Source: Ostreococcus lucimarinus (lineage: Eukaryota). From it: DNA of 64,000 nucleotides. The notes below the pieces were generated by a model, which was given only the letters and a program-made list of their open reading frames with translations, was not told the origin of the DNA and made no database searches. Shown here piece after piece: positions 1 to 64,000 of this stretch. Numbering within the stretch: the stretch's first letter is position 1; every line of letters begins with the position of its first letter. Where the stretch lies: NCBI GenBank assembly GCA_000092065.1, contig CP000597.1. The stretch is one strand, 5' to 3'. The position numbers and the translations under genes were made by a program.

Positions 1-528
1 TCATCCCGCCTGCGATCCGCGCCCTCGCGCGCGTCCTCGTCCTCGTCCTCGCGCGCGCGTCGCGCCTCCGTCGCGCCGTCGTCGCCGCAGAAATCATCTT
101 CATCGACGCGACTCGGCGTCGTCACGCCGCTCTTCGACCCATCGCGCGCGCGCGCGCGTCCCTCGGCGTCGCCCTTCGCCGTCGTCGCGCGCGTCGGCGT
201 CGTCCGGCGCGCGCCGGCGTCGTCGCGCGCCATCGACGTCGGCGGCGCCGCGATGTGACGCGGCCGGTCGCGTCGATCGACGTCGAGGTTCGCGCGGCGC
301 GGTCGAACCTCGCGCTGAGGTTCGATCGCGCGCGCGATCGAACCTCGAGCGACGGTTCGACGGTCGATTCGCGGCGTCGGCGACCGTCGCCGCCGCACCG
401 CGCGACGCGATCGTCGAGCGCGCGCGCCGAGGGCGCCGAACGCGCGCGGCGCGAGCGGCGCGCGTCTCGAGCGGTGCGCGCGACCGCGCGGCGCGCCGGC
501 GAGGCGAGGCGAGGCGGCGATCGACGCG

Positions 529-2544
529 ATGGTGTTGCGCCGCGACGACGCGGCGACGACGACGGACGCGCGCACGGCGCTCGCGCGCGATCTCGCGCGC
601 GATGGGTGGTACGGCGACGACGCGGACGACGTCGAGCGCGGCGAGCGGCGGCGGACGCGCGGACGGGGTGGGTTTTGGACGCGCGCGCGGTGCGCGGCGT
701 TGGCGTTGGGTGTTACGGCGTGCGCGTGCGCGAGCGGCGCGGGCGTCGCGTCCACGGCGCGCGGACGCGCGGGCGCGAGCGCGCTCGGGGTGCAACCCGA
801 CGCGAGAGGGACGCCGCCGCCGGAGAGCGCGTTCATGCGAACGGCGAGGAAGGCGTTCGGGGCGGCGTTGATGCGAGCGAGTTATCACCAGACGCGCGCG
901 AGCGGCGACGTGGACACCGCGGAGGAGGCGGATGCGCTCGCGGATCGAGAGGCGATGGCGGTCGTCGTGGATGAGGATTTCGAGGACGATTCCAGGGAGG
1001 GTGATTTTCTGCGCGACGCGGGGAGACGCGCGGGGCCGGTTTCGGAGCTCGAACGGAGGCGAGAGGCGCGAAGGCGAGCGCATCGAGCGGCGGCGCGGCG
1101 CGCGGTGGCGCGCGCGAGCGCCGCGACGTCCGAACCACCGCCGGCGCCACCAGCGCCGACACCGCCGGCGCCGGCGCGCGCGACGACGCACGGCGCGGCG
1201 CATCAGCACCACGACGGCGGCGAGGGCGGTTTCTTGTCCGCGGCGCACGTGCGAGAGGCGAAGCGACAACACGCTCGTCACGACCGTCGAGTCGAACGGC
1301 GAGTGGAATCGCGCGAAGACGAAAAGGAAGAGAAAACAAAGAGGAAGGATGCGGCGGAGGGTGATGCCGTCGAGGATCAACCTGGTGCGACGATGGACGC
1401 GTACGACGACGACGAAGACTTCGTAGAGGCGGCGCCGTCAAAGCCGGCGGATGAGAGCGCGAAACAAAAGTACTTTAAATCCATCAACGGCGGTTACTTT
1501 GCCGCGCCACAGACGACGCGAGGCGACGATATCGGACGAATGATGAGACACGACAGAGCGAAGCACCAAAGTTTAGCGTCCTTGCACAACCGACCCGGAG
1601 CGATTCCGGGCTTGATCGACCATTTGCAAGCCAACGGCGCTCAAGTCGGCCAAATGCGTCTGATGACGTACACGAATTCCGCGTATTGGCCCATGGCGAA
1701 GCTTTTCATCGAGTCTGCCCAGCGCATACCGGGATTGGCCGATGCGTTGACGGTGATGGTGAGCGACCGCGCGACGCTCAAGCAGTGCGTGGCCACGGGG
1801 GTGATGTGCTTCTTAGATACGGATATGATCGACGTCCTCGGCGAACACATGAACAAAGACGGGAGCATCCAAGCCGGACAAGAAGATATGAGTGGAGATT
1901 TAGGCAAAGCCTTGCGCGTAGTGTGGACGTGGCGAAAAGTGCACGTGGTGTACACTCTCGTGAACGCCGGCTACGGGTGCTTGTTCCTCGACGCGTCGAC
2001 GCTGCTGCTGCGCGATCCGCGCTTGCTGATCAAGCAAAAGCTCGACGCTGGCGCACTCTTGGTGACGCTTTCGGACTTTGGCGGCGCACTGGAGCAAAAG
2101 GCCATCAACACGGGCTTAATCGGGGCGCGGCCGAATGAGTACGTCGGGAAATTGCTGGAGGATTGGATGGCGCTCGAACCCGAGGCGACGGATACCGAGC
2201 AAGCTTCGCTCACATGGAACATTGCGCCCAATGCTCGCGCAGACGGTGTTATCATCACCGCCCTCTCGCAGGAAGTCGCACCGTCGTACCTGACGTTCGA
2301 CGTCTCGCAGCACTTGGATCTAGACGAAGACGGAAGCGGCGAGCATCGCGGGTACATCGTACACGCCGCGTATTGCGGCTCAATCTCCGGAAAGTCAGCG
2401 TTCTTGTCGCGCGTGTCTCAATTAGCCGAAAATCCTAACCAGATCTTACCCGCGACGGAGGAAGAGAACGCGGGGTGCGACGTGTTCGATAGGCGCAAGT
2501 TCTTCACCTGCGGCCTCGCGCCTTGGGACGGCGTGTGCGAATGA
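529..2544 (+). CDS. Type II membrane glycosyltransferase, nucleotide-diphospho-sugar transferase (GT77 / RRA-arabinosyltransferase-like) family
   Basis: Continuous ORF with ATG at 529. It has an N-terminal cytosolic low-complexity region, then a hydrophobic TM-like stretch (CAALALGVTACACASGAGVA). The C-terminal 380 aa contain FLDTDMI / LFLDAS Dx(D)-like motifs, and the overall pattern resembles the plant Nucleotid_trans domain (RRA/RGXT-like). The start is uncertain; upstream exons are possible. Confidence 0.55.
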   Translation: MVLRRDDAATTTDARTALARDLARDGWYGDDADDVERGERRRTRGRGGFWTRARCAALALGVTACACASGAGVASTARGRAGASALGVQPDARGTPPPESAFMRTARKAFGAALMRASYHQTRASGDVDTAEEADALADREAMAVVVDEDFEDDSREGDFLRDAGRRAGPVSELERRREARRRAHRAAARRAVARASAATSEPPPAPPAPTPPAPARATTHGAAHQHHDGGEGGFLSAAHVREAKRQHARHDRRVERRVESREDEKEEKTKRKDAAEGDAVEDQPGATMDAYDDDEDFVEAAPSKPADESAKQKYFKSINGGYFAAPQTTRGDDIGRMMRHDRAKHQSLASLHNRPGAIPGLIDHLQANGAQVGQMRLMTYTNSAYWPMAKLFIESAQRIPGLADALTVMVSDRATLKQCVATGVMCFLDTDMIDVLGEHMNKDGSIQAGQEDMSGDLGKALRVVWTWRKVHVVYTLVNAGYGCLFLDASTLLLRDPRLLIKQKLDAGALLVTLSDFGGALEQKAINTGLIGARPNEYVGKLLEDWMALEPEATDTEQASLTWNIAPNARADGVIITALSQEVAPSYLTFDVSQHLDLDEDGSGEHRGYIVHAAYCGSISGKSAFLSRVSQLAENPNQILPATEEENAGCDVFDRRKFFTCGLAPWDGVCE

Positions 2545-2604
2545 ACCCGATCCCGTCACATCCAACGCATCGTGTGTGATAACAACTCTATATTACGTAG
2601 CTAA

Positions 2605-4008
2605 TCATTTCTCATTATTTTCCAAAATGTCTCGTTGGAACAAACGCGTGCGGCGGCGCTTCTCAGCTACTTCCACGACGGCGTTGATTTTCGGCTCGAA
2701 CTGTAGTCGTTCGGGTATGACGCGCAGTTCGCTCCATTTTTCGCGAAGCTTGACTTGCGCGGCTTTGAAATCCTGCTTACCTTCCTTGGTGATGTTCAAG
2801 AAGCCTTGATCTTTGAAGAATCGAATCGAACTAAACGGCTGTAGCGTTGAGACGATGTCGTCGACGCGAATGTTCGTCTTTTTGCTCAGCTCCGCCACGT
2901 TCACCCCGCCGGCGCTGGTGCTGCTGAGACTTTCGTAAATCACTCGGCTCCAGTACGTTCGATAGGAAGCGAACCCCAAATCGCTCAGAGGTCGCTCCGG
3001 GGTGCCGATGCGTCCCTCGCGTTTGGCGAGCTCGTACGAAAACTCAATCAAAAACCCCCCGTAGCCGCGACGCTGGTACGGCGGCAACGTGAGAATGCAC
3101 GCCAGATTCGTCTCCACTTGACCCTTCTCCTTGCTGAAGTACCCGATTATTCGATAGAGCGGCTTTCCACTCTCGTCAAAGTCCCGTTCGGTCAAGACAT
3201 AAAAGTAAAACGCGGCGACGTCGTAATACAGCGTCTTGTGATCCAAGAAGAGTTTCGCGATGAGGCACAAGTTTTGACAATACGTCGTCGCGTTCGACCC
3301 GTCCACTTCCCACATGCGCAACTGCGCGCGCGCGGGCGATTTCTCCGTCGCCTGTCGCTCTGGATGCCTATAAATCTCATTCCCCGGCGGATGTCGCAGT
3401 TCGCACGTCTTCTTATGCGCGATGTACGCCCTCCGCTTCCGATGATACTTTAAGCAAAAATCGCATACAAATAGCTTTCGCTCGTCGGTGTATTCCTCCG
3501 GAAACGGCGAGTCGAACCAGCAATCGCAAATGTACCGCCCGAGCTCGATCCACCGCACCTTCCGCCCCCCCTCCTCGCCGCGCTCGCCCCCGTCCTTCTC
3601 TCCCGTCGTCTTCCGCTTTCTCGCCGCCGCCGCCGCCGCCGCCGCTCTCGCCGCCGTCGCCGCGTCCGATCTCGACCCCCCGCCCGTGGTCTCGCTCCCT
3701 CCCACGCTCTCCCCACCCGCGCTCGTCAACCTTTCGACCCTCACCCACTCGTCCGCGACCCCCGTCGCGTCGTACCGCACGTAATACTTGACCTCGCCGT
3801 CCGTCGCGCTCGCGCCGTCGCCCCGCCTCGCCGCCACGACGCCCTCGCGCGCGTCCGCGCCGTCCGCCTCGTTCGCCCCGTCCCGCACGCGCACCCGCGC
3901 GCCGACCGCGAACGCCGCGCGCGCGTCGATCGCCGCGAACGCGTCGGGTCGCGCCGGCGCGTTCGTCTTCGGCGCGCGCATCGTTTCATCCCTTCGCGCC
4001 GTCTCCAT
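2605..4008 (-). CDS. MYST-family histone acetyltransferase (Esa1/Tip60/HAM-like) with chromo-barrel and C2HC zinc finger
   Basis: Diagnostic MYST motifs RMWEVDG, LCLIAKLFLDHKTLYYDV and TLPPYQRRGYG; a C2HC finger (YICDCW...CDFCLKY...HKKTC); an N-terminal tudor-knot (EVKYYVRYDATGVADEWVRVERL). ATG at 4008 (minus strand), with a second ATG at 3981. Confidence 0.85.
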   Translation of the reverse strand: METARRDETMRAPKTNAPARPDAFAAIDARAAFAVGARVRVRDGANEADGADAREGVVAARRGDGASATDGEVKYYVRYDATGVADEWVRVERLTSAGGESVGGSETTGGGSRSDAATAARAAAAAAAARKRKTTGEKDGGERGEEGGRKVRWIELGRYICDCWFDSPFPEEYTDERKLFVCDFCLKYHRKRRAYIAHKKTCELRHPPGNEIYRHPERQATEKSPARAQLRMWEVDGSNATTYCQNLCLIAKLFLDHKTLYYDVAAFYFYVLTERDFDESGKPLYRIIGYFSKEKGQVETNLACILTLPPYQRRGYGGFLIEFSYELAKREGRIGTPERPLSDLGFASYRTYWSRVIYESLSSTSAGGVNVAELSKKTNIRVDDIVSTLQPFSSIRFFKDQGFLNITKEGKQDFKAAQVKLREKWSELRVIPERLQFEPKINAVVEVAEKRRRTRLFQRDILENNEK

Positions 4009-4138
4009 CGTTTCGCGCGCGTCGCGCCGTCACCGCGCGTCCGATCGACCTCGCGCGCGACGCACCGCTCGCGTCGATCGTCGCGCGTCGATCGCGCGCG
4101 ATCGCGACGCTCGAGCCCCCCGCGCGCGCGAATCGCGC

Positions 4139-4156
4139 GCGAATCGATCGATTCGC
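4139..4156. promoter_or_regulatory. 18-bp perfect palindrome gcgaatcgatcgattcgc within a GAATCG motif cluster (MYST/kinase divergent promoter)
   Basis: gcgcgcgaatcgcgcgcgaatcgatcgattcgcgaatcc: three GAATCG copies, including the palindrome. It lies between the MYST ATG (4008, minus) and the kinase ATG (4285, plus). Confidence 0.6.
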
Positions 4157-4284
4157 GAATCCAATCCGCACTCGCCGACGCGCGATTCGATCGCCGACGC
4201 GCGCGCGCGCGCGCCCCGATCGCCGCGATCTCGCGCCGAGCGACGCGACGCGTCTTTTCGCGCGTCCGGGCGCGATCTCGAGCG

Positions 4285-6513
4285 ATGACGACGCGCGACG
4301 ACGACGAGACACCGCGCGACGCGCCGAGGAGTGCCCGGTTCGGCGTCGCGCGCGCGCACGTCGAGCGCGGCGCGACGCGCGACGGCGCCGCGACGGCGCG
4401 CGTCAACGCGCGCGCGCTCGAAGAGCATCGCGGCGTCGACGACGTCCGACCGGGGCTGGCGCTCGCGTTCGACGGCGCGTCGGGAGGGGCGTTCGGGACG
4501 ACGACGACGACGCGCGAGCGCGGCGACGTCGACGCGTTCGACGCGGCGATCGAACTGCGGTTCGACGTCGACGCGAGCTTCGACGCGCGCATCGAGGCGC
4601 GCGTGGTGAGGAACGACGGCGAGCGGGTCGCGCGGGAGGTGCACCTGGGGCGGTTGGGCGAGCGCGGGGGGGGGAAAGGGGTCGCGCGGGCGCCGAAGCG
4701 GGCGCGGAGCGCGGCGATCGATCGCGCGGTGGCGCTCGAGGGAGGAATACGGGGGAATTGGACGGAGAGTTTGATCTTTTCGGTGGATCCGGTGGGTGAT
4801 GGCGAAAACGAAGGGTTTGGGAACGCGTCGACGGTGGTGCGAGGGACGGTGTACGAGGCGGTGGTGGTGTCGGCGTACGACGACGACGACGACGCGTCGG
4901 CGGGGTACTTTTTCGCGAGCGGGAACGATACGACGGCGGCGGAGGAGGCGGAGGCGTACGCGCGCGCGGTGGAAACCATGGCGGAGGTGATCAGGGAAGC
5001 GCGCGCGTCGGCGGTGATCGATCCCGGTGACGATGCTTCGGCGCCGATCGCCGTCGTTTGGTCGACGATCGGTACGCTGGCGGCGCTTCTGTCGTTCGTC
5101 TCGTGTTTCGCGTGCGCGCGGCGACGACGGGCGCGACGACGCGCGCTGGAGCTCGCGATGGCGACCGAGAAGAAGGTTGATGATGAACCGGCACCGAAGA
5201 TCGAAACGAGCGCGCGCGAGGTTCGACGACGAAGAACGCCCGTGAAGTCGCCGACGCCGCCGCCGAATAGATTCGTCGCGTCCAATCGCGCGTCCAACGC
5301 GCCAATTTTTCCACACACCAACGCGTTGACGCGTAACGTGGTGTCGCGATTGGACTCGCTCGATGTCGCCACCGCGGGGCTTCGCAACGATTCCTTGCTC
5401 GACGCCGATGACGGCGTGGATGAGCACTTGGCGCTCGACGTCAATCGCACCCAGGACAGCGAAGAGTTTCATCAGCACGCCGTGGACATTCGCGATCGCA
5501 CGCGCGATGGCGAGGGCGCGTTCGACGACGACGCGGAAGACGAAAACGACGATGACGATCAGTCGAGGAGCGGCTCTGAGATTTCCGCGATTTTTGCATC
5601 CGCGATCGACGAAGACGACGAAGCGGTGGAATTGACGGCGGCGGAGTTTGCCCACGAAATCGCGCAGTCCCTCGACGTCGATGACACCTCTTTCGCGTTC
5701 ATCACGAGCGATGAATTTGAACGGTATGTGCAAGTTTTCGAAAAGCTAGGCTCGGGCGGTCATTCGACCGTGTACAGCGCGAAGTGGAACGAACGGCAGG
5801 TGGCGCTGAAAATCATGCACGACGAGAGCGATCGAATGACGCTGCAAAGCGAGATCGAGATCATGCGCGCCGTGAACCATCCATCGATCGTCAAAATTTA
5901 CGGCGCGTGCTCGTCACCGATGTGTCTGATGTTACAAATCGTTCATGGGGGGAGTCTTCACGAGGTATTGCACTGCTCTACCGCCGCCGAAGCGCCTCTG
6001 GCGGAGACGCAAACGCTTCGCATCGCTCGAGACATCTCGAGCGCGATGACGTACCTACACGAACTCAATCCAAAAATCATCCATCGAGATCTAAAGCCTC
6101 AGAATGTTTTGATCGAGCAAGACACGCTTCGCGCGTTGCTCTCAGACTTTGGCGTATCGCGCGCCGTGCGCACAAGCTTGTCGCCGAGTTCGCTCGGCGC
6201 GGGAACGGTCAACTACATGGCGCCCGAACTCTTCGACGACGGTCGCGCGGATGAAAAAGTGGACGTATATTCGTTTGCGATGATTCTTTGCGAAACGCTC
6301 AGCGGTAAGCAGCCCTGGAAAGGGATTCAACCGGTGCGAATCGCTTCGACGATCCTCGGCGACTCGGAGGCGACGTCTCGACCACCGTTGCCGCCAAACG
6401 TCTCCGAATTCACGACCGAGCTCATCCGCGCGTGCTGGCACCGCGACTCCGAGCGTCGACCGGCGTTCCGCGAAATTCTCACCGCGCTCGATCGACACAT
6501 CTCGGACGCGTGA
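4285..6513 (+). CDS. Membrane-anchored Ser/Thr(/Tyr) protein kinase (TKL/receptor-like), kinase domain C-terminal
   Basis: The C-terminal 270 aa form a canonical kinase (GSGGHSTVY, VALK, HRDLKPQNVLI, DFG, APE). One predicted TM helix (VVWSTIGTLAALLSFVSCFAC) lies about 250 aa from the N-terminus. ATG at 4285. No obvious signal peptide, so an upstream exon or type-II topology is possible. Confidence 0.75.
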   Translation: MTTRDDDETPRDAPRSARFGVARAHVERGATRDGAATARVNARALEEHRGVDDVRPGLALAFDGASGGAFGTTTTTRERGDVDAFDAAIELRFDVDASFDARIEARVVRNDGERVAREVHLGRLGERGGGKGVARAPKRARSAAIDRAVALEGGIRGNWTESLIFSVDPVGDGENEGFGNASTVVRGTVYEAVVVSAYDDDDDASAGYFFASGNDTTAAEEAEAYARAVETMAEVIREARASAVIDPGDDASAPIAVVWSTIGTLAALLSFVSCFACARRRRARRRALELAMATEKKVDDEPAPKIETSAREVRRRRTPVKSPTPPPNRFVASNRASNAPIFPHTNALTRNVVSRLDSLDVATAGLRNDSLLDADDGVDEHLALDVNRTQDSEEFHQHAVDIRDRTRDGEGAFDDDAEDENDDDDQSRSGSEISAIFASAIDEDDEAVELTAAEFAHEIAQSLDVDDTSFAFITSDEFERYVQVFEKLGSGGHSTVYSAKWNERQVALKIMHDESDRMTLQSEIEIMRAVNHPSIVKIYGACSSPMCLMLQIVHGGSLHEVLHCSTAAEAPLAETQTLRIARDISSAMTYLHELNPKIIHRDLKPQNVLIEQDTLRALLSDFGVSRAVRTSLSPSSLGAGTVNYMAPELFDDGRADEKVDVYSFAMILCETLSGKQPWKGIQPVRIASTILGDSEATSRPPLPPNVSEFTTELIRACWHRDSERRPAFREILTALDRHISDA

Positions 6514-6602
6514 CGCCCTCTCGAAGCGCCGCGATGCGCACGACGACGACGACGACGACGCGAAGACGAAGACGAAGACGCGTCTATGTAAACGTAAATA
6601 TT

Positions 6603-7127
6603 TCACGACGTCTCTCGCTCGTCTCCCGAACCCTCTAAACCAAAGCTCCTCGTCGCGTGTCGTTTCATCAACTGCGCGTTCCCTTTGCGTATCATATCCT
6701 CCACCAACGTCTTCGCGCGCGCGTAATCAAACTCCTCCATGTACGTCTCCCTGCACGCGCAAATCCGCAGCGCCACCTCCGGATTCGTCCCGAAGAACGC
6801 GTCCAACCATTCGTCCCCATCGCCCAGCGGCACGCCCTCCATCGCGCGTCGCAGGTCGTCGTAATCCGGGCACATGCACGTCCCGTCGCGCCCCGTGACC
6901 TGCGGCGCGAATCCTCCGTCGTTTCCCGCGCCCTCGAGGTGGCTCTGCACGACGCGAATCGCGACGAACGTGAACAGTCGGCGCAGCGTCTTCGCCGCCT
7001 TGGCCTCGGCGCTCTCGCCGCCCATCGCGTCGCCGGGGACGTAGAGCTTCGGCAGCGAGCGCGCGCGCGCGCGGCGCGCGCCGGGCGGCGGCGGCGCGAC
7101 GCGACGCGGGCGCGCGGCGGCGCGCAT
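6603..7127 (-). CDS. rbcX: RbcX-like Rubisco assembly chaperone, plastid-targeted
   Basis: AKAAKTLRRLFTFVAIRVVQSHL...VALRICACRETYMEEF aligns with the cyanobacterial RbcX helices (DTAKTLQSYLTYQALRTVLAQL ... LALRIMTVREHIAEE). The N-terminus is Arg/Ala-rich and transit-peptide-like. ATG at 7127. Confidence 0.55.
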   Translation of the reverse strand: MRAAARPRRVAPPPPGARRARARSLPKLYVPGDAMGGESAEAKAAKTLRRLFTFVAIRVVQSHLEGAGNDGGFAPQVTGRDGTCMCPDYDDLRRAMEGVPLGDGDEWLDAFFGTNPEVALRICACRETYMEEFDYARAKTLVEDMIRKGNAQLMKRHATRSFGLEGSGDERETS

Positions 7128-7366
7128 CGTCGGTCGGTCGGCGGTTCGTTATGCCGACACACCGAGGGGGCGATGAGCGCGAGGCGAGACGAGACTGGAT
7201 TCGCATCCAGCGCCGACGCGCGCGTTTTTACCGCTTCGCGCGAGAGCGACGATTTTCGTTGTAACCGCATCGCGCATCGCGTGTCGTGCGCGCGCGTTCG
7301 TTCGTTTGGTTCGTCGCGGTGGTCGGAACATCGTATTGCACGCGTCGACGCGTCGCGACTCGATTG

Positions 7367-8482
7367 CTAAAAGTTCAACCACGCCGTCATGTACTCGCAC
7401 GACGATGGGTTGATCAGCCCGTCCGGGCGACACTCGTTGATCACCGGACACACCCCACACGGGATGTCGGTGTAGGCGTTGGACTCGGGAACCGGCAGCG
7501 CCGCTCGCGTGTAAAACGTGATCGGCTGGAAATCCTCGTCTGCCTTACCCATCCCGTCGTCCTGAGACTCGTCTTTGATTTCATCCACCTTGCCGTCGTA
7601 CACGAGCGTGTTGACTATTTGTAAAACTTCATCCTGTCCGAGATCGATGCGACTGAGCTCGCTCGCGCGAACGAAATCGCTCACTTCTTTCAGCGTCACG
7701 CGCTCGCGCGAGTAGATGAATTTCACGCACTGCTCGCGCAACACGCTGATAAATTCGGCGTCGTACTCCTGCTCGGTGTACCACGCCCCGCCAGTGATCT
7801 CTCGGCTCGGTTCGAGCTCGTACAGCATGTACACCTTTCGATTTTGTTGCGCCACGTGCTTGACGGATTTGATCAACTTTCTCGCCTCGAGCGTCTTGAA
7901 AATCTTCGTAATCTGCGGCACCGGTAGATTCGACCGCTGTTTCAGCTCCTTCGTCCACATCCCCGCGTTCCCGGCGTGCTGAATGATCTGATACACCAGC
8001 ATATCTTCCGTGCTCAAACCCTTAAACTTCGCCGCCTGCGCCTCGCGCACTCGCGCGTACACCAACCCCCCGCCCCGTCCGAACACGTCAATCTTCTTCT
8101 CCCGCAGCAAGGTGTTGATCGCCTCCGCGCGCTCTTCCACCGACATCTCCTGCCCGAGCATCGTCGCCAACTCGTCCTCCGTCACGCCCGTTCGCGCGCC
8201 CTCGCGTCTCGACGCGTTCGACGAGCTCGCGCCGTCGCCCCGTCCCGCGCCCGCGCGTCCTCGCGCGTCGCCATCCTCGTCCCGTTCCCCTCCCTCCGCG
8301 TCCTCGCTCGCGCCGGACCGTCGTCGCTTTCCCGGCGCGTCCGCGCGCGCGCCCTCCGCGCCGCGCGCGTCGTCGCCGTCGCCGTCGCCGTCGCCGCCGT
8401 CCGCCTTTTCGATGTGTTCCAAAACCACCCGCGCGCGGTTCCGCGCCGCCGCCTGCGCCGCCGCCTGCGCCGCGCGCGACAT
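7367..8482 (-). CDS. DNA-directed RNA polymerase III subunit RPC6 (Rpc34/POLR3F)
   Basis: Winged-helix repeats plus a C-terminal Fe-S/cysteine module (DIPCGVCPVINECRPDGLINPSSCEYMTAWL) characteristic of Rpc34. The tool ORF runs to 8629 from a GTG; the first in-frame ATG is at 8482 (MSRAAQAAAQ...). The N-terminus is low-complexity. Confidence 0.6.
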   Translation of the reverse strand: MSRAAQAAAQAAARNRARVVLEHIEKADGGDGDGDGDDARGAEGARADAPGKRRRSGASEDAEGGERDEDGDARGRAGAGRGDGASSSNASRREGARTGVTEDELATMLGQEMSVEERAEAINTLLREKKIDVFGRGGGLVYARVREAQAAKFKGLSTEDMLVYQIIQHAGNAGMWTKELKQRSNLPVPQITKIFKTLEARKLIKSVKHVAQQNRKVYMLYELEPSREITGGAWYTEQEYDAEFISVLREQCVKFIYSRERVTLKEVSDFVRASELSRIDLGQDEVLQIVNTLVYDGKVDEIKDESQDDGMGKADEDFQPITFYTRAALPVPESNAYTDIPCGVCPVINECRPDGLINPSSCEYMTAWLNF

Positions 8483-8736
8483 CGACGTCGCGCGTTCGAT
8501 CGATCGTCGCGCGGCGCGGGCGCTCGAGCGCGGCGCGCGCGTCGCGCGATGGCGACGGCGGCGCGCGCGCGTCGGTCGCCGCCGTTGTAGCGCGGTGTGT
8601 AAATAATCTGGTGGCGTGTGATAACGCACGCATACGACGATGATTTAAGCCCAGTATCGTTCCCAACCATCGTTCGTAGTGCGCGCGCGAAAGCGCCGTG
8701 TCGTCGTCGCGGCGCCCGCGCGCGCGATCGATCGAT

Positions 8737-8797
8737 CGAGGTTCACCGCGCGCGAGCGAAACGCGCGCCGAGTTTCGCTCGCGCGCGGTGAACCTCG
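8737..8797. promoter_or_regulatory. 61-bp perfect hairpin palindrome (26-bp arms, 9-nt loop) in Rpc34/LHC divergent promoter
   Basis: The arm cgaggttcaccgcgcgcgagcgaaac (8737..8762) is exactly complementary to gtttcgctcgcgcgcggtgaacctcg (8772..8797). It is flanked on both sides by gatcgatcgatcg tracts. It lies about 85 nt upstream of the LHC ATG (8881). Confidence 0.8.
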
Positions 8798-8880
8798 ACG
8801 CGAGTTTCGCGCGCGAACGACGCGGTCGATCGATCGCGCGCGGGCGCGCGGCGCGCGGCCTCATTCCCGCACGCACCCCG

Positions 8881-10086
8881 ATGTTCGCGCGAACCTTGAA
8901 CACCGTCACCCTCGCGAGCGCCCCCGCGCGCGCGACGAAGCGCTGCGCGAAGCGCGCGACCGTGGTCGTGCGCGCCGAGGGCGAAACCGAGGCCGAGGCC
9001 GCGCCGGCGCCGGTCAAGGTGCGACGATTCGACGACGCGCGCGCGCGATGCGGGATCGCGTTTCGGACGTTCGGGCGGTGTGACGACGCGCGCGAACGCG
9101 CGGTGGGACGAACGACGGCGCGAAACTGTGGATGGGAAAAGTTTGCGGCGGATCGACGGCGTCGCGAGGGCGCGCGCGCGAGGGCGCGCGCGCGAGGGAG
9201 GGGCGATGGCGATCGGGGCGTTGATACGATCGCGCACCGTATCTCGCGACGGGGTTCAAAGATTTGGGTGATTTGTTGAGTCGTGACTCGCCAATCGTGG
9301 GGGTTGGGCGAGCGCGCGCGAGACGAGACGAGACGCGCGGTGACTGACGACGAATGCGTGTTTTTGTGTGTTTTACAGAAGGCGGCGCGCAAGACGGATG
9401 ACCTCGCGCCGTTGTACGTGCTCGGGAACTCTGACCAGTCGTTGTCTTACCTCGACGGCTCTTTGCCGGGCGACTACGGGTTCGATCCGCTCGGGTTGTC
9501 CGACCCGGAAGGTGCCGGTGGTTTCATCAACCCGCAATGGTTGGCGTACTCTGAAGTGATCCACGGTCGATGGGCAATGCTCGGTGTGGCCGGTATGGTT
9601 GCCCCGGAGGTGCTCGGCGGCCTCGGCATCATCCCGCAAGAAACCGGCTTGGTCTGGTACAAGGCGGGTATGATCCCGGCGCAAGGCACGTACGATTACT
9701 GGGCCAACCCGTTCACGATCTTCTGGATCAACGCCGCGTTGATGAACTTTGCTGAACTTCGCCGCGCGCAAGATTACTGGAACCCGGGCTCCATGGGCAA
9801 GCAAGAACTCATCGGCTGGGAAAAGATGCTCGGGGGCTCCGGCGAACCGGCATACCCGGGTGGTTTCTTCAACATCATGGGCCAAGGCAAGTCCGACATG
9901 GCGAAGATGCGTGTCAAGGAAATCAAGAACGGTCGTCTTGCGATGATGGCGTGCTTCGCGTGCGGCGCGCAAGCCGTGATGACGGGTGAAGGCCCGGTGA
10001 AGAACTTGATTGACCACGTCTCCGATCCGTTCGGCCACAACTTGCTCGTGAACTTCCAAAACATTGGCGGCGTCTCTCCGTTCTAA
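8881..10086 (+). CDS. Light-harvesting chlorophyll a/b-binding protein (LHC/Lhcp), two exons: join(8881..9018,9379..10086)
   Basis: Exon 2 carries the canonical LHC helices ([33 protein letters not shown]). The transit peptide ([35 protein letters not shown]...) lies in a separate upstream ORF in the same frame. An in-frame stop separates them. Donor GTCAAG|GTGCGAC at 9019, branch ACTGACGA at 9343-9350, acceptor TTTTACAG| at 9378. Confidence 0.8.
9019..9378 (+). other. Spliceosomal intron 1 of LHC gene (360 nt, phase 0)
   Basis: GTGCGAC donor, ACTGACGA about 30 nt upstream of a T-rich tract and CAG acceptor. It joins the transit-peptide exon to the mature LHC in frame. Confidence 0.6.
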
Positions 10087-10177
10087 GCGGGTTGACATTT
10101 AGCTAGTAGCAGCGCTTTGTTTTGTATGTAAACACAACAAAAGCATCATCAAAAACAATCGTCCCATCAACTTCCTC

Positions 10178-10876
10178 CTACTCGGCGACGCCCCACGCCT
10201 GGCGCGCGCATTCGACGGCGTCGCTCGGTTTGGCGAGACGCAGCGTTTCCAACGCCGCGGTCGCGGTCGCGGTCCCGGCCAAACGTAAGTGCGCGCGAAA
10301 GCAACCACAGCGCGTCAGCGCGCACAGAATGCTCGCCGCACGCTCGACGCAATTTTCGTCTCGCTCGACGCGAGCGCGAATCAGTCGAACGAAATCGCGC
10401 AACGCGTCCAACCCGATCTCAACCTTGAACACTGACTCGAACGCGTCGAGCGGAAAGTCGAACAAGAATTGTGTCTTCAACGCGTCGTCGGTTCCGCACG
10501 TGCGTCGCCATGCGCGCGCGAATTCATCCGCCGTGCGCGGCGCGCGCGGCGACGGCGCGGTCAACGAACCGCCGCCGTTGACCTCGGACGCGCGCGGGCG
10601 ACGTAGATCGAACGCGACGTTCGAGATCTGAACGTCGTGACTCTGAGCCGCATGAAACACTCGCGACGTCGTCGTCGCCGCCGCCGTTCGCGATTTCTCG
10701 ATCGGTTTCAAGTTGGCTCCGAGCACGAGCTGGCGAAAGGCTTGGTAGTCGCACCGTTGCTCAGCGGCGCGCTTCTTCGCGTCGTCCACGGCGGCGCGGT
10801 GACGATCGAGTTCGAGCGCGCGAGAGAATGCGATTTCCATAGATTCGTGGCGCTGGAGCGCCCGCGGGGCGTTCAT
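10178..10876 (-). CDS. CCDC103-like protein (dynein arm assembly factor family, RPAP3_C-like domain)
   Basis: YQAFRQLVLGANLKPIEK and EFARAWRR ... LFDFPLDAFESVFKVEIGLDALRDFV resemble human CCDC103 (YEEFRGIVLASHLKPLERK; DFYRDWRR ... FQTDVGFGLLGELL). First ATG at 10876; the tool ORF starts at a TTG at 10954. Confidence 0.4.
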   Translation of the reverse strand: MNAPRALQRHESMEIAFSRALELDRHRAAVDDAKKRAAEQRCDYQAFRQLVLGANLKPIEKSRTAAATTTSRVFHAAQSHDVQISNVAFDLRRPRASEVNGGGSLTAPSPRAPRTADEFARAWRRTCGTDDALKTQFLFDFPLDAFESVFKVEIGLDALRDFVRLIRARVERDENCVERAASILCALTRCGCFRAHLRLAGTATATAALETLRLAKPSDAVECARQAWGVAE

Positions 10877-11015
10877 CGTCGACGATGGTACGAGGGGAAG
10901 AGTGACGCCGCGCGTGGCGCGACGAAGTAGTGGATATTTTTTCTCGGATAACAAACTTCAACGCGTTTCCGCATTGAGGGATCAACCAAACGCTGCGATT
11001 CGCGGGCTAAGGCGC

Positions 11016-12293
11016 TTAGTACACCTCGACGTGCCATTGGCCCTTCTTCTTGAGGCCTTCGAGCCATTCTTCGTAGCTGATGCCCTTCTCCTTGCACACG
11101 CCTTCCAACATGGACAAGATGCCCGGCATCATACCCTTGAGACCGCAGAAGTACATGTGAGCGCCGCCGTCGAGGAGTTGGAACACTTGGTCCTTGTACT
11201 CTTCAACCTTGTCTTGGATGTACATCTTACCACCGTTCTTGTTGGTGTCTTCGCGGGAGAGCGCGTAGTCGATGCGGAACTGATCCGGGAAACGCTTGGC
11301 GCACTCTTGGAACTCGTCGTCGTACAACTTGGCGTCAGAGTTAGCGACACCCATGAACAACCACGCGAGACCCTTGAATTCCCAGTTCGGGACGTCTTCG
11401 AGGAAGAATCGGCGAATGTAGGAGCGCATCGGGGCGATACCGGTACCGGTGGCGACCATGATGACCGGCGTCGCCGGGTCCTTCGGCAAGAGCATGACTT
11501 GACCAGTCGGGCCAGTCATCATGACTTCGGCACCCGGCTTGGCGTCGCACAAGAAGTTGGAGCAGATGCCCTTCTTGGCCGGATCTTCGGCGTTCATTTC
11601 CGGATCCCAGTACGTCGCACGGCGAACGCACAAGGTCGCGGTTTGGCCGTCGTAGGAGTCGCCGTAACGGGACGACGCGATGGAGTACAAGCGCACGCCG
11701 TGCGGCACTTCCTTACCCTTGGAGTTCACCTTGGTACCCGGCGGGATGACACCGTACGATTGACCTTCCCAGAACGGCATCTTACCACCGTGTTCGATGA
11801 TGATGTGGCACGTTTCGCCAGTCGCGTTCGGGCCGACGATGCGCTCGACGGAGCGCACCTTACCCGTGAACGGTTCCTTGTTCTTGAACGTGTTCAACGG
11901 AAGCGGCATGTCCTCGAGCTCGAGCGGCACCTTCGCGCGTCCCTTCGGGTCGATGTTCTTGTTCGCCGTCGGCGAGCACTGCAAGCCGAGACCGTAGTCC
12001 GTGCCTTCGGCGCGCACCACCGCCGTCGCGCGGCGCGCCTTGGTTTGGCGCGCCGCGTTGATCTTCGCGCCGGCGAACGCGGAAACCTATCGCACCGCGT
12101 CATCACGCGCGTCACATCGTCAGTCTCCGCGCGCATCGCATCGCGCGCCTTCGCATTCATCCCCCTCGCGCCTCCGCGCGCGTCTCGTCGCGCGCGTCGC
12201 GCTCGCCTCGCGTCTCGCCGGGTTCCAAAGCCCGATCGCCCGCCCGCTCGGTCCATCGCGCATCGCTCGGCGCACCTTCGCGGAAACGTTCAT
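11016..12293 (-). CDS. petH: Ferredoxin-NADP+ reductase, chloroplast (FNR/PetH), two coding exons: complement(join(11016..12086,12276..12293))
   Basis: Near full-length match to plant-type FNR ([48 protein letters not shown]). The tool ORF starts at an internal GTG and lacks a Met. The transit-peptide end ([28 protein letters not shown]) is in frame just after a TAG|GTT acceptor. An 18-nt micro-exon ATGAACGTTTCCGCGAAG (MNVSAK) sits at 12293..12276. Donor AAG|GTGCGCC, branch ACTGACGA, acceptor GATAG. Confidence 0.85.
12087..12275 (-). other. Spliceosomal intron between FNR start micro-exon and main exon (189 nt, phase 0)
   Basis: Donor GTGCGCC (minus strand), branch GAGACTGACGATG 32 nt upstream of the acceptor AG at 12088-12087. 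An in-frame TGA and TAG inside the intron explain why the ORF track splits here. Confidence 0.55.
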
Positions 12294-12892
12294 CTGCGCT
12301 CGTGGAAGCGATCGCACGATTTCATTCCATTCGTCAGTCCTCCGCGCGCGTCTCGCGCGCGTTCGCCTTCGTCGTCGCGTCCCGTCGAAGCGATCGCCGT
12401 CGACCCGCGATCGCCGCGCGTCGATCGCCGCGCGTCGCGTTTTTCCCGCCGTTCGCGCGCGCGCGTCCCTACGCGCGCGCGCGACGGCGACGCGATCGAG
12501 CGCGCGAATATTTTTGTCGCGCGCGCGTCGCGCGCGAGACGCACCGTGAGCGCCATCGCGCGCGTCGTTCGAGAGTGTCGCGCGCGGCGCGGCGTCGGCC
12601 GACCTTATCCGAGTCTCGCGTCGTCGTGGGTGATACACGGAACATCTCTCGGGGTGGTCGGTCGCCGTTTGCGTATTGTGCGCCGCGGAACGCCATGTGT
12701 GTGGGATTTTCGTGACGACCGGCGCGTGCCCGTCATCGCGCGCGCGTCGACGCGAGACCGCGACGCGCGATGCGTGCGAACGCGAGCCCGCGCGACGCGC
12801 GTGACGCGATGCCGCCGCGCGGTGGCGCGCGCGCGACGACGCGACGCGCGACGCGCGCGACGACGCGGCGATGCGAAGGGACGCGTAACGCG

Positions 12893-13639
12893 ATGACGTC
12901 GCGCGTCGCGCGCGCGCGCGTCGTCGCGCGCGCGTCGGACGCGCGCGAGGGATCGCTGTTGGACGCGATGGACGACGCGTGCCCGGTGCCGCGGGATCAG
13001 CGGCCGCGGGCGCAGTACGAGGAGCTCAGGGACGGGGTGGTGCAGTCGTGGCCGACGCGCGGCGCGGCCGGCTACGCGGCGCGCGTGACGGGGCTGTTTG
13101 GGTTCTTTTACGGCGTCGTCGCGTACCCGATCGCGTGTGAGTCGTACGATCCGACGAGTCAGTTCACGGAGACGTGCGTGAGCGCGCTCGTGGGGGCGTC
13201 GGGAGCGACGGCGGCGATGGTGTTGAACATGTACAACGGGTGGTCGTACGTGCGCGACAGGTTGTTGAGCGCGACGGTGGAGTACGAGGAGACGGGGTGG
13301 TACGATGGGCAGGTGTACGTGAAGGATCCGGAGATGCTGGCGAGGGATAGACTTTTGGGGACGTACACCGTGCGACCGGTGGTGGAGATGTTGAGGAAAA
13401 CGTTGATTGGGTGCGGGGCGACGGCGATGATTTCGCTGCTCGCGCTGCGAGTCATCGACGCGCCGAGCGGGCAGGGTCGAGGCGATTTCGGCGCGCAACA
13501 AGGGTATTACTCCGAGACGTCCGCGGCGAAATATGAAGAAGACGAGGAGGAGGAGGAAGACATGGAGCAAATGCAAGCGAGCGCGTTTCGTTGGTCTTCT
13601 GACGCGGACGCTCCGGCGATCGAGATTTCCAGAGAATGA
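12893..13639 (+). CDS. DUF1230 family plastid protein (CGLD27 / Ycf36-like)
   Basis: CPVPRDQRP..QYEEL and TVEYEETGWYDGQVYVKDPEMLARDRLLGTYTVRPVV match the conserved DUF1230/CGLD27 core. An Arg/Ala-rich transit-like N-terminus starts at the ATG at 12893 (MTSRVARARVVARA). The tool ORF extends to an ATG at 12770. Confidence 0.6.
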   Translation: MTSRVARARVVARASDAREGSLLDAMDDACPVPRDQRPRAQYEELRDGVVQSWPTRGAAGYAARVTGLFGFFYGVVAYPIACESYDPTSQFTETCVSALVGASGATAAMVLNMYNGWSYVRDRLLSATVEYEETGWYDGQVYVKDPEMLARDRLLGTYTVRPVVEMLRKTLIGCGATAMISLLALRVIDAPSGQGRGDFGAQQGYYSETSAAKYEEDEEEEEDMEQMQASAFRWSSDADAPAIEISRE

Positions 13640-13703
13640 ATAGATTTTGCTGCGTAGTTTGTCAATTCTAAACCCCCTAGTGTAACTCCCTTCTACCTAC
13701 TTA

Positions 13704-15758
13704 CTACTGCTCCCCGTTCGCCTCGAGCGTCTGGAGCGTGCTGGCGAACCGCACGCACACCTCGGCGTGCAGCGGGAGCGGCGCGCGAATGCTTCCAAAT
13801 TCATCCGCGATGTTTTCGCTCAAGCACATCATTCCGAGCTGCGACAGACGCGTGGCGTATAGCGCGGCCAAATGCTTCAGCGTGTTCATATCTGTCGTGG
13901 CGTCGAGCGCTCGCACGCGCGCGCTCGATACGTTGGTGTTGAATGCGACGCGGAATGATTTCTGCGCACACGGCGGCGCCGCGTACGTCTTGACGGTCTT
14001 GGTCTCCTCGACGCTCTCCGCGACGAATGACACATCGCGCGCCGTGGTCGGCACCAGGGCGGCGATGCGCGCGGGCACGGAGTCGGGCTCAAAGCATGTC
14101 ATCTCCAGACGCGTCAAGAAATCGCGATCGAGCGGTGCGGGCGCAGCTTTGCACGCTGTTTCCAGCGCCGCGCGCTCCGCCGATGACGGCGCACCCAGGC
14201 GACAAATCGCCGCGCGCTGAAACTTTAATCGCTCATTCGCTTTCGCGCCGTACGCGAACGCCAACTGCTCGGCGAGTGCGCTCGTTCGATCTATGAGCCA
14301 TCGCAAGCCAGTCGCGAGGCAGTCGGCCTCGTCCGCGAACGGTTCGGCCTCGAGCGTGAGGAATTCGCCGTGTGAGTCGGACCACGAGGCGACGATCCAT
14401 CGCGACGCCGCCACGACGTACGCGCAGTGCAAGCCACGAACACGCGAGTCGTCGTCGTCGATTTCGGGCGTCAACGTGTATAGCGGCTCGTACGCGGGAA
14501 ACGGTGGGAGATTGCGCTCGCTCGACGTCTCTGGAATCCTAAACAACGGGTGCGGCGTTCGCCTGCCGACGACGGCGGCGCCCGAGACGCCCTCGCGCCC
14601 GTCCGTCGTCTCGGAGGTGCGAAAACTTCGCGGGGCATCGTTGAGATGATCGTTCGGGAGCGACAATCCCCGCGTCACCGTAGGTCTGGTGAGTTTAGTG
14701 AAGACGTTGAACGCCATCGCTCGCACGCTCGTGGATGACCAAGAGTACGCGTCTTCGCACCACGACGACGGAATCGCTTGCACGGAGACGGACAAGAAGC
14801 GTCGCGCCACCGACGCCGTCGCGGCGCTCATGACGTGCGATGCGAGCGCGATCACGGTCAAGGCGTCGATATCTTCGACTTCGTCGGGAATGACGACGTA
14901 AATCACGCACATTCGCGGACCGAGCGCGCCGAGCTCAGCCGCGCGCTGCGCCGCCGCGCTCAACGTTCTCGAATACCGCTCCAACGCCGAAAGCGTCGAC
15001 GCGCTCGCACCGTCCTCGGCGCCGTCGAACAAGCCCGCGTCGTCGCCTTCGACCATCGATGCGTGCGTCCCCAGCCCCAGCGCCGCGTACTCGCGAGAAA
15101 TCTCTCGCATCACCGTCGCCGCGCCGCGTCTCGCGCGTTCGCTCGTCGTCTCCCCCGCGCACACCGCGTACGCGCAATCCTTCCCTCTCCCCGCGTACGG
15201 CTCAAACGGCGCCGCGCGCCACCGCTCCACGCACTCCTCCACCGCGCACGTCCCATCTTTCCCTCCCACGTCCAACCAATCCCCTTGATACCGCGTCCTG
15301 ATCCCCCGCCCCGTCGTCGCCGCCGTCGCCTCGCGCGTCCCGCCCGCCCCCCGTGCCTCGTCGTCTCTCCCTCCCATCCCGCACTTCGCCCGCGCCCGCG
15401 TCGCCGCCGCGCGTCTCACCGGATCCCCAGCGCTCATCGCCGCGCGCGCCGCGATCGCCAGCGCCTCCGCGTCGCGCAGCGTCGCCGCGAACGCCGTCGC
15501 CCGCGCGCGCGCCGGCGTCCGCCGCGTCCGCGCGCGCCCGCGATTCCTCCCTCCCTCGTCGCGCCCGCGCGCGCGCGCGCGCGCGCGTGGCGATCGACGC
15601 GTCGCCGGCGTCGGCGTGTTCGCGATCCACGGCGCGACGTACGGGCGTCGATACGGCGTCGCGCGCGTCGAGGAGCGCGTCGTCGTCGTCGCGTCGTCGT
15701 CGCTCGCGCGTCGCGCGTCGTCGCTCGAGCGTCGCGCGTCGCGCGCGGGCGAGTCCAT
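13704..15758 (-). CDS. Mediator complex subunit Med13-like protein (C-terminal Med13_C-like domain), putative
   Basis: RGLHCAYVVAASRWIVASWSDSHGEFLTLEA ... ICRLG resembles the MED13 C-terminal region ([28 protein letters not shown] ... IGRLG). The long low-complexity N-terminus starts at the ATG at 15758. It is much shorter than metazoan MED13, so the assignment is tentative. Confidence 0.35.
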   Translation of the reverse strand: MDSPARDARRSSDDARRASDDDATTTTRSSTRATPYRRPYVAPWIANTPTPATRRSPRARARARGRDEGGRNRGRARTRRTPARARATAFAATLRDAEALAIAARAAMSAGDPVRRAAATRARAKCGMGGRDDEARGAGGTREATAATTGRGIRTRYQGDWLDVGGKDGTCAVEECVERWRAAPFEPYAGRGKDCAYAVCAGETTSERARRGAATVMREISREYAALGLGTHASMVEGDDAGLFDGAEDGASASTLSALERYSRTLSAAAQRAAELGALGPRMCVIYVVIPDEVEDIDALTVIALASHVMSAATASVARRFLSVSVQAIPSSWCEDAYSWSSTSVRAMAFNVFTKLTRPTVTRGLSLPNDHLNDAPRSFRTSETTDGREGVSGAAVVGRRTPHPLFRIPETSSERNLPPFPAYEPLYTLTPEIDDDDSRVRGLHCAYVVAASRWIVASWSDSHGEFLTLEAEPFADEADCLATGLRWLIDRTSALAEQLAFAYGAKANERLKFQRAAICRLGAPSSAERAALETACKAAPAPLDRDFLTRLEMTCFEPDSVPARIAALVPTTARDVSFVAESVEETKTVKTYAAPPCAQKSFRVAFNTNVSSARVRALDATTDMNTLKHLAALYATRLSQLGMMCLSENIADEFGSIRAPLPLHAEVCVRFASTLQTLEANGEQ

Positions 15759-15865
15759 GCCGGCGTCGTGGTGGACGAGGCGCGTCGATCACCGCGCGCG
15801 CGACGCCCGCGGCGTCGGTCGCGCGTCGCCGCGTCGCGCGCGTCGCCGGGGACGGTTGGACGGGC

Positions 15866-16029
15866 GTTCGGACGCCGAATGTCCGAATCGTGTTCGAATC
15901 GTGTGCGTAAACAGTGCGACGATGGTTTGCACATCGGTCGGACGGACGTTCGGACGCCGAATGTCCGAATCGTGTTCGAATCGTGTGCGTAAACAGTGAG
16001 ACGATGGTTTGTACATCGGTCGGACGGAC
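15866..16029. repeat. Tandem direct repeat, 2 x 82 bp (about 97% identical) with nested GAATCGTGT sub-repeats
   Basis: Copy 1 is 15866..15947 and copy 2 is 15948..16029, differing at 2 positions. It lies in the divergent 5' region between the Med13-like gene (ATG 15758, minus) and the cyclin gene (ATG 16660, plus). Internal sub-repeats: ccgaatgtccgaatcgtgttcgaatcgtgtgcg. Confidence 0.9.
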
Positions 16030-16659
16030 GCTTTTTCAAACGTTTTTCAAACCGACGCGCGCGCGAACCGACGGCGCGACACGCGCGCGCGCGCCCGCGA
16101 GCGCGCCTCACGCGCGGGCGACGCGGGACGACGCGGGAATAATACTCGCGCGGGCGACGCGCGTCGCGCGCGAACGCACGGCGCGAACGGACCGTCGGGC
16201 ACGGACAGAACGCGTCGAACGGCGCGAGGCGCGTTTAAACGACGCGCGGTCGCCATGGCGAACGTTCGACGGTCCGCGCGCGCGCGCGGCGCGGCGACGG
16301 GGAAACCGACGGCGACGCGCGGGCGACAAAATTCTCAACCGTTGATCGATCTCACGAATCGCGGCGGCGCCGCGCGGGGGCGCGCGCGGACGGGCGCGAG
16401 CGAGGCGAGGGGCGACGGCGAGGCGAAGCGGGCGCGCGGCGACGGGGGCGACGACGACGGCGCGAGCGAGGCGCGGGCGAAGGCGACGAAGCGGGCGCGG
16501 AGTCGAGAGAATGATTTTCGATGCACGGAATCGATGGACGCGACGAGAGGTACGTTTGATGGGAAGGGCGCATTGCGGGTTTGAATTCGCGCTCGAAGAG
16601 TTTGAAAAAATTCAAACGACTGACCGCGCGGTGTTTGAACGACAGCGACGGCGAGAGGA

Positions 16660-17909
16660 ATGGTGGCGACGAACAGCGTGGATTATCCGTTTAGCGTCAG
16701 GGGAGGAAGACGGGAGCAGGAACGGGTGAAGGCGAACGTGTTGGCGCCGTACGTGGTGGATGGGAAGTATTTCAAGTGCGTGATTTGAGACGAGCGAGCG
16801 AACGCGCGCGAACGCGAAGACGTTTGAATTCGAAACGGCGACGACGGATTCGAGGATGAGAATTCGGAGGGTGATGCGACGCGTCGTCGATCGTGATGGG
16901 CGTCGCGAGATGTTGGTGATCAAACGCGGGCGCGCGCGGGCGTTGGGGGGATTTCGCGACGTGGATGGGTGGCGGTACATTTACAAGTTTGAGAGACTGA
17001 CGACGCGTTTAAAACTCGTTCAACCTTCGCAGCGTGGCGATTCGACAACAGCTCGTCGATTGGATGGCGGAACAGCACAATGCGATGTCGCTCACGGATG
17101 AGACGTTACATCTTGCGATCGTGTACGTGGATACGTTCTTGACGCATCGAGTTCCGGATACGTTTTTGCAGCGACACGGAAGCGGGAGCGAGCCTGTGGA
17201 AGCCAAGCCGCTGCGCGCGCTCGACGGCGACAGAGTTTTGCACGCTATGGATGCGCAACATCCTTTGTGCAACAAGCTCAAGCGCTTGGGCATCACGTGT
17301 GTATTCGTTGCGGCGAAAGTGACGGAAGTAACGACGCCTTCGGCGAACGTTTTCGCGCGCTATGCACAAGTGTCGTCGTTCACGCGCGAGCAGCTCTTGC
17401 TCGCCGAGCGCGCGCTGTTGCGAGAGATGAACTACGCGCTGATCCGCCCGACGGCGTTTTCGTTCGCCGAAGCCTACGTCGAGAGCGTTTTGCGCTCGAC
17501 GAATCGACTGCGAAGATTCCCCGATCGAATCGACTTTTGCGGTTCCGGGTTCGCCGACTACGGTGACATGCCGACGTGCTTCAAGGAGACGACGTACTAC
17601 TTGGTCGAGCTCTCGGCGTACGGACACGAGGGATTGAAATTCGCGCCATCACTCCTCGCCGCCGCCGCTGTGGCTTCATCGCTATCGTACTTGAAGATCA
17701 CTTGGGACGAGGTGCCGATCCTGGAAGAAGTCGTCGGATACACTTCAGACGAGCTCAAAGAACCGATTGATTTCTTGCGACGCGTTGCGCGAGACGCGCA
17801 AATGATCGAGGAGTGGGGCGAAGGTTTGATGGTGAACGAGAAGTATGAAGGATGTTCAAACTTTGTTTTCAGTGAGATTAACTCGGAGGGTGACCCGACG
17901 AGACGCTGA
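16660..17909 (+). CDS. Cyclin (two cyclin folds), two exons: join(16660..16775,17033..17909)
   Basis: Cyclin-box motifs (RQQLVDWMAEQHNAMSLTDETLHLAIVYVDTFL; second fold MPTCFKETTYYLVELSAYG...). The tool ORF starts at an internal GTG with no Met. The upstream exon has ATG at 16660 (MVATNSVDYPFSV...VVDGKYF), donor CAA|GTGCGTG at 16776, branch ACTGACGA at 16995-17002, and acceptor CTTCGCAG at 17032. The phase-2 junction gives ...KYFN|VAIRQQLVDW. Confidence 0.7.
16776..17032 (+). other. Spliceosomal intron in cyclin gene (257 nt, phase 2)
   Basis: GTGCGTG donor, ACTGACGA branch 31 nt upstream of a pyrimidine-rich CAG acceptor. An in-frame TGA lies 4 codons into the intron. Confidence 0.5.
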
Positions 17910-17964
17910 AGGTAACATATAGAGAGGGTGGGTATATAGAGAGAGTTATAGAGAGTGTGTATGT

Positions 17965-17988
17965 TTTGCGACTCGCGCGAGTCGCAAA
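17965..17988. terminator. 24-bp perfect palindrome tttgcgactcgcgcgagtcgcaaa in convergent 3' spacer (cyclin / TauE)
   Basis: A self-complementary GC hairpin flanked by T/A runs in the AT-rich 350-bp spacer between two convergent genes. It is a candidate 3'-end or termination element for either transcript. Confidence 0.4.
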
Positions 17989-18260
17989 CCCGTAAAATAT
18001 AGCAGCGACGCGGTGCGTAACCGACGTCGTCATTGATATGAAACGATATTAGGGCGCGATATGTATCTTGGATATTGAAAACCAGCGATGGATTTCACGC
18101 GCAAATTAGAACCGTGAGTAATGTTAATGACAACGACTTCTTATTGAAGATTTAAACAACGCACGCGCGCCGCCGACGCGTCTGATAATCAATGAAAGGA
18201 TTTGCAAAGGAATCTGGCGGCATGGGCAATAATATGAAAACAACGGGAGCGTGAAGCGAT

Positions 18261-19151
18261 TTATTTCAGCATGGAAACCCCGCTGGAAATGAGCGCGACG
18301 ACGATGAATTGTTTCACGTGCGCCTCGGGAATTTGCAGCGATAGGTTCTTCGCCACGAGATACGAACACGCCATCGCGGATCCCGCCAAGAGCGCGGCCG
18401 ATCGGAATTTTACGTTCCCGTTCCTAAAGTGCGCCGTACTCACCGCCAAATTCGTCAACACCGTCGCCAAGAGCGCGGTCCCACAAATCCTATGCACCTC
18501 CATATCCGTCATCCCCGTGAGATACGCCGACACCAATACCCCGCCGCCGACGCCCACCGTCCCTTGCAGTAACCCACACGCCACACCGAGCGCCAGCATC
18601 TCCCGCTCCCCACGCAGCGCTTCCATCCATCCGCCCCACTTATCGTGTCGATCTAAAAACTGATTCCGCACGATTTCCCACGTATTCGTCGCCGGTTCCC
18701 GCTCGCGTTTAATCGCCCAGCCCTCCTTCGCGTCCTTCCCCGCTTCCTCCACCTCCTCCGCGTGCTTCTTCAGCATCGCGCTCGGCGAGCACAGTATCAA
18801 CGCTCCCCCGAGCATCTTTCGCAGCGTCTTTCCGCTCAACCGTTTCGCGAGCAACTGTCCCACCGGCGTGCACGCCGCGCCGACGCAGCCCACCGTCACC
18901 GCCGCCGGGACATCGCTCACGCCGTTCTGCGCGTACGCGAAGCTCCCGGCCGCGGTCGCGCCCGTGACGGCGACGACGGCGGTGCCGACGATGTGTCGCG
19001 CCTCGTATCCGAGCTTGCTCAGGGCGGGGATGAAGACGACGGCGCCGCCGAGGCCGGTGACCGCGGACACGGAACCGGCGAATCCACCGCTGGCGACGGT
19101 GAACGCGCCGCGGACGAGCGAGGACGCGCGCGCGAGGTGAGGAGACGCCAT
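18261..19151 (-). CDS. TauE/SafE (TSUP) family membrane transporter (sulfite/anion exporter-like)
   Basis: Two internally repeated halves with Gly-rich TM motifs (GLGGAVVFIPAL; GVGGGVLVSAYL) typical of PF01925. ATG at 19151. Confidence 0.7.
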   Translation of the reverse strand: MASPHLARASSLVRGAFTVASGGFAGSVSAVTGLGGAVVFIPALSKLGYEARHIVGTAVVAVTGATAAGSFAYAQNGVSDVPAAVTVGCVGAACTPVGQLLAKRLSGKTLRKMLGGALILCSPSAMLKKHAEEVEEAGKDAKEGWAIKREREPATNTWEIVRNQFLDRHDKWGGWMEALRGEREMLALGVACGLLQGTVGVGGGVLVSAYLTGMTDMEVHRICGTALLATVLTNLAVSTAHFRNGNVKFRSAALLAGSAMACSYLVAKNLSLQIPEAHVKQFIVVALISSGVSMLK

Positions 19152-19480
19152 CGAACGCGCGACGCGCGCGGCGAAGGCGCGAGCCGCGGCGCGACGCGGC
19201 GCGAAGTGGCGGGGCGGTTTTCAGGGTCGAACTGAGGGTCTGGGACTCAAGGGGAGGGACTCAAAAGGGCCGTGTTTTTTGTGTCATCGCGTAAAGACGA
19301 GACGAGAGGATCGCGCGGCGGGGGCGAACGACGACGACGACGTCTTCGGGAACGATCTCGAGTCGTAATAATTGAGTTCAAATAAAAAGTCAGTCACTCG
19401 CGAGAGACTTCTAGTAGTTATAGGGAATTAACAGCGCGTGGTGGACGCGCGGCGCGCGAATGATCGGCGACGCGCGGCGC

Positions 19481-21787
19481 TCATTGGCCCGCGCGCTCGT
19501 CGCGAGCGGCGGCTTCTTCAGCCTTCATCTTGGCGATCTTCCTCGACATGCCGAGAGTTTTGACGAGCGCCGGCGGGGCGTTGACCGGAGCGCCGTTGTT
19601 GTCGTCGCAGTCCTTGCAGTAGCAGAGCAAGATGGTGTCGATACCGAGTTCGACGATGGACATGAAGACGTTCGCGATGATGAAGGCAAACAAGACGACG
19701 ACGATGACGATGAAGAGCGGGGAAGAAACCTTTTCGTCACCGTAGTTGAACGTGTCGGCGTCGAGCATCAAGAAGGCGATCGTACCAGAGCCCAAGGCGA
19801 CGACCAGCTTGCCGAGGACGAGCATGATGTCGCCGACGATGTTGACTGTGGCGACGGCCGCGACGTTCTTCACCATGAGCGCCAAGGCGTTCCAGGCAGA
19901 GTTGCAGAAGGACGTGCCTTCGATGGCGGTCATGATGTACGCGTTGCGGTTCAACCACTCGATCGTCTTTTGCAAGTACCACAAGCAGTATTCCACGTAG
20001 TACCCGACGTACTTGATAATCTTGCTGTCCTTGGACAACTTTTTCATGCGGTGCACGATGAAGCGCACGATGAGTCGAATGAACTGCAACAAGGCGACGA
20101 AGAAAGAACCGACGGCGGCGGTACCGGTGTGGTACCACATCATCCTTTTGGTCGAGGTGATAATCGGTTTGTTCTTAAGGCCGTTGTAGTTACCGCCCTT
20201 GAAGTAGTACTGCACAAAGACGCACGCGATGATCAAGTAGCACATGGCGACGATCCACTGCGAGCCCCAGAGGAAGCCAAAGACGTAGTACGCGAGAGCG
20301 CCTTGCAAGTTGCGGTCCCAGACGGTCGCGTAACCGCAGTGGCAGTCATCAGTCGGCGTCGTCGAAGGAGTGGCGCAGTACATGTACGGCGGTTCGCCCG
20401 CCGCCAAGGTGCAATCTTGTTGCTTGACTTCACCCGCCGCGAACAAGTAGACGAAGGTGATGAGCCAGTAGACGAAGAGCAACACCATGGCAACGGCGGG
20501 CAAGATCGGGAACAGAGTCAACTGCGGCATCTTTCCGAGAGCACCCGTGGCAACCTTGATGACGCCGACGGCAACCTTGACGCGACGGAGCATCAACAAG
20601 GTGAAGAGGAAAATGACGCAGGTGAGCGCCGTCGAGATGTACGCGAAAATCTTGAGCGTGTCTTGACCGCTCTCAGCCGGATCGGCGTAGTTGGTGATAG
20701 AAGCCGACGCACTATCGGAAACCTTGCTCACGTACGCGTTGACTTGATCGGAACCGATGACACCGGCCTTGAGGTACAAGTAAATGGTGACCACGACGGC
20801 GAGCGCGTTCACCGAGAAGAGCGTGGTGTACGCGAAGACGCTGGTGAAGTATCGGAGGAAGAACAAGAAGGCGATGCTCAAAACGATCGGACAGGCGCCA
20901 CCGGCGACGACGACAACCTTCCAACCAGTGGTGAAGTCATCGATGTAGCGTTCCACCGTGGCGAGCGGACCAGAGAGCGCCTTGTCGATTTCGTCGCCGA
21001 GCAACTTGGTGTAAGTCCCCAAATTGCCGGAGCTGTAACCGGTGCCGAAAGGATCGACGTACGGACGTACTCCTACTGTCTCGGGCTCCTCGCGTTCCGC
21101 CTTCGTTTCTCCTTGCGAATCGCCGTCACCAAAGAGTTGGCAAGTGTAGAACGTGTTGACGCTCTCGTAGAGCACGGGGTAGCACGGCCCCATCCACTTG
21201 AGCGAGGACGTTTTTTGGGGGCCGCTCAAGTACTGGTAGTAGTCGTAGTTGTCCGCCACCCATTGATTCTTGTCGTAGTTCGGTTGGGACGCGATAGTGA
21301 CGTCTTCGGGGTAATCGCACACAAACGCAACCGAGCTGGCCGTCATTGTCGGCTTCGGGCATTCCTTCAAGCAAATGCTCTTCGCGTCGCGCAAGTTGTA
21401 CTTACGCGTCGCGCTCGCCGATTGATCGGTGTGCACACCCGCCGCCCAAGCGAGTTCGCCCGGGTTCATGAAATACCGCGTCTTGAACCCATCGTTCTTC
21501 CCTTGATCGCAAACTTCGCCGCGGTAATCGGTGCCGAAGAGCAAAATCTTCGGTTTCCCCGTGCCGACGCCGTAAAAGCCCAGCACGAGCATCGCGATCC
21601 AAAACGCGATGAAAACGATCAGAAACAAAATATCCGTGCATTTTCGCGGTCCTTTCATGTGTTGATCCAACTCATCCTTATCGCTGTGCGTCGAATCGTC
21701 GCGCGCGTTCGCGTCGTCAGTCGCGCGTTCGTCGCCACCTGGCGCCGCGTCTCCTCCCTCCTCCCCCCTCCCTCCATTCTCACCCAT
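19481..21787 (-). CDS. Choline transporter-like protein (CTL/SLC44 family)
   Basis: N-terminal GPRKCTDILFLIVF motif, multiple TM helices, and the conserved C-terminal block (WYHTGTAAVGSFFVALLQFIRL ... NAYIMTAIEGTSFCNSAWNA ... VATVNIVGDIMLVLGKL). Candidate starts are ATG 21787 (acidic low-complexity N-terminus) or ATG 21658 (MKGPRKCTD). A branch-like GCGACTGACGACG plus CACAG lies between them. Confidence 0.8.
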   Translation of the reverse strand: MGENGGRGEEGGDAAPGGDERATDDANARDDSTHSDKDELDQHMKGPRKCTDILFLIVFIAFWIAMLVLGFYGVGTGKPKILLFGTDYRGEVCDQGKNDGFKTRYFMNPGELAWAAGVHTDQSASATRKYNLRDAKSICLKECPKPTMTASSVAFVCDYPEDVTIASQPNYDKNQWVADNYDYYQYLSGPQKTSSLKWMGPCYPVLYESVNTFYTCQLFGDGDSQGETKAEREEPETVGVRPYVDPFGTGYSSGNLGTYTKLLGDEIDKALSGPLATVERYIDDFTTGWKVVVVAGGACPIVLSIAFLFFLRYFTSVFAYTTLFSVNALAVVVTIYLYLKAGVIGSDQVNAYVSKVSDSASASITNYADPAESGQDTLKIFAYISTALTCVIFLFTLLMLRRVKVAVGVIKVATGALGKMPQLTLFPILPAVAMVLLFVYWLITFVYLFAAGEVKQQDCTLAAGEPPYMYCATPSTTPTDDCHCGYATVWDRNLQGALAYYVFGFLWGSQWIVAMCYLIIACVFVQYYFKGGNYNGLKNKPIITSTKRMMWYHTGTAAVGSFFVALLQFIRLIVRFIVHRMKKLSKDSKIIKYVGYYVEYCLWYLQKTIEWLNRNAYIMTAIEGTSFCNSAWNALALMVKNVAAVATVNIVGDIMLVLGKLVVALGSGTIAFLMLDADTFNYGDEKVSSPLFIVIVVVLFAFIIANVFMSIVELGIDTILLCYCKDCDDNNGAPVNAPPALVKTLGMSRKIAKMKAEEAAARDERAGQ

Positions 21788-22455
21788 CGCGCGCGTCCGC
21801 GTCCGCGCCTCGTCCGCGCGCGATCGCGTCTCCATCGTCCTCGCGCGCGTCTCCATCGCCGCGCGTCCGATCCGCGCCGCCCGCGCGTCCGCGCGCGCGA
21901 CTCCCCGGACGATTCGATGCACGAATTTCGCGACGATTCTCAACGATCGTCGCCGCTCGCGCGCCTCTCGCGCGCCTCTCGCGCGTTCGCGCGCGCGTTC
22001 GCGCGCATCGCGCGAGCGCGCGTCCGTCGCCCGCGTCGCACGCGTCGCGCGCACCTCATGACGACCGTGATCGCGCGTCGCGCGCGTGTGCGGGCGCGCG
22101 CGACGACGCGCGTCGCCCGCGGCCCCGCGCTGTCGCGCGATCACGCGTTCGAGCGCCGAAAACGCCCATGTAAAACGACGAGGCGCGCGCGAACATAAAC
22201 GGTCGGTCGCCGTCGCGCGACGCCGCACGCGCGAGTCGTAAAAATTCAATTGGAAATTGTACAAATGTTATACGCGTTCGAGCGCGAAGAACGCCCGCGT
22301 AAAACGACGAGGCGCGCGTCGGCGTCGCGTCGGCACTCGGCGACGGTCGACGACGACGGCGCGCGCGATGGGCGACGGCGACGCGCGCGCGAGCGACGGC
22401 GCGATGGACGACGCGGTGCGCGGCGCGCGCGCGCGATCGGTGGTGCGGTGCGTGC

Positions 22456-22457
<2 letters not shown>

Positions 22458-22524
<67 letters not shown>
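22458..22524. repeat. (GAC)n microsatellite, about 21 units with one interruption
   Basis: gacgacgac... run in the divergent region upstream of the ABCA gene. It is possibly intronic, lying between a GTGCGTG donor-like site at 22447 and the ACTGAC/CGCGCAG module at 22609-22646. Confidence 0.85.
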
Positions 22525-22525
<1 letters not shown>

Positions 22526-22671
22526 AAACGACGCGACGCGACGTTTGACGAGGCGAAACGACGCGACGATGGCGGCGCGCGCGGGCGCGGCGCGCGCGAG
22601 ACGGTGGGACTGACGACGACGCGAAACGACGCGGCGACGCGCGCAGACGAGGGCGACAGTTTCGCGCGCTG

Positions 22672-25600
22672 ATGCGGAAAAATTACCTGCTGAAGACGAA
22701 GGGCGTGCTGCGGTGCTGCACGCTGTGCGAGATCTTGGTGCCGGTGATTTTCTTGGGGCTCATGTGCCTGCCGAAGGCGTTGGTGCCGGATTCGAGGACG
22801 AACGATGAGCTGTCGAGGCCGTACGCGCTCGCGGGGGGGATCGAGAGCGTGAACCAGAGGACGCCGAGGGGGTTTCGGTTCGTGGTGGCGCCGGCGAGCG
22901 CGGAGACGCTGGAGCTCGGACGGCGAGCGTACGTGCACGCGATGTGCTTGAGCGAGCGGTCGATCGCGAAGGATAGGAGCTATGCGAACGATTTTGAGGA
23001 CGGGAAAAAGAATTTGTTGAATTTGATGGATGATCAGGTGCAGGCGTCGTCGAACGTCGCGACGGGGGTCAAATCGGCGTTCGCCGCGCTGTCGTACGAC
23101 GTCACGGCGATGCCCGCGGCGTGTTCGGATGCGTGCCTGCAGGACTCGTCGTGCGTGACGAGTACGTGGGACGCTATTTTAGACGAAGTCGTCGTGACCA
23201 AGGCGGATGAAGCCGCGGCGATGGCGTACGTCGCCAGTCGTCCCGGGGAAGTTTTCGCGTACGCGCGTTTTGATTCGGGAGGTAACGTCGCGAGCACGCG
23301 CGCGTTCGCGTACACGCTGCGCTTGAATTCGACGAACGTTGCGAACGAGGACAAGGCGGTGGCGGCGTTCATGGAGGACGACTTTACCGGGAGATGGGAC
23401 AGCGCGTACAACACAGATGATTGGGCAAAGTACAAGTCGTTTGCGTATGCGCAAAACGCGTTCGACGCGGCGATCATCGACATGAAGGACGGAGGCAGTG
23501 CGTATAGCGTGACGTTAGACACATCTCTCAAGCCATTTCCTTGGTTGGGGTTCGACTACAACGTCGGTGGCGTCATCGCCGCAGCCTTTTACGGCTTCGT
23601 CGGCTCGCTCGCGTTTCAAACCAACGTCGTCCTCGTCATGAAATCCATCGTCGTTGAGAAGGAATTGCGATTGCGAGAAGGGATGAAGATGATGGGTATG
23701 TCAAACACGATGTTCTGGTGGTCTTGGTTCTTCACGCACTGGCTTTCGGCGATGATTTCCGTCGTCTTGATCACGTTGGTCGGGATTTACCCGTTTTCGT
23801 ACACGAATCAATTCATTCAATTCATCTTTTACACGTTTTGGGTGGCGTCTTTAACGCTTTGGAACTTTTGGATCTCGACATTCTTTTCCAAATCGATCAC
23901 CGCCACCATAGTCGGCTGTTTCGCATACGTCCTCACCATGGTTCCTTCCATCGCGGTCCGCATCACGCAGCCCGAGGGCAGCGGCGCTTGGATCTTAGCG
24001 TGCATATTTCCATCCGGGGCGATGAACATGTGGGGCGCGGCGCTGGCTATTCTGGAGGTGAATAAGAAGGGTATCACGATGGAGACATTCAACGAAGACG
24101 TAACGCTCAAGGGGAACGTCACGTGCGCTGGTATCTTAGGCATGGTGATTTTCGATTGCTTATTTTACGCGTTTCTCACCTTTTACTTCGACGCCGTGTG
24201 GAAAACCGAATACGGCACGCGCCAGCCTCCTTGGTTTCTATTCACGCGTAAGTACTGGTGCGGTGACGCGTCGAAGGTCATCGATGATGAAACGCTTGGA
24301 ATGCACGAGCAAGAGTCTGGGGACGCCGTCGAGCCGCTCACGAAGCAACAGATGAAGTCAGCCAGCGTCGTCGTTCGCGGTTTGACGAAGAAGTTTGGCG
24401 ACGAAGTCACTGCGGTGGATAATTTGAGTATGACCTTTGTTCCTGGCCAAGTGAGTGGATTACTTGGTCACAATGGTGCTGGTAAAACGACGACGATTAG
24501 TGTTCTCACGGGTATGATTGAACGGACCTCTGGTCGAGCGACTATTGACGGGTACGACACCAAAACCCAGATGCGAGAAATTCGCGCCGGTCTCGGTATC
24601 TGCCCTCAATTCGACGTCCTTTGGCCGACACTCACGGTGCGCGAACATTTACAATTATACGCCGCATTTGCGGGTATGCAAAAAGAGGATGTAGAACGAG
24701 AACTCAAGCAAGTCGTGGAAGAGGTTGCGCTGACGGAGAAGATTGACGCGAACTCGAAGGATCTATCGGGTGGGATGAAGCGTAAGCTCTCGCTCGCTAT
24801 TGCGTTTATCGGCAGTCCGTCCGTAGTGTTTCTCGACGAACCAACGTCTGGGATGGACCCTTACTCGCGACGATTCACGTGGGACGTCATTCGCAAACGA
24901 GCCGCCAACTGCACAGTCTTGCTCACGACGCACTTTTTGGACGAGGCTGATTTGCTGTGCGATCGAGTCGCCATCATGAGCGCTGGTCATCTTGCATGCA
25001 TCGGTTCGCCACTATTCCTCAAGTCTAAATTCGGCACTGGTTATCTGCTCACGTTTGCGCGTCATAGTCGCGCGTCATCGACGCAAATCGCGTCGATGAC
25101 GCAGCACAACTCGAACGCCATGCTGCGAGTGATTCAACACTTCGTACCCAAAGCCGTTGTTCACAGCGACGTCGGCGCCGAGCTATCGTTTTCTTTACCA
25201 TTCGAGTCTACCGGCGACTTTTCTGCGTTATTCAAGGCTCTCGATGAGCAGATCGGGAATTTAGGGTACGCAAGTTACGGCATCTCGTGCACCACGCTCG
25301 AGGAGGTATTTCTATCTCTCGCACATGGGGTGAAGGCGGCGTCCACGGCGCAATCGAAAGGCAAGGTTGTGGACTTAGACGCACCCGTGGAAGAAGCCGA
25401 CGAATGTGAAGACCTCGATGCAAAATTGGTCGCTGGCAACCGCAAGGACATTCGCCAAACCTACGCGAAGGGTGGTGCCTTACTCAGAATCCAACTCAAA
25501 CGCTTGCTCTGGAAGCGTTGGCTCAATTGGCGTCGCAGCATGCGGTCGATATTCATGCAACTTCTCGTACCTTGTTTGCTCGTCGTGCTCGCGCTTTATT

Positions 25601-28113
25601 TGACCACGTTGAGTTTTGAACCTGGGAGCACGATTTCGGCGAAAGAAATCAGTCGAAAGCTACTCAATAACAAGAAGACCCTCGTGACGTACTCCCCTTC
25701 GGCGACTGAGGCGGTCGCCGTCACGACGAACTTGATGACAGACACTTACGCGTTACGCTCTCAGTATCAACCCGAGATTTCGTGTATGTGCAACTGCTTA
25801 GCGAAAGATCAAACGATCACGATGTCTGCCATGACGTGTTGCGCGTATAACAGAACCATTGAGTCAACGTGTCGAGTAGCGGCATTGGCACGTCTTGCGG
25901 GCGGGACGTATTGCGTCAAGTCTCCAAAAGGCTACGATGTACAAAGAGACATCGTTTCTATGGGGCTATCGTGCTCGTCCATGATAGATGACAGTATCGA
26001 TAGTTACTTACTAGACGTCCAAGAGCCATCGGTGCCTTGTGACATGCAACCGACGGGATCGCCGTGCGACGTCTTGTACGTTGACGAGTACGACGGCACG
26101 CGCTATAGTCACACGCTGTACGGACATCAAACAGCCTTACACGGTATGCCGACCGTCATCAACAACGTGAATAGTGCTATTTTGCGCAAGCGCACGTCCG
26201 ATTCTAGTGCGAGCATCACGACTACGATTCACTGGTATCCGAGCGCGGTGAATACACTGAAGGAAGGAGACATCGAAGAGCCGGACAACTCTGGAACTAC
26301 GTTCATCGTTTCCATGTTCGTCGTCATGGGGCTCGCTGTTCTCAGTGCTGGGATTTCAATCTTTCCAGTGTACGAACGATGCAATAACTCCAAACACTTA
26401 CAGCTCGTGAGTGGAATCGATAAACGAATTTATTGGCTGGCGCACTACGTCGCAGACGCCATACAGCTCGTTATTCCGTTCGCCGTCATCGTCGTCATTT
26501 TTGCCGGTTTCAATGCGTCTTACTTCCAAGGTCAACTCGGGGCGATCACTGTTTTGTTGGGTTTTTTCATGTTGACCTCTATTCCACACGCGCATTATCA
26601 AGGATTTTGGTACACTAGCGAATACTACACCTTTGTTGGGCAAATCGGAACAAACACCACCGTTGGCGTGATCACCACCATCGCCGGTATCGTCACCGAT
26701 GCCCTGAAAGACTTGAATAAAGAGACGTTGTTGGTGAGCAAAATCTTCAATTACACGTTTCCGCTCATCATTCCGCACTTTAGTTTCGGGAAAGGTCTAT
26801 ACGACATCGCACAAAATGGTTTGGACAAGACGCGGAAAATTTTCCGCGAGGATTGCATGTGCCTCGTCCCCGTCGTACCAAAGGGTTCTTTCAACGTCAT
26901 CGCCGACGATTTGGGCTATTTGATCGGAACATTTTTCATGTGGAGCGCTTTGTTGTTTTACAAAGAGTATAAAGAGATTTTCGCAAGTTGGATACTGATG
27001 AAACGTGGAAACTCGCAAGAGGTATCGCCGAGCGTCGACGAAGATGAAGACGTGCGAGCCGAGCGCGAACGCGTGCTCTCAGGAGACATCGACGGTGATG
27101 GCGTCATCATGGACCGCTTATCCAAGACGTACAAAGGCTTGTCAGCGAGTTCTACAAAGCTCGCCGTTCGAAATCTCAGCGTGGGTCTACATCGCGATCA
27201 ATGCTTTGGTTTGCTCGGCATCAACGGCGCGGGAAAGACGACGACATTCAAGATGCTCACGGGCGAGTTCCCACCATCTGCGGGTGACGCGATCATTCAA
27301 GATCGAGACGGTGCGTCTCACAGTGTGCGTACTGATCTTAACGACGCGCGACGATTGATGGGATATTGTCCTCAGTTCAACGGCTTGCAACCAAACTTTA
27401 CCGCACGCGAGCACATTGAATTCTACGCCGCCATTCGCGGAATGCCGACGGAGATGATTCCGCGCGTGACGGAAGATCTGCTGCAGCGTATGGGTTTGAC
27501 TTTGTATGCCGATAGACAAGCTGGAACATACAGTGGAGGCAACAAGCGTAAGCTTTCTGTCGCGTTGTCGCTCGTCGGCGAACCAGAAGTCGTCTTCTTG
27601 GATGAACCATCAACTGGTATGGATCCCGAAGCGAGACGGTTCATGTGGGACGTGATCTCGTCCATGATGGTTGGACGCACGATTGTTCTCACATCGCACT
27701 CTATGGAGGAGTGTGAGGCACTCTGTAATCGCATCGGTATCATGGTGAGTGGCGAGTTCAAGTGTCTTGGCTCCTTGCAGCACTTGAAGTCGCGCTTTAG
27801 TGAAGGATACTCCATCGATCTGCGCTTTTCCGACGGAAAAGGAAACGCCGTTATGGAAGCGCTACGAGCCAAACACGGAGACATTGGAGCGGAGATAGTA
27901 GAAACACACGCCACAGAAATTAAACTTCGCGTGATGAATCCCGAAATGAAACTTTGGCGTATTTTTGACGCCGTCGAAGCTTTGAAGCAGTCGGACGACG
28001 ACGGCGCAAGAATTGACGACTACTCCGTGTCGCAGACGACTTTAGAGCAGGTCTTCATCCGATTTGCAAAGGAGCAAACCGAGGAGATACACGCGGCACC
28101 GGGATTACAGTAG
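22672..28113 (+). CDS. Full-size ABC transporter, ABCA subfamily (two TMD-NBD halves)
   Basis: 1813-aa intronless ORF with ATG at 22672. N-terminal ABCA-type TM1 and large extracytoplasmic loop; two NBDs with Walker A (GHNGAGKTT / GINGAGKTT), signature LSGGMKRKLS / YSGGNKRKLS and Walker B (VVFLDEP). Confidence 0.9.
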   Translation: MRKNYLLKTKGVLRCCTLCEILVPVIFLGLMCLPKALVPDSRTNDELSRPYALAGGIESVNQRTPRGFRFVVAPASAETLELGRRAYVHAMCLSERSIAKDRSYANDFEDGKKNLLNLMDDQVQASSNVATGVKSAFAALSYDVTAMPAACSDACLQDSSCVTSTWDAILDEVVVTKADEAAAMAYVASRPGEVFAYARFDSGGNVASTRAFAYTLRLNSTNVANEDKAVAAFMEDDFTGRWDSAYNTDDWAKYKSFAYAQNAFDAAIIDMKDGGSAYSVTLDTSLKPFPWLGFDYNVGGVIAAAFYGFVGSLAFQTNVVLVMKSIVVEKELRLREGMKMMGMSNTMFWWSWFFTHWLSAMISVVLITLVGIYPFSYTNQFIQFIFYTFWVASLTLWNFWISTFFSKSITATIVGCFAYVLTMVPSIAVRITQPEGSGAWILACIFPSGAMNMWGAALAILEVNKKGITMETFNEDVTLKGNVTCAGILGMVIFDCLFYAFLTFYFDAVWKTEYGTRQPPWFLFTRKYWCGDASKVIDDETLGMHEQESGDAVEPLTKQQMKSASVVVRGLTKKFGDEVTAVDNLSMTFVPGQVSGLLGHNGAGKTTTISVLTGMIERTSGRATIDGYDTKTQMREIRAGLGICPQFDVLWPTLTVREHLQLYAAFAGMQKEDVERELKQVVEEVALTEKIDANSKDLSGGMKRKLSLAIAFIGSPSVVFLDEPTSGMDPYSRRFTWDVIRKRAANCTVLLTTHFLDEADLLCDRVAIMSAGHLACIGSPLFLKSKFGTGYLLTFARHSRASSTQIASMTQHNSNAMLRVIQHFVPKAVVHSDVGAELSFSLPFESTGDFSALFKALDEQIGNLGYASYGISCTTLEEVFLSLAHGVKAASTAQSKGKVVDLDAPVEEADECEDLDAKLVAGNRKDIRQTYAKGGALLRIQLKRLLWKRWLNWRRSMRSIFMQLLVPCLLVVLALYLTTLSFEPGSTISAKEISRKLLNNKKTLVTYSPSATEAVAVTTNLMTDTYALRSQYQPEISCMCNCLAKDQTITMSAMTCCAYNRTIESTCRVAALARLAGGTYCVKSPKGYDVQRDIVSMGLSCSSMIDDSIDSYLLDVQEPSVPCDMQPTGSPCDVLYVDEYDGTRYSHTLYGHQTALHGMPTVINNVNSAILRKRTSDSSASITTTIHWYPSAVNTLKEGDIEEPDNSGTTFIVSMFVVMGLAVLSAGISIFPVYERCNNSKHLQLVSGIDKRIYWLAHYVADAIQLVIPFAVIVVIFAGFNASYFQGQLGAITVLLGFFMLTSIPHAHYQGFWYTSEYYTFVGQIGTNTTVGVITTIAGIVTDALKDLNKETLLVSKIFNYTFPLIIPHFSFGKGLYDIAQNGLDKTRKIFREDCMCLVPVVPKGSFNVIADDLGYLIGTFFMWSALLFYKEYKEIFASWILMKRGNSQEVSPSVDEDEDVRAERERVLSGDIDGDGVIMDRLSKTYKGLSASSTKLAVRNLSVGLHRDQCFGLLGINGAGKTTTFKMLTGEFPPSAGDAIIQDRDGASHSVRTDLNDARRLMGYCPQFNGLQPNFTAREHIEFYAAIRGMPTEMIPRVTEDLLQRMGLTLYADRQAGTYSGGNKRKLSVALSLVGEPEVVFLDEPSTGMDPEARRFMWDVISSMMVGRTIVLTSHSMEECEALCNRIGIMVSGEFKCLGSLQHLKSRFSEGYSIDLRFSDGKGNAVMEALRAKHGDIGAEIVETHATEIKLRVMNPEMKLWRIFDAVEALKQSDDDGARIDDYSVSQTTLEQVFIRFAKEQTEEIHAAPGLQ

Positions 28114-28146
28114 ATATTGTACAGTATATTGCAACGAAATAAATCG

Positions 28147-29793
28147 CTACCCAGACGCCGCAGGCGTCTCCAAGCAAACACCTCTGGCGTCGAGCTTTCT
28201 CGCGCGCGTCATGGACGCGGGGTGCAGCAACGCGTTGATTTCCGCCACCGTTGCGTAAGTCGCAGCTATTTCAGCGACAGGTCGCCCGGTGGCCAACGCC
28301 TCTTTCGCCACCGCCGAAGATTTTTTGTATCCAATCAACGGCAAGAGAGCAGTGACGATGCCGATGGAGTTTTCGACGGATTTCTTGCACACTTCCTCGT
28401 TCGCCGTGATGCCGTCGATACACTTCACGCGGAGAGTGTTAAGTCCACGCTCCATCATATCCATATTATTCAATAAATTGTAAACGATCAACGGTTCAAA
28501 AACGTTCAACTGCAACTGCGCCGCCTCCGACGCGTGGGCAATCGAAGCGTCTGTGCCCATGATTTGAAAACACACCTGGTTCATCACTTCTGGGATGACG
28601 GGATTGATTTTACCTGGCATGATAGAGCTTCCAGGGGCAACTGCAGGAAGATTGATTTCATTAAACCCACATCGCGGGCCGCTGGACAGCAACCGCAAAT
28701 CGTTGCAGATTTTTGAAATCTTCACGGCGACGCGGCGCAAGATGTTAGAAAACAACAGAAAACTCGACGTCGAGCTCGATGCCTCAATAAAATCTTGCGG
28801 TGAGCGTAACGGAAGTCCGGTGAGCTCCGATAATGCCGCCACAGCCTCCTCAGAAAACGCCTCGTCGGCGCAAATCGAAGTCCCGATCGCGGTGCCGCCG
28901 AGATTCATCTCATACATTTGGTCGACGTTTCGTTCCAGAAACGTCAAATCCGCCTCTAGCGTCGCCGCAAACGAGTGAAATTCTTGACCCAGCGTCATTG
29001 GTACCGCATCTTGAAGCTGTGTGCGTCCCATCTTGATTATTCCTTGAAACTCGTCACCCTTCGCGCGCAAACTGACGATCATCTTTTTCAACGCCTCGAC
29101 GACGATGCCGTGCTTCAACACTACCGCGAGTTTTGCGGCGCTCGGGTACGCATCGTTCGTGCTTTGACACAAATTTACGTGATCATTCGGATTTACCACG
29201 CTGTACTCGCCGATGGGCACCCCCAAAAACCGCGCCGCCAAATTCGCGATCACCTCGTTCGCGTTCATATTCGTCGACGTCCCGGCGCCGCCCTGAATGA
29301 CGTCCACCGCGAAGTGATGATGATGTTCCTCCGAATCGATCAGCTCATCGCACGCGAACGATATAGCGCGATACACATCATCCGGCAGCAGCCCTATCTT
29401 CCGATTCGCCACCGCGCACGCCTTCTTCGTCAACGCCAGCGCTCGTATGAATTCCGGGTACTTTCTCAGCGTCGTCCCCGTGATGTGATAATTTTCCATC
29501 GCCCGCGCCGTGGCGATCCCGTACAGCGCCTCCGACGGTATTTCCATCGACCCGAGCAAATCGCTCTCCGTGCGGTGCGTTTTCACGTGCTCGAACCGCA
29601 CCGAGGCGTACGCGCGACGTCGTAACGCTTTTTCCCCATCTTGTCCCGCCAAGTGCCCAGCGGTCGTTACGCCGCTCCACGGCGCCTCATCGCGACGCGC
29701 GCCCTCGAGCGCGCGTCCGCGGCGCAGCATAAATATCGCGCTTTCATCGCGCGCCAGCGCGCGCAGCGCTCGCGCGCTCGAGCGCGCGAACAT
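28147..29793 (-). CDS. aspA: Aspartate ammonia-lyase (aspartase, AspA-type member of the fumarase/aspartase class II family) with N-terminal organellar-type extension
   Basis: Closer to AspA than to FumC: QGGAGTSTNMNANEVIAN, NPNDHVNLCQSTNDAYP, IIKMGRTQLQDAVPMTLGQEF, KISKICNDLRLLSSGPRCGFNEINLP and GSSIMPGKINPVIPEVMNQVCFQIMG (AspA has NPVVPEV; FumC has NPTQCEA). First ATG at 29793; the tool ORF starts at a TTG at 29811. Confidence 0.8.
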   Translation of the reverse strand: MFARSSARALRALARDESAIFMLRRGRALEGARRDEAPWSGVTTAGHLAGQDGEKALRRRAYASVRFEHVKTHRTESDLLGSMEIPSEALYGIATARAMENYHITGTTLRKYPEFIRALALTKKACAVANRKIGLLPDDVYRAISFACDELIDSEEHHHHFAVDVIQGGAGTSTNMNANEVIANLAARFLGVPIGEYSVVNPNDHVNLCQSTNDAYPSAAKLAVVLKHGIVVEALKKMIVSLRAKGDEFQGIIKMGRTQLQDAVPMTLGQEFHSFAATLEADLTFLERNVDQMYEMNLGGTAIGTSICADEAFSEEAVAALSELTGLPLRSPQDFIEASSSTSSFLLFSNILRRVAVKISKICNDLRLLSSGPRCGFNEINLPAVAPGSSIMPGKINPVIPEVMNQVCFQIMGTDASIAHASEAAQLQLNVFEPLIVYNLLNNMDMMERGLNTLRVKCIDGITANEEVCKKSVENSIGIVTALLPLIGYKKSSAVAKEALATGRPVAEIAATYATVAEINALLHPASMTRARKLDARGVCLETPAASG

Positions 29794-29866
29794 TTCGATC
29801 GCGCGTCGCAAAGTCGCGAATTCCGCGCCCGCGCCACGTCAGCACATCACACGCCGACGCCGACCG

Positions 29867-30655
29867 ATGCCGACCGTCGCGCGCGCGCCGGCGCGATGCG
29901 CGCGCGCGACGCGCGCGACCGCCGGCGCGACGCGCGCGCGACGCCGCGACGCGACGCCGCGAGGGACGACGGCGCGACGGCGCGACGAAATCGTCCGCCG
30001 CGGCGCGCGCGATCGCGCCGACGACGCCGCGGCGGCGCCGGTCGACGCGTTCGACGCGGTGAAACGCGGCGCGGCGTCGCTTGCGTTGGCGCTGACGCTC
30101 AGCGCGCACGCGTGCGCGCCCGCGAGCGCGCGATTGGAGGGGGTGAACAACCCGGCGCTGCTGCCGCCGGGACCCGCGGCGCCGGTGCTCGACGTCGCGG
30201 GATACCTCACGAAATCCGACGTCGCGCGCCTGACGACCGAGGTCGAGGCCCTGGAGAAAGACACGGGCGTGCGGTTGCGCGTGCTCGCGCAGGCGTACCC
30301 GCAGACGCCGGGATTGGCGGTGAAGGAGTACTGGAACGTGGACGACGACACCGTCGTCTTCGTCGCCGATCCGGGCTTGGGGAACATTTTAAACTTTAGC
30401 GTCGGTGGGAATCTCGATTTAGAGATCCCGCCCTCGTTTTGGACGCGGTTGGCGAATAAGTACGGCACGAAGTTTTACTGGAGCGAACGCGGGGAGGAGG
30501 CGAGCATCTCCGCCGCGGTGCGAGCCATCGACGCGTGCGCGCGCGAGCCGTCGGGGCGCGCCAAGTGCTCGAAAATTATGGAGTACGACGACGGCGGCGC
30601 CGGCGGATTCACCGACGGCGACGCCCCCAAGGGTTTAGGCAAGTTTTTTAAATAA
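29867..30655 (+). CDS. TPM-domain protein (TLP18.3/Psb32-like), predicted thylakoid-lumen targeted
   Basis: TPM/MOLO-1 domain (VLDVAGYLTKSDVARLTTEVEALEKDTGVRLRVLAQAY...). The N-terminus looks bipartite: an Arg-rich transit-like region, then a twin-arginine (RRRDEIVRRG) and hydrophobic AASLALALTLSAHACAPASA with an AxA site. ATG at 29867; the tool ORF starts inside the overlapping aspartase gene. Confidence 0.6.
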   Translation: MPTVARAPARCARATRATAGATRARRRDATPRGTTARRRDEIVRRGARDRADDAAAAPVDAFDAVKRGAASLALALTLSAHACAPASARLEGVNNPALLPPGPAAPVLDVAGYLTKSDVARLTTEVEALEKDTGVRLRVLAQAYPQTPGLAVKEYWNVDDDTVVFVADPGLGNILNFSVGGNLDLEIPPSFWTRLANKYGTKFYWSERGEEASISAAVRAIDACAREPSGRAKCSKIMEYDDGGAGGFTDGDAPKGLGKFFK

Positions 30656-30922
30656 TTTTTCGCTTCGTTTCGCTTCGTTTCGCTTCGTTCCGCGCTCGGC
30701 GTCGCCGCGAGCCGCGCGCGCCTTCGCGCCGCCGCGAAAACCCACACACGAGGGTTTTAATGACGCTCCCATCGAACGCCGACCCGTCGCCCCCGCACAC
30801 TTCGTCGCCCGCGCGCGCGAACCGCTCAAAAGTTCGCACGGTTTTTACCGCACGACCTCGTTCCGCTCGATCGCCCTCGCGCTCGTCGCACAGACGCACA
30901 GACGCGCACTCATCGCGCCATC

Positions 30923-31306
30923 ATGTTCACCCGCTCGCCGACCGCGGCGACGATCAAAACGCCGCTCGTCGCGCACCGCGCGACGCGCCGCACCGCGCGA
31001 CGCGCGGTGACCACGGCGGGGATGAAATCTTCCGAGTGCCAAGCCATGGGCGACCGCGTGCTCGTGCTCGCGGACAAGGCGGAGAGCCAAACCAAGGGTG
31101 GGCTGTTTTTGGCGGGCGGCGCGGGCGCGGGCGGACCGGGATCGAGCGTCACGGGAAAAGTGGCGAGCGTCGGTGAAAACGTGAAGGGAATCAAAAAAGG
31201 GGACGCGGTGCTGATCAATGGATTCTCGGGGACGGAGGTTGAGTTCGAGGATGGTGAGAAGGGGAAGTTTATCAACGCCGTCGACGTGTTGGCGGTGCTC
31301 GGATAG
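30923..31306 (+). CDS. Cpn10/GroES-type co-chaperonin with organellar presequence
   Basis: GDRVLV...QTKGGLFLAG...GKVASVGENVKGIKKGDAVLINGFSGTEVEFEDGEKGKFINAVDVLAVL matches the single-domain GroES fold. ATG at 30923 with an Arg/Thr-rich presequence. Confidence 0.75.
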   Translation: MFTRSPTAATIKTPLVAHRATRRTARRAVTTAGMKSSECQAMGDRVLVLADKAESQTKGGLFLAGGAGAGGPGSSVTGKVASVGENVKGIKKGDAVLINGFSGTEVEFEDGEKGKFINAVDVLAVLG

Positions 31307-31477
31307 ACGAGAGACGTCGCGCCGAAAACGCCCGCACGATCGCCGATCGAATGATTTGTCAATAAATACCACAGTTAAATGATTTTTAAAGCGCGCTTCG
31401 CGTTCGTTTTGTGATTAGATTACATGAATGACGCGCGCGGTGTAGTGATGATGAATCGAGAAACCGACGCCGACTGC

Positions 31478-32661
31478 TTAATGGTCGGCGTCCGGGTTGT
31501 GGAAGTGGAACTTGCTCGCGCCGAGCGCTTCCATGACGGAATCGAAGATACCGAATTGACCGGCGGTGAGAGTACCGATCATGACGCAACGCGCGGCCAA
31601 ACCTTGGGTGCAGAGCTTGACAACGCCAGTCTCCGCGGCGATGCGGCCGAGACGCGTCACAATGGAACCGGTGCCCCCCGCGCCGGCTTTGTTCACCTTA
31701 GACAACAAGGTATCGGCGGGGTGGGAGATGATGGCGGCGACGACACCAGCGACGACACCAGAAGACAGAGAGACGGAGACGTTTTCAGAGCTCGTGCATT
31801 CCTTGGGAGACTTGCCCATGGACTCGTAGATGGCTTCGGCGGCGCGCCCTTGGACGGCGAACTTGGCCATGGTGTACGGCACTTGCTTGGCCAGAATCGG
31901 ACCGAAACCAGAGTAGAAACCGCTGATGATGCCTTCTTCGCTCGCCATCTTCGCCATGGCGCTGAGAGTGGACGGCGCGTACGTCGGGTTGGACACCAAA
32001 CGGATGCGCGTCGCCTCGAGCGGGCACAAGAAGACGTCGGCGATGAACTCGGCCACCGCGGCGGAGCCGAGGTAGATGGTGTTACGGTTATTCCACGCCT
32101 CCCGTTCGGTCATGCTTTGCGCGGCGTTGATCTTGAAGTATTCAACACCACCGAACTTGAACCAACCTTGGATAAAATAACCCACCGCCGTCGGACCGAG
32201 ACCGGTGAGCAAAGCCCCGGCGCCTTCCTCGGCAATCACCTTGGAGAAGCCAGACACCATACCGCCGTACTTGGACGGATCCAATTGCATGCGCGTCTGT
32301 ACCGATATAAAATTAAATCACGCTCGTCAGTCGATATTCGCACCGCACGCGACGTCGCGCGCGCGTCCGTCGTCGTCGACGCCCCGTCGAGCGCTCGCTC
32401 GCTCGTCGATTCATCCATCGCGGTTCGCGCGCGCGCCTCCGAGCGCACCTTGACCACATCCACCGGCGTCACCGCCCCGTGCGTGAACCCACAGCAGATC
32501 CCGCCCGAGAGCGCTCCCCGAAGGTAATAATCCAGCGTGTACTCCTTCTTCGACGCCGCCGCGAACGCCGGATTCGCGTTTCGTTCCTTCAGCGCGCCCA
32601 GCGTCGCCGTCGGCGCGTACAGGCTCGCCGGCGTCGCCCGCTTGATGAATTCTTGAAGCAT
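31478..32661 (-). CDS. Mitochondrial phosphate carrier (SLC25A3/PiC, mitochondrial carrier family), two coding exons: complement(join(31478..32296,32449..32661))
   Basis: Exon 2 matches PiC repeats 1-3 (TRMQLDPSKYGG..., GFGPILAKQVPYTMAKFAVQ). Exon 1 (ATG 32661) encodes ...DYYLRGALSGGICCGFTHGAVTPVDVVK, matching PiC helix 1 (TPLDLVKCRMQVD). Donor GTCAAG|GTGCGCT at 32448, branch TCGACTGACGAG, acceptor GGTACAG at 32297. Confidence 0.85.
32297..32448 (-). other. Spliceosomal intron in phosphate-carrier gene (152 nt, phase 0)
   Basis: GTGCGCT donor, ACTGACGA branch 29 nt upstream of an AT-rich tract (TTTAATTTTATATCGGTACAG). The splice restores the conserved VDVVK|TRMQ junction. Confidence 0.65.
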
Positions 32662-33060
32662 CTGCGTCGTCGCGCCGTCCGAACGTTCGCGCGCGCGTCA
32701 GTCGCTCCGCGCGCGCGTAAGATGCGCGCGATCTATCGGGACACCGCGCGCGCGCGATCGCGTCGCTCGCGTCGCGCCCTCGCGCCGCGCGCGCGCGTCG
32801 CGCGCGTCGATCGCGCGCGCGTCGTCGCGTCGCCCTCGCGCGCGCGCGCCGCGTCGAAACGCGCACCGTGATGGTTCGTCGAGGAGTGTCGCGCGCGCCG
32901 CGCGTCGTCGCCGCCGTCGTCGACCGCGTCCGCGTCGCCTCGCGAACGACGCGCCGAGGTTCAAATCGTCGCGTCGATCGACGGCGCGAGGTTCGAGGCG
33001 CGACCGGCGAACCCGGACCGACCGACGGACCGACCGACGCGCGCGGCAGACGCGCGCGCG

Positions 33061-33882
33061 ATGGCGCGCGACGGCGCGGGCGACGGCGCGTCGCGCGCGA
33101 GCGCGCGCGCGTACGTGTTCGATCTCGACGGCACGCTGTACGCGATCGCGAACGGGTACGAGGCGGCGTGTCGACGACGCGTGTACGAATTCATGGCGAC
33201 GCGGTGCGCGGGCGTCGACGACGTCGCGGAGGCGCGCGTCGTGTGGGAAAAATGGTTCAAGAGGTATAATCAAACGCTGCGAGCGCTGCGACACGGCGCG
33301 GGGTACGAGTTCGACGCGGCGGAGTATTGGCGATTCACGCGCGGCGACGCGCGCGAGCACCTCGCGCCGAGCGCGGACGTGCGCGCGTTCGTCGAATCGT
33401 TACCGGGCGGGCGAGAGAATAAGTACGTGTTCACGAATTGCAACGAGACGCAGGCGCTGGAGGCGCTGGAGGCGCTCGGGTTGCGAGACTGTTTCGCGGA
33501 CCGCGTCTTCGGCGCGGGAGGCATGGGAGAGTGCTGCAAACCCGAACGCGAGGCGTTTGAAAAGTTCTTCGCGTTTTGCGGCGTCGACGTCGCGGACGCG
33601 TCGGAGTGCGTGTTTTTCGAGGACTCGCTCAAAAACTTGCGCGCGGCGAAGGAGATTTTCGGGATGACGACCGTGCTCGTCGCCGGCGAGACGTTTTACG
33701 AGGAGACGCGCGACGCGAAGACCGACGTCGCGGACGCGGCGCCGTCTTATGTCGATCTCGTGCCGTCTTACGTCGATCTCGTCGTTCACGGCGGCGAATT
33801 GACCGAGCGCGCCGTTTCTCGCGCGCTGCGCGACGTTCCGAGCGCCGCGCGCTGTCGCGTCGCGCTCGGTCTGGACGCCTGA
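33061..33882 (+). CDS. HAD-superfamily hydrolase, subfamily IA (SDT1-like pyrimidine 5'-nucleotidase family)
   Basis: Motif I VFDLDGTLY, motif II FTN, motif III KP, and motif IV FFEDSLKN. ATG at 33061. It contains a short in-frame tandem duplication (PSYVDLV x2). Confidence 0.7.
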   Translation: MARDGAGDGASRASARAYVFDLDGTLYAIANGYEAACRRRVYEFMATRCAGVDDVAEARVVWEKWFKRYNQTLRALRHGAGYEFDAAEYWRFTRGDAREHLAPSADVRAFVESLPGGRENKYVFTNCNETQALEALEALGLRDCFADRVFGAGGMGECCKPEREAFEKFFAFCGVDVADASECVFFEDSLKNLRAAKEIFGMTTVLVAGETFYEETRDAKTDVADAAPSYVDLVPSYVDLVVHGGELTERAVSRALRDVPSAARCRVALGLDA

Positions 33883-34133
33883 TGTCCGAGAAAGTATTTA
33901 TATCATTGTTTCATCTGTATGCCTATACCCGTATGTCCGAACTACTATGTTATCCTACACGTACCCCTCTGCATCCACATAGCACTAAATCATCCCCCAT
34001 ACTGTTCCGGCATTCGCTATCCGCGTCACGATTGCCCTCGCCGCGCACCGCCCCGCACACGCGCGCGCGACCGCTCGCGCGCACGCTCGCCCATCGGAGC
34101 GCGCGACCGACGTTTCCCTCGTCCGCTCGAGCG

Positions 34134-36422
34134 ATGCGCGTCGCCCGCGAGCGCGTCCTCGCGCCCCGCGCGCCGCTTCGCGCCTCGCGCGCGCGCGCGC
34201 GCCGTCTCCACCGCGCGCGCCCGCGCGCGCTCGACCGCGTCGACGGCGCGAGCGATCCGGGCAAGCGACCGGAGCACGAGCGCGAAGAATTTCGCTCCAC
34301 GGATTTGACGCCTCGAAGCGCGCGCTTCGCGGTCGATCGCGACGGGGCGAGCGCGTTTTTGGATCGCGGGAGCGCGGCGCGTCGCGACGGGGCGAACGAC
34401 GGCGCGAGCGACGACGGCGACGGCGCGCGCGAGGGCGAGCGAGAGCAGACGGAGCAGAGATTTATGGCGGACGCCAGCGATCCGTTCGCGGCGGCGTCGG
34501 ACGCGGCGACGGCGCGGTTGAGGGCGCGACTGACGCGGAGCGGCGCGGGGGCGACGACGCGAGGCGACGACGGAGCGACGACGGAGCGACGACGAAGCGA
34601 CGCGGACGTGGTGTCGAGGTTTGATGATTTGGAGATTGAGGCGAGTGCGTTGGAGGCGCTGGAGGCGCAGCTTGAGGATGCGATTGAGAGTGAAGATTAC
34701 GCGAGCGCGGCGTCGTTGAAGCGGGCGGCGGATGCGCTGCGAGCGAGCGACGATACGGGACAAATGTGCGAGGCGTACGCGAAGGCGATCGCTGAGGATA
34801 GGTTTGAAGACGCCGTACGGTTGAGAGACGCTGGTGTGGGGCTGTGTGGATGGTGGGCGGGGATGGAGGAGGTGCCGCAGGGTGAGGACGACGGGGAGCG
34901 CGCGGAGGGAGACGAAGCGCGCGAGCATCCGACGGGGGTGATTATGAGGATATCTCGCGAGCACGGACGACTCGTGGGATCGACGTATTCGTCTCGAGAC
35001 TTGGCTGATATCGTGGAACTAAATAAAGCGTACCCGAAAGGGTACGATTACGACGCTGGACAGCCGGTGATGGAGATTATGTTGCAGGAGGACGCCGACG
35101 CCGCGGGTGGGTTTCGTCGCGACGTCATGCGGTTAAACTACATCCCGGTTTCGATTCCTCTCGTCGATGACGACGAGGAGGAGGAAACGACGTCGTCGGA
35201 AGCTTTGATTGAAGGCGGTGTCGGATTCATCGCGACGCAGAGCGAGTCTACGTCGTCGACCGCAGTCGTGGACGACGCGACGGCGGCGGCGGATGTCGAA
35301 GACGCGCTTCGCGGCGCCGCTCGCGAAGACATCGAAAGCGTCAAGGAAGAAATCAAAGCCAAGCTTCTCGGGCTCGATCCTTCGAGTGGAAAGACGCGCG
35401 ATGACGCGCTTGAAGAGATTGGTGCGATGTTGGATAAGTTTAACGACGCCATCAACGCAGAGGATGACGACGACGACGACGACGACGAGACGCTGTACGA
35501 CATCAAGCGTACCACGGCGGCGTTGCATCAAGAGGGTTTGCACGCGTTCGTGCTCACGAGCGACAACGAAATGTTATCTCTCGATGACGACGACGACGAC
35601 GACGGCGACGACCGCAGACCGTTCTCTCACGCGCTGGATAAGGAGATCGAAGGCTTCTTGGCCACAAAGTGGGAGAGCATGGTGCCCAACGCTGACGCGA
35701 CGGCGTCGCGAGGCTTGGGCGCTGGATCGCACACGGCTCTCGTGAACGCGGTGAAAGAGGCCGCGCAAGAGATGTTTGCGAGTCAAGACGAAAATGACGA
35801 AGATTTGGACGAGGAGTACTTTGGAGAAGGCGACGATGACGACGAAGACGTCGACGAGGTGAGCGCCGAGGAATTACTCGCGCTCATCGGTCAAGACGCC
35901 GTCTTGCACCGCCCGCTTCCGGGTCGAGTGCGATTTCAGCGCATCGATCCGCGCCTGGCGTCGGGTTCGCGAAACGATGTCTTCGACGGGCTTTATATCG
36001 GTGCTTTTGGCCCGCACGGTCCGGAAGTTTTGCGCATGGTTCGCGGGCGCTGGGGCGACGACGTCGGCGAGTCAAACGAGTGCGTCACCGCCGTCAAGCT
36101 CACGGGCGACGAAAACGTCCCGTGCGGCGCCGCGAGTTTCCGCGCCAAAGTGAGCAAGGAAAACTTAATCACCGAAGGCAGCTCTTATCCCGATGAGCTC
36201 GGCGTGTTGGCGAGATACAAGGGCGAAGGCCGCGTCGCCAAGCCCGGGTTCGCCGACTCGCACTGGGTCGAGGGTGAACTCTTGGTCTTGAACGGCAAGG
36301 GTGGATCTCTCACCGGCGGTGCCGAGCTCGGTTTCGTCTGGGCCGTCCCGGGTGAGCGAAGATTACTCATCTTATTCTCTTCGCTCGTCCTTCCGGACGT
36401 CGACGTCGCCAAGACGCGCTAA
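34134..36422 (+). CDS. EXECUTER1/2-like protein (UVR motif + DUF3506), plastid singlet-oxygen signalling family
   Basis: UVR-type motif (ESEDYASAASLKRAADALR) and a C-terminal block that closely matches Arabidopsis EX1 (GLYIGAFGPHGPEV...AVKLTGDENVPCGAASFRAKV...LGVLARYKGEGRVAKPGFADSHWVEGELLVLNG...LGFVWAVPGE). The start is uncertain: I take the ATG at 34134; the tool ORF overlaps the upstream HAD gene. It contains poly-Asp tracts. Confidence 0.7.
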   Translation: MRVARERVLAPRAPLRASRARARRLHRARPRALDRVDGASDPGKRPEHEREEFRSTDLTPRSARFAVDRDGASAFLDRGSAARRDGANDGASDDGDGAREGEREQTEQRFMADASDPFAAASDAATARLRARLTRSGAGATTRGDDGATTERRRSDADVVSRFDDLEIEASALEALEAQLEDAIESEDYASAASLKRAADALRASDDTGQMCEAYAKAIAEDRFEDAVRLRDAGVGLCGWWAGMEEVPQGEDDGERAEGDEAREHPTGVIMRISREHGRLVGSTYSSRDLADIVELNKAYPKGYDYDAGQPVMEIMLQEDADAAGGFRRDVMRLNYIPVSIPLVDDDEEEETTSSEALIEGGVGFIATQSESTSSTAVVDDATAAADVEDALRGAAREDIESVKEEIKAKLLGLDPSSGKTRDDALEEIGAMLDKFNDAINAEDDDDDDDDETLYDIKRTTAALHQEGLHAFVLTSDNEMLSLDDDDDDDGDDRRPFSHALDKEIEGFLATKWESMVPNADATASRGLGAGSHTALVNAVKEAAQEMFASQDENDEDLDEEYFGEGDDDDEDVDEVSAEELLALIGQDAVLHRPLPGRVRFQRIDPRLASGSRNDVFDGLYIGAFGPHGPEVLRMVRGRWGDDVGESNECVTAVKLTGDENVPCGAASFRAKVSKENLITEGSSYPDELGVLARYKGEGRVAKPGFADSHWVEGELLVLNGKGGSLTGGAELGFVWAVPGERRLLILFSSLVLPDVDVAKTR

Positions 36423-36652
36423 ATATTCTGCAATCAAAACGGCGACGCCTTCGTCGCTGACCACTAACGAGTAACCATTCTTTTCTCAGCACCAAGTCAC
36501 GCGCGCGCGAGCATATTTTTTGTATTGCATTTTTGCATTAGAAGAGTGTTGTAACAACATAAACTCTGTTTCTTAAAAACTTTTGCTCGTTTACTTACAA
36601 CCCCGCGCGCGAGCGCCTTCGCGGCGACGACGCCATTATCACTAAAATCTCT

Positions 36653-37140
36653 CTACTTCGCGTTCGGGTTGGCGGCCAAATAACTCACCGCCTCCGGAAT
36701 CGACTGTATCTTATCCGCCTCCGCGTCCGGGATCTCCACCGCGAATTCCTCCTCCATCGCCATGACCACCTCCACGGTGTCCAACGAATCCAGCCCGAGA
36801 TCGCCCGCGAACGCCGACGTCGCCGTCACCTTGCTCGCGTCCACCTTTGCGAAGTTCTTCACCACGCTCACCACGCGCGCCGTGACTTCGTCCTCGTTCA
36901 AAAATCCCGCGCCGTACGCCCGGCACGCGCTCTGCGTCGTCGCGCGCCCCGCGTTTCCATCGTCAGTCTCGACGCGTAGGGTTGATCGATCGTCCATCGT
37001 TCGCGCGCGCGTCTTCGCCGTCGCGCGCGTCGCTCGGCGCGCGCGTCGCCGTCGGCGCGCACCGCGATCGTTTGAGGCGCGCGTCGCCCGCCTCGAAGCG
37101 CGTCGCGCCACGCGCGGTTCGTGAGCTGTCGTCGAAACAT
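36653..37140 (-). CDS. Mitochondrial acyl carrier protein (ACP/NDUFAB1-like), two exons: complement(join(36653..36931,37063..37140))
   Basis: Exon 2 has the ACP core (FAGDLGLDSLDTVEVVMAMEEEFAVEIPD). The tool ORF reads through an Arg-rich antisense-like stretch. A separate-frame exon 1 (ATG 37140) encodes a textbook presequence, MFRRQLTNRAWRDALRGGRRAPQTIA. Donor CG|GTGCGCG at 37062, branch GAGACTGACGATG, acceptor ACGCAG at 36932, joining to SACRAYGAGFLNEDE... Confidence 0.75.
36932..37062 (-). other. Spliceosomal intron in ACP gene (131 nt, phase 0)
   Basis: GTGCGCG donor; ACTGACGA 30 nt upstream of the CAG acceptor. The two exons are in different frames, as expected for a 131-nt intron. Confidence 0.6.
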
Positions 37141-37245
37141 GATGATCGCGTCGCGATGTGCCGCCGCGATCGCGTCGAAGCGCGCCGCGCATCGCGACGC
37201 GACGGCGCGCACGCGTCGTCGCGCGCGATCGCGATCGCGAAAATA

Positions 37246-38295
37246 ATGCGCCGTCGATCGGACGCGCGTCGCGGGGCGCGCGCGCGACGCGCGACGGTCC
37301 TGGCGGCGATGACGTCGGCGGCGTGTCTCGTCCACGCGGTGCGAACGCGCGCGTTCGGCGCGCGCGCGGACGCGGACGACGCGCTCGTCGCGGTCGGAGA
37401 CGCGCACGGGGACCCGGACGCGATGTTCGAGGCGCTGGCGCTCGCGGGGGTGACGCGCGAGCGCGGGCGAGGGTGGTGGCGACGGCCGGGCGAGGGCGCC
37501 GGCGCGCGCGCGACGTGCGTGCAGACGGGCGACTTGGTGGACCGAGGCGAGCGGTCGATCGAGGCCGTGGACGAGGTCGAGCGGTTGACGCGAGAGGCGA
37601 ACGCGGTCGGGGATGAGTTCGTGAGCTTGCTGGGGAATCACGAGCTGATGACGCTGCAGGGGGATCACAGGTTCGCGTCGCGGGACGAGCTGACGGCGCT
37701 CGGGCGGTCGGAGCTCGAACGCGAGGGCGTGGTGGAGGCGGATAAGGGCGTGGGGTTGGGCGTGCGGGCGTACTTTTACGCGGGGAAGTTGAAGTGGCGT
37801 CAGACGTTCGCGAAAGGGTCGACGCGAGGGGACGTTCTGCGGGAGAAGCCGTGGGCGGCGGTGCGAGGACGCGGACGATGCGCGACGGCGTTTTCGCACG
37901 CGGGACTGTTGCCCGAACACTTATTCGGGAGAGACGACGTCGACGAACTCAACGCGCGCGGGGCGAAGCTTTTGGCGGTGGATGAAGTCGGACGCGACGA
38001 TCCTTTACTGCTCGACCGCGGGCCGATGTGGACGAGGACGATTTCCATGGGCGACGAGTCGGAGGCGTGCGCGCTCGCCGCAGAGGTGATTCGTCGACTC
38101 GGCGTTCGGCGCATGGTCGTAGGTCACACCGTGACAAAGAGCGGTAAAATAGAAACGCGGTGCGATGGTTTGATTCACATGATCGATGTCGGCATGTCCA
38201 AGGCGTACGGAGGCTCGCCGAGCGTTTGGATGTGCACGGAGAGCGAAGGGCCGATGGCGATTTCGCGCGACAGTCGCGTTCCACTCGAGAATTAG
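37246..38295 (+). CDS. Shewanella-like protein phosphatase (SLP; calcineurin-like metallophosphoesterase, PPP family)
   Basis: GDAHGD, GDLVDRG and GNHE motifs plus later His motifs. The N-terminal Arg-rich presequence starts at the ATG at 37246. The tool ORF begins inside the ACP locus. Confidence 0.65.
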   Translation: MRRRSDARRGARARRATVLAAMTSAACLVHAVRTRAFGARADADDALVAVGDAHGDPDAMFEALALAGVTRERGRGWWRRPGEGAGARATCVQTGDLVDRGERSIEAVDEVERLTREANAVGDEFVSLLGNHELMTLQGDHRFASRDELTALGRSELEREGVVEADKGVGLGVRAYFYAGKLKWRQTFAKGSTRGDVLREKPWAAVRGRGRCATAFSHAGLLPEHLFGRDDVDELNARGAKLLAVDEVGRDDPLLLDRGPMWTRTISMGDESEACALAAEVIRRLGVRRMVVGHTVTKSGKIETRCDGLIHMIDVGMSKAYGGSPSVWMCTESEGPMAISRDSRVPLEN

Positions 38296-38361
38296 CGTAG
38301 TACAAGCGGTGTATTTTTTCACAATGGTTAGCTAGTCTAATAGCATGCGTATGCATCTAAA

Positions 38362-40263
38362 TCATTCGTCGATCTCGTGAGTTTTCGCGTCGGCGGCAAT
38401 CATTCGTCGAGCGTCGAAGATGCGCTTGAGGTTTTGCAGCGTATGTCGAGGTCCGACGGCGCTCAAACCGTGCGCGTTCAACAACTGCTCGAGATTTTTG
38501 TTCAGCAAAAACACACCGTAGGTGTATTTCGTTCGATCGCTCGGCGAGTCCATGAATAAGGGAAATTCTATGCGCGTGAGCGTCTTCTTCATCGCCGCGG
38601 CGTCAGCGCTGCCCGCTTTGGGCTTGACTTGATGAAAGTCGCAAATGTACGAACGACTGAGACTCGGACACACTGGATAACGAAGACGGACGTCGAGTAT
38701 GGCGGCGAGCTGAATACATATCTGCGCGATGTGACCGTACGCCGCCGCATCGCTCTCGAGATCTTCCACTGTCAGGGATTGCGTCTTCGACGGCGCCGGC
38801 CCGAGGTCCAGCGGCACGTCTCCGATTTGCAGCAGCGGATGTTCTCGTCGATTCGACGGGTCTTCAGGCGCGGATTCGATTGGAAAGATTTCAGCGAGAT
38901 CGCCCACTAATCGCCAGCGACGAGCGACGAGCGCCCGCTGCTTTTGGTACAACTTTCCTGTTCCATTTGGTCCGTTCAACGCGCGCTCCGCCTCGTCCAG
39001 ACGATCGTTCGCCTCGACGAGTTTCTCGCCCGCCTGACGCAGAGCTCGAATGCGTCGCCCGACGTCGTCCTTCATCAGCGCTAAACTTTCGCGCTCTTCG
39101 GCGAGCTCATTCGTCAGCGCGACGATGCGCTCGTCGGCGGTGATTCCGTCGTCGTTTGCCATGGACGCCGCCGCCGGCTTTTTGCAAATTCCCGCGGCGC
39201 CGCCGAAATCGCCCAACCGAGTTTGCATGCGCCTCGCCAATTCATCGCGCAAATCTCTCGCATCTTCCTCCGCACTCTTCGCCTCTATCACGTTTTCTAT
39301 CTTCGCCACCATCGCGCGCACGTCCACTTTCACCACGCTCTTCTTGTCCGCCGCGCGCGCCGACGCCGACGCCGTCGTCGGACTTCGCGAGCGACCGCCG
39401 CCGCCGAGGCGCTCGTCTTCCTCGTCCTCCGTGATGATCCGATCGATCACCGCCACCCCGTTCGACGCACCGCGCCGATGCTGACCACCGTTCTGTTCAT
39501 TCTTCGCCCGCACGGCGTCTATGAACGCTCGAACCGCGCGTCCCGACGCATCCGCCGCCGACGGCTCCGGCGAGTACACCCCCCCGTCGCTCAACCGCAA
39601 AAACACCGCGTTCGGCGGCATCGCCGTCCCGCTCGGCACGCGATTCCCCAGCCGCACCAACCGCGTCAGATCGATCGCCGCGCGACATATCAACACATCG
39701 CTCGTCGTCTCCCCGCCCGCGTCTCCCTCTCGCGTCGTTCGCAAGCCCTCGCCGCGGCGCCATCGCGCGCCGCTCGCGCGCGCGCTTCCCGCCTTCGCCG
39801 TCTCACCACCCCTCGCGCCCTCGCGCCCGTCCGCGCGCGCGCCGTACACGCACAGCTCGAATTTCGTTCCATCGCGCGTTCCGAGACGCTCGGACGCGCG
39901 TCCGAGCTCGATCGCGACGTCCCAATCCGGATTTAATCCTCGCTCGCCGCGCGCCGTCTCGCTCGCGAACGCCTCGCGCGCCGCGAATCGATCTCCCTCG
40001 TCCTCGCCGTCGTCGTCCACGCACACCTCGCCGTACGGCGTCGGCGCGTACACCGCGCCTCGCGCGCGGTGCGGTCGCAGCGTGCAGTACGTCCCGAGCG
40101 GCGCGACGTCGCGCGCGAATCCGTCGCCGTCGCGCGCATCGCGATTCGCGAATCGTTCACCATTCGCGCTCGGAACGCGCAGATTCCGCGCCGCGACGCC
40201 GCGCACGTGCCTGAGCGCGACGCGCGGCGCGTACCACGCGTCCTCGCCCCCCCCCGCGCGCAT
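38362..40263 (-). CDS. UVRAG/Vps38-like protein (coiled-coil + Atg14/BARA-like C-terminal domain), putative PI3K complex subunit
   Basis: Central coiled-coil (ERESLALMKDDVGRRIRALRQAGEKLVEANDRLDEAERAL) and a C-terminal region (YGHIAQICIQLAAILDVRLRYPV ... YGVFLLNKNLEQLL) resembling the Atg14/UVRAG family. A possible N-terminal C2-like region. ATG at 40263. Tentative. Confidence 0.35.
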   Translation of the reverse strand: MRAGGGEDAWYAPRVALRHVRGVAARNLRVPSANGERFANRDARDGDGFARDVAPLGTYCTLRPHRARGAVYAPTPYGEVCVDDDGEDEGDRFAAREAFASETARGERGLNPDWDVAIELGRASERLGTRDGTKFELCVYGARADGREGARGGETAKAGSARASGARWRRGEGLRTTREGDAGGETTSDVLICRAAIDLTRLVRLGNRVPSGTAMPPNAVFLRLSDGGVYSPEPSAADASGRAVRAFIDAVRAKNEQNGGQHRRGASNGVAVIDRIITEDEEDERLGGGGRSRSPTTASASARAADKKSVVKVDVRAMVAKIENVIEAKSAEEDARDLRDELARRMQTRLGDFGGAAGICKKPAAASMANDDGITADERIVALTNELAEERESLALMKDDVGRRIRALRQAGEKLVEANDRLDEAERALNGPNGTGKLYQKQRALVARRWRLVGDLAEIFPIESAPEDPSNRREHPLLQIGDVPLDLGPAPSKTQSLTVEDLESDAAAYGHIAQICIQLAAILDVRLRYPVCPSLSRSYICDFHQVKPKAGSADAAAMKKTLTRIEFPLFMDSPSDRTKYTYGVFLLNKNLEQLLNAHGLSAVGPRHTLQNLKRIFDARRMIAADAKTHEIDE

Positions 40264-40273
40264 TCAACGACGC

Positions 40274-40927
40274 ATGCCGACGAACGGTACGAGATTCAAG
40301 CGTCACAATTTGCCGCGTTCGCGCGAGCGTCGCCCAAACATGCCCTCGCCGTCGTCCGCGGCGCCGTCCGCGCGCGCGTGCGTCGATCTCATCGCGCGGG
40401 CGGGAAAGCTCAAGGCGCTCAGGCGCGCGGGATGGGTCCAGCGCGGCGTGCGCGACGCGGAATCCGTCGCCGAACACTCGTGGAGAGTCGCGCTCATGAC
40501 GATGCTCGCCGCGGATCGCGACGACGCGTGCGATTCGGGGCGCGCGGTCGCGATGGCGCTCGTCCACGACCTCGCGGAGGCCGTCGTGGGAGACATCACG
40601 CCGAACGACGGCGTGAGCGACGAAGAGAAGGCGGCGATGGAGCGGGAGGCGATGGGGACGATGACGGCGGCGCTGGGCGCGCGAGGCGAGGCGTTGATGG
40701 CGCTGTGGGAAGAGTACGAGGCGGGAGAGAGCGCCGAGGCGAGGCTGGTGAAGGATATGGATAAGTTGGAGATGATCGCGCAGGCGATGGAGTACGAGAC
40801 GGAGGAGAACACGGGGAGGGGGGAGGATTTGGAAGAGTTTTTCGAGAGCACGCGAGGACGGTATCGAACGGCGACGGGCGAGGCGTGGAGCGAGGAAATC
40901 GAGCGACGTCGACCGCGGGCGGGGTAA
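40274..40927 (+). CDS. HD-domain phosphohydrolase, HDDC2/YfbR 5'-deoxynucleotidase family
   Basis: LKALRRAGWVQRGV..ESVAEHSWRVALMTMLA...ALVHDLAEAVVGDITP is the HDDC2-type HD motif set. In-frame ATGs at 40274 and 40340. The start lies only about 10 nt from the divergent UVRAG-like ATG. Confidence 0.7.
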   Translation: MPTNGTRFKRHNLPRSRERRPNMPSPSSAAPSARACVDLIARAGKLKALRRAGWVQRGVRDAESVAEHSWRVALMTMLAADRDDACDSGRAVAMALVHDLAEAVVGDITPNDGVSDEEKAAMEREAMGTMTAALGARGEALMALWEEYEAGESAEARLVKDMDKLEMIAQAMEYETEENTGRGEDLEEFFESTRGRYRTATGEAWSEEIERRRPRAG

Positions 40928-40983
40928 AAGTACACGTAGGATGTAATACATCGTCGTCGAGATCGTGACGCGCGGGTGCGCGG

Positions 40984-42591
40984 CTACGCGAGCTTGATTT
41001 TCGCCCACGCGCCGCCTCGCCAAATGTTGGCGTACACCAAGCCTTGGATGAATCTGTAGGCGACGTACAGAGTCCAAACGACGGTGAGATTTTGGTCGAA
41101 CACCGCGACGGCGAGGTAGGCTGAGGGTAAAAATAGTGCCCATTGACTCAGGATGCTCACGAGCGCCACGCGCTTGGCGTCGCCGACGCCCAGGAGAGCG
41201 TTTTGCATCGTCAGGCTGACGGCGTCGCCGCACACGGTGAGACCCGTCATGCGAAGCGGGGTCACCGCGATGTCCACCGCGTGTGGATCCGTCAAAAACA
41301 CCCCTAAAACCACTCGAGGGCACAACGCGAGGCCGAAGCCGACGACGGACATCAAAAGAGCGGTGATTTTCGCGACGTCCCACGGCCACTGCTTGGCGTC
41401 TTCCACGTCCCCTCGACCGAGCGCTCGACCGCTCAGCGCGCCGGCGGCGAGACCCATACCCATGCACGGCAAGATCAAGAATAACATCAGATTGATGAGC
41501 ACGTTCACCGCCGCCACTTCCGTCGTGCCGAGGCGCCCGACAATTGAATACAACGTCATCATGCCCGACGCGTACAGCAAGTTGGTCACCGACGTCGGCA
41601 ACGCCTGCGTGGCGAGCACGCGCAAATCCGCCATCGTCGGTCTCTTTTGTAAGAATCCAAGTTTCGTCGCCCGTTTCATCCCTTGATACATGTACATCGC
41701 CGTCCCACACCAGATACTAAAGCTCGTCCCCAATCCCGCGCCCAGAGCTCCGAGCGGGGGCACGCCCAACTGGGGCACGCCCACAAATGTCAAAATCAAC
41801 GACAGCGTGAAATTCACCGTGTGCATGACGATCAACGTGTTCATGTACACCTGCGGCTGTTGAATCGCGTTCCAAAATCCTCTGAATGCGAAATTGATCC
41901 CCACTGCCGGCACCGCCAGCACTCTAGCTCGTAAATACGGCACCGCGTTGGCCACCACGCTCGCGTCCGTCGTGTACAGCGGAACCAGCGCGTCCGCGTA
42001 AACAAACGCCAATATCGCCAGTGGCACCCCCATCAAACACACTAATATCAAAGCCGCGTTCAACGGTCGCGCGACTTCGTCGTATCTCCCCTCACCCATT
42101 CGTCTCGCCGCCATCGCCTGGACGCCGCTCGCCACGCCCTGAAGCGCCGCTTGGCACTGAAAATTCATCGTGCTCCCCAGCCCCACCGCCGCGACGCTCG
42201 CGGTGCCCAACCTCCCCACCATGGCTGCATCCGCCAAATTCAGCACGTTTTGGCTCGCCATGCCGCCCATCACGGGCAGGGCTTGATCGAGCACCGCCGT
42301 CACGCGTTCGCTCGGGACGCCGACGACGCGCGCGACGGACCAGGGGTCCCCATCGCTCGCGCGCGCGGCGGGCGCCTCCGAATCGTCGACGATCGACGCG
42401 CACGCGCGCGTTCGCGCTCTTGCCGCGATCGACACCGCTATCGACGCGCGCGGCGCGACGTAGCGCGCGCGAACGCGTCGACCGGGACAGTTTGCCTCGT
42501 GGCGCACGCGGCGAGACGAAACGCGCGCGCACGGCGCGTGGAGGCGTCGCGCGGGCGCGAGCGTCGGCGTGCGAGCGGTGAGTGGTGTCAT
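40984..42591 (-). CDS. MATE-family efflux transporter
   Basis: 12-TM MatE duplication with typical motifs (GMASQNVLNLADAAMVGRLG; second half GLAAGALSGRALG). An N-terminal transit-like extension begins at the ATG at 42591. Confidence 0.8.
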   Translation of the reverse strand: MTPLTARTPTLAPARRLHAPCARVSSRRVRHEANCPGRRVRARYVAPRASIAVSIAARARTRACASIVDDSEAPAARASDGDPWSVARVVGVPSERVTAVLDQALPVMGGMASQNVLNLADAAMVGRLGTASVAAVGLGSTMNFQCQAALQGVASGVQAMAARRMGEGRYDEVARPLNAALILVCLMGVPLAILAFVYADALVPLYTTDASVVANAVPYLRARVLAVPAVGINFAFRGFWNAIQQPQVYMNTLIVMHTVNFTLSLILTFVGVPQLGVPPLGALGAGLGTSFSIWCGTAMYMYQGMKRATKLGFLQKRPTMADLRVLATQALPTSVTNLLYASGMMTLYSIVGRLGTTEVAAVNVLINLMLFLILPCMGMGLAAGALSGRALGRGDVEDAKQWPWDVAKITALLMSVVGFGLALCPRVVLGVFLTDPHAVDIAVTPLRMTGLTVCGDAVSLTMQNALLGVGDAKRVALVSILSQWALFLPSAYLAVAVFDQNLTVVWTLYVAYRFIQGLVYANIWRGGAWAKIKLA

Positions 42592-42788
42592 CGAACTTTG
42601 GTAGCGCTCGACGCGCGTCCGCGACCGCGAAACGGGTCGCGCGACGGCGTGTGCAGGAACCGCGGCGCCGCGACAAACCCAAACCGGGACGGCCAGGCGA
42701 CGCTCGAGAGGTTCTAGGACGACGACGTCGAATGGGACGAATTTCTGCTATCGCTCGCGAAATGAATAAATGCTAAGCCTCGAAGGCG

Positions 42789-44048
42789 CTATCGAGCGGC
42801 GGTGAGCGGTGGTTGATGACGTCGGCTTCGCGCGCCGACGGCGCGGTTGGTCTTGACGCTCGCGACGGCGGTGAAATCTCCGAGCGCCACGGCGTCGTCC
42901 ACGGAGATGAGACGGTGAGAGGGCGACGTGTGGTCGTCTTTTACGAACGGTTTGCTCTGGCGCGCGGCTTTGAGTCGCTCTTTACGTTGCCTGTAATGTT
43001 CGACGCCGACCACGGCGTTGGCTTGGACGAGCGCGTCGTCGTATTGATCAGCCAGAGCCTCGAACGGCATCTCGTGCGCCGGCGTTACGTCACGCTTCGT
43101 TCCAATTCTCGCGCGCGTCGATCGCCACGCGCGCGAGAATTCAACCGGCGTGAGCTGTAAGACGACGTCGGCGAGTTTGTTGCCCGGCGCGCCGCCTCGA
43201 GCCTTGGCGAGCGCATCCAGCTCGAGCCTCCGCTCGTCGTTCGAACACAAATCCATCAACACGAATCTCACGTCGGCGAACGGCTTGCCCTTCTCGGCGC
43301 ACAGCGCGTCTTTATCGATCATCACCTTCTTCGCGTCGTCCCGGTGGTACTCCAGCGCCGGCTTCAATCTCTCCAAAACCAAGTGAAACGGAGTCTCCTT
43401 GACGTCGCACCACCCCGGCGCGCGCCACGTCGGCGAACACAACAGCGACCGCTGCACTCGCACGCGTCGCGTCGCGTCGTCCCTGAACAGCGGACACATC
43501 GCGCCTTCGTGCGCGACGCTCGGTTCGCACGCGCGTCGTCCCAAATTCGCCCACTTCCCATCGTCGCCTCCGCGCTTGGCGTACAGCGAACACGCGAATC
43601 TCTCGCGCGTCATCTTTCGCTTCCCTCGCGCGTTCGCGTTCCCCAATCCGTCGACTTTATCTCGCAACCGCGGTTCGCCGTCCCGCTCGCGCCGCTCGCG
43701 CGCCTCGCGTTCAATCTCTCGCTCGTACTGCTCGCTCCGCAGCGCGCGCAGCGCGATCTCCACCGGCCCGCTGTCCGACGCGTCGACGACGCGCGTCGTC
43801 GCGCCCTCGATTCGCCCTCGCGCCGCGCCCGCGCCTTTCGCGCGCGTCCCGACGCCGCGACGCATTTCGTCCCGCGCGCGCGTTCGCCGCGCCTCGCGCC
43901 GCGCGAGCGCGTCGAGCGCCGCCACCGCGCCGTCGTCGTCGTCGTCGTCGTCCTCGCGCGCGCGCGCGTCCTCGGCGTCGCCCGCGGCGTCGTCGTCGCG
44001 CGATTTCCACGGCAGGCACGGCATCAACCGACGCGCGACGCGCGACAT
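42789..44048 (-). CDS. Hypothetical conserved protein (unknown function)
   Basis: 419-aa ORF with ATG at 44048. A non-repetitive, balanced-composition C-terminal half (FHLVLERLKPALEYH ... TPVEFSRAWR ... EHYRQRKERLKAARQ) suggests a real protein. I could not assign a family. Acidic/Arg-rich N-terminus. Confidence 0.35.
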   Translation of the reverse strand: MSRVARRLMPCLPWKSRDDDAAGDAEDARAREDDDDDDDGAVAALDALARREARRTRARDEMRRGVGTRAKGAGAARGRIEGATTRVVDASDSGPVEIALRALRSEQYEREIEREARERRERDGEPRLRDKVDGLGNANARGKRKMTRERFACSLYAKRGGDDGKWANLGRRACEPSVAHEGAMCPLFRDDATRRVRVQRSLLCSPTWRAPGWCDVKETPFHLVLERLKPALEYHRDDAKKVMIDKDALCAEKGKPFADVRFVLMDLCSNDERRLELDALAKARGGAPGNKLADVVLQLTPVEFSRAWRSTRARIGTKRDVTPAHEMPFEALADQYDDALVQANAVVGVEHYRQRKERLKAARQSKPFVKDDHTSPSHRLISVDDAVALGDFTAVASVKTNRAVGARSRRHQPPLTAAR

Positions 44049-44185
44049 CGCGCGTCGCGCACTGACGCCGGCGCGCCGGCGACGCCGGTTCGCGACGCGA
44101 CGCGCGTCGCGGCGCGTCGAACCGCGCCGTCGAAACGCGCGATCGCGCCGTCGCGCGCGCGGCGACCGCGCGGGACGGATTCGAC

Positions 44186-46048
44186 ATGGGACGCTCGACG
44201 ACGCGCGGGACGTCGCGCGACGGCGCGTTCGACGCGCGGTTCTGGATCGAGCGCGACGAGGACGCGCTCGCGTCGACGTCCGTCGTCGCCGGCGCGGACG
44301 GCGCGGCGATCGAGATCGAACGACGGACGGTGACCGCGCGCGGCGTCGACGCGAGCGCGACGCCGTACGCGCTCGCGCGAGGCGCGCGAGGCGGAGGCGC
44401 GAGGGCGCTGTTGGTGTACACGCACGGCACGGGATCGAGCAAGGAGGAAGTGCTGGATCGGGCGCGGGCGTACGCGCGCGAGGGGTGGGATTGCGCGGTG
44501 TTCGACGCGGTGGGACACGGCGAGCGAGCGCGCGGCGAGGACGACGCGTACGGACGCGTCTTGGCGGAGGCGTACGATCGAATTGAGCGCTCGGGAGAGA
44601 CGCGCGAGCGGTACGGGAACTCGCCGTACGTCGTGGACGGCGCGATAGATTGCCTGCGGGTGGCGCGCGCGGCGTTGGGGAACGCGCCGGGGACGACGCG
44701 AGCGTGCTTCGCGGGCGAGAGCTTGGGCGGGATGTACGCGGCGTGCGCCGCCGCGGGATGGTCGCTAGATTGGGGGTTTAAGCTCGTCGCGTGCGCGCCG
44801 ATGATTGGATTTTCGAGTTTTTCGTACGGCGTCGAACACGAGCGATGGTTCGCGCGCGCGATCTCGCTGCCGAAGCGCCTGTGGTCGCGCGTCTCCGACG
44901 GCGCGAGAGAGACGCCGACGCTCGCCGACGTCAAGGATTTTTATTCGCGCGTGTGTCCGGATATTTGCGGCGGTTCTCGCGACGGCGCTCGAGTGTTGGC
45001 GCGCATTCGAGCGAAACGGGTGCACTTTTGCGCGGTGAACGGGTCGGACGACGCGAGAAATCCTATGGAGGGCGTGATGGAGGCGTTCGCCGAGCAACCG
45101 TCGCGTGCGAAACAGTACGGCGCTCGAGCGCAGTGCACGATCGTCGCGCAAAAGGGCGTGGGACACGAGATCACGGACGCCATGCGCGACGTCGTGCGAA
45201 CGTTTCTCACCAACGTCGCCGCGAATTTCGTGGAACCAGAGGCGATGACGTTCGACGATAAAATTTGGGACGTCGTCTCGAACGAAGTCGCGGAGAACGT
45301 TCGCGAGCCCCTTCGCGCGAAGCTTGAATCGTGGGCAAACGGTGGCATAGATCTCGCGTCGTACCTCGACGACGCCGATCGCGAATTTTTGTCCGACCCA
45401 GCGTCGAGCGTCGCGCTCGCGTCCGAAGGCGTCGACGCCGTCGTGGCTTTGATAGAAAAAGCGCGCGAGCGCGCCGAAGTAAAGTACGTCTCGCCATTCG
45501 AGATTGCGAAGCGCGAGAAAGCCGAAAGGCTCGTTCGCGAACGCGAAGAAGCCGAGGAAGCAGAACGACGACGTCGAGTGGCTGAGCGAGAGGCAGAGCG
45601 AGAGGCGGAGCGCCGCCGCGTCGAAGAAGCCGAAGCGCGCCGACTCGCCGCCGAAGCCGAGCGCGTCGAACGCGCTCGTCTCCAGGCGGAAGAGGCGGAA
45701 AGACGGCGCGTCGAAGCAGAAAACGCCGAGCGCGCGCGTTTGGAGCGCGAAGAGCTCGCCCGTGAACGCGAGTTGGAGGCGGAAAAGAAGCGAGCCGAAG
45801 AGGCAGCCGAGCGCGCTCGAAAAGAGGCGGAAGAAACGCGGCGAGTCGAAGGTTTGGCTCGCGTTCGCGCATTGCTGACGAAGAAGAATTCTGTCAAGGA
45901 AGAGATGAAGGCGAGCGCGAAGGAACGCGTGAGTGATAAGTTAAAGGTGAGGCAGGCGTCGATAAGCGAGAGGTTGATGCGGTTGAAAAGCAGTCACTCG
46001 CGTCGTCTGCAAGAGGAGGAAGATAGCGAGAGGAATGGATTGATTTAA
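44186..46048 (+). CDS. Alpha/beta-hydrolase fold esterase/lipase-like protein with long C-terminal Glu/Arg/Ala-rich coiled-coil
   Basis: Nucleophile elbow GESLGG within a typical alpha/beta-hydrolase context (HGTGSSKEE ... CFAGESLGGMYA ... GVGHEI). The C-terminal 170 aa are ER-rich heptad-like repeats (EAERRRVEEAEARRLAAEAERVERARL...). ATG at 44186. Confidence 0.55.
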   Translation: MGRSTTRGTSRDGAFDARFWIERDEDALASTSVVAGADGAAIEIERRTVTARGVDASATPYALARGARGGGARALLVYTHGTGSSKEEVLDRARAYAREGWDCAVFDAVGHGERARGEDDAYGRVLAEAYDRIERSGETRERYGNSPYVVDGAIDCLRVARAALGNAPGTTRACFAGESLGGMYAACAAAGWSLDWGFKLVACAPMIGFSSFSYGVEHERWFARAISLPKRLWSRVSDGARETPTLADVKDFYSRVCPDICGGSRDGARVLARIRAKRVHFCAVNGSDDARNPMEGVMEAFAEQPSRAKQYGARAQCTIVAQKGVGHEITDAMRDVVRTFLTNVAANFVEPEAMTFDDKIWDVVSNEVAENVREPLRAKLESWANGGIDLASYLDDADREFLSDPASSVALASEGVDAVVALIEKARERAEVKYVSPFEIAKREKAERLVREREEAEEAERRRRVAEREAEREAERRRVEEAEARRLAAEAERVERARLQAEEAERRRVEAENAERARLEREELARERELEAEKKRAEEAAERARKEAEETRRVEGLARVRALLTKKNSVKEEMKASAKERVSDKLKVRQASISERLMRLKSSHSRRLQEEEDSERNGLI

Positions 46049-46113
46049 TTTTCGTACGTAGTCGTGTTGCAAAGCTAAAGTTCCAAATTGTATATCTATC
46101 AGATTTATGAGAT

Positions 46114-47760
46114 TTAGACGACACCCATCTTGGAGAGAAGCTTTTTTGATTCCGCGGCGTAGTTGACCGGGTTACACTTGACCGCCGTCATGCGACGCTT
46201 GCTTTCGCCTTGGTATTCCTCGGTGACGACCTTGACGAGGAAGGACCAGTGCTGGCACGTCATCTTCTTCACCGCACGTTCGTACGCCGCGAAGTCGTTT
46301 TCCTTCAACTCGTGCATTTCGTTCGCCGTCATGCCGAACATCTTCGTCGCTTCTTCGTTGAACGCGTTCAACCACGCGCCTTCGGAGCTATCCTGCGCCT
46401 TGAATCGCATAATATAACGGCGTTCGCAAGTGTCGTAGGTTTGCCCGTTCGCTTCGCAGTACCATTTACCATCGCTTTCGATCACCTTCTTGTTGTTTCC
46501 TTCTTCGGGTGTGGCGGTGTAGTACATGGTTTGATCTGGCTTGCACATGACGGTGTGCGCGCACACCCACGCAAACGTCGGCTTGTCGGTCACCGGGGCG
46601 ATTTCCTCCGGCTGGAGCTCGGCGAGGTTACTCGCCATAATTTCGCTCTTTTGACCTTGCTGCGCGCTGGTGAGACCTTCGCCCGCGGCCGTGGTTTCGG
46701 CGCTGGAGCCGCCCTCAGACCACCACTTTTTGATTTCGACGGCGCGCGGCACGTCCTCCGGATCGATGACGATGTCAGAGCGGGAGACGGTGCCGATGGA
46801 GACGCCTTCGTAATCACCGACGCGAACAGAACGAATAGCCACCACCGGGTTGGTCATCGACGCCAACTGTTCGCCGACTTCGACGGCGAGCGCGTTCCAA
46901 AGAGTCAACCTGACGGTTTTCGCCGAGTCGTCGACCAAGACGACTTCGCGCTTGTTCAACTCGGTGTTGTCGCTCTTGCGGCGAATGGACGACAGTTCGC
47001 TGACTTCCTTGACCACGGCGACGACGTCGACGTTGCCACGCGCACCAATCTTGCTCGCGAGCTTGTTGATGGGCACGAAGGCGTACGCGCGTTGCATCTT
47101 TTGCGCGCTCGACTGATCGATGTCGTTGCAGACGTCGATTTCGCACTTGCCGTCGAGGTTCATCTCGTAATCGTTACCCGAAGTCGAGTATCGCTTATCC
47201 GCCGGTTTGAGAGAACCCTTGGAGACGTAGTAAACCTTGCCGACTTCCAAAACTGAGTCGTACTTTTCAATCGCTTCGCGCCAGAGCGTCGCGCCGATGG
47301 CGGTACCCTCCTCGTCGACAAAGTCGACCGAGCAAACCTTACCCGGACCACGCGCGCTCTTGTACTCGCGCACGTTCCCCTTGTTCGTCAACTTCACCTT
47401 GACCGTCCACGGCGTGCGGTACGGGTTAAGCGCCGCGAGCGGCACCGCCGCGCGTTCCGCGCTCGCCGGCGTCTTCGGCTCCGTCTTCGCCGCCTTCGCC
47501 GCGGGCGTCGTCACCTTCTCCTTCACATCCGCGTCGACGACTTCGAACCCGTTGATCACCGCGAACGGTTTACGCTCAACGCCATCCGTTTCGAACGCCA
47601 CGTCCGTGAGCTTCAACACCGCGTTCTCCTTCACCGCGCCGCTCGACAGCTTCTCCCCGCACGTCGCCGCGAACTTCGCCGCGATGGTGTTCTCCCCGTC
47701 GTTCAGCGTCGCACTGCACCGCCCGAAATCCACGTCATCACCGTCAGTCAAACGAACCAT
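46114..47760 (-). CDS. RPA1: Replication protein A large subunit (RPA70/RPA1)
   Basis: N-terminal OB (MVRLTDG...), DBD-A/B OB folds, and the C-terminal zinc ribbon (NKKVIESDGKWYCEANGQTYDTCERRYIMRFKAQD...WLNAFNE). First ATG at 47760; the tool ORF starts at a TTG at 47838. Confidence 0.85.
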   Translation of the reverse strand: MVRLTDGDDVDFGRCSATLNDGENTIAAKFAATCGEKLSSGAVKENAVLKLTDVAFETDGVERKPFAVINGFEVVDADVKEKVTTPAAKAAKTEPKTPASAERAAVPLAALNPYRTPWTVKVKLTNKGNVREYKSARGPGKVCSVDFVDEEGTAIGATLWREAIEKYDSVLEVGKVYYVSKGSLKPADKRYSTSGNDYEMNLDGKCEIDVCNDIDQSSAQKMQRAYAFVPINKLASKIGARGNVDVVAVVKEVSELSSIRRKSDNTELNKREVVLVDDSAKTVRLTLWNALAVEVGEQLASMTNPVVAIRSVRVGDYEGVSIGTVSRSDIVIDPEDVPRAVEIKKWWSEGGSSAETTAAGEGLTSAQQGQKSEIMASNLAELQPEEIAPVTDKPTFAWVCAHTVMCKPDQTMYYTATPEEGNNKKVIESDGKWYCEANGQTYDTCERRYIMRFKAQDSSEGAWLNAFNEEATKMFGMTANEMHELKENDFAAYERAVKKMTCQHWSFLVKVVTEEYQGESKRRMTAVKCNPVNYAAESKKLLSKMGVV

Positions 47761-48042
47761 CCCCGCGCGCGCCCACGCCTCGCCTCGCGTCCCCCCCGCG
47801 CCCGCCCACGCGCGTCGCCCGCTCGATCGCTCATTCAAAACTTGAATTTAAATTCAAACTTCCAACGACCGTCCCCGCGTTCCGCGATCATCGCGTCGCG
47901 CGCGCACCTGTACGCCTCATCCGCGCTCTTAAAGTCGAGCACCTGCGCGCGATAAAACTCCACCCATCAGTCCGCGCCCTCGTCGTCGCCCCCCTCGATC
48001 GCGCGCGTCGTCGCGCTCGTCGCGACGCGCGCGCGCGTTTGA

Positions 48043-49506
<1,464 letters not shown>

Positions 49507-49842
49507 CCCCCGCGCGTGATGCATTCATCGTCGTCTTCATTCATTCATCGACCTCGGTCGTGCGTTCGCCTCGCGCGACCGCGCGATCGATCGACGCGCG
49601 CGTCGCCCCCGTCGTCGACGCGCGGCGTCCAACCGACCGACCGTCGAACGCCGCGGCTGAAATTCGGAACCTCGCCGCATTCGCACCTCCGTCGAGTCAC
49701 GACCCATCGAGTCCCTCTTTTTTACCCAGCCTGCCACCACACTGTTTACCCACACGTTTTTACATAAAAACGCGATCGCGCGATTTCAATCTCTGCGCGT
49801 TTATTCCCCCGCGCGCGCGCCCGCCGCACGTCGCGACGCGCC

Positions 49843-50235
49843 ATGACCTCGGTCGCGCGCCGACTCGGGCGCGTCGTCCCGCTCCCGAACCTGCGCCTGA
49901 CGCTCCAACCGCCTCGACTGTCGCGCGACGACCTCGCGCGCGGCGTCGACGAGGTCGTCTTTCGCGCCGACCCGCGCGTGACCAAGCTCGAGGTTCGCGC
50001 GTACCTCGAGCGCGCGCTGCGCGTGAAGACGACGGACGTGCGCACGAGCAACTACGACGGCGCGAAGCGACGCGATCGCGGCGGGTTTCACCGTCGCGCG
50101 GCGTTCAAGAAGGTGTACGTGACGCTCGGCGAGCGGTGGTTCCCGCCGGAGGCGTTCAGGGCCAAGGACGCGCGCGAGCGGGACGACGACGCGAGGGCGA
50201 GACGCGCGAGCGCGCGCGCGGGAGGATCGACGTGA
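49843..50235 (+). CDS. Organellar ribosomal protein uL23 (L23/L25 family)
   Basis: VTKLEVRAYLERALRVKTTDVRTSNYDGAKRR...KKVYVTL matches the uL23 fold. The N-terminal presequence starts at ATG 49843. Confidence 0.55.
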   Translation: MTSVARRLGRVVPLPNLRLTLQPPRLSRDDLARGVDEVVFRADPRVTKLEVRAYLERALRVKTTDVRTSNYDGAKRRDRGGFHRRAAFKKVYVTLGERWFPPEAFRAKDARERDDDARARRASARAGGST

Positions 50236-50383
50236 GCGACGCGAGAGGGAGAGATTTTACGCGACGCGCGTCGGCGAATCGCGACGACGACGACGGCGCG
50301 GTAGCTTTAGCTTTTGCTTTTTAGAGTTTGCAAACGATGCGGAATCGGAATCGGACACGCGACGGCGCATCGCGACGCGCGCC

Positions 50384-52267
50384 ATGCCGTGGTTCGCGCG
50401 CGAGCGCGCGATCGAGATGGACGAAGATCTGCGTCGACGCGTCGTCGAGGATCCGGCGTTCGCGCTCGCGATGCCGCTCGAGGACGTCGCGCGCGTCGAA
50501 TCGGCCGCGGCCGAGCGCGAAGGTCAATTGTCGCTCGCGAACGGCGAGTGCGCGTACGCGGCGGCGTTCTACGGGCTGGCGCTGCGCGCGCTGGCGCTCG
50601 ATCGCGCGCGCGCGCCGATGGACGCGAGCGCGCGACGAAGGAAACGGATCGAGCTGCGGTTGAGGCTCGGGGACGCGCGCGCGGGGGCGAACGAGCCGGG
50701 ACGCGCGTGCGGCGCGTACGCGGCGGCGCTGCGAGGGCTCGGGTTGATCGCGAAGAAGCGCGCGACGCGCGAGGGCGAAGAGAATGAACCCGAGGGTGTG
50801 CTCGGGCGAGAGCGAAGGGACGGCGAGGAGTGCGAGGAGACGTACGATGACGGGGGGGACGAGGAGACGTTTGCGAAGGAGAAGCCGCGAATCGCGGCGG
50901 CGTTCTTGCGCAAGGCGAACGAGAGCTCGAGTAAGGCGTCGATCAAGGGATTGGTGGACGGAGAGGTGATGTTTCGCATCGGTCGCGCGTGTCAAATGGC
51001 GGGGAGGTATAATCGCGCGTTGTTGGCGTACGAGACGGCGCTCGTATTGCAACCCGACGGGCCGCGAGACGCGAGCGCGACGCAGGTGTACTTGGCGTGC
51101 GGAGAGATGTATTTGAGCTTGCAGATGGCGGATTACGCGCTGGAATGTTTTAGAAAAGTCATGAAACGACCGATGGAGGCATCGCTCGGGACTGGGGATG
51201 TTTTGTGCGAAATCGCGTCGTGTTATAGAGTATTACGCTTGCCCGAGGAGGAGTCTCGGTGCATGAAGTCGGTGTGTTCCGATCCTTTGCACAAGCCGAT
51301 TCGTACCACGAACGTCATCAGGGTGGCGTGGTACCGGTACGAGCGAGATAAAGACGCCGCGCGAGCGCTTCGCGAGCTCACTGAAGCGAATGTGGTGAAG
51401 AAAACGTCCGAAGGCTTGTACACGAAGGGGCGCGTGCACGCCGAGACGGGGAATTTCGACGCCGCGGACGCGTGCTACGTCGAGGCGTGCAAGATGGAAC
51501 CCACGAGCCCGAAGATTTGGCTCGAGATTGGAAATCTGTATTTGAATGGATTCCAGATCCCCACCATAGCGGTCAAGGCGTACGGGCGCGCGAAAGAACT
51601 GGCGACGTTCATGCAACTGCAGGAGGACGCGTTGCACGCCGCGCGCGGGTACGGGTGCGTGTCCGAGGGACAGACGAAATTCGCCGACAGTTCCGAGGTG
51701 ACGGCGACGCACGAAAACGCCGTCATCGGCCGTGGCGATGCATTCACCGAGTTAGGCCAAGTGAGCTCGGCGCTTCGTGAATACGAACAAGTTCCCGAAA
51801 CCGGTCGCGTGCAAATTCGAAAGATGAAAATTATGATTTGGGCCGTCGTCGCCTTGCAACGCGCCTACCGAAGGCACAAGGCGCGTATGAACGCCGAAAT
51901 TGCGAGTGGCATTCGTCGACCCGCGTTACTTCCAGCGGCGCGACCGCAGGAGGCGAGACCAAAGATATCTGAAGCGTTGCTTGCCAAACGCGCAAACCGA
52001 CCAAAGACAGAGGTCAAGCCGGCGAAGAACAAATACGAGACGATCACTCGCCAAATCACTCGCACAGCGACGCCGCGCGATCGCGCGCCGATGGACATGC
52101 TGAAAGATTTCACCATCAAACCGGCGAAGAATTACGTCAGCCCGAACGCGTCGCCCGCGACAAAGCGGAAGACGAAAGGCGTCGGTCTCTTCGACTTTTC
52201 TCGCGCCGAGCAAAAGACCCCCATCGCGACGGCGCCGTCCAGCGGACGCACATCCCTCTTCAAATGA
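50384..52267 (+). CDS. TPR-repeat protein with C-terminal IQ calmodulin-binding motif (possible ciliary/flagellar-associated)
   Basis: Several TPR-like helical repeats (GRACQMAGRYNRALLAYETALVLQP; GRVHAETGNFDAADACYVEACKMEPTSPKIWLEIGNLY) and an IQ motif (IWAVVALQRAYRRHKARM). ATG at 50384. Confidence 0.5.
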   Translation: MPWFARERAIEMDEDLRRRVVEDPAFALAMPLEDVARVESAAAEREGQLSLANGECAYAAAFYGLALRALALDRARAPMDASARRRKRIELRLRLGDARAGANEPGRACGAYAAALRGLGLIAKKRATREGEENEPEGVLGRERRDGEECEETYDDGGDEETFAKEKPRIAAAFLRKANESSSKASIKGLVDGEVMFRIGRACQMAGRYNRALLAYETALVLQPDGPRDASATQVYLACGEMYLSLQMADYALECFRKVMKRPMEASLGTGDVLCEIASCYRVLRLPEEESRCMKSVCSDPLHKPIRTTNVIRVAWYRYERDKDAARALRELTEANVVKKTSEGLYTKGRVHAETGNFDAADACYVEACKMEPTSPKIWLEIGNLYLNGFQIPTIAVKAYGRAKELATFMQLQEDALHAARGYGCVSEGQTKFADSSEVTATHENAVIGRGDAFTELGQVSSALREYEQVPETGRVQIRKMKIMIWAVVALQRAYRRHKARMNAEIASGIRRPALLPAARPQEARPKISEALLAKRANRPKTEVKPAKNKYETITRQITRTATPRDRAPMDMLKDFTIKPAKNYVSPNASPATKRKTKGVGLFDFSRAEQKTPIATAPSSGRTSLFK

Positions 52268-52322
52268 GAACGATTCCCATCGCATTAGATTCTGTGCATT
52301 AGGTACAATAATTGTTGTAACG

Positions 52323-53249
52323 TTACAAAGTGGAGGCGACGTGCGCCACGAGGTACAGAAACGCGTCCGCATGCCGCAGCGCCTCGTACGTTTGCTCTAA
52401 ATCAAAATCTAACCCAACCTCGACGCCTTGCGCGAGCACGATTTCAACGGCGTCTACGTCCACACCGAATGCGCGCAACGCGTCCCCCACCGTCGTCCCT
52501 CGCCGCTCAACGCTCGCCGGCGCGCTCGCGAACGTCGCGTTCGCGAAATCGTCGCCTCGCGTCTCGTACACTCGCACGGGCACCACCGCTCGCTTCCTCC
52601 CCTCTCGCACCGCGTCCCCTACTTTCTCCGCCCTGCGCAGCGTGTCTGCGTCCCCGCGCACCACCGCGTCCCACATCGCATCCGCGTCCTCGCTCGACAT
52701 CGTCATCGCCCTCGCCGCGCTCGCCCGCGTGGCGTACGTCGCCTCCTTCAACCCGTTGAAAAACGCGTGTCGACACTCCCGCTCCATTCGCCCCCAACCG
52801 TCGTCCGCCGCGGCGTCCGATGCGTCCAATCGCTCTCTCCCGTTCACCGCGCGCAGCGCGACGCCGTAGACGTCGTCCGAGCGACGTCTCGCGCCGTCCG
52901 CGCACGTCCCGACCGCCGTCCCGAGCGCCAACGCCCGACCGTCGCCCTCGCCGCCGTCCCATCGCGCCTCGAGCGCGTCGAAGTCCTCGGTCACGCGCAA
53001 GAGTTTCGTCAGCGCGCTTCGCGCGCGCGCCGTGGCGAGAAACGCGCCGAGCGGCGCGCAGCGCGGCGCGCGAACGAGCGTGGACTCGCCATCGTGGGAC
53101 AATCGAATCGTCACCTGCGCGGCGCGCGCGACGCGCGTCGACCGTCGTCAGTCGCGGCGCGAGCTCGAGCGAGGGTCGCGCGACGCGCCGGCGCGATCGA
53201 GCGGACGTACGGCGCCCGACAGCGCGTCCACGCGGTCTTGGAGCGTCAT
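52323..53249 (-). CDS. ATG5: Autophagy protein ATG5, two exons: complement(join(52323..53114,53211..53249))
   Basis: The C-terminus matches ATG5 (IVLAQGVEVGLDFDLEQTYEALRHADAFLYLV vs human [30 protein letters not shown]). The central RHAFFNGLKEAT ... PVRVY matches EAHFMSCMKEAD ... PFRIY. The tool ORF starts at a GTG and lacks a Met. Exon 1 (ATG 53249) encodes MTLQDRVDALSGA (human: MTDDKDVLRDVWFG). Donor GCC|GTACGT at 53210, branch GCGACTGACGACG at 53152-53147, acceptor CGCGCAG at 53115. Confidence 0.5.
53115..53210 (-). other. Spliceosomal intron 1 of ATG5 (96 nt, phase 0)
   Basis: Canonical GTACGT donor; ACTGACGA branch 32 nt upstream of the CAG acceptor. The acceptor abuts the GTG codon that the ORF track mistook for a start. 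Confidence 0.5.
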
Positions 53250-53312
53250 TCAGTGACGATCGCGCTTCGCGCCGTCGCGGCGCGAAAACGACGCCGGCGA
53301 TCGCGAAGCGCC

Positions 53313-54932
53313 ATGGATGGCTTGCGCGCGCGCTCGCCCTCGGTCGCCGCGCGCGCGTTCGAGCGAAGCGACGGTCGGGACGACGCGACGTCGTCGGGGA
53401 CGATTGAATTTGCACTTTTTGAATGCAAAAGGATTACGCGCGGAAACGCCGCGATGCAGCGCGCGCGCGCGTCGGCGTCGAGCGCGGTGGTCGATGATTA
53501 CGTCGCGTATCTCGGCGGTGCGGTGTGGACGATGGATTGGCTCGCGCGCGCGAAGACGGCGGACGCGCGCGAAGGCGAAGGCGGCGGTTGGTTGGCGGCG
53601 GCGGCGCGAGGCGCGGGACATCACGCGCACGCCGTGCGCGACGTCGGCGCGTGCCGAGGAACGGGAATGGTGCAAGTGTGGCGCGTGGAGACGGGAAGGG
53701 GGGCGAACGGGACGGTGATGGTGAAAGGGCTGACGCACGCGGGGGGGTGCGCTTTGGACGTAAAGTGGTCGCCGACGATGGAATTTTTAGGAGATCGGGC
53801 GACGGATGACGCCGTGGGGGCGCTGGCGGTGAGCTCGGGCGATGGTGAGGTGAAGGTGTGCGTGGTGGAGGTGACGAAAGGGGGAGAGAACGGGGTGGTC
53901 GAAGAGGCGAAGGCGGAGTTCGTCGGCGTCGTGCCGAAAGAGTACGGGGCGCCGTGGCGGTTGGATTGGAACGCGGTCGTTCCGGGACGTCTCGCCGCGG
54001 GATGCACGAGTGGGCGAGTCGTCGTTTGGGATATTGACGAGAAATCGCTCGGTGGCGCGCCGACGTATCCGAAGTTTGTCGTAGCGGCGGCGGCGCAGGC
54101 GGGACCGTGTCGAGCCGTGCGATGGCCGCCGCGAGAGTTCGCCGAAGACGAGTCCGTGTGCGCGAACATCATCGCGTGTGGGAACGATTACGCGGTGAAG
54201 CCGCAGTTATTTGATCTGCGCGCGCCTTTCGCGCCGATCGGTGATGCGTACGAGCGAGGACAGCCGTGGACGCTCGACATGGCGTGGCTCCCCAGAGGCA
54301 CCCTCGTGGTGGGCTTTGAAACCTCCGATCGATCGTCGGGGAAGAAGAAAGGTGCGACGAAGATGCTGGTACAACAGTTTGATCTCACGGCGAATGCCTC
54401 GGACGATGGAGCGCGGCCTTCGACGCAGCACGCCGTGCCAGGGCGAGGCTCTCCCTGGAGCGTGGACGCTCGCGCGAGCTCGGATCCAACCTCCGCCGCC
54501 GCCATGGTCGCCTGTGCGTCGTCAAATGGCGTCATATGTGTGTCTCCGATGCGATACGTGAGTAGAACCATTAAATCACGACCCGACGTGTTCGATACGT
54601 GCGCGGGAATGCTAGCGTATGACGCGGCGACGAATCGCGTCGCGGATGCCAACCCGGTGACGCCGCCAGAGTGCTTCGACTTCATCACCTCGAGCGAGCA
54701 GGTCAGCTTGAAGGGCGGGACGGATTTGTTTCCCACCGATCGTGCGGCGATGCCAGGGACGCGAGAAACACCGACGACTGCACAACATTGCGTGCGATGG
54801 TCGAAGGATGAGAGCGGCGGTTGGTGGCTCGCGAGCGCGGGCGAAGCCGGCTTCTTGCGATTGCAAAGGTTCGACGGGAAGTGGGTGGAAGATAAAATAG
54901 CCAAACTCGAGCGCGCGCATCGGGGCGATTGA
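53313..54932 (+). CDS. Hypothetical WD40/beta-propeller-like protein
   Basis: 539-aa ORF from ATG 53313; the tool ORF begins inside the ATG5 locus. Repeated Gly/Val/Trp-containing strands (VQVWRVETG...; GRVVVWDIDEKS; WSVD) suggest a propeller. I did not recognise a family. Confidence 0.4.
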   Translation: MDGLRARSPSVAARAFERSDGRDDATSSGTIEFALFECKRITRGNAAMQRARASASSAVVDDYVAYLGGAVWTMDWLARAKTADAREGEGGGWLAAAARGAGHHAHAVRDVGACRGTGMVQVWRVETGRGANGTVMVKGLTHAGGCALDVKWSPTMEFLGDRATDDAVGALAVSSGDGEVKVCVVEVTKGGENGVVEEAKAEFVGVVPKEYGAPWRLDWNAVVPGRLAAGCTSGRVVVWDIDEKSLGGAPTYPKFVVAAAAQAGPCRAVRWPPREFAEDESVCANIIACGNDYAVKPQLFDLRAPFAPIGDAYERGQPWTLDMAWLPRGTLVVGFETSDRSSGKKKGATKMLVQQFDLTANASDDGARPSTQHAVPGRGSPWSVDARASSDPTSAAAMVACASSNGVICVSPMRYVSRTIKSRPDVFDTCAGMLAYDAATNRVADANPVTPPECFDFITSSEQVSLKGGTDLFPTDRAAMPGTRETPTTAQHCVRWSKDESGGWWLASAGEAGFLRLQRFDGKWVEDKIAKLERAHRGD

Positions 54933-55023
54933 ACGCACGAACGACGCGCCTAGCACTTGATATCACCTAGCACAACAAATTCTTTCTACTTTGAAACGAC
55001 ACGCGCTGAAGCTCGTGCAGTCT

Positions 55024-55974
55024 TTATCTCAGGCCGAAATCTGCTAAAACCCCCCCTTCGTCGTCGTTCACGCCGACCGACACGCAATAATGCGCCATGA
55101 TGAGTTTCCACTCCTCGAACTCATCGAATAATTCTATTCGCTCGATTCGCGCGCGCTCGACGGGATCTAACCTCGCGTACACTTCGTTCATGTCGTACGC
55201 CTCGGCGCGCCGCCACGCGTTCCGCTCAAACCTCGCTCGAGCGCCCGCAACGCTCGGGGCGTCCCTGATACCGGCGAACGCACACCCACGACTCTCAACG
55301 TTGCGCACCATCTGTCGTCCGAACGCATCGTCGGGCTCGATGGGATCGTACGAGATGAACGCCCCTCGCTCGACGCGTTCGCCGAAAAATCTAACCACCT
55401 CGTCCGACTTCCCCGGCGGCAAATACGCCAACACGCACTCCGCGATCACGAGCGTGGGCGCGGACCAATCCAATTTTACCTCCTCAAAAATCCGCGCCAG
55501 CGCCTCCCCGTCTCGCACGTCGCACGCCCGCAAATCGTACACCTCCGACGCCGCCGCCGCCGCCGTCCCCGCGCTCGCCTCGCTCCTCGCTCGCCTCTCC
55601 TTCGTCACCTCCTCGTGATCCACCTCCACGACCCGCGCGTTCGCCCACCGTTCCATCACATAAAATCCGATCGTGTCGTACCCGCATCCCACGTTCACGA
55701 CGTTGAACCGTCCATCGCCGACCGCGCTTCCGAACGCGTCGCTCAGCGCCCGCGTCGCCGTCGACCGCGCCCAGTACCCTCTGTGCACCAGCGGCGCGTG
55801 CCTCGCGCCGCTCGCGCCCGTCTCGCGCGCGAACGCCTCGACGTGCGCGTCGTCGACGTAGCCGAGTCGCGCGATGTCCCTGCGCGCGAGAGAGCGCGTC
55901 AGCGCGCGTCGAATCGTCGCCGCTTCGAGCTCGCGAATTCGCTTCGTCGACGCACCGCTTCGCGCGCGCGGCAT
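55024..55974 (-). CDS. Leucine carboxyl methyltransferase (LCMT1/PPM1-type, PP2A methyltransferase family)
   Basis: VVNVGCGYDT, VVEVDHEEV and LVIAECVLAYLP match PF04072 motifs. ATG at 55974. Confidence 0.7.
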   Translation of the reverse strand: MPRARSGASTKRIRELEAATIRRALTRSLARRDIARLGYVDDAHVEAFARETGASGARHAPLVHRGYWARSTATRALSDAFGSAVGDGRFNVVNVGCGYDTIGFYVMERWANARVVEVDHEEVTKERRARSEASAGTAAAAASEVYDLRACDVRDGEALARIFEEVKLDWSAPTLVIAECVLAYLPPGKSDEVVRFFGERVERGAFISYDPIEPDDAFGRQMVRNVESRGCAFAGIRDAPSVAGARARFERNAWRRAEAYDMNEVYARLDPVERARIERIELFDEFEEWKLIMAHYCVSVGVNDDEGGVLADFGLR

Positions 55975-56110
55975 CGCTCGCCGTCTCGATCACGCCGCGC
56001 GCGTCGTCGCCGTCGTCGCGGGGCATCCGCGCCGGCGCGCGCGGCGTCGCGGCGCGCGCGCGGCGTCGCGGCGCGACGACGCGACGACGAGTGCCGCACA
56101 CGACGACGCG

Positions 56111-57382
56111 ATGGCGACGACGACGCGCGCGGCGACGGCGACGGCGCGCGCGACGGCTCGGACGCCGGCGACGGCGCGCGGGCGACGGCGCGCGGCGCGC
56201 GGCGCGCGCGCGGCGGCGCGCGCGCGGCGCGAGGGCGACGCGCGCGCGGAGGTCGAGGTCGAGGTTCGCGCGCGGGGACGGCGCGCGCGCGGCGCGAGGA
56301 CGGCGCGCGGGGACGCGCGCGCGGCGTCGAACGACGCGCGAGCGTTGGCGCGCGACGTGACGTGCGGCGCGGGCGCGAACGATGGCGCGCGGCGACGCGA
56401 GCGGAAGCCTCCGGCGGCGCAGCGCGCGCTGACGAAGTTTTTGGAACTCCCGGCGGTGCCGATCGGGTCGTTCGTGAGCTCGCCCACGTCGCCGTTGCAC
56501 AGGATGGACGCGAGGGTGAAGCAAGCGTGGTTGGCGGCGCTGTTGCTGCTTCCGGCGAGCGGAAGCGTGGATGATAAGATTGCGACGTGCGCGTTGTTGA
56601 CGGCGACGACTGTGGCGGCGTTGCCGCGGAGAGTGTGGAGACCGCAGTTGCAGTCGTTGATGACGGTTTGCGCGGTGTTTTTCGTCGCGGTGGCGATCGG
56701 AGCGGATTCCGTGGCGCCCGTGGTGTCGACCAGGGAGCCTCCGGCGAGTTTAGAGGGGTTGGAGGGGTTACCCGAGCTCGCGAGCTCGTACAAGTACGTG
56801 TTGTTTCATCTCGGGCCGCTACAGCTGACGAGGAAAGGGATCAATTTAGCTGTGACGTCGTCGGCGATGACGTTTACGGTGTTACAAAGCGCGCATTTAG
56901 CGCTGTGTGTGACGACGCCGGAGGCCATGGCGGCTGGGTTGCGCTGGTATCTCGCGCCGCTTCGCGCGCTTCGCGTGCCCGTGGAGGAGGTAATTTTCAC
57001 CCTGTTGCTATCGCTTCGCTTCACCTCGATCGTTTTCGAGGAAGTGCGGAATCTGAGCTTAGGATTAGCGGCGCGTGACATCGACTGGCGCGCGCTCGGG
57101 TGGCGCGGAAGCGTAGATTTATCGGGGCGATTGTTGGAACGGCTTTTAGACTCGCTCTTCGCCAACTCGGCGGCGATTAGCGACGCCGTGATATCGAGAG
57201 GGTACAAAGACGCAGCGAGCCATCGATTGATGTTGAGTGGCCGCACGAGTCCGGGTTTAGTCGAGAACGTCGTCGGCATCGTCGTTCTCGTGGCGTTCGT
57301 CGCACACTTCAACGAAGAGGCAATCGTGTGGTCGCTGGACGCGTTCAACACAGCCAACCGGCACGCGCTCGGGCGAGGTTAG
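56111..57382 (+). CDS. Energy-coupling-factor transporter transmembrane (T) component, EcfT/CbiQ family, plastid-type
   Basis: The C-terminal 290 aa have the CbiQ topology and the conserved LDARVK (lDPRvK-like) N-cap, and ISRGY near the C-terminus. An Arg/Ala/Thr-rich transit-like N-terminus starts at ATG 56111. The tool ORF begins inside the LCMT gene. Confidence 0.6.
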   Translation: MATTTRAATATARATARTPATARGRRRAARGARAAARARREGDARAEVEVEVRARGRRARGARTARGDARAASNDARALARDVTCGAGANDGARRRERKPPAAQRALTKFLELPAVPIGSFVSSPTSPLHRMDARVKQAWLAALLLLPASGSVDDKIATCALLTATTVAALPRRVWRPQLQSLMTVCAVFFVAVAIGADSVAPVVSTREPPASLEGLEGLPELASSYKYVLFHLGPLQLTRKGINLAVTSSAMTFTVLQSAHLALCVTTPEAMAAGLRWYLAPLRALRVPVEEVIFTLLLSLRFTSIVFEEVRNLSLGLAARDIDWRALGWRGSVDLSGRLLERLLDSLFANSAAISDAVISRGYKDAASHRLMLSGRTSPGLVENVVGIVVLVAFVAHFNEEAIVWSLDAFNTANRHALGRG

Positions 57383-57461
57383 CACGGAGTGGTTGGTAGT
57401 CGCTTGTTGTTAAATTAAAACATATGTTGTAATGAGAAATAAATACAGCGTGCGCCTTCAT

Positions 57462-59039
57462 TTAAAACTTGCGGGTGCCGATTTCCGGCTCATCGTCGCC
57501 GACGGATTCGGTTTCTGAGGGTTTTTCTTCGGCGACGGCTTCAACCACCGCGGCAGGGGTTTCCACCTCTTGCGGTACCACTACCGGGAGCTCGGCGGCG
57601 CGCGGGAGTTCTTGACCATCGAATGGCTTGGAAAAGACCATGGTCTTCGAAACCCACGCCGTGGCGGTGGCTTCGTGACGCAAACCGGCTTCTTCAAAGA
57701 GCTCGACCAAGTTCGTCACCGCATAATCCTTGTAGTACGGTTCATGGTTGAACGCAGGGAAACGATCGAGGGCGAGCTCGAACGCGCCTTCCATCCCATT
57801 TTCTTTACCATCGCCAATTTGCACGCTATCGACGAAGAAAAGCTTGCCGCCCGGCTTCAACACGCGCGCCATTTCCTTGGCCACCGTCATGCGAACCGCG
57901 CGCGGAAGCTCGTGGAAGAGGTAGACGTTGGTGATCATGTCGAATTCGTTGTCCTCGAGAGGCATGTCTTCCGCGTTCGCTTCAACGAGGCGCAGGCTAC
58001 CGCCCTTGCCTTCGAAACGCTTGTTCAATTTGCGCGTGGACTCGAGGTAGTGCGGAGACAGCTCGAGCGCCGTACTTTGCAACTCGGGGTGGTTATCGCG
58101 CACGAAAGACAAAAAACGTCCGGTGCCAGACGCCACATCCAAGTGCTTCGTCGTGCTCGCGTCGCGATTGCGCATGAAATCAGCGATGTACGGCAACGCC
58201 CGACGACGCATGGCGTCGGCGGATCCCAAAAACAGCATCTCAACTTGGAAGTCGTACAATCGCGCGCTCTGCGCGCTCAACCACCCATCGGTTTGGTAGT
58301 GAAAGTTTTGTAAGTAATAGTCCGGATATCTCTTCGGATCGGCGACGTAAGTTTCGCGCAATTCTTGCCCCTTCTTCGCGTTTCTTCGCTCAGCGACGAC
58401 GCGTTGATCTCGCGCGTTCGCGTTCGCCAACGCGCTCACCGCCAAGGGATTCCACTGCGCCGCCGGCGCGGTGCTGGGATCCATATCATACGGAAACTTA
58501 TACGTCCCATTTTCGATGAACTCGCACTCGCGCTTGAACACGTCCAAAATCGCCCCCATGTGCTGTTCCAAAAATTCGCTCACCTCTTGCGCCTGCTCCT
58601 CCGACATATCGCTCCCATCCATCGTCTTCCGCACGATGGGCGTCGCCGACCCCGCGCTCGCGTTCCCATTCCCATCGTCACTCATCACCACTCTCGCCAC
58701 CGCCTGCGCGATCGCCCCGACGTCGATGTCTCGTCCATCCGTCCCGCGCGAGTTCCCCACGCCTTGGGACAGAAAAAACGCAAACCGAAGTCCCGCGCTC
58801 GAGGTGTACGCCGCGCGAAGCGCCGCCTTTTTCGCTTCCTCGGGCAGCGCGTCTTCGATGCGCGTTCGCAGGTCGTCCAGGAACGACAGCGGGTTCGCGC
58901 GCGACGCCGGCGCGCTCGTATCGAGCGCGGATGTTTTCACGCCACGACGCATCGGCGCCGCCGACGGCGTTCGCGACGTCGCGCGCGCGCGTCTTTGCGC
59001 TCGAGCGCACGCCGCGCGCGGTGCAGACGCGGTTGACAT
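57462..59039 (-). CDS. Class I SAM-dependent methyltransferase (type-11 / UbiE-COQ5-like), plastid-targeted
   Basis: Motif I LDVASGTGRF, a post-I acidic residue, and the FHELP motif. NFHYQTDGW is conserved in a plant plastid MT subfamily. First ATG at 59039 (MSTASAPRAAC... transit-like); the tool ORF starts at a GTG. Confidence 0.65.
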   Translation of the reverse strand: MSTASAPRAACARAQRRARATSRTPSAAPMRRGVKTSALDTSAPASRANPLSFLDDLRTRIEDALPEEAKKAALRAAYTSSAGLRFAFFLSQGVGNSRGTDGRDIDVGAIAQAVARVVMSDDGNGNASAGSATPIVRKTMDGSDMSEEQAQEVSEFLEQHMGAILDVFKRECEFIENGTYKFPYDMDPSTAPAAQWNPLAVSALANANARDQRVVAERRNAKKGQELRETYVADPKRYPDYYLQNFHYQTDGWLSAQSARLYDFQVEMLFLGSADAMRRRALPYIADFMRNRDASTTKHLDVASGTGRFLSFVRDNHPELQSTALELSPHYLESTRKLNKRFEGKGGSLRLVEANAEDMPLEDNEFDMITNVYLFHELPRAVRMTVAKEMARVLKPGGKLFFVDSVQIGDGKENGMEGAFELALDRFPAFNHEPYYKDYAVTNLVELFEEAGLRHEATATAWVSKTMVFSKPFDGQELPRAAELPVVVPQEVETPAAVVEAVAEEKPSETESVGDDEPEIGTRKF

Positions 59040-59268
59040 CGCGCGCGACACGGTTCGTCGGTATCGCGCGACGCGAGCGCGCGGAGAAGTGTGGACACGG
59101 GACGAACGCGAGTGACGTCACATTTCAAGACCGCGCGGGGCGACGTCGAGCGCGACGGACATCGCGCGAAGAGACGGACATCGGGCGTCGATGACGCGGA
59201 AACGAACGTAAAACGTTGATATTAAACGATTCGTCGATGAATCGAGCGCGCGCGTTGGCGGTGGGCGC

Positions 59269-59790
59269 TCACGCCGCCGTCGCTTTGGCGCGCACGCGCT
59301 CGCGCCAGCCCACGAGCGCCGGACCGGGAATTTTCAACGCCTCCACGGTGTACGTCTTCTTCGATTTCGTCGACCGCTCGGAGTTTTCGCCGTCATCATT
59401 CGTTCGAACGCCGTCGTCGTCGTTTTCGTCGTCGTCGAACGAAAGACCGCGCTCGCACAACGTCGCCGCGTCCTCGTCGCGCGCGAACGTCACGAACGCG
59501 AAATCCTCTCCCTCCGGCACGTAACACCGCGTCACCTTCCCCCCGCGCACCGCTCTTTCGCACGCCTCGAGCACGTCCGACGCGTTTCTCTTACTCTCCG
59601 GCAAATCGTACGCCACGCACGGGTTCTTCAGCCGCGCGAACCGCTCCTGCCCGTCCTCCTCCATCGTCCACTCCGACTGCCACCCGTACTTCATCTGTCG
59701 ATACTCCGGCGTGTTCGGCTCGTCGATCGCGTACCCGGATCCCGCGATCTCGAAGAACGGGCCGAACGATCCCGCATCGCGTTCGCTCAT
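59269..59790 (-). CDS. Hypothetical protein with possible RRM-like fold
   Basis: 173-aa ORF with ATG at 59790. VTRCYVPEGEDFAFVTFARDEDAATLCE resembles an RNP-type beta-alpha-beta segment. Acidic C-terminus. Family not recognised. Confidence 0.35.
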   Translation of the reverse strand: MSERDAGSFGPFFEIAGSGYAIDEPNTPEYRQMKYGWQSEWTMEEDGQERFARLKNPCVAYDLPESKRNASDVLEACERAVRGGKVTRCYVPEGEDFAFVTFARDEDAATLCERGLSFDDDENDDDGVRTNDDGENSERSTKSKKTYTVEALKIPGPALVGWRERVRAKATAA

Positions 59791-59895
59791 GTCGTCGCGT
59801 CGTTCTCCTCCGTCGCGCGATTCTGACGTCGCATCGATTCGATTGTTCGCTCGAAACGCTCGCGTAACGCCCGCGCGCCACCCCGGTCGAAACCT

Positions 59896-59925
59896 AACTA
59901 TAAACTATAAACTATAAACTATAAA
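59896..59925. repeat. (CTATAAA)n microsatellite, about 4.5 units, in AT-rich island
   Basis: aactataaactataaactataaactataaact immediately upstream of the 79-bp direct repeats. Confidence 0.9.
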
Positions 59926-60132
59926 CTCGTCGAGTTTTCTACGTATTCACCGTGATTTAGATCTATTAGTGCCGAAATCGCGAAACCCGTTTTGTCCAGC
60001 CTGCACACTTACGCACAAACTTAGGGACTAAGAGCATCGCAATAACTTAAGTTCTCGTCGAGTTTTCTACGTATTCACCGTGATTTAGATCTATTAGTGC
60101 CGAAATCGCGAAACCCGTTTTGTCCAGCCTGC
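59926..60132. repeat. Two perfect 79-bp direct repeats (59926..60004 and 60054..60132) separated by a 49-bp AT-rich spacer (equivalent to 1.6 copies of a 128-bp unit)
   Basis: ctcgtcgagttttctacgtattcaccgtgatttagatctattagtgccgaaatcgcgaaacccgttttgtccagcctgc occurs twice, identically. It lies in the divergent 5' region between the minus-strand hypothetical gene (ATG 59790) and the plus-strand PRC-barrel gene (ATG 60202). Confidence 0.9.
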
Positions 60133-60201
60133 GCCCGGGCGCGCCGGCGACGCCGCGCGCATTGGACGCTGCGCGACGCATTACCGCGCGCGTCGCGCGT
60201 C

Positions 60202-61749
60202 ATGGCGTCTCCGACGCCGCACGCGCGCGCGCTCTGCCGCAGCGTAAACGTCCCGATCGCGCTCGACGACCGACGCGGTGCGCGCGCGATCAGACGACGC
60301 GCGACGCGCGCGAATGCGTCGACGAATGGGACGCCCGCGAGCGGGGACGCGCGCGCGAACGTCGACGACGACGACGAGAGACGACCGGGAAGCGTCGGGC
60401 GAGGGAACGACGGTGACGTGATGTTCGTGAACGGCGACGGCGCGACGCGGCGCGCGATCGGGGGCCGACGCGCGATGGAGGGACGCGCGGCGAATGGCGA
60501 CGAGGGGGAGAGGTTAAGAGACGGCGGCGCGCGCGGCGACGACGACGCGAGACGGGATTCGCGCGCGAGAGACGCGTCGTCGTCGTCGCCGGGGATGGCG
60601 AGAGGAAGTGGTGCGCGCGCGAGGTCGTCGAGCGGGGGCGCGAGCGCGATCAGAGGCGCGAACGCGGCGCGAGCGCAAACGGCGGAAATCTTGCTCACGC
60701 GAGGGTTGATTCTGAATAAGCTCGTCGTGACGCGCACGAGCGGGTCGCGATTGGGCGTGGCGACGGATTTGTGGGTGGACACCGATACGTGGGAGGTCGT
60801 GGCGTTAGATATTCGACAAAACGCGTTCGTGGGGACGGTAGACCACGTGCTGCTGGAGTCGCTGAGGCAAGTCGGGGACGTGATTTTGGTACACGACGAG
60901 CGCGCGGTGGAGCGGCGATGGAGCTCGTACGGATACAGCGCGGTGGTGGGGAAGGACGTCGTCACCGAGAGTGGGCAGTTTATCGGTCGAGTGCGGGATT
61001 TCGAATTCGATCCCGAGGACGGCGCCATCGCGAGGTTGATCGTCGACGCGTGGGGCGTGCCCACGGTGCCCGAGGGCGTGGTGTCGACGTACGCCGTGGA
61101 CGTCGTTGAGATTTTAGACTGCGGAACCGAACGCATCATCGTCGCCGAAGACGCCGAAAGTCGAGTCGAACAACTCAGCATGAGCGTTTTACAGCGCTTG
61201 GCGTTGACCGTGCCGCCGTGGGAGGAGGAAGAGATGATGTTCGGAAGCGACGCCTACTACGACGACGTCTACTACGACGACTACGGCCGCGCCGTGCCGT
61301 CGCGATCGCGCCGTCGCGCCGACGTAGACGAGTACGAAGCCTTCTTCCGACGTCGCGGCGGCGCCGCGCGCGGCGTCGAGCAGCGCCAATCGTCCGGAAG
61401 CCCCGTTCGCGAGGGCATCCCGCTGATGCGTCCGACGCAAGCGTACGAACGTCGCGACGTCGACGGCGGCTACGGCGACCGCCCCGGTTTCTCCGATTGG
61501 GTCGTCCGCGACGATCGCCGTCAATCGCGCGAGTACGAAACCGTCGACGCGTACTGGGATCCTCCCGCGAGACGCGAGCGCGCCGCCGCGCGTCGTCCGC
61601 CCGCCGACGCCCGCGACGTCCGCGACGTCCGCGCGTCGCCGCCGCCGCGCGACGCTCGCCCCCCGCCGCGTTCGCGCCGCGCGCCGCCGCCGCGTTCGCG
61701 CCGCGCGCCGCCCTCGGGCGCGTTCGACGCGTCCGAGGACATGCTCTGA
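60202..61749 (+). CDS. PRC-barrel domain protein (two PRC-barrel-like repeats) with low-complexity Arg/Pro/Asp-rich tail
   Basis: AEILLTRGLILNKLVVTRTSGSRLGVATDLWVDTDTWEVVALDI and AVVGKDVVTESGQFIGRVRDFEFDPEDGAIARLIVD resemble PRC-barrel units. ATG at 60202 (MASPTPHARALCRS...). The tool ORF starts within the upstream repeat. Confidence 0.5.
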   Translation: MASPTPHARALCRSVNVPIALDDRRGARAIRRRATRANASTNGTPASGDARANVDDDDERRPGSVGRGNDGDVMFVNGDGATRRAIGGRRAMEGRAANGDEGERLRDGGARGDDDARRDSRARDASSSSPGMARGSGARARSSSGGASAIRGANAARAQTAEILLTRGLILNKLVVTRTSGSRLGVATDLWVDTDTWEVVALDIRQNAFVGTVDHVLLESLRQVGDVILVHDERAVERRWSSYGYSAVVGKDVVTESGQFIGRVRDFEFDPEDGAIARLIVDAWGVPTVPEGVVSTYAVDVVEILDCGTERIIVAEDAESRVEQLSMSVLQRLALTVPPWEEEEMMFGSDAYYDDVYYDDYGRAVPSRSRRRADVDEYEAFFRRRGGAARGVEQRQSSGSPVREGIPLMRPTQAYERRDVDGGYGDRPGFSDWVVRDDRRQSREYETVDAYWDPPARRERAAARRPPADARDVRDVRASPPPRDARPPPRSRRAPPPRSRRAPPSGAFDASEDML

Positions 61750-61826
61750 CGCGCGCGGTTTCGCCGACGCTGTAACTCCAAATGTCCAAATGTTCCGTGT
61801 GCATCGCTCGATCGGTCTCGCGCGCG

Positions 61827-61834
61827 TGACGTCA
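61827..61834. promoter_or_regulatory. CRE/ACGT-type palindrome TGACGTCA about 100 nt upstream of HCF244 ATG
   Basis: gcgcgcgTGACGTCActtatcc in the 185-bp spacer upstream of the HCF244 ATG. A second exact TGACGTCA sits at 59113..59120, about 75 nt upstream of the plastid methyltransferase ATG. Confidence 0.4.
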
Positions 61835-61934
61835 CTTATCCATCCCGTCGACGACGGCGCGCGCGCGCCGCACTCCGTCGCGCGCGCCGCGTCCGACTCG
61901 CCGAAGCGCGCACTCGCGCCGAAGTTCGCGCACG

Positions 61935-63083
61935 ATGCAACCGCTCGCGATGCACCGCGCGACGATGCGCGAGACGTTCGCGCGAACGCGGCGAACGACG
62001 ACGTCGATGGGGACATCGGGAAAAGCGACGGGACGGCGCGCGACGCGCGCGGTGCGCGTGCGCGCGGAGAGCGGCGGTGAATCGGCGCCGACGAGCGAAG
62101 GCGCGGCGACGAGCGGAACGCCGGTGCGCAAGACGTCGATGCTGGTGATCGGCGCGACGGGAACGCTCGGGAGACAGGTGGTGAGACGGGCCCTGGACGA
62201 GGGCTACGACGTGCGGTGCTTGGTGCGACCGAGACAAAATCCGGCGGATTTCTTGCGGGATTGGGGCGCCACGACGGTCAGCGCGGATCTGACGAAACCC
62301 GAAACGCTGCCGCCGGCGTTCGTGGGGGTGCACACGGTGATTGACGCGTCGACGGCGAGACCGGAGGAGGACTCGTACGCGATCGACTGGGAAGCCAAGT
62401 GCGCGACGATTCAAACGGCCGCGGCGATGGGGATCTCGCGATACGTGTTTTACTCCATCGATCAGTGCGATAAGCACCGAGAAGTACCGTTGATGAACAT
62501 GAAGTACGCCGTGGAGGAGTACTTGAAAGTGAGCGGGATGGATTACACGGTGCTGCGATTGTGCGGTTTCATGCAACCGCTCATCGCGGGATACGCCGTG
62601 CCGGTGCTCGAGGAGCAGCCGCTTTGGGGTACGGATGATGACACGCGCACGGCATACTTGGACACGCAAGATGTGGCGAAGATGACTCTCGCCGCCGTTC
62701 GCAGAGACGAAGCCGCGAACAAGATCATGACGCTCGCCGGCCCGAAGTCGTACAGCGTGCGCGAAGTCATCGCTTTGTGCGAAAAGCTCGGCGGCGCCGA
62801 AGCCAAGGTCAGCAACGTACCGGTTGGTTTGTTGAAGTTCACCCGTGCCTTCACGCGTTTCTTCCAATGGTCTTCGGCGGCGAGCGACCGCCTGGCTTTC
62901 GCGGAAGTGTTGGCGAGCGGCATCAAGTTTGAAGCCGACATGACGGAGACTTACAAGACTTTGGGGATGAGCGAAGACGAGGTGACGACGCTCGAACAAT
63001 ATTTAGAAGAATACTTCTCCAAGATTTTGAAGAAGTTGAAGGAAGTCGGCGGGGAATCGAGACAACGCGACTTCTACCTCTAA
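61935..63083 (+). CDS. HCF244: HCF244 / Ycf39-like atypical short-chain dehydrogenase (NmrA-like), plastid-targeted PSII assembly factor
   Basis: Near-colinear identity to plant HCF244 / cyanobacterial Ycf39 (VIGATGTLGRQVVRRALDEGYDVRCLVRPR...DFLRDWGAT...RLCGFMQ...FTR..TRFF.W..AASDRLAF.EVL...LKKLK). A transit peptide starts at ATG 61935. Confidence 0.85.
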   Translation: MQPLAMHRATMRETFARTRRTTTSMGTSGKATGRRATRAVRVRAESGGESAPTSEGAATSGTPVRKTSMLVIGATGTLGRQVVRRALDEGYDVRCLVRPRQNPADFLRDWGATTVSADLTKPETLPPAFVGVHTVIDASTARPEEDSYAIDWEAKCATIQTAAAMGISRYVFYSIDQCDKHREVPLMNMKYAVEEYLKVSGMDYTVLRLCGFMQPLIAGYAVPVLEEQPLWGTDDDTRTAYLDTQDVAKMTLAAVRRDEAANKIMTLAGPKSYSVREVIALCEKLGGAEAKVSNVPVGLLKFTRAFTRFFQWSSAASDRLAFAEVLASGIKFEADMTETYKTLGMSEDEVTTLEQYLEEYFSKILKKLKEVGGESRQRDFYL

Positions 63084-63204
63084 ATCGCCCGCTCGCGAAC
63101 TGTAATAGTGCCACAGATTTCTGATTTCTTTCCTCTTTCACGAAATTTCTAATGTCATCGCGTGTTCGATTCGATCGCGCGTCGTTTTCGTGCGCGTTAA
63201 CGTC

Positions 63205-63606
63205 CTATTGATCATCTGCGGCCGACGCGGGCGCGGGCGTGGCGTTCGTCATGTTGTCCACTCGCGTGCGAAACGCGCCTCGTCCGATCGCAAAGCGCCG
63301 TGGCGTCCAGCGCAAGACGTTGGTATCGCCCGGAGCGTCCAAAATGTCGTCGATTCCGTTCGACGCGTCCTCGATGACGTGTCGAAGTGTGCGATGCAGC
63401 CCATCTTCGACGCTGATTTCGTCCAGAACGGCTCGTTCGGCGTCGGTCAACTTCGTCAGTCGGTCGCGCACTGCCTCGGCATGGTCTGGTTTGGTCAACA
63501 GGGCGTTCTCGCGACGGCGCCGGGCCTCGCCAGCTTCCCACGCCATGGCGAGGTCCACGGGATCGCCGTCATCGACGTAGGCATCGTAAGCGTCGGTTTG
63601 CTCCAT
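63205..63606 (-). CDS. Small acidic hypothetical protein
   Basis: 133-aa ORF with ATG at 63606. Non-repetitive (LTKPDHAEAVRDRLTKLTDAERAVLDEISVEDGLHRTLRHVIED). The antisense ORF 63190..63699 is more biased. Weak call. Confidence 0.3.
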   Translation of the reverse strand: MEQTDAYDAYVDDGDPVDLAMAWEAGEARRRRENALLTKPDHAEAVRDRLTKLTDAERAVLDEISVEDGLHRTLRHVIEDASNGIDDILDAPGDTNVLRWTPRRFAIGRGAFRTRVDNMTNATPAPASAADDQ

Positions 63607-63695
63607 GTCGAGTCGATCGAGGCGTCGAGGTGTGTGGGCGCCGAGGAGGCGAGACGAGAAGGCGACAACGCGCGGCTACGTGTAGTATTCGTTGG

Positions 63696-64000
63696 CTAAG
63701 GTCGCCCGGGCGGGCCTCTAATCATCCTTCTCGCACTGTTCGAACAGCAAATCGTGGTTCTGGCACACGCTTCGCGGACAAAGCGCGAAAACGGAGGACG
63801 CGCCGCGCACGCTTCGCGTGGCGCACATGCGACACGACGATTTCCCGATGGCGATGCACCCGGCGTAGTCCACGTCGATGTGGCCGAATGTGCGGCAGTA
63901 ACGCTCGGTATATTGAAATATCCCTCGCTTGGCATCTTCGAGGTTGGGCAGGCAGTTTTCGTCTTCGACGTTGACCGTCGGCGTGACTCCAAGGGTGGGT
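63696..64000 (-). CDS. Possible 3' end of a Cys-rich protein gene continuing beyond the window (partial)
   Basis: Minus-strand ORF open to the window edge, ending ...CAPREACAARPPFSRFVREACARTTICCSNSARRMIRGPPGRP with a stop at 63696. No Met appears within the window. Low confidence. Confidence 0.2.
   Translation of the reverse strand, partial: PPLESRRRSTSKTKTACPTSKMPSEGYFNIPSVTAAHSATSTWTTPGASPSGNRRVACAPREACAARPPFSRFVREACARTTICCSNSARRMIRGPPGRP

What the first reader, a model, noticed from the sequence alone, without database searches (positions are those of the whole stretch)
8726..8845. Large perfect hairpin palindrome flanked by GATCGATCGATCG tracts in the bidirectional promoter of Rpc34 and a light-harvesting gene
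A 26-bp arm with its exact reverse complement and a 9-nt loop (8737..8797) sits about 85 nt upstream of the LHC ATG. It is bracketed by gatcgatcgatcg (8726..8738) and gtcgatcgatcg (8830..8842), and is followed by a second near-palindrome (cgagtttcgcgcgcgaacg). A perfect inverted repeat of this length is very unlikely by chance. It could extrude as a cruciform, act as a dimeric transcription-factor site (LHC genes are strongly light- and circadian-regulated), or encode a short hairpin RNA.
Basis: seen in the sequence. Interest (0 to 1): 0.55.

Follow-up and report, generated by a model that had tools for sequence, protein, structure and literature searches.

The report
Polymorphic promoter palindrome in Ostreococcus
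The long hairpin-forming palindrome upstream of a photosystem I antenna gene is real, but it is a single-copy, species-specific and variable stretch of DNA that looks like a by-product of copying errors at inverted repeats, not a conserved regulatory switch.

Summary
The window is Ostreococcus lucimarinus CCE9901. The palindrome is real: arms 8737-8762 and 8772-8797 with a 9-nt spacer, or a 27-bp perfect stem at 8736-8798. No shuffle of the CG-rich spacer gives a stem over 16 bp. It lies between Rpc34 (minus strand, ATG 8482) and Lhca3 (ATG 8881), nested in an 87% outer inverted repeat (8708-8738 / 8823-8853).

It is single copy. Nothing similar occurs elsewhere in the window, and all five JGI metagenome hits are this locus. 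No Rfam family reaches threshold. Five other Ostreococcus species with the same gene order lack it.

Across 19 DNA haplotypes, six variable sites fall inside the 61-bp palindrome and none in the 112 bp flanking it. The perfect form (AG at 8755-8756) is a minority allele. Most wild copies carry GT (two mismatches), one carries CG, and a common haplotype carries TT>CG at 8742-8743. Hairpin stability ranges from -30.6 to -42.3 kcal/mol.

AG is nested in a haplogroup that otherwise carries GT, and it exactly complements the other arm. That is the signature of quasipalindrome template-switch correction.

Best reading: a lineage-specific quasipalindrome made and remodelled by template switching in a CpG/GATC-rich promoter, with at most a structural effect. 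A transcription-factor site or hairpin RNA is not supported.

The parts
7367..8482 (-). Rpc34 (RNA polymerase III subunit RPC6) gene, single exon, ATG at 8482
   Evidence: Pfam PF05158 on the identical product in metagenome contigs. The exact protein is in the collection, named RPC6.
8708..8738 (.). Outer left arm CGCGGCGCCCGCGCGCGCGATCGATCGATCG, including the (GATC)3G tract 8726-8738
   Evidence: I2: 31 nt, 87% complementary to 8823-8853. Invariant in 19 haplotypes.
8736..8762 (.). Inner left arm TCGAGGTTCACCGCGCGCGAGCGAAAC. It carries 5 of the 6 polymorphic sites: 8740, 8742-8743 and 8755-8756.
8755..8756 (.). Hot-spot dinucleotide. AG (window, L028) gives the perfect palindrome. GT is the majority allele and completes a 12-nt self-palindrome ACCGCGCGCGGT at 8745-8756. 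CG occurs in L018. These bases pair with 8779 and 8778.
8763..8771 (.). Spacer or loop gcgcgccga. Its outer bases can pair further, leaving a 3-nt loop.
8772..8798 (.). Inner right arm GTTTCGCTCGCGCGCGGTGAACCTCGA. It has one polymorphic site, 8779 T/C.
8799..8822 (.). Partial third copy of the arm core. It contains the near-palindrome CGAGTTTCGCGCGCGAACG (8801-8819) with a TTTCGCGC word, and can pair with the left arm as an alternative.
   Evidence: D3, D4, I5. Invariant in the population. TTTCGCGC is not enriched in the window.
8823..8853 (.). Outer right arm CGGTCGATCGATCGCGCGCGGGCGCGCGGCG, with the GATC tract at 8825-8836. A GATCG+(CG)n module sits at a similar distance from the Lhca3 ATG in other Ostreococcus species.
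   Evidence: I2. One search places GATCGAC/TCGATCG at -34 to -65 in five species.
8860..8880 (+). Initiator-like CTCATTCC followed by a C/A-rich leader. This is the inferred Lhca3 start site region, implying a 5'UTR of about 18 nt.
   Evidence: Inference from sequence, from similar CA-starting leaders in relatives, and from short 5' ends of related transcripts. No start site was mapped.
8881..10086 (+). Lhca3 gene: exon 1 at 8881-9018, intron at 9019-9378, exon 2 at 9379-10086
   Evidence: The spliced 281-aa product equals XP_001422134.1 exactly. The best solved relative is chain 3 of 7yca (E = 2.7e-152); the next-best chains are named Lhca3.

Best explanation
The element is a lineage-specific quasipalindrome. 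It is a local inverted duplication inside the CpG- and GATC-rich, probably nucleosome-free, divergent promoter between Rpc34 and Lhca3 of Ostreococcus lucimarinus. It was created, and is still being remodelled, by short-range template switching between its arms during replication or repair.

The reference strain carries a 'corrected' allele. At 8755-8756 the widespread GT has been replaced by AG, copied from the complement of the other arm, and this turns a 19+6-bp interrupted stem into a 27-bp perfect one.

The exact sequence is not under detectable purifying selection and is not a conserved cis-regulatory site. Any effect on Lhca3 or Rpc34 expression would be structural and allele-dependent: cruciform or Z-DNA formation absorbing the negative supercoils produced by divergent transcription, or nucleosome exclusion.

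Shown: the palindrome exists, is non-random and is single copy. It is absent from sister species and polymorphic within the species. The AG allele is nested among GT haplotypes. Inferred: the template-switch mechanism, the position upstream of the start site, and the lack of a sequence-specific function.
For: (1) Non-random: a 27-bp perfect stem against a maximum of 16 in 2000 shuffles.

(2) Single copy: no other match to the 26-mer with up to 3 mismatches in 64 kb. A metagenome scan for the 14-nt outer stems with any 8-38-nt interior found 5 contigs, all at this locus.

(3) Not conserved between species. Gene order (FNR, dynein-attachment, Lhca3, Rpc34, RbcX-like, kinase) is kept in L011, L013/14, L015 and L016, with Rpc34 66-77% identical. 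Their Lhca3 upstream regions lack the inner palindrome. They share only a GATCG+(CG)n module and a CA-rich leader.

(4) Variable within the species. In 19 DNA haplotypes, 6 variable sites lie in the 61-bp palindrome, 0 in 8708-8736 and 0 in 8798-8880. My estimate of the chance of this, from (61/173)^6, is about 0.002.
- Two of the changes are adjacent double substitutions.
- At 8755-8756 there are three alleles.

(5) The perfect allele is rare. DNA haplotypes: GT in 16 of 19, AG in 2, CG in 1. Counts from a called ORF that reads through the palindrome:
- plain GT: about 31 contigs
- the haplotype with an alanine change at 8743 (TT>CG in DNA; still GT at 8755-8756): about 28 contigs
- GT with 8779C: 4 contigs
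- AG: 4 contigs

(6) Polarity. AG occurs only in the 8659G haplogroup (window, L028), whose other members (L004, L027) keep GT. GT is found on all backgrounds. The derived AG is the exact complement of 8778-8779.

(7) Hairpin stability of natural haplotypes spans -30.6 to -42.3 kcal/mol, so stability is not held constant.

(8) The mechanism is established elsewhere. Quasipalindromes are mutational hot spots that become more perfect by template switching (PMC7202029). Expansion of inverted repeats by template switching is frequent at yeast promoters (PMC13100816).
Against: - No outgroup sequence aligns to the palindrome, so the polarity GT>AG rests on haplotype nesting in a 400-bp region where recombination is possible. 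AG sits on two different backgrounds at 8652 and 8655.
- The GT allele is itself 'templated', because it completes a 12-nt self-palindrome ACCGCGCGCGGT. The switch could run either way.
- The TT>CG change has no nearby template, and it and 8740C lower complementarity. Not all changes fit correction.
- A palindrome that persists in every wild haplotype, with at least an 11-bp perfect core, could still be maintained by weak selection.
- The half-site word CGAGGTTC is over-represented in the window (12 against 4 expected). Eight of the 12 copies lie in promoter-type spacers, including two more GAGGTTC...GAACCTC palindromes at 285-346. This hints at a real motif.
- No expression, start-site or chromatin data for this species were available.
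Confidence: 0.55

Rival explanations
1. The palindrome is a functional cis-regulatory element of the Lhca3 (and/or Rpc34) promoter. It would be either a binding site for a dimeric factor recognising GAGGTTCACC half sites, or a structure-specific (cruciform) site, acquired recently in the O. lucimarinus lineage.
For: - It lies 83-144 nt upstream of the Lhca3 ATG, inside an otherwise invariant 170-bp promoter block.
- It is kept, in some form, in every wild haplotype seen.
- CGAGGTTC is enriched (12 against 3.95 expected, 0 of 100 shuffles reach 12), mostly in promoter-type spacers.
- GAGGTTC...GAACCTC palindromes recur at 285-311 and 317-346 in another divergent spacer.
- Inverted-repeat expansion at yeast promoters can change expression (PMC13100816).
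Against: - It is absent from the orthologous promoters of five other Ostreococcus species.
- It is the most polymorphic part of its block, and common alleles break the outer stem (TT>CG, about 28 contigs).
- The spacing between GAGGTTC half sites differs in the three palindromes (13, 16 and 45 nt), which does not fit one dimeric factor.
- No second copy lies upstream of any other gene in the metagenome scan.
- The E2F-like word TTTCGCGC is at chance level (19 against 25 expected).
Confidence: 0.25
2. The hairpin is transcribed. It would be either a stable stem-loop in a long Lhca3 5'UTR that controls translation, or a small hairpin RNA precursor.
For: - As single-stranded nucleic acid it folds very stably.
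- There is no ATG between 8641 and 8880.
- One metatranscriptome contig of a related species (L032) extends 197 nt upstream of the ATG.
- A TATA-like TAAATAAT lies at about 8601.
Against: - No Rfam family reaches its gathering score; only generic hairpin-like sub-threshold hits appear.
- Three spliced Lhca3 transcript contigs of a related species (two of them polyadenylated) start only 2-7 nt before the ATG.
- In O. tauri the start-site-associated 6mA peak lies at the ATG itself (bioRxiv 10.64898/2026.07.10.737489).
- From established knowledge of scanning, a stem this stable in a leader, 83 nt from the AUG, would be expected to block translation of an abundant antenna protein.
- Natural alleles vary by 12 kcal/mol, with no compensatory pattern.
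Confidence: 0.07
3. The element is the remnant of a mobile element: a MITE or a solo terminal inverted repeat pair inserted in the promoter.
For: It has nested inverted repeats, with 31-nt outer arms at 87% and 27-nt inner arms, spanning about 146 bp. That size is typical of MITEs.
Against: - It is single copy in the window and in the metagenome scan.
- The outer arms consist largely of (CG)n and (GATC)n, which are self-complementary microsatellites common in these promoters.
- No target-site duplication is evident at 8707/8854.
- No empty site was seen in any of 19 haplotypes.
Confidence: 0.03

Closest known systems
Quasipalindrome-associated template-switch mutation hot spots (Ripley model; E. 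coli thyA and lacZ reporters, yeast CYC1; PMC7202029)
   Same: It is an imperfect inverted repeat in which a clustered, multi-nucleotide change makes the arms perfectly complementary. The site is much more variable than its flanks.
   Different: This case is seen as standing polymorphism in wild marine populations of a picoalga, not as a selected reporter mutation. The alternative allele (GT) completes a competing 12-nt self-palindrome, so the site may toggle between two states. Some variants lower complementarity.
Inverted-repeat expansion at yeast promoters by template switching (GRE2 case; PMC13100816)
   Same: A lineage-specific inverted repeat in a promoter is lengthened by homogenisation of its arms. 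Related strains differ in how perfect the repeat is.
   Different: No overlap with a known transcription-factor site and no expression effect has been shown here. The arm length (27 bp perfect, within an imperfect palindrome of about 146 bp) and the CpG/GATC microsatellite context are specific to this genome.
Cruciform-forming inverted repeats in promoters under negative supercoiling (twin-domain model of divergent transcription; from my own knowledge, not tested)
   Same: It is a long perfect inverted repeat with a short spacer between two divergently transcribed genes, flanked by alternating CG runs that could form Z-DNA.
   Different: Extrusion in vivo was not tested. Most natural alleles have interrupted stems that would extrude less readily.
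Palindromic dimeric transcription-factor sites (for example overlapping E2F sites TTTCGCGCGAAA)
   Same: The region has palindromic symmetry. The word TTTCGCGC is present at 8805-8812, and near-matches lie in both arms.
   Different: The arms are far longer than any dimer site. The word is at chance frequency in this genome. There is no conservation in orthologous promoters.

Membership tests
Quasipalindrome template-switch hot spot | An imperfect inverted repeat capable of intrastrand pairing | tested here: met
   The majority haplotype has a 19-bp stem, a 2-nt mismatch and a further 6-bp stem. It folds at -35.7 kcal/mol, z = -7.5.
Quasipalindrome template-switch hot spot | Mutations that increase complementarity and are templated by the opposite arm, often changing several bases at once | tested here: met
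   GT>AG at 8755-8756 is the exact complement of 8778-8779. AG is nested in the 8659G haplogroup, which otherwise carries GT. 8779 T>C creates a G:C pair with 8755G.
Quasipalindrome template-switch hot spot | A higher local mutation or polymorphism density than in the flanks | tested here: met
   6 variable sites in 61 bp against 0 in the 112 flanking bp across 19 haplotypes.
Quasipalindrome template-switch hot spot | All clustered changes explained by a nearby template | tested here: inconclusive
   TT>CG at 8742-8743 has no template of 7 nt or more within about 400 nt and lowers pairing. GT is itself templated by a 12-nt self-palindrome.
MITE / TIR transposon remnant | Multiple dispersed copies | tested here: not met
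   There is no second copy in 64 kb. All 5 metagenome hits are the same locus.
MITE / TIR transposon remnant | A target-site duplication and polymorphic empty sites | tested here: not met
   No direct repeat flanks 8708-8853. All 19 haplotypes carry the element.
Conserved cis-regulatory palindrome (dimeric transcription-factor site) | Conservation in orthologous promoters | tested here: not met
   The inner palindrome is absent upstream of Lhca3 in L011, L013/14, L015, L016 and L032.
Conserved cis-regulatory palindrome (dimeric transcription-factor site) | Purifying selection within the species | tested here: not met
   The palindrome is the variable island of an otherwise invariant block.
Conserved cis-regulatory palindrome (dimeric transcription-factor site) | Recurrence of the half site with fixed spacing at other promoters | tested here: inconclusive
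   CGAGGTTC is enriched and three GAGGTTC...GAACCTC palindromes exist, but with spacers of 13, 16 and 45 nt. Only 64 kb could be examined.
Known structured RNA / miRNA precursor | A match to a curated RNA family above its gathering score | tested here: not met
   The best hit is mir-610 at 29.3 bits against a gathering score of 90.
Known structured RNA / miRNA precursor | Transcription of the hairpin | not testable with these tools
   No O. lucimarinus transcript data were available. Transcripts of a related species start 2-7 nt before the ATG.
Cruciform-forming inverted repeat | Long perfect arms with a short spacer | tested here: met
   The reference allele has 27-bp arms and a 9-nt spacer. 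Most wild alleles are interrupted.
Cruciform-forming inverted repeat | Extrusion in vivo under negative supercoiling | not testable with these tools
   This needs chemical or enzymatic probing of chromatin or plasmids.

The most novel reading that the evidence does not exclude
GAGGTTC-type hairpin palindromes would be a so far undescribed class of structure-dependent promoter elements in O. lucimarinus. They would sit in divergent promoters, here at 8736-8798 and at 285-346. The AG/GT/CG alleles would be a natural 'dial' of cruciform stability that tunes Lhca3 or Rpc34 expression between wild lineages, with the site toggling between two competing palindromes by template switching.
Probability: 0.1. 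Interest if true: 0.65.

Novelty: new member of a known kind. Interest (0 to 1): 0.3.

Why it matters
If the reading is right, this is a clean natural example of quasipalindrome template switching, visible directly in ocean metagenomes of one of the smallest free-living eukaryotes. It shows how long perfect hairpins can appear in promoters without selection. It also warns that the 'perfect' palindrome in a reference genome can be a minority allele. For Ostreococcus promoter biology, the data point away from the palindrome. They point towards the invariant 83 bp next to the ATG and the conserved GATCG+(CG)n module as the parts worth testing. It does not open a long-standing question.

Tried and rejected
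- **Dispersed repeat or MITE:** rejected. The element is single copy in the window and in the metagenome scan. A viral-contig scan with the 19-mer gave only 5 single, non-palindromic matches, taken without inspection to be chance.
- **Known RNA family:** rejected.
- **E2F site:** TTTCGCGC and near-matches occur in all three arm copies, and the CG allele even makes a perfect GCGCGAAA. However, the word is at or below chance in this genome (19 against 25.3 expected), so the idea was dropped.
- **tRNA B-box resemblance of GGTTCGA at 317:** considered from memory next to a Pol III subunit gene. Only 5-8 bases match, so it was not pursued.
- **Micromonas as source:** my first guess from composition was wrong. 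Exact protein matches identify O. lucimarinus CCE9901.
- **Purifying selection on the palindrome:** the low overall diversity of the locus made this look possible at first. Adding haplotypes showed the opposite.
- **Population data for the palindromes at 285-346:** only two contigs were found. The one that reaches the 285-346 spacer (L037) is identical to the window there, so this was uninformative.
- **Transcript 5' ends for O. lucimarinus itself:** none were in the collections. Only a related species gave transcripts.
- **Literature on loss of RNAi in Ostreococcus:** nothing usable turned up, so that argument is not used.

Full report
**1. What is in the sequence.** Positions 8737-8762 (CGAGGTTCACCGCGCGCGAGCGAAAC) and 8772-8797 are exact reverse complements separated by gcgcgccga. 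With one more base on each side the perfect stem is 27 bp, at 8736-8798. With one mismatch it reads as 30-nt arms and a 3-nt loop (I1).

The right one is at 8825-8836, about 5 nt to the left of the stated coordinates. The near-palindrome cgagtttcgcgcgcgaacg is at 8801-8819.

The two GATC tracts are not just brackets. They belong to a real outer inverted repeat, 8708-8738 / 8823-8853, 31 nt at 87% (I2). The 24 nt between the inner and outer right arms (8799-8822) are a partial third copy of the arm core CGAGTTTCGC.CGCGCG, which can also pair with the left arm (D3, D4, I5). The whole 8708-8853 stretch is therefore one large imperfect palindrome with an insertion in its right half. As single-stranded DNA, 8700-8860 folds at -93.3 kcal/mol, z = -8.5.

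**2. Is it chance?** No.
- The longest perfect stem (loop up to 14 nt) in 2000 dinucleotide-preserving shuffles of the CG-rich 399-bp spacer was 16.
- In 30 shuffles of the whole window the longest was also 16.
- The next longest real stems in the window are 15 bp.

**3. Organism and genes.** Three window proteins are in the public collection as exact sequences. The RbcX-like 174-aa protein is XP_001422237.1 of Ostreococcus lucimarinus CCE9901, on a 366,173-bp record. The spliced 281-aa LHC product (exons 8881-9018 and 9379-10086) is XP_001422134.1 of the same strain.
- The LHC gene's closest solved relative is chain 3 of PDB entry 7yca, E = 2.7e-152. From memory, that entry is the O. tauri PSI-LHCI supercomplex. 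All further hits are Lhca3, so the gene is Lhca3.
- The minus-strand neighbour, 7367-8482, is Rpc34/RPC6 (PF05158).
- The ATG-to-ATG spacer is 8483-8880 (398 bp).
- The palindrome ends 83 nt before the Lhca3 ATG and starts 254 nt from the Rpc34 ATG.

**4. Is it a repeat family or a known RNA?** No.
- No second match to the 26-mer with up to three mismatches occurs in the window.
- A 19-mer scan of viral contigs gave five single, non-palindromic matches, which I took, without inspecting them, to be chance.
- Rfam gave only sub-threshold generic hairpin hits; the best was 29 bits against a gathering score of 90.

**5. Other species.** Rpc34 relatives at 66-77% identity lie in the same gene order: FNR, dynein-attachment protein, Lhca3 (minus), Rpc34 (plus), RbcX-like, kinase. 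Their Lhca3 upstream regions contain no counterpart of the inner palindrome.

What the species do share is a GATCG+(CG)n module 34-65 nt before the ATG, followed by a C/A-rich leader that begins with CA. So the right-hand GATC/CG tract belongs to a conserved core-promoter layout, while the palindrome is specific to the O. lucimarinus lineage.

**6. Wild populations.** The Rpc34 protein of the window is listed in 112 blocks of the metagenome collection. I collected 19 DNA haplotypes of the spacer and aligned them.

| Region | Length | Variable sites |
|---|---|---|
| 8539-8707 | 169 bp | 14 |
| Outer left arm 8708-8736 | 29 bp | 0 |
| Palindrome 8737-8797 | 61 bp | 6 (8740; 8742+8743; 8755+8756; 8779) |
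| 8798-8880 | 83 bp | 0 |

The palindrome is thus a variable island inside an invariant block. If six variable sites fell at random among the 173 positions of the block, all six would land in the palindrome with probability about 0.002. This is my own calculation, (61/173)^6.

Base i pairs with base 17534-i. The alleles are:
- **8755-8756:** GT in 16 haplotypes, giving G.T and T.C mismatches. AG in the window and L028, giving the perfect palindrome. CG in L018.
- **8779 T>C (L008):** creates a G:C pair with 8755G.
- **8742-8743 TT>CG (L029-L031):** breaks two pairs.
- **8740 G>C (L007):** breaks one pair.

A gene caller's ORF that happens to read through the palindrome gives larger counts at the protein level:
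- plain GT: about 31 contigs
- the 8743 variant: about 28 contigs
- GT with 8779C: 4 contigs
- AG: 4 contigs, two of them with further changes

Predicted DNA hairpin energies of the natural alleles run from -30.6 to -42.3 kcal/mol.

**7. Direction of change.** AG is found only in haplotypes with G at 8659 (window, L028). The other 8659G haplotypes (L004, L027) carry GT, and GT occurs on every background. AG is therefore most simply derived.

It is an adjacent double substitution that is the exact complement of 8778-8779. Given that both bases change, that outcome has a one-in-nine chance. This is the textbook outcome of quasipalindrome correction, in which the nascent strand copies the other arm (PMC7202029). 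Arm homogenisation and expansion of inverted repeats by the same process are frequent at yeast promoters and can alter expression (PMC13100816).

Four caveats apply:
- GT completes a 12-nt self-palindrome ACCGCGCGCGGT at 8745-8756, so both states are 'templated' and the site may toggle.
- AG sits on two backgrounds at 8652 and 8655, which means either recombination or recurrence.
- TT>CG has no nearby template.
- No outgroup aligns.

**8. Is it transcribed?** This is unknown for O. lucimarinus.
- In a related Ostreococcus species, three spliced Lhca3 metatranscriptome contigs (two of them polyadenylated) begin 2, 5 and 7 nt before the ATG. One contig extends 197 nt upstream, and one is chimeric.
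- In O. tauri the start-site-associated 6mA peak lies at the ATG, and 5mC is depleted there (also PMC12695648).
- In the window an initiator-like CTCATTCC lies at 8860-8867.

I therefore infer a start site near 8863, which puts the palindrome at about -65 to -127. That makes it promoter DNA, not mRNA. This is inference.

**9. Motif ideas.**
- The E2F-like word TTTCGCGC occurs at 8805-8812, with near-matches in both arms. It is not enriched in this genome (19 observed against 25.3 expected).
- CGAGGTTC is enriched (12 against 3.95 expected), and eight of the twelve copies lie in promoter-type spacers on my rough gene map.
- Two more GAGGTTC...GAACCTC palindromes lie at 285-311 and 317-346, in another divergent spacer.
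- The spacers between half sites are 13, 16 and 45 nt. This argues against a single dimeric factor but leaves a possible motif or a shared origin. Only 64 kb could be examined.

**10. Verdict.** The best explanation, at confidence 0.55, is a lineage-specific quasipalindrome in a CpG/GATC-rich divergent promoter. It is generated and continually edited by template switching. The reference strain carries a rare 'perfected' allele, and no sequence-specific function is needed to explain it. Any effect would be structural and allele-dependent.

| Reading | Confidence |
|---|---|
| Template-switch quasipalindrome (best) | 0.55 |
| Recently acquired functional promoter element | 0.25 |
| Transcribed hairpin | 0.07 |
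| Transposon remnant | 0.03 |

It is a new member of a known kind. Interest is modest at 0.3, mainly as a natural population-level example of quasipalindrome dynamics.

Noticed in passing
window 285-346: Two adjacent palindromes with the same outer word as the finding lie in another divergent spacer. The first is GAGGTTCGCGCGGCGCGGTCGAACCTC (285-311). The second is a perfect 30-bp palindrome, GAGGTTCGATCGCGCGCGCGATCGAACCTC (317-346). The spacer separates a minus-strand gene with ATG near 233 from a PF03407 nucleotide-diphospho-sugar transferase gene with ATG at 529. The only wild contig that reached this spacer is identical to the window.
   Followed up: partly
window 7128-7366 (L001:4117-4675): The spacer between Rpc34 and the RbcX-like gene is 239 nt in the window but 204, 251, 383, 559 or 563 nt in wild haplotypes that share the identical Rpc34 protein. 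The window lacks about 317 nt present in the commonest haplotype. The pattern looks like several independent nested deletions, not a tandem repeat.
   Followed up: partly
window 9163-9198 (Lhca3 intron): There are 2.6 copies of a 14-nt unit, CGCGAGGGCGCGCG. One unit is missing in haplotype L003. A C/T polymorphism at 9025 creates an in-frame stop for the spurious ORF that reads through the palindrome.
   Followed up: no
window 8825-8857; L011, L013, L015, L016 upstream of Lhca3: A GATCG+(CG)n module sits 34-65 nt upstream of the Lhca3 ATG in five Ostreococcus species, followed by a CA-starting C/A-rich leader. GATCGATCG occurs at 9 places in the window, 5 of them in promoter-type spacers. Published work reports 6mA near start sites in Ostreococcus, so these ApT-containing tracts may be methylation targets. 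This was not tested.
   Followed up: partly
window 8745-8756 in the GT haplotypes (e.g. L001:2727-2738): The majority GT allele creates a 12-nt perfect self-palindrome, ACCGCGCGCGGT, inside the left arm. This competes with the large palindrome completed by the AG allele.
   Followed up: yes
L032-L036: These are spliced metatranscriptome contigs of Lhca3 from a different, lower-GC Ostreococcus species. Two carry poly(A) tails. Three start 2-7 nt before the ATG. L033 is chimeric at its 5' end, and L032 and L035 read past the poly(A) site.
   Followed up: partly
window 43085-43160: A 34-nt inverted repeat at 74%, with a 15-bp perfect core AATTCTCGCGCGCGT and an 8-nt loop (43104-43141), lies inside or next to the minus-strand ORF 42789-44048.
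   Followed up: no
window 24000-28000: GC content drops to 0.51-0.53, against 0.60-0.70 elsewhere, within a single 1813-aa ORF (22672-28113) that also has unusually low GC3 (0.65).
   Followed up: no

Follow-up and report, generated by a model that had tools for sequence, protein, structure and literature searches.

Introns close to the start codon and a 5′-biased retention of introns are typical of intron-poor eukaryotes, and the size limits in common use for micro-exons range between 27 and 51 nt. In the green alga Ostreococcus lucimarinus, introns located outside chromosome 2 have an atypical 5′ consensus, GTGCGTG, and among the EST-confirmed introns ACTGAC is present in 87% and GACTGACG in 66.5% (Irimia & Roy, 2008, PMC2483917). 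For canonical introns of Micromonas, it is reported that donors read AG/GTGCGT, that the branch motif is NCTGAC and that the introns are biased toward the 5′ end of genes (Verhelst et al., 2013, PMC3879977). For plants, misannotated micro-exons have been reported that are short, internal, conserved across genera and missed automatically (Yu et al., 2022, cited in bioRxiv 10.1101/2023.01.31.526407). In that work micro-exons are defined as exons of 1–15 nt, and the 45 conserved micro-exon tags that it distinguishes gave no true micro-exons in Chlorophyta genomes.

Here we analyzed a locus on the minus strand of a 64-kb stretch of O. lucimarinus DNA (the window). Our results indicate, with a probability of roughly 0.85, that the nuclear gene encoding chloroplast ferredoxin-NADP+ reductase (petH/FNR) begins at this locus and is composed of three exons and two canonical U2-type introns (Table 1). 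The minus-strand frame running from 12086 to the stop codon TAA at 11018..11016 is open throughout, and its translation codes for a plant-type ferredoxin-NADP+ reductase. The stop is followed by a 3′UTR of about 88 nt with a poly(A) site near 10928, and in one of the transcript contigs described below (L003) the poly(A) tail starts past approximately this position. The FNR protein gave a Pfam match to NAD_binding_1 (E = 3e-23), and its residues 61–366 could be aligned to solved plant-type FNRs with E-values down to 5e-136. The alignment of residues 63–366 with maize root FNR (1jb9; E = 5e-136) was end-to-end, and the comparison with the spinach structure 1fnb gave E = 4e-86. Judged by the resemblance of its FAD-binding and NAD(P)-binding domains to those of solved FNRs, the gene product is a member of the plant-type ferredoxin-NADP+ reductases. 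The first ~60 residues of the precursor lie outside every solved chain, and the first ~38 are rich in Ala, Ser, Lys, and Arg, with no acidic residue before Glu37. An N-terminal extension of such composition, located beyond the solved enzyme, would represent a plastid transit peptide.

Table 1. Elements of the FNR gene of O. lucimarinus, listed from the 5′ end of the transcript.
Feature	Position in the window	Strand	Description
Exon 1, 32 nt	12545..12576	-	20-nt 5′UTR ACTCTCGAACGACGCGCGCG and four codons, ATG GCG CTC ACG (MALT); cap site ~12576
Most likely start codon	12554..12556	-	AUG nearest to the 5′ end of the mRNA, with G at both -3 and +4
Intron 1 (phase 0, 251 nt, following codon 4)	12294..12544	-	Donor ACG/GTGCGTC, acceptor GCGCAG/ATG; missing from 4/4 transcripts
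Predicted branch site of intron 1, GACTGACG	12332..12339	-	Branch A 40 nt before the exon; usage predicted from consensus
Exon 2, 18-nt micro-exon ATGAACGTTTCCGCGAAG	12276..12293	-	Residues 5–10 (MNVSAK); present in 4/4 transcripts
Intron 2, 189 nt, phase 0	12087..12275	-	Donor AAG/GTGCGCC, acceptor GATAG/GTT; from transcripts
Predicted branch site of intron 2, GACTGACG	12118..12125	-	Branch A 33 nt before the exon; usage predicted
Exon 3, 1.16 kb	10928..12086	-	Remainder of the presumed transit peptide and entire FNR enzyme; from translation and transcripts

The codon directly 5′ of position 12086 is an in-frame stop (TAG, 12089..12087), thus the frame of the main exon (exon 3) is unable to extend upstream. 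A previous reading of this DNA, made from the sequence only, had stated that the main exon contains no Met. In-frame Met codons do exist there, but the first of them encodes approximately residue 68 of the precursor, within the mature enzyme, and the statement holds in so far as none of them could start a transit peptide.

The exon-intron structure was examined on four public transcript contigs (L002–L005), of which one belongs to a JGI metatranscriptome and the others to Logan assemblies (SRR28369040, SRR28369134, SRR28369104), and which match the window at 99.9–100% identity (0–1 mismatch over 1.1–1.2 kb). In all four the junctions are exact, with 12545 followed by 12293 and 12276 by 12086; the 251-nt and 189-nt introns and the 18-nt exon between them are thus real. 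This support consists of assembled contigs, not read counts, and the three contigs that bear an adaptor or start identically have neighboring SRR numbers, and a single project is their probable origin. The predicted spliced 366-aa protein (MALTMNVSAKVSAFAG...) was found by exact-sequence look-up in a public protein collection, in records of JGI and Logan origin. The sequence-only reading had proposed the micro-exon MNVSAK at 12293..12276 followed by AAG/GTGCGCC, an intron on each side of it, a branch-acceptor module 5′ of its ATG and a donor at 12544. The transcripts bear out the micro-exon in four of four cases and confirm the four splice sites to the base; the module and the donor are present as well, with intron 1 spanning 251 nt, and the MNVSAK/VSAFAGAK junction suggested for inspection in cDNA was found in the transcripts.

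The same contigs delimit the 5′ end of the mRNA. Two of them (L003 and L005) carry a template-switch adaptor, ...GTATCAACGCAGAGTACGGG, with ACTCTC immediately after it, so that the adaptor-marked 5′ end corresponds to 12576. The 5′ ends of these two contigs read ...GGTATCAACGCAGAGTACGGG and then directly ACTCTCGAAC, that is, position 12576 of the window, and we take ...GGTATCAACGCAGAGTACGGG to be the template-switching adaptor of SMART cDNA chemistry. A further contig, L004, begins at the identical base. As the genome bases ahead of 12576 are GAC rather than GGG, strand invasion by the adaptor is unlikely. The JGI contig (L002) matches the gene only up to 12565 at its 5′ side, where a chimeric part begins. 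This ~475-nt 5′ part was considered as a long leader and rejected, being an AT-rich fragment with an unrelated, probably bacterial, ORF that marks an assembly chimera.

Both introns belong to the U2-type canonical spliceosomal class of Ostreococcus introns outside chromosome 2, as they are removed as GT...AG and carry the species consensus signals. Similarly to the canonical introns of O. lucimarinus (PMC2483917) and Micromonas (PMC3879977), they are of the GT-AG type with GTGCGY donors and a single GACTGACG each, some tens of nt from the acceptor, measure ~190–250 nt, and are 5′-proximal, at positions common to several genera; they differ from these in lying just 18 nt apart, and in nothing essential. 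The acceptor of intron 1 at 12294 reads GAGCGCAG/ATG and its donor at 12544 reads CACG/GTGCGTC. In this intron the first AG past the branch site (GAG, 12300..12299) is skipped and the CAG located 5 nt further on is used. Complete donor/branch/YAG modules were detected 11 times in the window vs. 1.07 ± 1.05 (maximum 5) expected from 200 dinucleotide-preserving shuffles of it. We also observed that donor/branch/acceptor modules mark other 5′-proximal introns in the window, e.g., in the neighboring LHC gene.

Being internal, flanked by an intron on each side and included in 4/4 transcripts, the 18-nt exon is a micro-exon by the size limits in common use. It resembles the misannotated plant micro-exons in being short, internal, conserved across genera and missed by automatic annotation (Yu et al., 2022, cited in bioRxiv 10.1101/2023.01.31.526407). 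At 18 nt it exceeds the 1–15 nt definition of the latter text, corresponds to none of the 45 tags, and is part of a presumed transit peptide of poor conservation, not of a catalytic domain. Recognition of the micro-exon would proceed by intron definition, in which each of the short flanking introns would supply a full-strength, species-typical set of signals: a GTGCGY donor, a single GACTGACG 33–40 nt upstream of the exon, and a YAG acceptor.

Comparison of genomic DNA showed that the layout of 12 coding nt, an intron, a tiny exon, and a second intron is common to five lineages (Table 2). In all five, exon 1 gives exactly 12 coding nt beginning with an ATG that has a purine at -3, exon 2 terminates in Ala-Lys (..AAG/GT), and the (D/P)YGLGL motif follows intron 2 at a distance of 29–30 codons. 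The three 18-nt exons differ mostly synonymously, mainly at third codon positions (TCC/TCG, GCG/GCC/GCA), and the intron sequences show no conservation between the lineages beyond the splice signals.

Table 2. Residues encoded around the two introns in the five lineages, with the size of exon 2.
Source	Exon 1 / exon 2 / beginning of exon 3	Exon 2
Window	MALT / MNVSAK / VSAFAG	18 nt
L001 (Ostreococcus-like metagenome contig)	MSAT / MNISAK / VSAFSG	18 nt
L006–L009 (Ostreococcus-like metagenome contigs)	MAFT / MNVSAK / VSAFAG	18 nt
L010/L011 (Micromonas)	MAAQ / VFATPMLAK / SSFAGA	27 nt
L012 (Bathycoccus prasinos)	MAST / LSFAGLSAK / QCISQ	27 nt

The genes of Bathycoccus prasinos (GCA_964199455.1, protein P0028) and Micromonas (MMETSP, UniRef100_A0A6U0MSL5, P0129) share with the O. 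lucimarinus gene 12 coding nt in exon 1, two phase-0 introns, a tiny exon whose last two codons are GCC/GCA AAG (Ala-Lys), and one long exon. They differ from it in the length of exon 2, 27 vs. 18 nt, and in that only the Ostreococcus-like lineages have an exon 2 that begins with ATG. The N-terminus predicted for Micromonas is identical to that of the MMETSP M. pusilla transcript P0129, and that of Bathycoccus agrees fully with NCBI protein P0028. In both genera, no start other than the ATG of exon 1 yields the N-termini of the P0129 transcript ORF and of P0028. For one of the Ostreococcus-like lineages (L006–L009), exact look-up showed the predicted spliced protein MAFTMNVSAK... to be on record, while the version starting at MNVSAK was not recorded. 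This MAFT/MNVSAK lineage may represent O. tauri. As the layout is common to Ostreococcus, Bathycoccus, and Micromonas, the architecture predates the split of the three genera. By parsimony, the 27-nt exon 2 found in both Bathycoccus and Micromonas is probably ancestral and was cut to 18 nt in Ostreococcus.

The structure supported by the transcripts differs from the reference annotation. The 360-aa sequence MALT/VSAFAG..., in which the micro-exon is skipped, is an exact match to XP_001422240.1 / ABP00557.1 / UniRef100_A4S9W0 of O. lucimarinus CCE9901, annotated as 'Ferredoxin--NADP reductase, chloroplastic'. This reference model starts at the ATG of exon 1 and has a single 458-nt intron (12544..12087), leaving out the six codons of the micro-exon; its joining of exon 1 directly to exon 3 agrees with the earlier remark that gene finders easily miss such exons. 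It is conceivable that the annotation is right for at least a part of the mRNA pool, the micro-exon being a cassette exon within a 458-nt intron and the 360-aa form a genuine product. Skipping would preserve the frame (18 is a multiple of 3) and would pair a consensus donor with a consensus acceptor, and the skipped protein does exist as a database entry, XP_001422240.1. We consider this unlikely, since the micro-exon is included in all four transcript contigs and is conserved with mostly synonymous changes, and since no transcript skipping it was found among the assembled contigs examined. The skipped 360-aa sequence is, moreover, recorded only in annotation-derived sources (NCBI, UniRef, nr, EukProt) and not in transcript assemblies, and an exact look-up of the exon-skipped proteins expected in two other lineages found neither on record. 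A gapped-pattern scan of metagenome contigs for both isoforms returned 0 matches; it missed also the known inclusion form and is thus uninformative.

The 3′ part of exon 1 reads ATGGCGCTCACG, which encodes MALT, and its AUG is in frame with both the micro-exon and the main exon, giving a 366-aa precursor of the form MALT/MNVSAK/VSAFAG.... Between the adaptor-marked 5′ end and this AUG (12556) there is a 20-nt leader devoid of AUG. According to the scanning rule, the first AUG from the cap is expected to serve as the main initiation site. Ribosomes scanning from the cap would initiate at 12556, and the ATG that opens the micro-exon would then encode an internal Met5. Following this rule, translation most likely starts four codons upstream of the micro-exon, at AUG 12556 in the 32-nt exon 1. 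With such a start, intron 1 is a phase-0 coding intron located after codon 4 and not a 5′UTR intron. As the leader is short, some leaky scanning to the second AUG, which has A at -3 in the spliced mRNA, is possible. With the transit peptide removed, the mature protein would be the same from either start.

The sequence-only reading had placed the start at 12293, with an untranslated exon 1 and intron 1 as a 5′UTR intron, which would give a 362-aa precursor beginning with MNVSAK. The ATG at the very beginning of the micro-exon, its A at -3, and its retention in the three Ostreococcus-like lineages speak for this model, as does the position of the upstream AUG just 20 nt from the cap, which could permit some leaky scanning. 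Yet, we find it very unlikely, as every transcript has, ahead of the micro-exon, an in-frame AUG whose context is better (G at -3, G at +4), and this ATG together with the 9 nt that follow it in frame is conserved in five lineages. The exon 2 of Bathycoccus lacks an ATG and that of Micromonas begins with GTT, and the reference annotation also begins at MALT. In addition, the 362-aa version starting with MNVSAK is absent, by exact-sequence look-up, from the public protein collection that holds the 366-aa sequence. Such 362-aa forms are off record in two lineages for which the 366-aa forms are recorded, a difference that reflects ORF calling and not translation. An upstream exon with a different Met, which the sequence-only reading had listed as evidence against its model, essentially exists; it is spliced, however, to the micro-exon and not to the acceptor at 12086.

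A recent insertion of both introns as copies of a repeated intron family, like the introner elements known in the related genus Micromonas (PMC3879977), is extremely improbable: the two introns are CG-rich and share ...GCGCGCGGAG(G)ACTGACGA..., but this block is the species-wide extended branch-site consensus, BLAST against the window gave diffuse matches only (~65%, on both strands) that reflect CG-rich low complexity, no discrete repeat copies of either intron were found in the 64-kb window, the intron sequences diverge freely between lineages, and the intron positions are common to Bathycoccus and Micromonas, whereas introner elements occupy novel positions (PMC3879977). Other searches were equally negative. 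When positions 11900..12800 were scanned against Rfam (E ≤ 1), nothing beyond chance matches below the threshold and no intron-encoded RNA family was found, a candidate start-site motif, GCGCGACACTC..TCGA, showed no enrichment in the window, and a scan for bacterial promoters and terminators, the models of which are irrelevant to a eukaryote, found nothing.

All introns of the FNR gene fall within its first 30 coding nt, while the other 1.07 kb of coding sequence is uninterrupted. The gene resembles in this respect the 5′-biased retention seen in intron-poor eukaryotes, and the arrangement fits such retention in these genomes. One could also regard the tandem 5′ introns with the micro-exon not as mere leftovers but as a selectively retained expression module, acting by enhancement or by an Ostreococcus-specific dual initiation or skipping, which we judge rather unlikely. 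If this were true, the module would have been kept since before the divergence of Ostreococcus, Bathycoccus, and Micromonas, in genomes that lost most of their other introns. It might then raise the output of a photosynthesis gene that is already strongly expressed, in the manner of intron-mediated enhancement. Alternatively, and in Ostreococcus only, the AUG at the first base of exon 2 behind a 20-nt leader could allow two initiation sites, or exon skipping could be regulated, in either case with alternative transit peptides as the result.

The feature described here is an ordinary gene structure of ancient conservation that consists of canonical signals, and it leaves the existing knowledge of FNR or of splicing unchanged. 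The result is an ordinary gene-model correction, useful as an annotation fix, as the reference protein XP_001422240.1 / A4S9W0 is short of six residues of the presumed transit peptide. It shows that in compact algal genomes gene finders can miss exons so small despite perfect signals in both flanking introns. The gene provides a clean example of the deep conservation of intron positions within a poorly conserved, presumed targeting peptide, and of the splicing of an 18-nt exon in a genome that has few introns and very strict splice signals.

Comparison of the FNR (ferredoxin-NADP reductase) region of the window (9283..15758) with contigs L001, L006-L010 and L012 showed that the order MedPIWI-domain gene, CGLD27-like gene, FNR, Dynein_attach_N/RPAP3_C gene and LHC is kept in the Ostreococcus-like metagenome contigs (L001, L006-L009), with the CGLD27-like gene divergent from FNR. 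Gene order around FNR was conserved in part in Micromonas (L010), and the CGLD27-FNR pair alone was retained in Bathycoccus (L012). At the level of base composition, G+C falls to 0.51-0.53 at 24001..28000 vs. approximately 0.60-0.70 across the rest of the window.

The neighboring LHC gene also carries a single 5′-proximal intron (9019..9378), with donor AAG/GTGCGAC (cut at the slash), branch motif GACTGACG and acceptor TTTTACAG followed by AAG. Its first exon comprises 46 codons, starting MFARTLNTV, and the mechanical ORF list includes a 267-aa ORF with a GTG start that runs through the end of this intron.

On the minus strand, FNR is followed by a gene encoding Dynein_attach_N and RPAP3_C domains. 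A gap of only ~50 nt separates the FNR poly(A) site (~10928) from the downstream ATG of this same-strand gene (10876..10874). The JGI metatranscriptome contig L002 extends beyond the poly(A) site to 10848, entering the Dynein_attach_N/RPAP3_C gene. L002 is an assembly chimera: positions 1..475 are an AT-rich fragment with an unrelated open reading frame, probably of bacterial origin. This fragment joins the FNR mRNA through a short overlap of CG-rich sequence at window 12565.

A candidate for a true 5′UTR intron, the type proposed for FNR intron 1 in the sequence-only reading, was found upstream of a reading frame that may encode a mitochondrial carrier. It has donor CACG/GTGCGCG, branch motif GACTGACG at 32703 and acceptor GACGCAG followed by exon sequence ATGCTTCAAGAA, and the ~25 nt preceding the donor show no ATG. 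Upstream of the candidate, GCGCGACACTCCTCGACGA is similar to the FNR start-site region GCGCGACACTCTCGAACGA.

Features of the LHC and putative-carrier loci in window coordinates
Feature	Coordinates	Strand	Remark
Chlorophyll a/b-binding protein (LHC) gene	8881..10086	plus	
Candidate true 5′UTR intron	32662..32866	minus	preceding exon 1 ends 32867
Second intron, following the candidate	32448..32297	minus	

At a more distant green-algal FNR locus (L013), a possible intron at 2067..2224 has donor GTCAAG/GTGCGCC and acceptor CCCCTGCAG followed by ATGAACGCC; this acceptor adjoins an apparent start codon.

In FNR intron 1 itself, the first AG after the branch site (CACGAG, window 12299..12300, minus strand) is passed over and the acceptor used is a CAG 5 nt beyond it. 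Splicing at the first AG would result in a frame shift.

Follow-up and report, generated by a model that had tools for sequence, protein, structure and literature searches.

Spliceosomal introns behind very small first exons at the starts of genes in Ostreococcus lucimarinus

In a 64-kb window of Ostreococcus lucimarinus CCE9901 nuclear DNA (the whole stretch analysed here, to which all counts refer), modules of the form ACTGACG...CAG lie just 5' of several start codons. With a probability of roughly 0.88, these motifs are the 3' ends of canonical U2-type spliceosomal introns at the starts of genes, which have tiny first exons and start codons mostly located in exon 1. The original prediction had noted such modules at four genes: the phosphate carrier (PiC), FNR, ABCA, and the choline-transporter-like gene (CTL). 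All of its motifs were found, some of them 1-2 nt from the coordinates given, and its four acceptor positions are correct, as seen from junctions in cDNA or in the transcript-derived ORF P0228 for PiC, FNR, and CTL, and from comparison for ABCA. The features of these genes are as follows, with the splice signals assigned by motif match.

32867..32887, minus strand: PiC exon 1, 21 nt, all non-coding (ACTCCTCGACGAACCATCACG); transcription start site (TSS) at the A at 32887
32662..32866, minus strand: PiC 5'UTR intron, 205 nt, spliced out in cDNAs L022-L027; donor GTGCGCG at 32866-32860, branch GACTGACG at 32703-32696, CGCAG ending at 32662
32297..32448, minus strand: PiC coding intron, 152 nt; GTGCGCT ... 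CGACTGACGAG ... ACAG
12545..12576, minus strand: FNR exon 1, 32 nt, a 20-nt 5'UTR plus ATGGCGCTCACG; TSS at the A at 12576
12294..12544, minus strand: FNR intron 1, 251 nt, phase 0 after codon 4, removed in L016-L019; donor GTGCGTC, branch GGACTGACGAAT, acceptor GCGCAG|ATG
12087..12275, minus strand: FNR intron 2, 189 nt, removed in L016-L019; donor GTGCGCC, branch GAGACTGACGATG, acceptor ATAG
22055..22089, minus strand: CTL exon 1, 35 nt, a 30-nt 5'UTR plus ATGAG; start codon at 22059-22057
21684..22054, minus strand: CTL intron, 371 nt, phase 2 after the first codon, skipped in P0228; donor ATGAG|GTGCGCG at 22054, branch GCGACTGACGACG at 21722-21715, CACAG ending at 21684
22368..22447, plus strand: putative coding part of ABCA exon 1, from ortholog comparison, 80 nt, 26 codons plus 2 nt (MGDGDARASDGAMDDAVRGARARSVV-R)
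22448..22646, plus strand: predicted ABCA intron, 199 nt, phase 2, with a junction conserved in four lineages; donor GTGCGTG, (GAC)n run, branch GGGACTGACGACG at 22606-22618, CGCGCAG ending at 22646

PiC is the case in which a 5'UTR intron, proposed with its 3' splice site at the ATG, proved real. Six full-length Logan cDNA contigs (L022-L027), which come from six runs, read a template-switch oligo of the SMART type, a G run, ACTCCTCGACGAACCATCACG, and then ATGCTTCAAG, joining 32867 to 32661; L022 and L024 have poly(A) ends. ACTGACG occupies 32702..32696, and the ATG starts at 32661, abutting the acceptor. The proposed GTGCGCG donor exists, but it starts at 32866 rather than at 32868. Between the divergent HAD gene, whose protein is identical to XP_001422140.1 of O. 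lucimarinus CCE9901, and the PiC donor there is no ATG. The ortholog L015 has the same 5' layout as the window, and the ortholog L013 has the branch-acceptor module 5' of the ATG on a contig that stops before any donor. The intron 32866..32662 is a true 5'UTR intron, and exon 1 contains no ATG. In a further contig, L021, the coding intron has been spliced out but the 5'UTR intron region is present, running colinear with genomic sequence from 32784, which indicates either that the 5'UTR intron is sometimes retained or that there is a second start site inside it. Removal of the coding intron restores the carrier motif PVDVVK|TRMQLDP, and the spliced protein, which is encoded by 14 short transcript contigs, equals NCBI XP_001422245.1.

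For FNR, the cDNA junctions are 12545|12293 and 12276|12086. The contigs L017 and L019 carry the SMART template-switch oligo, L017 also has poly(A), and L018 has identical junctions without the oligo. FNR had been regarded as having a 5'UTR intron before its annotated ATG; this probably does not hold, as the exon 1 seen in cDNA itself includes an in-frame ATG, with 20 nt between the cap and this codon: ATGGCGCTCACG|ATGAAC.. (MALT|MNVSAK). The ORF MALTMNVSAK.. (P0180) is known in the protein collection solely from transcript contigs, and a Micromonas transcript protein reaches upstream of the residue aligned to the second Met of FNR. Intron 1 is probably not a 5'UTR intron, with translation presumably starting at the first AUG, in exon 1.

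The transcript-derived CTL ORF, P0228, starts with MGTRARRAITVVMSDKDELDQH, which is the translation of ATGGGG followed by 22089..22055 and then by 21683 onward; it agrees with exon 1 joined to exon 2, not with unspliced genomic sequence. ACTGACG lies at 21721..21715, exon 2 begins at 21683, and the ATG at 21658, previously taken as the start, lies 25 nt downstream. CATGAG|GTGCG is unchanged in 20/20 CTL loci whose contig includes the donor. The ATG-AG|N frame, ATGAG|GTGCG, the branch, and the acceptor are kept in the window and in five further lineages, down to ~52% protein identity, while the codon aligned to ATG 21658 is Leu (CTG/TTG) in every more distant lineage (~80% identity or less). 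The start codon is ATG 22059 in exon 1, and the intron consequently does not lie in the 5'UTR. Continuous coding through an acidic N-terminus had also been considered; P0228 skips this region, and the "acidic N-terminus" ORF is intron sequence. It should be mentioned that no CTL donor had been proposed; the donor described here is at 22054.

At ABCA, ACTGACG lies at 22609..22615, and the ATG at 22672 sits 25 nt past the CAG. GTGCG donors occur at 22416, 22443, 22448, and 22452, and the (GAC)n microsatellite lies between donor and branch of 22448..22646, in agreement with the suggestion that it is intronic. Upstream ATG exons are present in the orthologs (74 nt in L015, 68 nt in L033, and 80 nt in L047/52/53); they all end in ..(V/I)V-(CG/AG)|GT and join exon 2 in the same phase, and the phase-2 junction (V/I)VR|R..QFRAL is common to four lineages. 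The N-terminal family motif of ABCA homologs, QF(R/K)AL(L/V/M)RKN, runs on upstream of Met 22672, and the conserved peptide extends up to the acceptor. ATG 22672 is retained in the 80% lineage L033 and is replaced by GTG (Val) in L015 and L047, the two lineages that do not belong to the close O. lucimarinus group, which, together with the in-phase upstream exon, speaks against the proposal that it is the start. These comparisons suggest that ABCA is spliced and starts upstream, at 22368, so that this intron would not be a 5'UTR intron either. No ABCA transcript was found, and a junction scan of JGI contigs gave 0 matches. The transcript check that had been proposed thus yielded spliced junctions at 32662, 12294, and 21683, and no transcript at 22646. 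The spliced full-length models of CTL and ABCA have no exact copy in the protein collection.

The signals themselves are far from random. The composite ACTGACG-N(22-34)-CAG occurs 9 times in the window against 1.23±1.20 expected, an enrichment of ~7-fold (9 or more in 0/100 shuffles), whereas ACTGACG by itself is not enriched (15 against 9.8±3.0 expected). GACTGACG has 13 sites against 4.35±2.04 expected (13 or more in 0/100 shuffles). The first AG falls 28-36 nt past the branch A in 11/13 of these sites, compared with a background rate of 10.4% (binomial p 9.5e-10); relative to permuted 8-mers, the spacing gives a Fisher p of 2e-9. Two of the sites, 34528 and 63454, fall within continuous coding sequence. 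All four focal introns have the GACTGACG branch, with the used AG 32-39 nt past the branch A, and their donors follow a GTGCGTG-like consensus: GTGCGCG (PiC and CTL), GTGCGTG (ABCA), and GTGCGTC (FNR).

In all, 13 introns were found in the window, some of them predicted; they are 95 to 371 nt long and include the following in other genes.

9019..9378, plus strand: PSI light-harvesting protein (LHC) intron, 360 nt, after 46 codons
36932..37062, minus strand: predicted mitochondrial acyl carrier protein (ACP) intron, 131 nt, after a 26-codon exon 1 (MFRRQLTNRAW..)
47714..47907, minus strand: RPA1 intron 2, 194 nt; donor GTGCGCG, branch TTGACTGACGG
47943-48097, minus strand: RPA1 intron 1, with a GC donor
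53115..53210, minus strand: predicted ATG5 intron, 96 nt, after 13 codons; donor GTACGTC, branch GCGACTGACGACG, acceptor CGCGCAG
16776..17032, plus strand: predicted cyclin intron, 257 nt; donor GTGCGTG, branch GAGACTGACGACG, acceptor TCGCAG
~16550-16645, plus strand: putative second cyclin intron, beside the preceding one

The spliced LHC model and the three-exon RPA1 model equal NCBI XP_001422134.1 and XP_001422250.1, respectively. ACP is annotated as unspliced by NCBI; its counterpart in L015 has an exon 1 of the same length that also begins M(F/L)RRQLT, and shares its splice signals (donor GTGCGCGC, branch GACTGACGA, acceptor CGCAG); this comparison points to splicing. No ACP transcript was found, and the spliced ACP model has no exact copy in the protein collection. 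In the long ORF of ATG5, whose domains are detected by Pfam, the first 109 codons past the acceptor contain no ATG, and an upstream ATG at 53249 is in phase; ATG5 is likely to be spliced, and its spliced full-length model has no exact copy in the protein collection. Splicing also appears likely for the cyclin gene, in which exon 3 begins within the cyclin box. The donors of the 13 introns are GTGCG (n=10), GTACG (n=2), and a GC donor, GCGCGTG (n=1). As to location, 11/13 introns lie in the 5'UTR or in the first 215 coding nt, and exactly 1/13 lies in a 5'UTR. The suggestion that 5'UTR introns are widespread is therefore borne out for PiC and not for the window at large, and the regular placement of a 3' splice site 0-25 nt before the ATG is mostly a product of picking the first in-frame ATG after an intron.

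For PiC and FNR, cDNA contigs document the excision of both introns from mature mRNA and the structure from cap to poly(A), and for CTL, the transcript ORF documents splicing. Judging from orthologs, junction and phase are conserved in CTL, ABCA, and ACP. The format is the tightly constrained one of non-chromosome-2 genes: a donor of the form GTGCG(T/C), GACTGACG as the branch, an AG-free stretch of ~29-35 nt, and (CG)CAG at the acceptor. On the favoured reading, the introns are spliced from mRNA and cluster at the extreme 5' end of genes. Wherever a transcript's 5' end could be mapped, 21-35 nt separate the transcription start from the 5' splice site, leaving a very small first exon. This exon holds no coding sequence in PiC, ATG plus 2 nt in CTL, and ATG plus 9 nt in FNR, and in ABCA it would hold 80 coding nt. 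CTL 21658 is an internal Met codon just past a 3' splice site, and ABCA 22672 and the second ATG of FNR are probably such codons too. The 5' location most likely reflects the general 5'-biased intron retention of intron-poor genomes, and a cap-proximal intron may add an expression benefit that reinforces this location.

One might instead hold that all four are 5'UTR introns, with the ATG 0-25 nt past the 3' splice site as the true start and a regular feature of these genes. PiC fits this view, as its exon 1 lacks an ATG and its acceptor abuts one, and FNR has AG|ATG, with a second Met that could serve if ribosomes passed over the first AUG, which lies 20 nt from the cap. Yet the in-frame ATG of FNR exon 1 and the upstream extension of the Micromonas protein speak against it, as do the CTG/TTG codons of distant CTL lineages beside an invariant ATGAG|GT, the GTG at ABCA 22672 in L015 and L047, preceded by a conserved peptide, and the single 5'UTR location among 13 introns; we consider it improbable. 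We give still less credence to a regulated switch, in which retention or an internal start would yield N-terminal isoforms or tune expression from the downstream ATG. The PiC mRNA of L021, in which the coding intron is removed and the 5'UTR intron region is present, and the in-frame ATGs after the acceptors of O. lucimarinus FNR, CTL, and ABCA would suit such a switch; however, the downstream ATGs are not conserved in more distant lineages, and one retained PiC contig stands against six spliced ones.

It is very improbable that the introns are copies of a mobile introner element such as IE-C of Micromonas RCC299, which shares the GACTGACG branch motif (PMC3879977). Compared all against all, the 13 introns share nothing beyond low-complexity CG matches that are short (at most 30 nt) and not colinear; their lengths spread from 95 to 371 nt, and their positions are common to deeply diverged lineages, which argues for old introns rather than recent insertions. 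Unspliced chance matches in CG-rich, GACG-rich intergenic DNA can practically be dismissed. The near-background count of ACTGACG alone and the two GACTGACG sites in coding sequence would fit chance, but the composite enrichment and a branch-to-AG spacing with p ~1e-9 do not; spliced cDNAs refute chance for three of the four genes (PiC, FNR, and CTL), and the splice signals are conserved amid diverging intron sequence. Spliced-leader trans-splicing was also considered and rejected: the small exons are all cis-encoded, each lying 205-371 nt ahead of the acceptor to which it is joined, and the exon sequences differ (ACTCCTCGACGAACCATCACG in PiC, ACTCTCGAACGACGCGCGCGATGGCGCTCACG in FNR, and ACACGCGCGCGACGCGCGATCACGGTCGTCATGAG in CTL).

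Saccharomyces cerevisiae, which is intron-poor, has many introns soon after the start codon or in the 5'UTR. The window resembles it in having few introns, strong uniform splice signals, and a 5' concentration, and differs from it in the signals (GTGCGTG / GACTGACG versus GTATGT / TACTAAC), in a longer and narrowly set branch-to-AG distance, in GC-rich introns, and in the green alga lineage. The closest known system is the canonical non-chromosome-2 introns of O. lucimarinus and the Mamiellophyceae (Irimia & Roy 2008, PMC2483917; Verhelst et al. 2013, PMC3879977), with the same donor GTGCG(T/C)G and branch (G)ACTGAC(G), a branch-to-AG distance of ~29-35 nt, a CGCAG end, a GC-rich body, and cDNA-confirmed excision. 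Among EST-confirmed non-chromosome-2 introns of O. lucimarinus, ACTGAC occurs in 87% and GACTGACG in 66.5%, with a GTGCGTG donor, a CGCAG 3' end, and a branch-to-AG distance of ~20-35 nt (PMC2483917); the window signals (GTGCGYG donor, GACTGACG branch, and CGCAG acceptor) are the consensus published by Irimia & Roy 2008. Both studies treat introns within predicted coding sequence only and do not report position along the gene, and the word UTR is absent from PMC2483917. Compared with them, the window has first exons of 21-35 nt, one wholly 5'UTR intron, and split-off start codons (ATGAG|GT). A further likeness to the introns of intron-poor genomes such as that of S. cerevisiae is their overrepresentation among highly expressed genes, which Lanier et al. 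2008 (PMC2367439) report for O. lucimarinus. In plants, the cap-near 5'UTR is the position where introns enhance expression (intron-mediated enhancement in Arabidopsis, PMC1482700), and the PiC intron likewise lies wholly in the 5'UTR near the cap. This likeness would be one of position: in PiC, nothing separates the 3' splice site from the ATG, and splicing leaves a 5'UTR of just 21 nt; plant 5'UTR introns are usually longer and AT/U-rich, unlike that of PiC.

No new kind of element is revealed. The introns very likely belong to a known kind and are placed preferentially toward the 5' ends of genes; the novelty lies in the very small first exons and in N-termini that are likely to be mis-set. 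This single 64-kb window has at least four genes whose N-terminus is set by a first exon just a few dozen nt long, and such exons are overlooked by ORF-based and many eukaryotic gene callers. For FNR, CTL, ABCA, and ACP, NCBI lists none of the models that agree with the evidence; the spliced ACP has a typical mitochondrial presequence (MFRRQLT..), which the deposited unspliced model lacks. Public environmental cDNA gives single-nucleotide TSSs for O. lucimarinus genes, and the known constrained splice signals predict introns beyond annotated coding sequence. The 21-35 nt exons, conserved across Ostreococcus lineages, offer a compact system in which to ask why intron-poor genomes keep cap-adjacent introns. 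Cap-proximal introns behind such exons may even be selected and systematic in Ostreococcus expression rather than a mere remnant of 3'-biased intron loss; we put this forward tentatively and regard it as unlikely, the main hint being the invariance of ATGAG|GTGCG in CTL down to ~52% protein identity. If it were true, cap-adjacent splicing would be needed for efficient expression or start-site choice, and a sizeable fraction of the genes with introns would carry incorrect N-termini and targeting peptides in reference annotations, which would systematically overlook such small exons.

The ACTGACG...GCAG module that the original prediction had noted 5' of the ATG in FNR and in the genes for the phosphate carrier (PiC), ABCA, and a choline-transporter-like protein (CTL) matches the 3' structure already published for introns of O. 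lucimarinus. Irimia and Roy (2008; PMC2483917) described 319 EST-confirmed introns of this species, all outside chromosome 2; among the non-chromosome-2 introns, ACTGAC was present in 87% and the 8-nt branch-site motif GACTGACG in 66.5%, together with an unusual GTGCGTG donor, a 3' end CGCAG, and a distance of about 20–35 nt from the branch adenosine to the AG. In Micromonas, the corresponding signals are AG/GTGCGT and NCTGAC (Verhelst et al. 2013; PMC3879977; slashes in nucleotide sequences and at protein junctions mark splice sites). Both studies covered introns inside predicted coding sequence only. An intron excess has been reported for highly expressed O. lucimarinus genes (PMC2367439). 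Neither the splice signals nor the occurrence of such introns is new; our literature searches found no paper on start-proximal or 5'UTR intron placement in Ostreococcus.

The O. lucimarinus genome is compact, GC-rich, and intron-poor. The HAD-family ORF at 33061-33882 exactly matches XP_001422140.1 of O. lucimarinus CCE9901, which identifies the window as nuclear sequence of a prasinophyte green alga, and genomic Logan contigs match it at 100% identity. Because the ORF tools used are bacterial, the gene models were assembled manually, drawing on reading frames, homology, transcripts, and orthologs. They include the following features (P0228 is a transcript-derived CTL ORF; numbers with L denote genomic or cDNA contigs from the JGI and Logan collections).

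First exons and introns in the window
PiC exon 1, minus strand: 21 nt, non-coding, transcription start site (TSS) at A 32887 (cDNA contigs)
PiC 5'UTR intron, 32866..32662, minus strand: 205 nt, absent from cDNA contigs
PiC coding intron, 32448..32297, minus strand: splicing restores the carrier signature PVDVVK/TRMQLDP
FNR exon 1, minus strand: 32 nt, TSS 12576 (cDNA contigs)
FNR introns, 12544..12294 and 12275..12087, minus strand (cDNA contigs)
CTL exon 1, minus strand: 35 nt, a 30-nt UTR plus ATGAG (P0228 and ortholog loci)
CTL intron, 22054..21684, minus strand: 371 nt, phase 2 (P0228 and ortholog loci)
ABCA exon 1, coding part, plus strand: from ATG 22368, 80 nt, 26 codons (predicted by comparison)
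ABCA intron, 22448..22646, plus strand: 199 nt, with (GAC)n inside (predicted by comparison)
LHC (PSI light-harvesting protein) intron, 9019-9378: after 46 codons, equal to the NCBI model
Cyclin introns, about 16550-16645 and 16776-17032: exon 3 begins within the cyclin box (predicted; Pfam)
ACP (mitochondrial acyl carrier protein) intron, 36932-37062, minus strand: after 26 codons; M(F/L)RRQLT exon 1 and all signals kept in L015
RPA1 introns, 47943-48097 and 47714-47907, minus strand: the first with a GC donor; equal to NCBI XP_001422250.1
ATG5 intron, 53115-53210: after 13 codons (predicted; Pfam)

The motifs of the original prediction are all present, at coordinates within 1-2 nt. ACTGACG alone is not enriched in the window (15 observed vs 9.8 expected). 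The spaced form ACTGACG-N(22-34)-CAG occurs nine times (1.23 ± 1.2 expected; nine reached in 0 of 100 shuffles) and GACTGACG 13 times (4.35 ± 2.0 expected). At 11 of these 13 sites the first downstream AG lies 28-36 nt past the branch adenosine, against a background of 10.4% (binomial p = 9.5e-10); comparison with permuted 8-mers gives a Fisher p of 2e-9. Since 11 of the 13 fall in introns, GACTGACG is a good intron predictor within the window; the remaining two, 34528 and 63454, are within uninterrupted coding sequence. The CTGAC sites at 19393, 36457, 44062, 29072, 34530, and 63459 were not counted, being coding, antisense, or without a donor or AG. An intron-like module is also seen within an ORF at 55880-55955 on the minus strand (ATG + 16 nt, /GTGCGTC .. 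GCTGACG .. CGCGCAG). It was rejected as an intron (site 55974; 76 nt, branch adenosine to AG 18 nt) because splicing would throw the ORF out of frame; it is probably a cryptic site that is not used.

In the PiC gene, cDNA contigs confirm that the module belongs to a true 5'UTR intron with its 3' splice site at the ATG, as had been proposed. The spliced protein of 343 aa equals XP_001422245.1 and is encoded exactly on 14 short contigs. Six of these, L022-L027, come from six SRA runs and open with the SMART template-switch oligo (..GTGGTATCAACGCAGAGTACGGG), followed by extra G residues and by ACTCCTCGACGAACCATCACG and ATGCTTCAAG directly joined; L022 and L024 carry poly(A) at the 3' end. The mRNA therefore starts at A 32887, with a 21-nt exon 1 and the 205-nt intron removed. 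The 3' splice site directly abuts the start codon, and ATG is absent throughout the interval from the divergent HAD gene to the PiC donor. The layout is matched in the related Ostreococcus contig L015 (CAAG/GTGCGAC ... CGACTGACAC ... AATAG/G-ATG), and L013 reads GACTGACGAAAG ... TGACAG/GCACGG-ATG; the intron sequence itself has diverged. L013 was rejected as a transcript because the unspliced upstream module is present; it is genomic, from a species without the PiC coding intron. L014, first taken for a transcript, lacks the 5' end.

Two further PiC contigs should be mentioned. L021 (ENA ERZ4843228) corresponds to window 32784..32443 joined to 32298..; the coding intron is removed, and the contig is colinear with the genome from 32784, so that the last 123 nt of the 5'UTR intron remain. 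Either the 5'UTR intron was retained in this mRNA or transcription began at an internal site; the contig opens with four nucleotides, CGGG, where the genome has CGCG, and these might derive from an oligo, in which case an internal start would be hinted at. In L020 (Logan SRR28369218; window 32662..30643), spliced PiC cDNA runs on through the opposite-strand Cpn10 gene, which suggests overlapping convergent transcripts or read-through.

For FNR, the splice junction at 12294 was located correctly. The 366-aa protein (MALTMNVSAKVSAF..) is found in the protein collection with short JGI and Logan contigs as its only sources. L017 and L019 carry the template-switch oligo, then ACTCTCGAACGACGCGCGCG-ATGGCGCTCACG/ATGAACGTTTCCGCGAAG/GTTTCC, and L018, which has no oligo, gives the identical sequence beginning at the 5' end of the mRNA; on the evidence of these cDNA contigs, both introns are therefore spliced. 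The intron stands, and its assignment to the 5'UTR most likely does not, as exon 1 already has an in-frame ATG, 20 nt from the cap. A Micromonas transcript protein reaches upstream of the aligned FNR Met (MAAQVFATPMLAKSSFAGA), and the exact look-up of a model starting at the second Met was negative in the protein collection. Most likely, the first intron interrupts the coding sequence in phase 0, after codon 4, with the exon-1 AUG as the predicted start. In another FNR cDNA contig, L016 (JGI 3300028290), positions 1-476 are AT-rich and have no counterpart in the window; the contig is probably chimeric, with its two parts joined at a CGCGCGCG run.

The CTL gene has a start codon of its own upstream of the intron. 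The donor ..GTCGTCATGAG/GTGCGCGC at 22059/22054, joined to the predicted acceptor, gives an in-frame MS/DKDELDQHMKGPRKCTD. P0228 (source "merc") begins MGTRARRAITVVMSDKDELDQHMKGRRKCTD, the translation of ATGGGG + 22089..22055 + 21683.., where the unspliced genome would read ..RDDSTHSDKDEL; we infer that ATGGGG is the tail of a template-switch oligo. Screening the JGI contigs with the N-terminus of CTL gave 32 loci. CATGAG/GTGCG is invariant in the window and five further lineages (roughly 95, 80, 62, 60, and 52% identity), and is present in 20 of the 20 loci extending far enough upstream. In a sixth lineage, L043 (about 54%), the contig ends before the donor; branch, acceptor, reading frame, and Leu are kept. 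Every lineage, L043 included, has a (G)AGACTGAC branch followed by a YAG acceptor and an exon-2 leader whose length holds ATG-AG/N in frame, and the codon aligned with ATG 21658 reads CTG or TTG throughout the more distant lineages (those at about 80% identity or less). P0228 and the conserved loci therefore define the 35-nt exon 1 and the phase-2 intron 22054..21684. In other words, the P0228 junction bears out the acceptor, the start codon lies in exon 1 rather than at an alternative ATG behind a 5'UTR intron, and the "acidic N-terminus" is intron sequence. A GTGAGA donor at 21783 was rejected, its product being out of frame and ending in TGA, and exact look-ups of four CTL start variants in the protein collection were all negative. 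A palindrome with an E-box-like core (CAGGTG, CACCTG, or CAGCTG), GCCACCTGGC, occurs once in the window, at 21734-21743 inside the CTL intron, and lies upstream of the branch both here and in four of the five other lineages; it may be an intronic regulatory element.

In ABCA, lineage comparison upholds the acceptor and the intronic (GAC)n and argues against a 5'UTR intron with ATG 22672 as the start. In L015, the codon aligned with this ATG is GTG (FRALVRKNY), the conserved peptide reaches the acceptor TCTCAG/G, and an upstream exon ATG..GTCGTGAG/GTGCGAG joins in phase 2. In the window, ATG 22368..GGTGGTGCG/GTGCGTG joins 22647 in the same phase (..SVVR/RGRQFRALMRKNY). The junction recurs in two further lineages found beside CTL, which read ..AVVR/RGRQFRALM (L033) and ..RIVR/RSEQFRALV, with donor GTACGACGAC (L047, L052, and L053). 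An exhaustive HMMER search found QF(R/K)AL(L/V/M)RKN(F/Y).LKTRG, with additional N-terminal residues ahead of it, in homologs across many plankton groups; sequences beginning MRKN.. look like truncated calls. This comparison points to a coding intron after a 26-codon exon. No contig of the JGI metagenomes and metatranscriptomes matched the spliced junction BGACGAGGGCGACAGTTTCGCGCGCTGATG, the N-terminal 307 aa used as a protein query gave two uninformative matches only, and the exact look-up of the long model in the protein collection was negative.

Several features of this region were also observed. The (GAC)n microsatellite (about 22457-22525) lies directly 3' of the ABCA donor, as it does in the distant lineage L047 (minus strand, upstream flank; GTACGACGACGACGACGAC..), and is not found in L015. 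In the promoter region between the divergent CTL and ABCA genes, a 47-nt direct repeat, 89% identical (ACGCGTTCGAGCGC..GTAAAACGACGAGGCGCGCG; 22143-22189 and 22272-22318), flanks AT-rich sequence at about 22239-22275, and copies are also seen in the environmental relative L030. The ABCA gene body (24000-28000) has a GC content of 0.51-0.53, markedly below the rest of the window (0.58-0.72), and a GC3 of 0.65 vs about 0.75-0.85 in neighbouring genes.

The deposited ACP (XP_001422246.1, 114 aa, MDDRSTLRVETDD..; 36654-37140, minus strand) is unspliced and reads through the apparent intron; the spliced model has a presequence-like start, MFRRQLTNRAWRDALRGGRR, and its first exon is kept in L015. Exact look-ups of spliced ACP and spliced ATG5 in the protein collection were negative. 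The first RPA1 intron has an apparent GC donor (..GTGCAG/GCGCGTG) and the branch ACTGAT; a variant using a GT donor at GTGCAG gave no exact match in the protein collection.

Among the 13 introns in the window, one is in a 5'UTR and ten fall inside the initial 215 nt of coding sequence; the two cyclin introns lie somewhat further in. A 3' splice site 0-25 nt before the ATG is thus not a regular feature of gene structure here; the apparent rule came from treating the first in-frame ATG downstream of each intron as the start codon. This post-intron ATG is limited to the closest O. lucimarinus-like lineage in CTL and to the two closest lineages in ABCA. Introner elements would be another source of similar introns, and these introns have only short, low-complexity CG matches in common, so they are not introner copies. 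Small exons at transcript starts could also reflect spliced-leader trans-splicing, which is rejected because they are cis-encoded and differ in sequence between genes. The PiC, FNR, and CTL introns are shown to be ordinary cis-spliced introns with the constrained signals of the species.

The mapped TSSs (32887, 12576, and 22089, all minus strand) have the initiator-like context C/A(+1)CTC in common (slashes here precede the +1 base): GCGCGAC/ACTCCTCGACGA in PiC, GCGCGAC/ACTCTCGAACGA in FNR, and CCCGC/ACACGCG in CTL. A candidate site with such a context lies at 22335 on the plus strand, and CTL orthologs (L034, L039, and L046) show GGC/ACTCCGAGG, GGC/ACTCATCG, and GTC/ACTCGTCG at about 35-50 nt upstream of the ATG. 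Considered as a possible general motif for transcription starts, GCGACACTC shows no enrichment across the window with one mismatch allowed.

The 5' splice site is 21-35 nt from the cap in PiC, FNR, and CTL. We infer that intron position would reflect the 5'-biased retention typical of intron-poor genomes, to which an expression benefit of cap-proximal splicing may add. None of the FNR, CTL, ABCA, and ACP models consistent with the evidence is among the NCBI proteins, and the practical weight of these results is for annotation, namely of N-termini and targeting peptides. Of modest conceptual interest, the tiny, lineage-conserved first exons raise the question of why intron-poor genomes keep cap-proximal introns.

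Follow-up and report, generated by a model that had tools for sequence, protein, structure and literature searches.

The array described here lies between two divergently oriented genes in a window of 64 kb, by which we mean the whole stretch of Ostreococcus lucimarinus DNA that was analysed. The bidirectional promoter setting proposed in an earlier note on this DNA is borne out by the arrangement, with a minus-strand 173-aa open reading frame on one side and a plus-strand PRC-barrel gene on the other. The repeated 79-nt unit is denoted X, its position in the window locus A, and individual metagenome contigs carry the prefix L. The features are, from left to right:

59269-59790, minus strand: gene for a 173-aa protein (ORF list), whose ATG at 59790 faces the array
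59791-59895, no strand: unique upstream promoter DNA (U_A), kept between alleles and with the sister lineage
59896-59927, plus strand: heptamer microsatellite (AACTATA)x4.6 with 100% matches (TRF), the same as (CTATAAA)n in another register
59926-60004, plus strand: X copy A, 79 nt (repeat search of the window)
59930-59947: conserved 5' block TCGAGTTTTCTACGTATT of copy A (conservation over ten diverged copies)
59988-60004: near-invariant 3' block CGTTTTGTCCAGCCTGC of copy A (conservation over ten diverged copies)
60005-60053, plus strand: spacer S1 in its 49-nt version (57 nt in metagenome alleles)
60054-60132, plus strand: X copy B, 79 nt, matching copy A at every position
60133-60201, plus strand: 69 nt of GC-rich unique DNA from the last X to the PRC-barrel ATG, with the invariant right-hand junction GCCCGGGCGCGCC
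60202-61749, plus strand: gene for a 515-aa protein with a PRC-barrel domain (Pfam PF05239, E 4.5e-12; also called as a gene on independent contigs)

Between them, TRF and the repeat search returned what had been noticed before, namely two identical 79-bp direct repeats, a 49-bp spacer and a heptamer microsatellite, with the same coordinates and 100% identity. The X copies follow each other with a start-to-start period of 128 nt; directly 5' of the first copy, the microsatellite supplies TATAAA four times in tandem. When up to three mismatches were allowed X was found nowhere in the 64-kb window beyond the two copies, nor in 100 dinucleotide-preserving shuffles, and no site beyond the array was returned by the two conserved X blocks with three mismatches or by an nhmmer profile of eleven diverse X copies. 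The array was also described as the sole strongly AT-rich block apart from the 3' spacers. Of all 200-nt windows in the 64 kb it does have the lowest GC content (0.39 versus 0.63 overall), but in five others the GC content is also below 0.45.

The start of the PRC-barrel protein was placed at ATG 60202 by the gene callers on most independent contigs. The reported overlap of copy B with the start of this gene is an artefact, since the ORF list was made mechanically and begins the frame at GTG 60097. No transcript-derived members were found in the protein clusters of the PRC-barrel gene. In the flanking 173-aa protein no Pfam domain was found. Exact copies of this protein are registered in 1091 blocks of the assembly collection (24 contigs examined), and it has orthologues of 93%, 78% and about 48% identity. 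The further neighbours of the array are NmrA-like, methyltransferase and CbiQ-like genes, all of an ordinary housekeeping or plastid type. Clustering at 90% groups the NmrA-like protein with O. lucimarinus CCE9901 XP_001422150.1 and with sequences of O. mediterraneus, and the window's own proteins are found exactly in hundreds of marine metagenome contigs. The window was assigned to the nuclear DNA of an Ostreococcus close to O. lucimarinus.

Same-locus contigs from ten assemblies were retrieved by a look-up of the 173-aa protein. Strain polymorphism, which the earlier note had raised, was indeed found, with one, two, three or six X copies among the metagenome contigs of locus A. The structures, which derive from metagenome assemblies that can collapse or mis-join repeats, are as follows:

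One X copy (L004, L005, L006): X
Two X copies (window): X-S1-X
Two X copies (L007): X-S2-X
Three X copies (L001): X-S3-X-S2-X
Three X copies (L002, L003): X-S1-X-S2-X
Six X copies and a remnant (L008): X, then a truncated S1 with a fragment of the X 3' end, followed by five X copies with S2 between them
At least two to three X copies (L009, L010, L037, L045, L047): contig ends inside the array

From one conserved start codon to the other, the metagenome alleles have 284 to 905 nt of DNA. The difference is confined to the array, and the outer left and right junctions are identical among the locus-A alleles. U_A is identical or nearly so in L001-L010 and clearly alignable with the sister-lineage contigs L021 and L022, the first 25 nt after the last X give the same junction in each of the nine array-spanning metagenome contigs, and the remainder of the 69-nt stretch shows one SNP, in L004 and L006. 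The single-copy alleles come from assemblies made with k=141 and are not collapse artefacts, since the k-mers must span both junctions; the mixed-spacer alleles likewise require junction-spanning k-mers. Moreover, four contigs whose names hint at another assembler (possibly long-read) agree; the record name of L008, which has the six-copy allele, hints at such an assembler. The feature in the window is shown to be a two-copy allele of a copy-number-variable tandem array in a divergent promoter of roughly 400 bp.

The spacers between the X copies are of three types only. The S1 of the window is 49 nt long, as against 57 nt elsewhere; S2 measures 35 nt and occurs in two haplotypes (S2a and S2c), and S3 measures 34 nt and is related to S2; the repeat period in the other alleles is 114-136 nt. 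The heptamer microsatellite is allele-specific, being present in the window, L002, L004, L006 and L009, and CTCAACTCTAAT or CTCAAACTCTATT is found instead in L001, L003, L005, L007, L008, L010, L037 and L045. Both X copies of the window carry a private base (TATTCACC, a C) where every metagenome allele has TATTTACC. Because this base is common to the two copies, a recent duplication or conversion within the array is indicated, in agreement with what had been concluded earlier from their identity.

The unit X is not restricted to locus A. A scan of the metagenome collection with the pattern TCGAGTTTTCTACG-N45-62-TTTTGTCCAGCCTGC returned 23 contigs, four of which are locus A or its orthologue according to BLAST against the window (L037, L045, L047 and the sister-lineage contig L039). 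The remaining contigs match the window in X only. Two further loci could be defined:

Locus B (L025, L027, L033, L038, L041): flanked on one side by the start of a heme oxygenase gene (PF01126), on the other by the 3' end of a 1541-aa gene; 1-3 X copies with S2a spacers, and no gene start downstream of X in X's own orientation
Locus C (L035, L040, L042, L043): flanked by an RRM/RBM39-like gene and a further gene of 173 aa; two X copies with spacer S1 (L040, L042) or S2c (L035), and the X end 13 nt before an ATG

More diverged X copies, each with different flanks, reside at loci D-I and in L048; loci D-I stem from the same JGI sample series and may be those of the sister lineage or of a different Ostreococcus. 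The X family is therefore a low-copy family with at least three promoter-proximal loci in the clade of the window. The earlier note had allowed for the case of a unique unit; the presence of X at several loci, together with its copy-number polymorphism in the metagenome contigs, makes the feature more than a simple local duplication. At locus A we have a head-to-tail unit of at least 10 bp whose copy number is polymorphic at one locus between identical outer junctions, as is characteristic of a VNTR, but the array is neither a single-locus array nor built of a homogeneous unit, considering the three or more loci in the clade and the unrelated spacer types. Variation among alleles was seen at locus B (1-3 copies) and at locus C as well.

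The various loci have more in common than X alone. S1 is found at loci A and C, S2a at loci A and B, and the S2c haplotype at locus A (L008) and locus C (L035). It is thereby shown that unit and spacer haplotypes are common to different loci; the conservation, as detailed below, is block-wise. S1 starts with the 10 nt that open the downstream flank of locus B, continues with 9 nt and ends with the 38 nt that close the upstream flank of locus C, and so looks like a recombination junction between flank sequence of loci B and C.

The arrays have counterparts in a sister lineage, in which the orthologous proteins are 91-93% identical and the coding DNA about 92%; the labels window clade and sister lineage were assigned from protein identity only. 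Sister-lineage arrays occupy the orthologous loci A' (L021, L022, L039) and B' (L032, L036), where X has a different middle section and the 3' parts of the spacers are partly homologous to S1 and S2. Locus C' holds a single, GC-richer and strongly diverged X, which is also situated 13 nt from the ATG. No clear X was found at loci A and C in the species with orthologues of 78% and about 45-48% identity. In L023, the contig of the 78%-identity species with the orthologous locus, an inverted X was indicated by a weak reverse-strand nhmmer match only (E 0.037) and was left out of consideration. Since A, B and C are occupied in both lineages, the loci must be old and positionally stable. The X copies at these loci are nevertheless nearly identical within the window clade, and this combination of old loci and near-identical copies argues for sequence exchange between unlinked loci. 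As judged from these comparisons, the X copies evolve in concert within and between loci.

The conservation within X was quantified as the mean pairwise identity of ten copies from different loci and lineages, and revealed a clear block structure. The segments are:

Last 19 columns of X (CGTTTTGTCCAGCCYGC, including the 17-nt 3' block): 95% identity
5' third of X (contains TCGAGTTTTCTACGTATT and the TACGTA palindrome): 73% identity
Middle of X: 64% identity
22-25 nt on either side of X: 36-37% identity

The 3' boundary of X is sharp and the 5' boundary fuzzy. A short A/T-rich leader of about 20 nt (…AAACCTATT) is also shared among X copies. The blocks of X are more conserved than the DNA that surrounds them, as is expected for a cis-regulatory module. 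It should be remarked that conserved ends, a variable middle and a sharp 3' boundary fit the termini of a mobile element equally well.

The position of X relative to genes offers another lead. At least one gene start adjoins X at all of loci A-H, and X ends 13-70 nt upstream of the downstream ATG at loci C/C', F, E, H and A. At locus C the distance is 13 nt in both lineages, so that the transcript must start in or upstream of X. In addition, some alleles at both A and B have TATA-rich sequence directly 5' of X, and the sequences point to independent origins at the two loci. The distance of 13-70 nt to start codons and the TATA-rich 5' sequences together suggest that X may be a promoter or leader module. 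The relation to genes is not uniform, as is illustrated by locus B. In the related genus Micromonas the intergenic spacers measure about 200 nt (PMC4815162), and with spacers of that size any tolerated insertion would look promoter-proximal. The earlier suggestion of a duplicated promoter module stands for the promoter-proximal position of the unit, but falls short in that the unit is also dispersed to other loci.

The explanation that we lean towards, with modest confidence, is that the array is a recombination-prone, promoter-proximal VNTR subject to inter-locus gene conversion, in which X serves as a cis-regulatory or 5'-leader module. Unequal homologous recombination among X copies, or slippage between them, would make the arrays grow and shrink. 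Units would be transferred between loci by ectopic gene conversion, or by an excised [X+spacer] circle that re-integrates into another X, and the two processes combined would result in concerted evolution. The invariant blocks TCGAGTTTTCTACG(T)ATT and above all CGTTTTGTCCAGCCYGC could then represent protein-binding or initiation-proximal sites of a promoter-proximal cis-regulatory or 5'-leader module, and the number of X copies would alter the promoter spacing and the dosage for the flanking genes. The regulatory role of X is something that we infer, purely from the features described above.

The most serious competitor takes X for a non-autonomous mobile element (Helitron-like, introner-like or of another class) that lacks terminal inverted repeats. 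Its arrays would result from insertion beside or into existing copies, its conserved ends would be the cis sites of mobilisation, and any effect on promoters would be incidental. We regard it as unlikely, though worth serious consideration. It is in line with the dispersal of X over differently flanked loci (A-C in the clade, D-I and L048 elsewhere), with the conserved ends, variable middle and sharp 3' boundary, with the identical [spacer+X] units at different loci, and with the fusion of a truncated X to an unrelated orphan ORF in L046. Several hallmarks of transposition were not seen, however. An inverted-repeat search revealed no terminal inverted repeats in or around the unit (no inverted pairs in 59850-60030 with a seed of 6), and a MITE with inverted termini was rejected because the pairing of GTGCAssCTGGA with TCCAGCCTGCAC, spotted visually at loci B and C, holds for some loci only. 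A target-site duplication is not visible at any junction, and no duplicated bases were seen at the junctions of loci A-I, where the 5' boundary is fuzzy and an empty site for comparison is missing. The earlier idea of a small mobile element with duplicated flanks thus gains from the dispersal of X and loses from the lack of inverted repeats and of a detectable target-site duplication. X terminates in CCTGC or CCCGC, with A or T as preceding and G, A or T as following base; the ends do not fit a Helitron-like element, since X has no 5'-TC and 3'-CTRR ends and the end-flanking bases vary. No autonomous partner was seen: the low-GC orphan ORF of L046 has no Pfam domain and only Ostreococcus orphan relatives, and its full-length family has its own N-terminus. 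Furthermore, there are some three loci in the clade, all positionally shared with the sister lineage, and one array only in the 64-kb window. At least one X copy is present in every allele seen at A, B and C, although the contigs of loci B and C were retrieved by a search for X, so that an empty site was detectable at locus A only; among the alleles of A no filled/empty-site polymorphism was found (the B and C alleles having been retrieved via X). The occupation of A, B and C in both lineages implies that the mobility of X is low or proceeds via recombination. A more daring variant, which we deem improbable, considers the arrays as docking sites of a transposase-free, recombination-driven mobile promoter system, or X as the first member of a class of transposons that lack terminal inverted repeats. 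In the former case [Spacer+X] units would move as small circles or by gene conversion between few dispersed X sites, and in the latter X would be defined by a strictly conserved 17-nt 3' terminus without terminal inverted repeats. Were the docking-site variant true, the promoter spacing and dosage of unlinked genes (heme oxygenase, PRC-barrel and others) would be re-wired in natural Ostreococcus populations.

The remaining explanations fit the data considerably less well. That X is a tandem small non-coding RNA gene, snoRNA-like or transcribed by Pol III up to the TTTT near its 3' end, would agree with the TATA-like motifs directly upstream in some alleles, with the run of four T's inside the conserved 3' block, and with conserved ends around a variable middle that superficially resemble guide RNAs. 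Yet no Rfam family was matched at gathering or relaxed thresholds and ARAGORN reported no tRNA or tmRNA. Both strands of X, and the plus strand of unit plus spacer, fold worse than shuffles (z +0.84 to +1.95), whereas the minus strand of unit plus spacer folds marginally better (z -0.62; 49 of 200 shuffles did equally well). From nine diverse copies RNAalifold derived 3 pairs at -1.4 kcal/mol, with 0 compensatory pairs. C (RUGAUGA) and D (CUGA) boxes and H/ACA features are absent from the conserved columns on either strand, which upholds what the earlier note had remarked on snoRNA boxes. Without an Rfam or tRNA match, with folding no better than that of shuffles and without conserved structure, its suggestion of a tandemly duplicated small-RNA gene finds no support, and we consider an RNA gene very improbable. 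Even less credence is due to a neutral, strain-private local duplication or an assembly artefact, for which the two adjacent and 100% identical copies might speak. The same architecture recurs with varying copy number in many independent assemblies, X is found at other loci and in the sister lineage, and the conservation is block-wise; the copy-number alleles and the other loci refute this reading. A CRISPR-like or cassette array storing foreign, for instance prasinovirus-derived, spacers is brought to mind by the repeat-spacer architecture and by a spacer content that varies between strains. There are, however, three spacer types only; different loci have them in common, and they show partial homology to the leader that precedes the first repeat. 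Neither the repeat nor segments of S1 (two), S2 and S3 had an exact match in IMG/VR, and three matches to the bare 17-mer of the 3' block are chance hits without X context. Effector or adaptation genes do not adjoin the array, the neighbours being PRC-barrel, NmrA-like, methyltransferase and CbiQ-like genes, and the repeat is 79 nt long and unstructured. With recurring shared spacers and no viral matches such an array is effectively refuted, and its probability is close to nil.

The behaviour of the array is reminiscent of several known systems. Unstable tandem repeats are known from yeast promoters, and VNTRs from the human INS and MAOA promoters. Like these, the X array is arranged head-to-tail in a promoter, varies in copy number within a population, alters the spacing of a divergent promoter and is likely to change by unequal recombination or slippage. 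It differs in having a long (114-136 nt) and composite unit that consists of a conserved 79 nt and one of three unrelated spacers. Classical minisatellites are locus-specific, whereas X and its spacers occur at several unlinked loci and would be evolving in concert. Transitions from MITE to satellite are known from bivalves, Drosophila and plants. MITE-derived arrays likewise consist of a short, non-coding, A/T-richer element that is dispersed near genes, forms tandem arrays and has conserved ends and a variable interior, but X has no terminal inverted repeats and a very low copy number, three of its loci are positionally orthologous, and no empty sites were seen. The 72-bp repeats of SV40 and the 60/81-bp repeats of the Xenopus rDNA spacers are tandem enhancer or spacer-promoter modules of some 60-100 bp in a regulatory region, variable in number and homogenised by recombination, in all of which X resembles them. 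X is only a candidate regulator, though, and resides at single-copy protein-coding genes on different contigs instead of in a repeated gene family. CRISPR and integron cassette arrays share with X the alternation of a repeat with differing spacers and the differences in content from strain to strain; the X array is a eukaryotic nuclear locus with recurring leader-related spacers and lacks associated enzyme genes.

The introner elements deserve separate mention, as they are found in Micromonas, a sister genus in the Mamiellales, in hundreds to thousands of copies (PMC4815162, PMC4540971). X shares with them that it is a Mamiellales-specific family of short repeated non-coding elements, and its 3' block TTTTGTCCAG resembles the polypyrimidine tract and AG acceptor of the introner type. 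The X copies are set apart by position, number and splice signals: they are intergenic and not within genes, there is a handful of them, and the X alignment contains no conserved GT donor. A description of X was not found in the literature that was searched, for its motifs and for Ostreococcus repeats, MITEs and introners, so that the family appears to be undescribed, although its general kind, a recombining repeat family located in promoters, is known.

Depending on the wild genotype, the promoter has a length of about 280 to 900 nt, owing to a repeat family that stays homogeneous over unlinked loci, and it provides a clear natural case of concerted evolution and structural promoter polymorphism. 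Ostreococcus is a globally abundant picoalga with one of the most streamlined eukaryotic genomes. In practical terms, the copy number and the spacer order make the array usable as a strain-typing marker in metagenomes. If the conserved blocks are binding sites, the X family would mark a small set of co-regulated genes, and the alleles would constitute a tunable natural promoter series; reporter assays exist for the organism.

Some minor features of the unit may be added. A coding exon or conserved peptide was considered and rejected, as it is the nucleotide sequence that is conserved and third-position changes are not in excess. Most non-window X copies do have an ATG at position 40 and one open frame (MS.K.AIAFCPAC); in the copies of the window clade the ATG is lost (the window variant reads ATT) and a TGA stop and a frameshifting indel are present. 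In some copies a short CGCGATCGCG palindrome lies 15 nt from the X end. Finally, the 5' and 3' blocks resemble each other as direct repeats (CGnGTTTTsTmC) that are about 62 nt apart.

The 79-nt repeat unit X, present in the window as two identical copies upstream of the PRC-barrel gene, has in copies from other contigs a conserved ATG at position 40, which opens the frame MS(S/T/A)K.A(I/V)AFCPAC. Copies that carry this ATG are:

L031:416-516, X copy
L030, X copy
L044:5812-5904, X copy
L031:5802-5894, X copy
L050:1918-1986, X copy
L025, last X copy

This frame matches that of the downstream ORF at loci E and H and is shifted from it at loci F (like E and H, a diverged copy) and C' (the sister-lineage locus where X ends 13 nt before the ATG), so it is a possible uORF. 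In the main variant of the window clade and in one sister-lineage variant of X, the ATG has been replaced by ATT or ATA.

A truncated X, cut at its internal ATG, was also found joined, with the reading frame kept, to an orphan ORF of low GC. The ORF and its relatives lie at:

L046:1433-1888, minus strand, truncated X with orphan ORF
L048:1-1110, orphan ORF family
L049:55-1060, orphan ORF family

The orphan ORF family (P0041-P0051) is without any Pfam domain. In L046 and L048 the ORF is followed on its 3' side by a common flank of ~110 nt and then by an X copy, which is not the case in L049. The C-terminus of P0052, listed at NCBI as 'MAG: hypothetical protein, Euryarchaeota archaeon', is 91% identical to the Ostreococcus family; the archaeal MAG behind it probably contains a contaminating Ostreococcus contig.

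At locus B, beside the heme oxygenase gene, the alleles share no similarity in the 28-44 nt that directly precede the first X on its 5' side. The alleles compared were:

L025, ~11.7-12.1 kb
L038, ~6.3-6.6 kb
L033, ~0.7-0.85 kb
L041, ~3.05-3.16 kb

One of the locus B alleles has the TATA-rich stretch GATTTATATATCGCTTTATATAT 5' of its first X, and parallels the (CTATAAA)4 allele of the window locus. Telomere-like heptamers occur in the leaders upstream of the first X and in the spacers between copies (e.g. L002, L025; window 59880-59925), namely TAAACCC and TTAACCC in spacer type S2 and GAAACCT and CAAACCT in the leader; they have the 7-nt period in common with the window microsatellite unit AAACTAT.

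The orthologous intergenic region of L023, from a species whose 173-aa-protein orthologue is 78% identical, holds a weak X-like stretch at ~465-513 (nhmmer E 0.037, small database). Its orientation is reversed relative to the flanking genes, and it may be a degenerate inverted X copy. Each of the ten Logan contigs shown for the exact PRC-barrel protein of the window (L011-L020) has its position 1 exactly 99 nt before that protein's ATG and 30 nt inside X, where the repeat broke the k=31 assembly.

X is absent from the 5-kb low-GC stretch at window 24000-29000 (GC 0.48-0.53 per kb versus 0.63 overall) and from five further 200-nt windows with GC < 0.45:

17961-18260, low GC
23641-23900, low GC
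26561-26980, low GC
36401-36660, low GC
45921-46220, low GC

Short tandem repeats are also present in other Ostreococcus promoters among the fetched loci:

L052:~380-430, promoter, 23-nt unit, two copies
L053:~1890-2010, promoter, ~45-nt unit, three copies, with (GATC)n
L031:~5690-5800, promoter, 20-nt unit, five copies, directly 5' of X copy H
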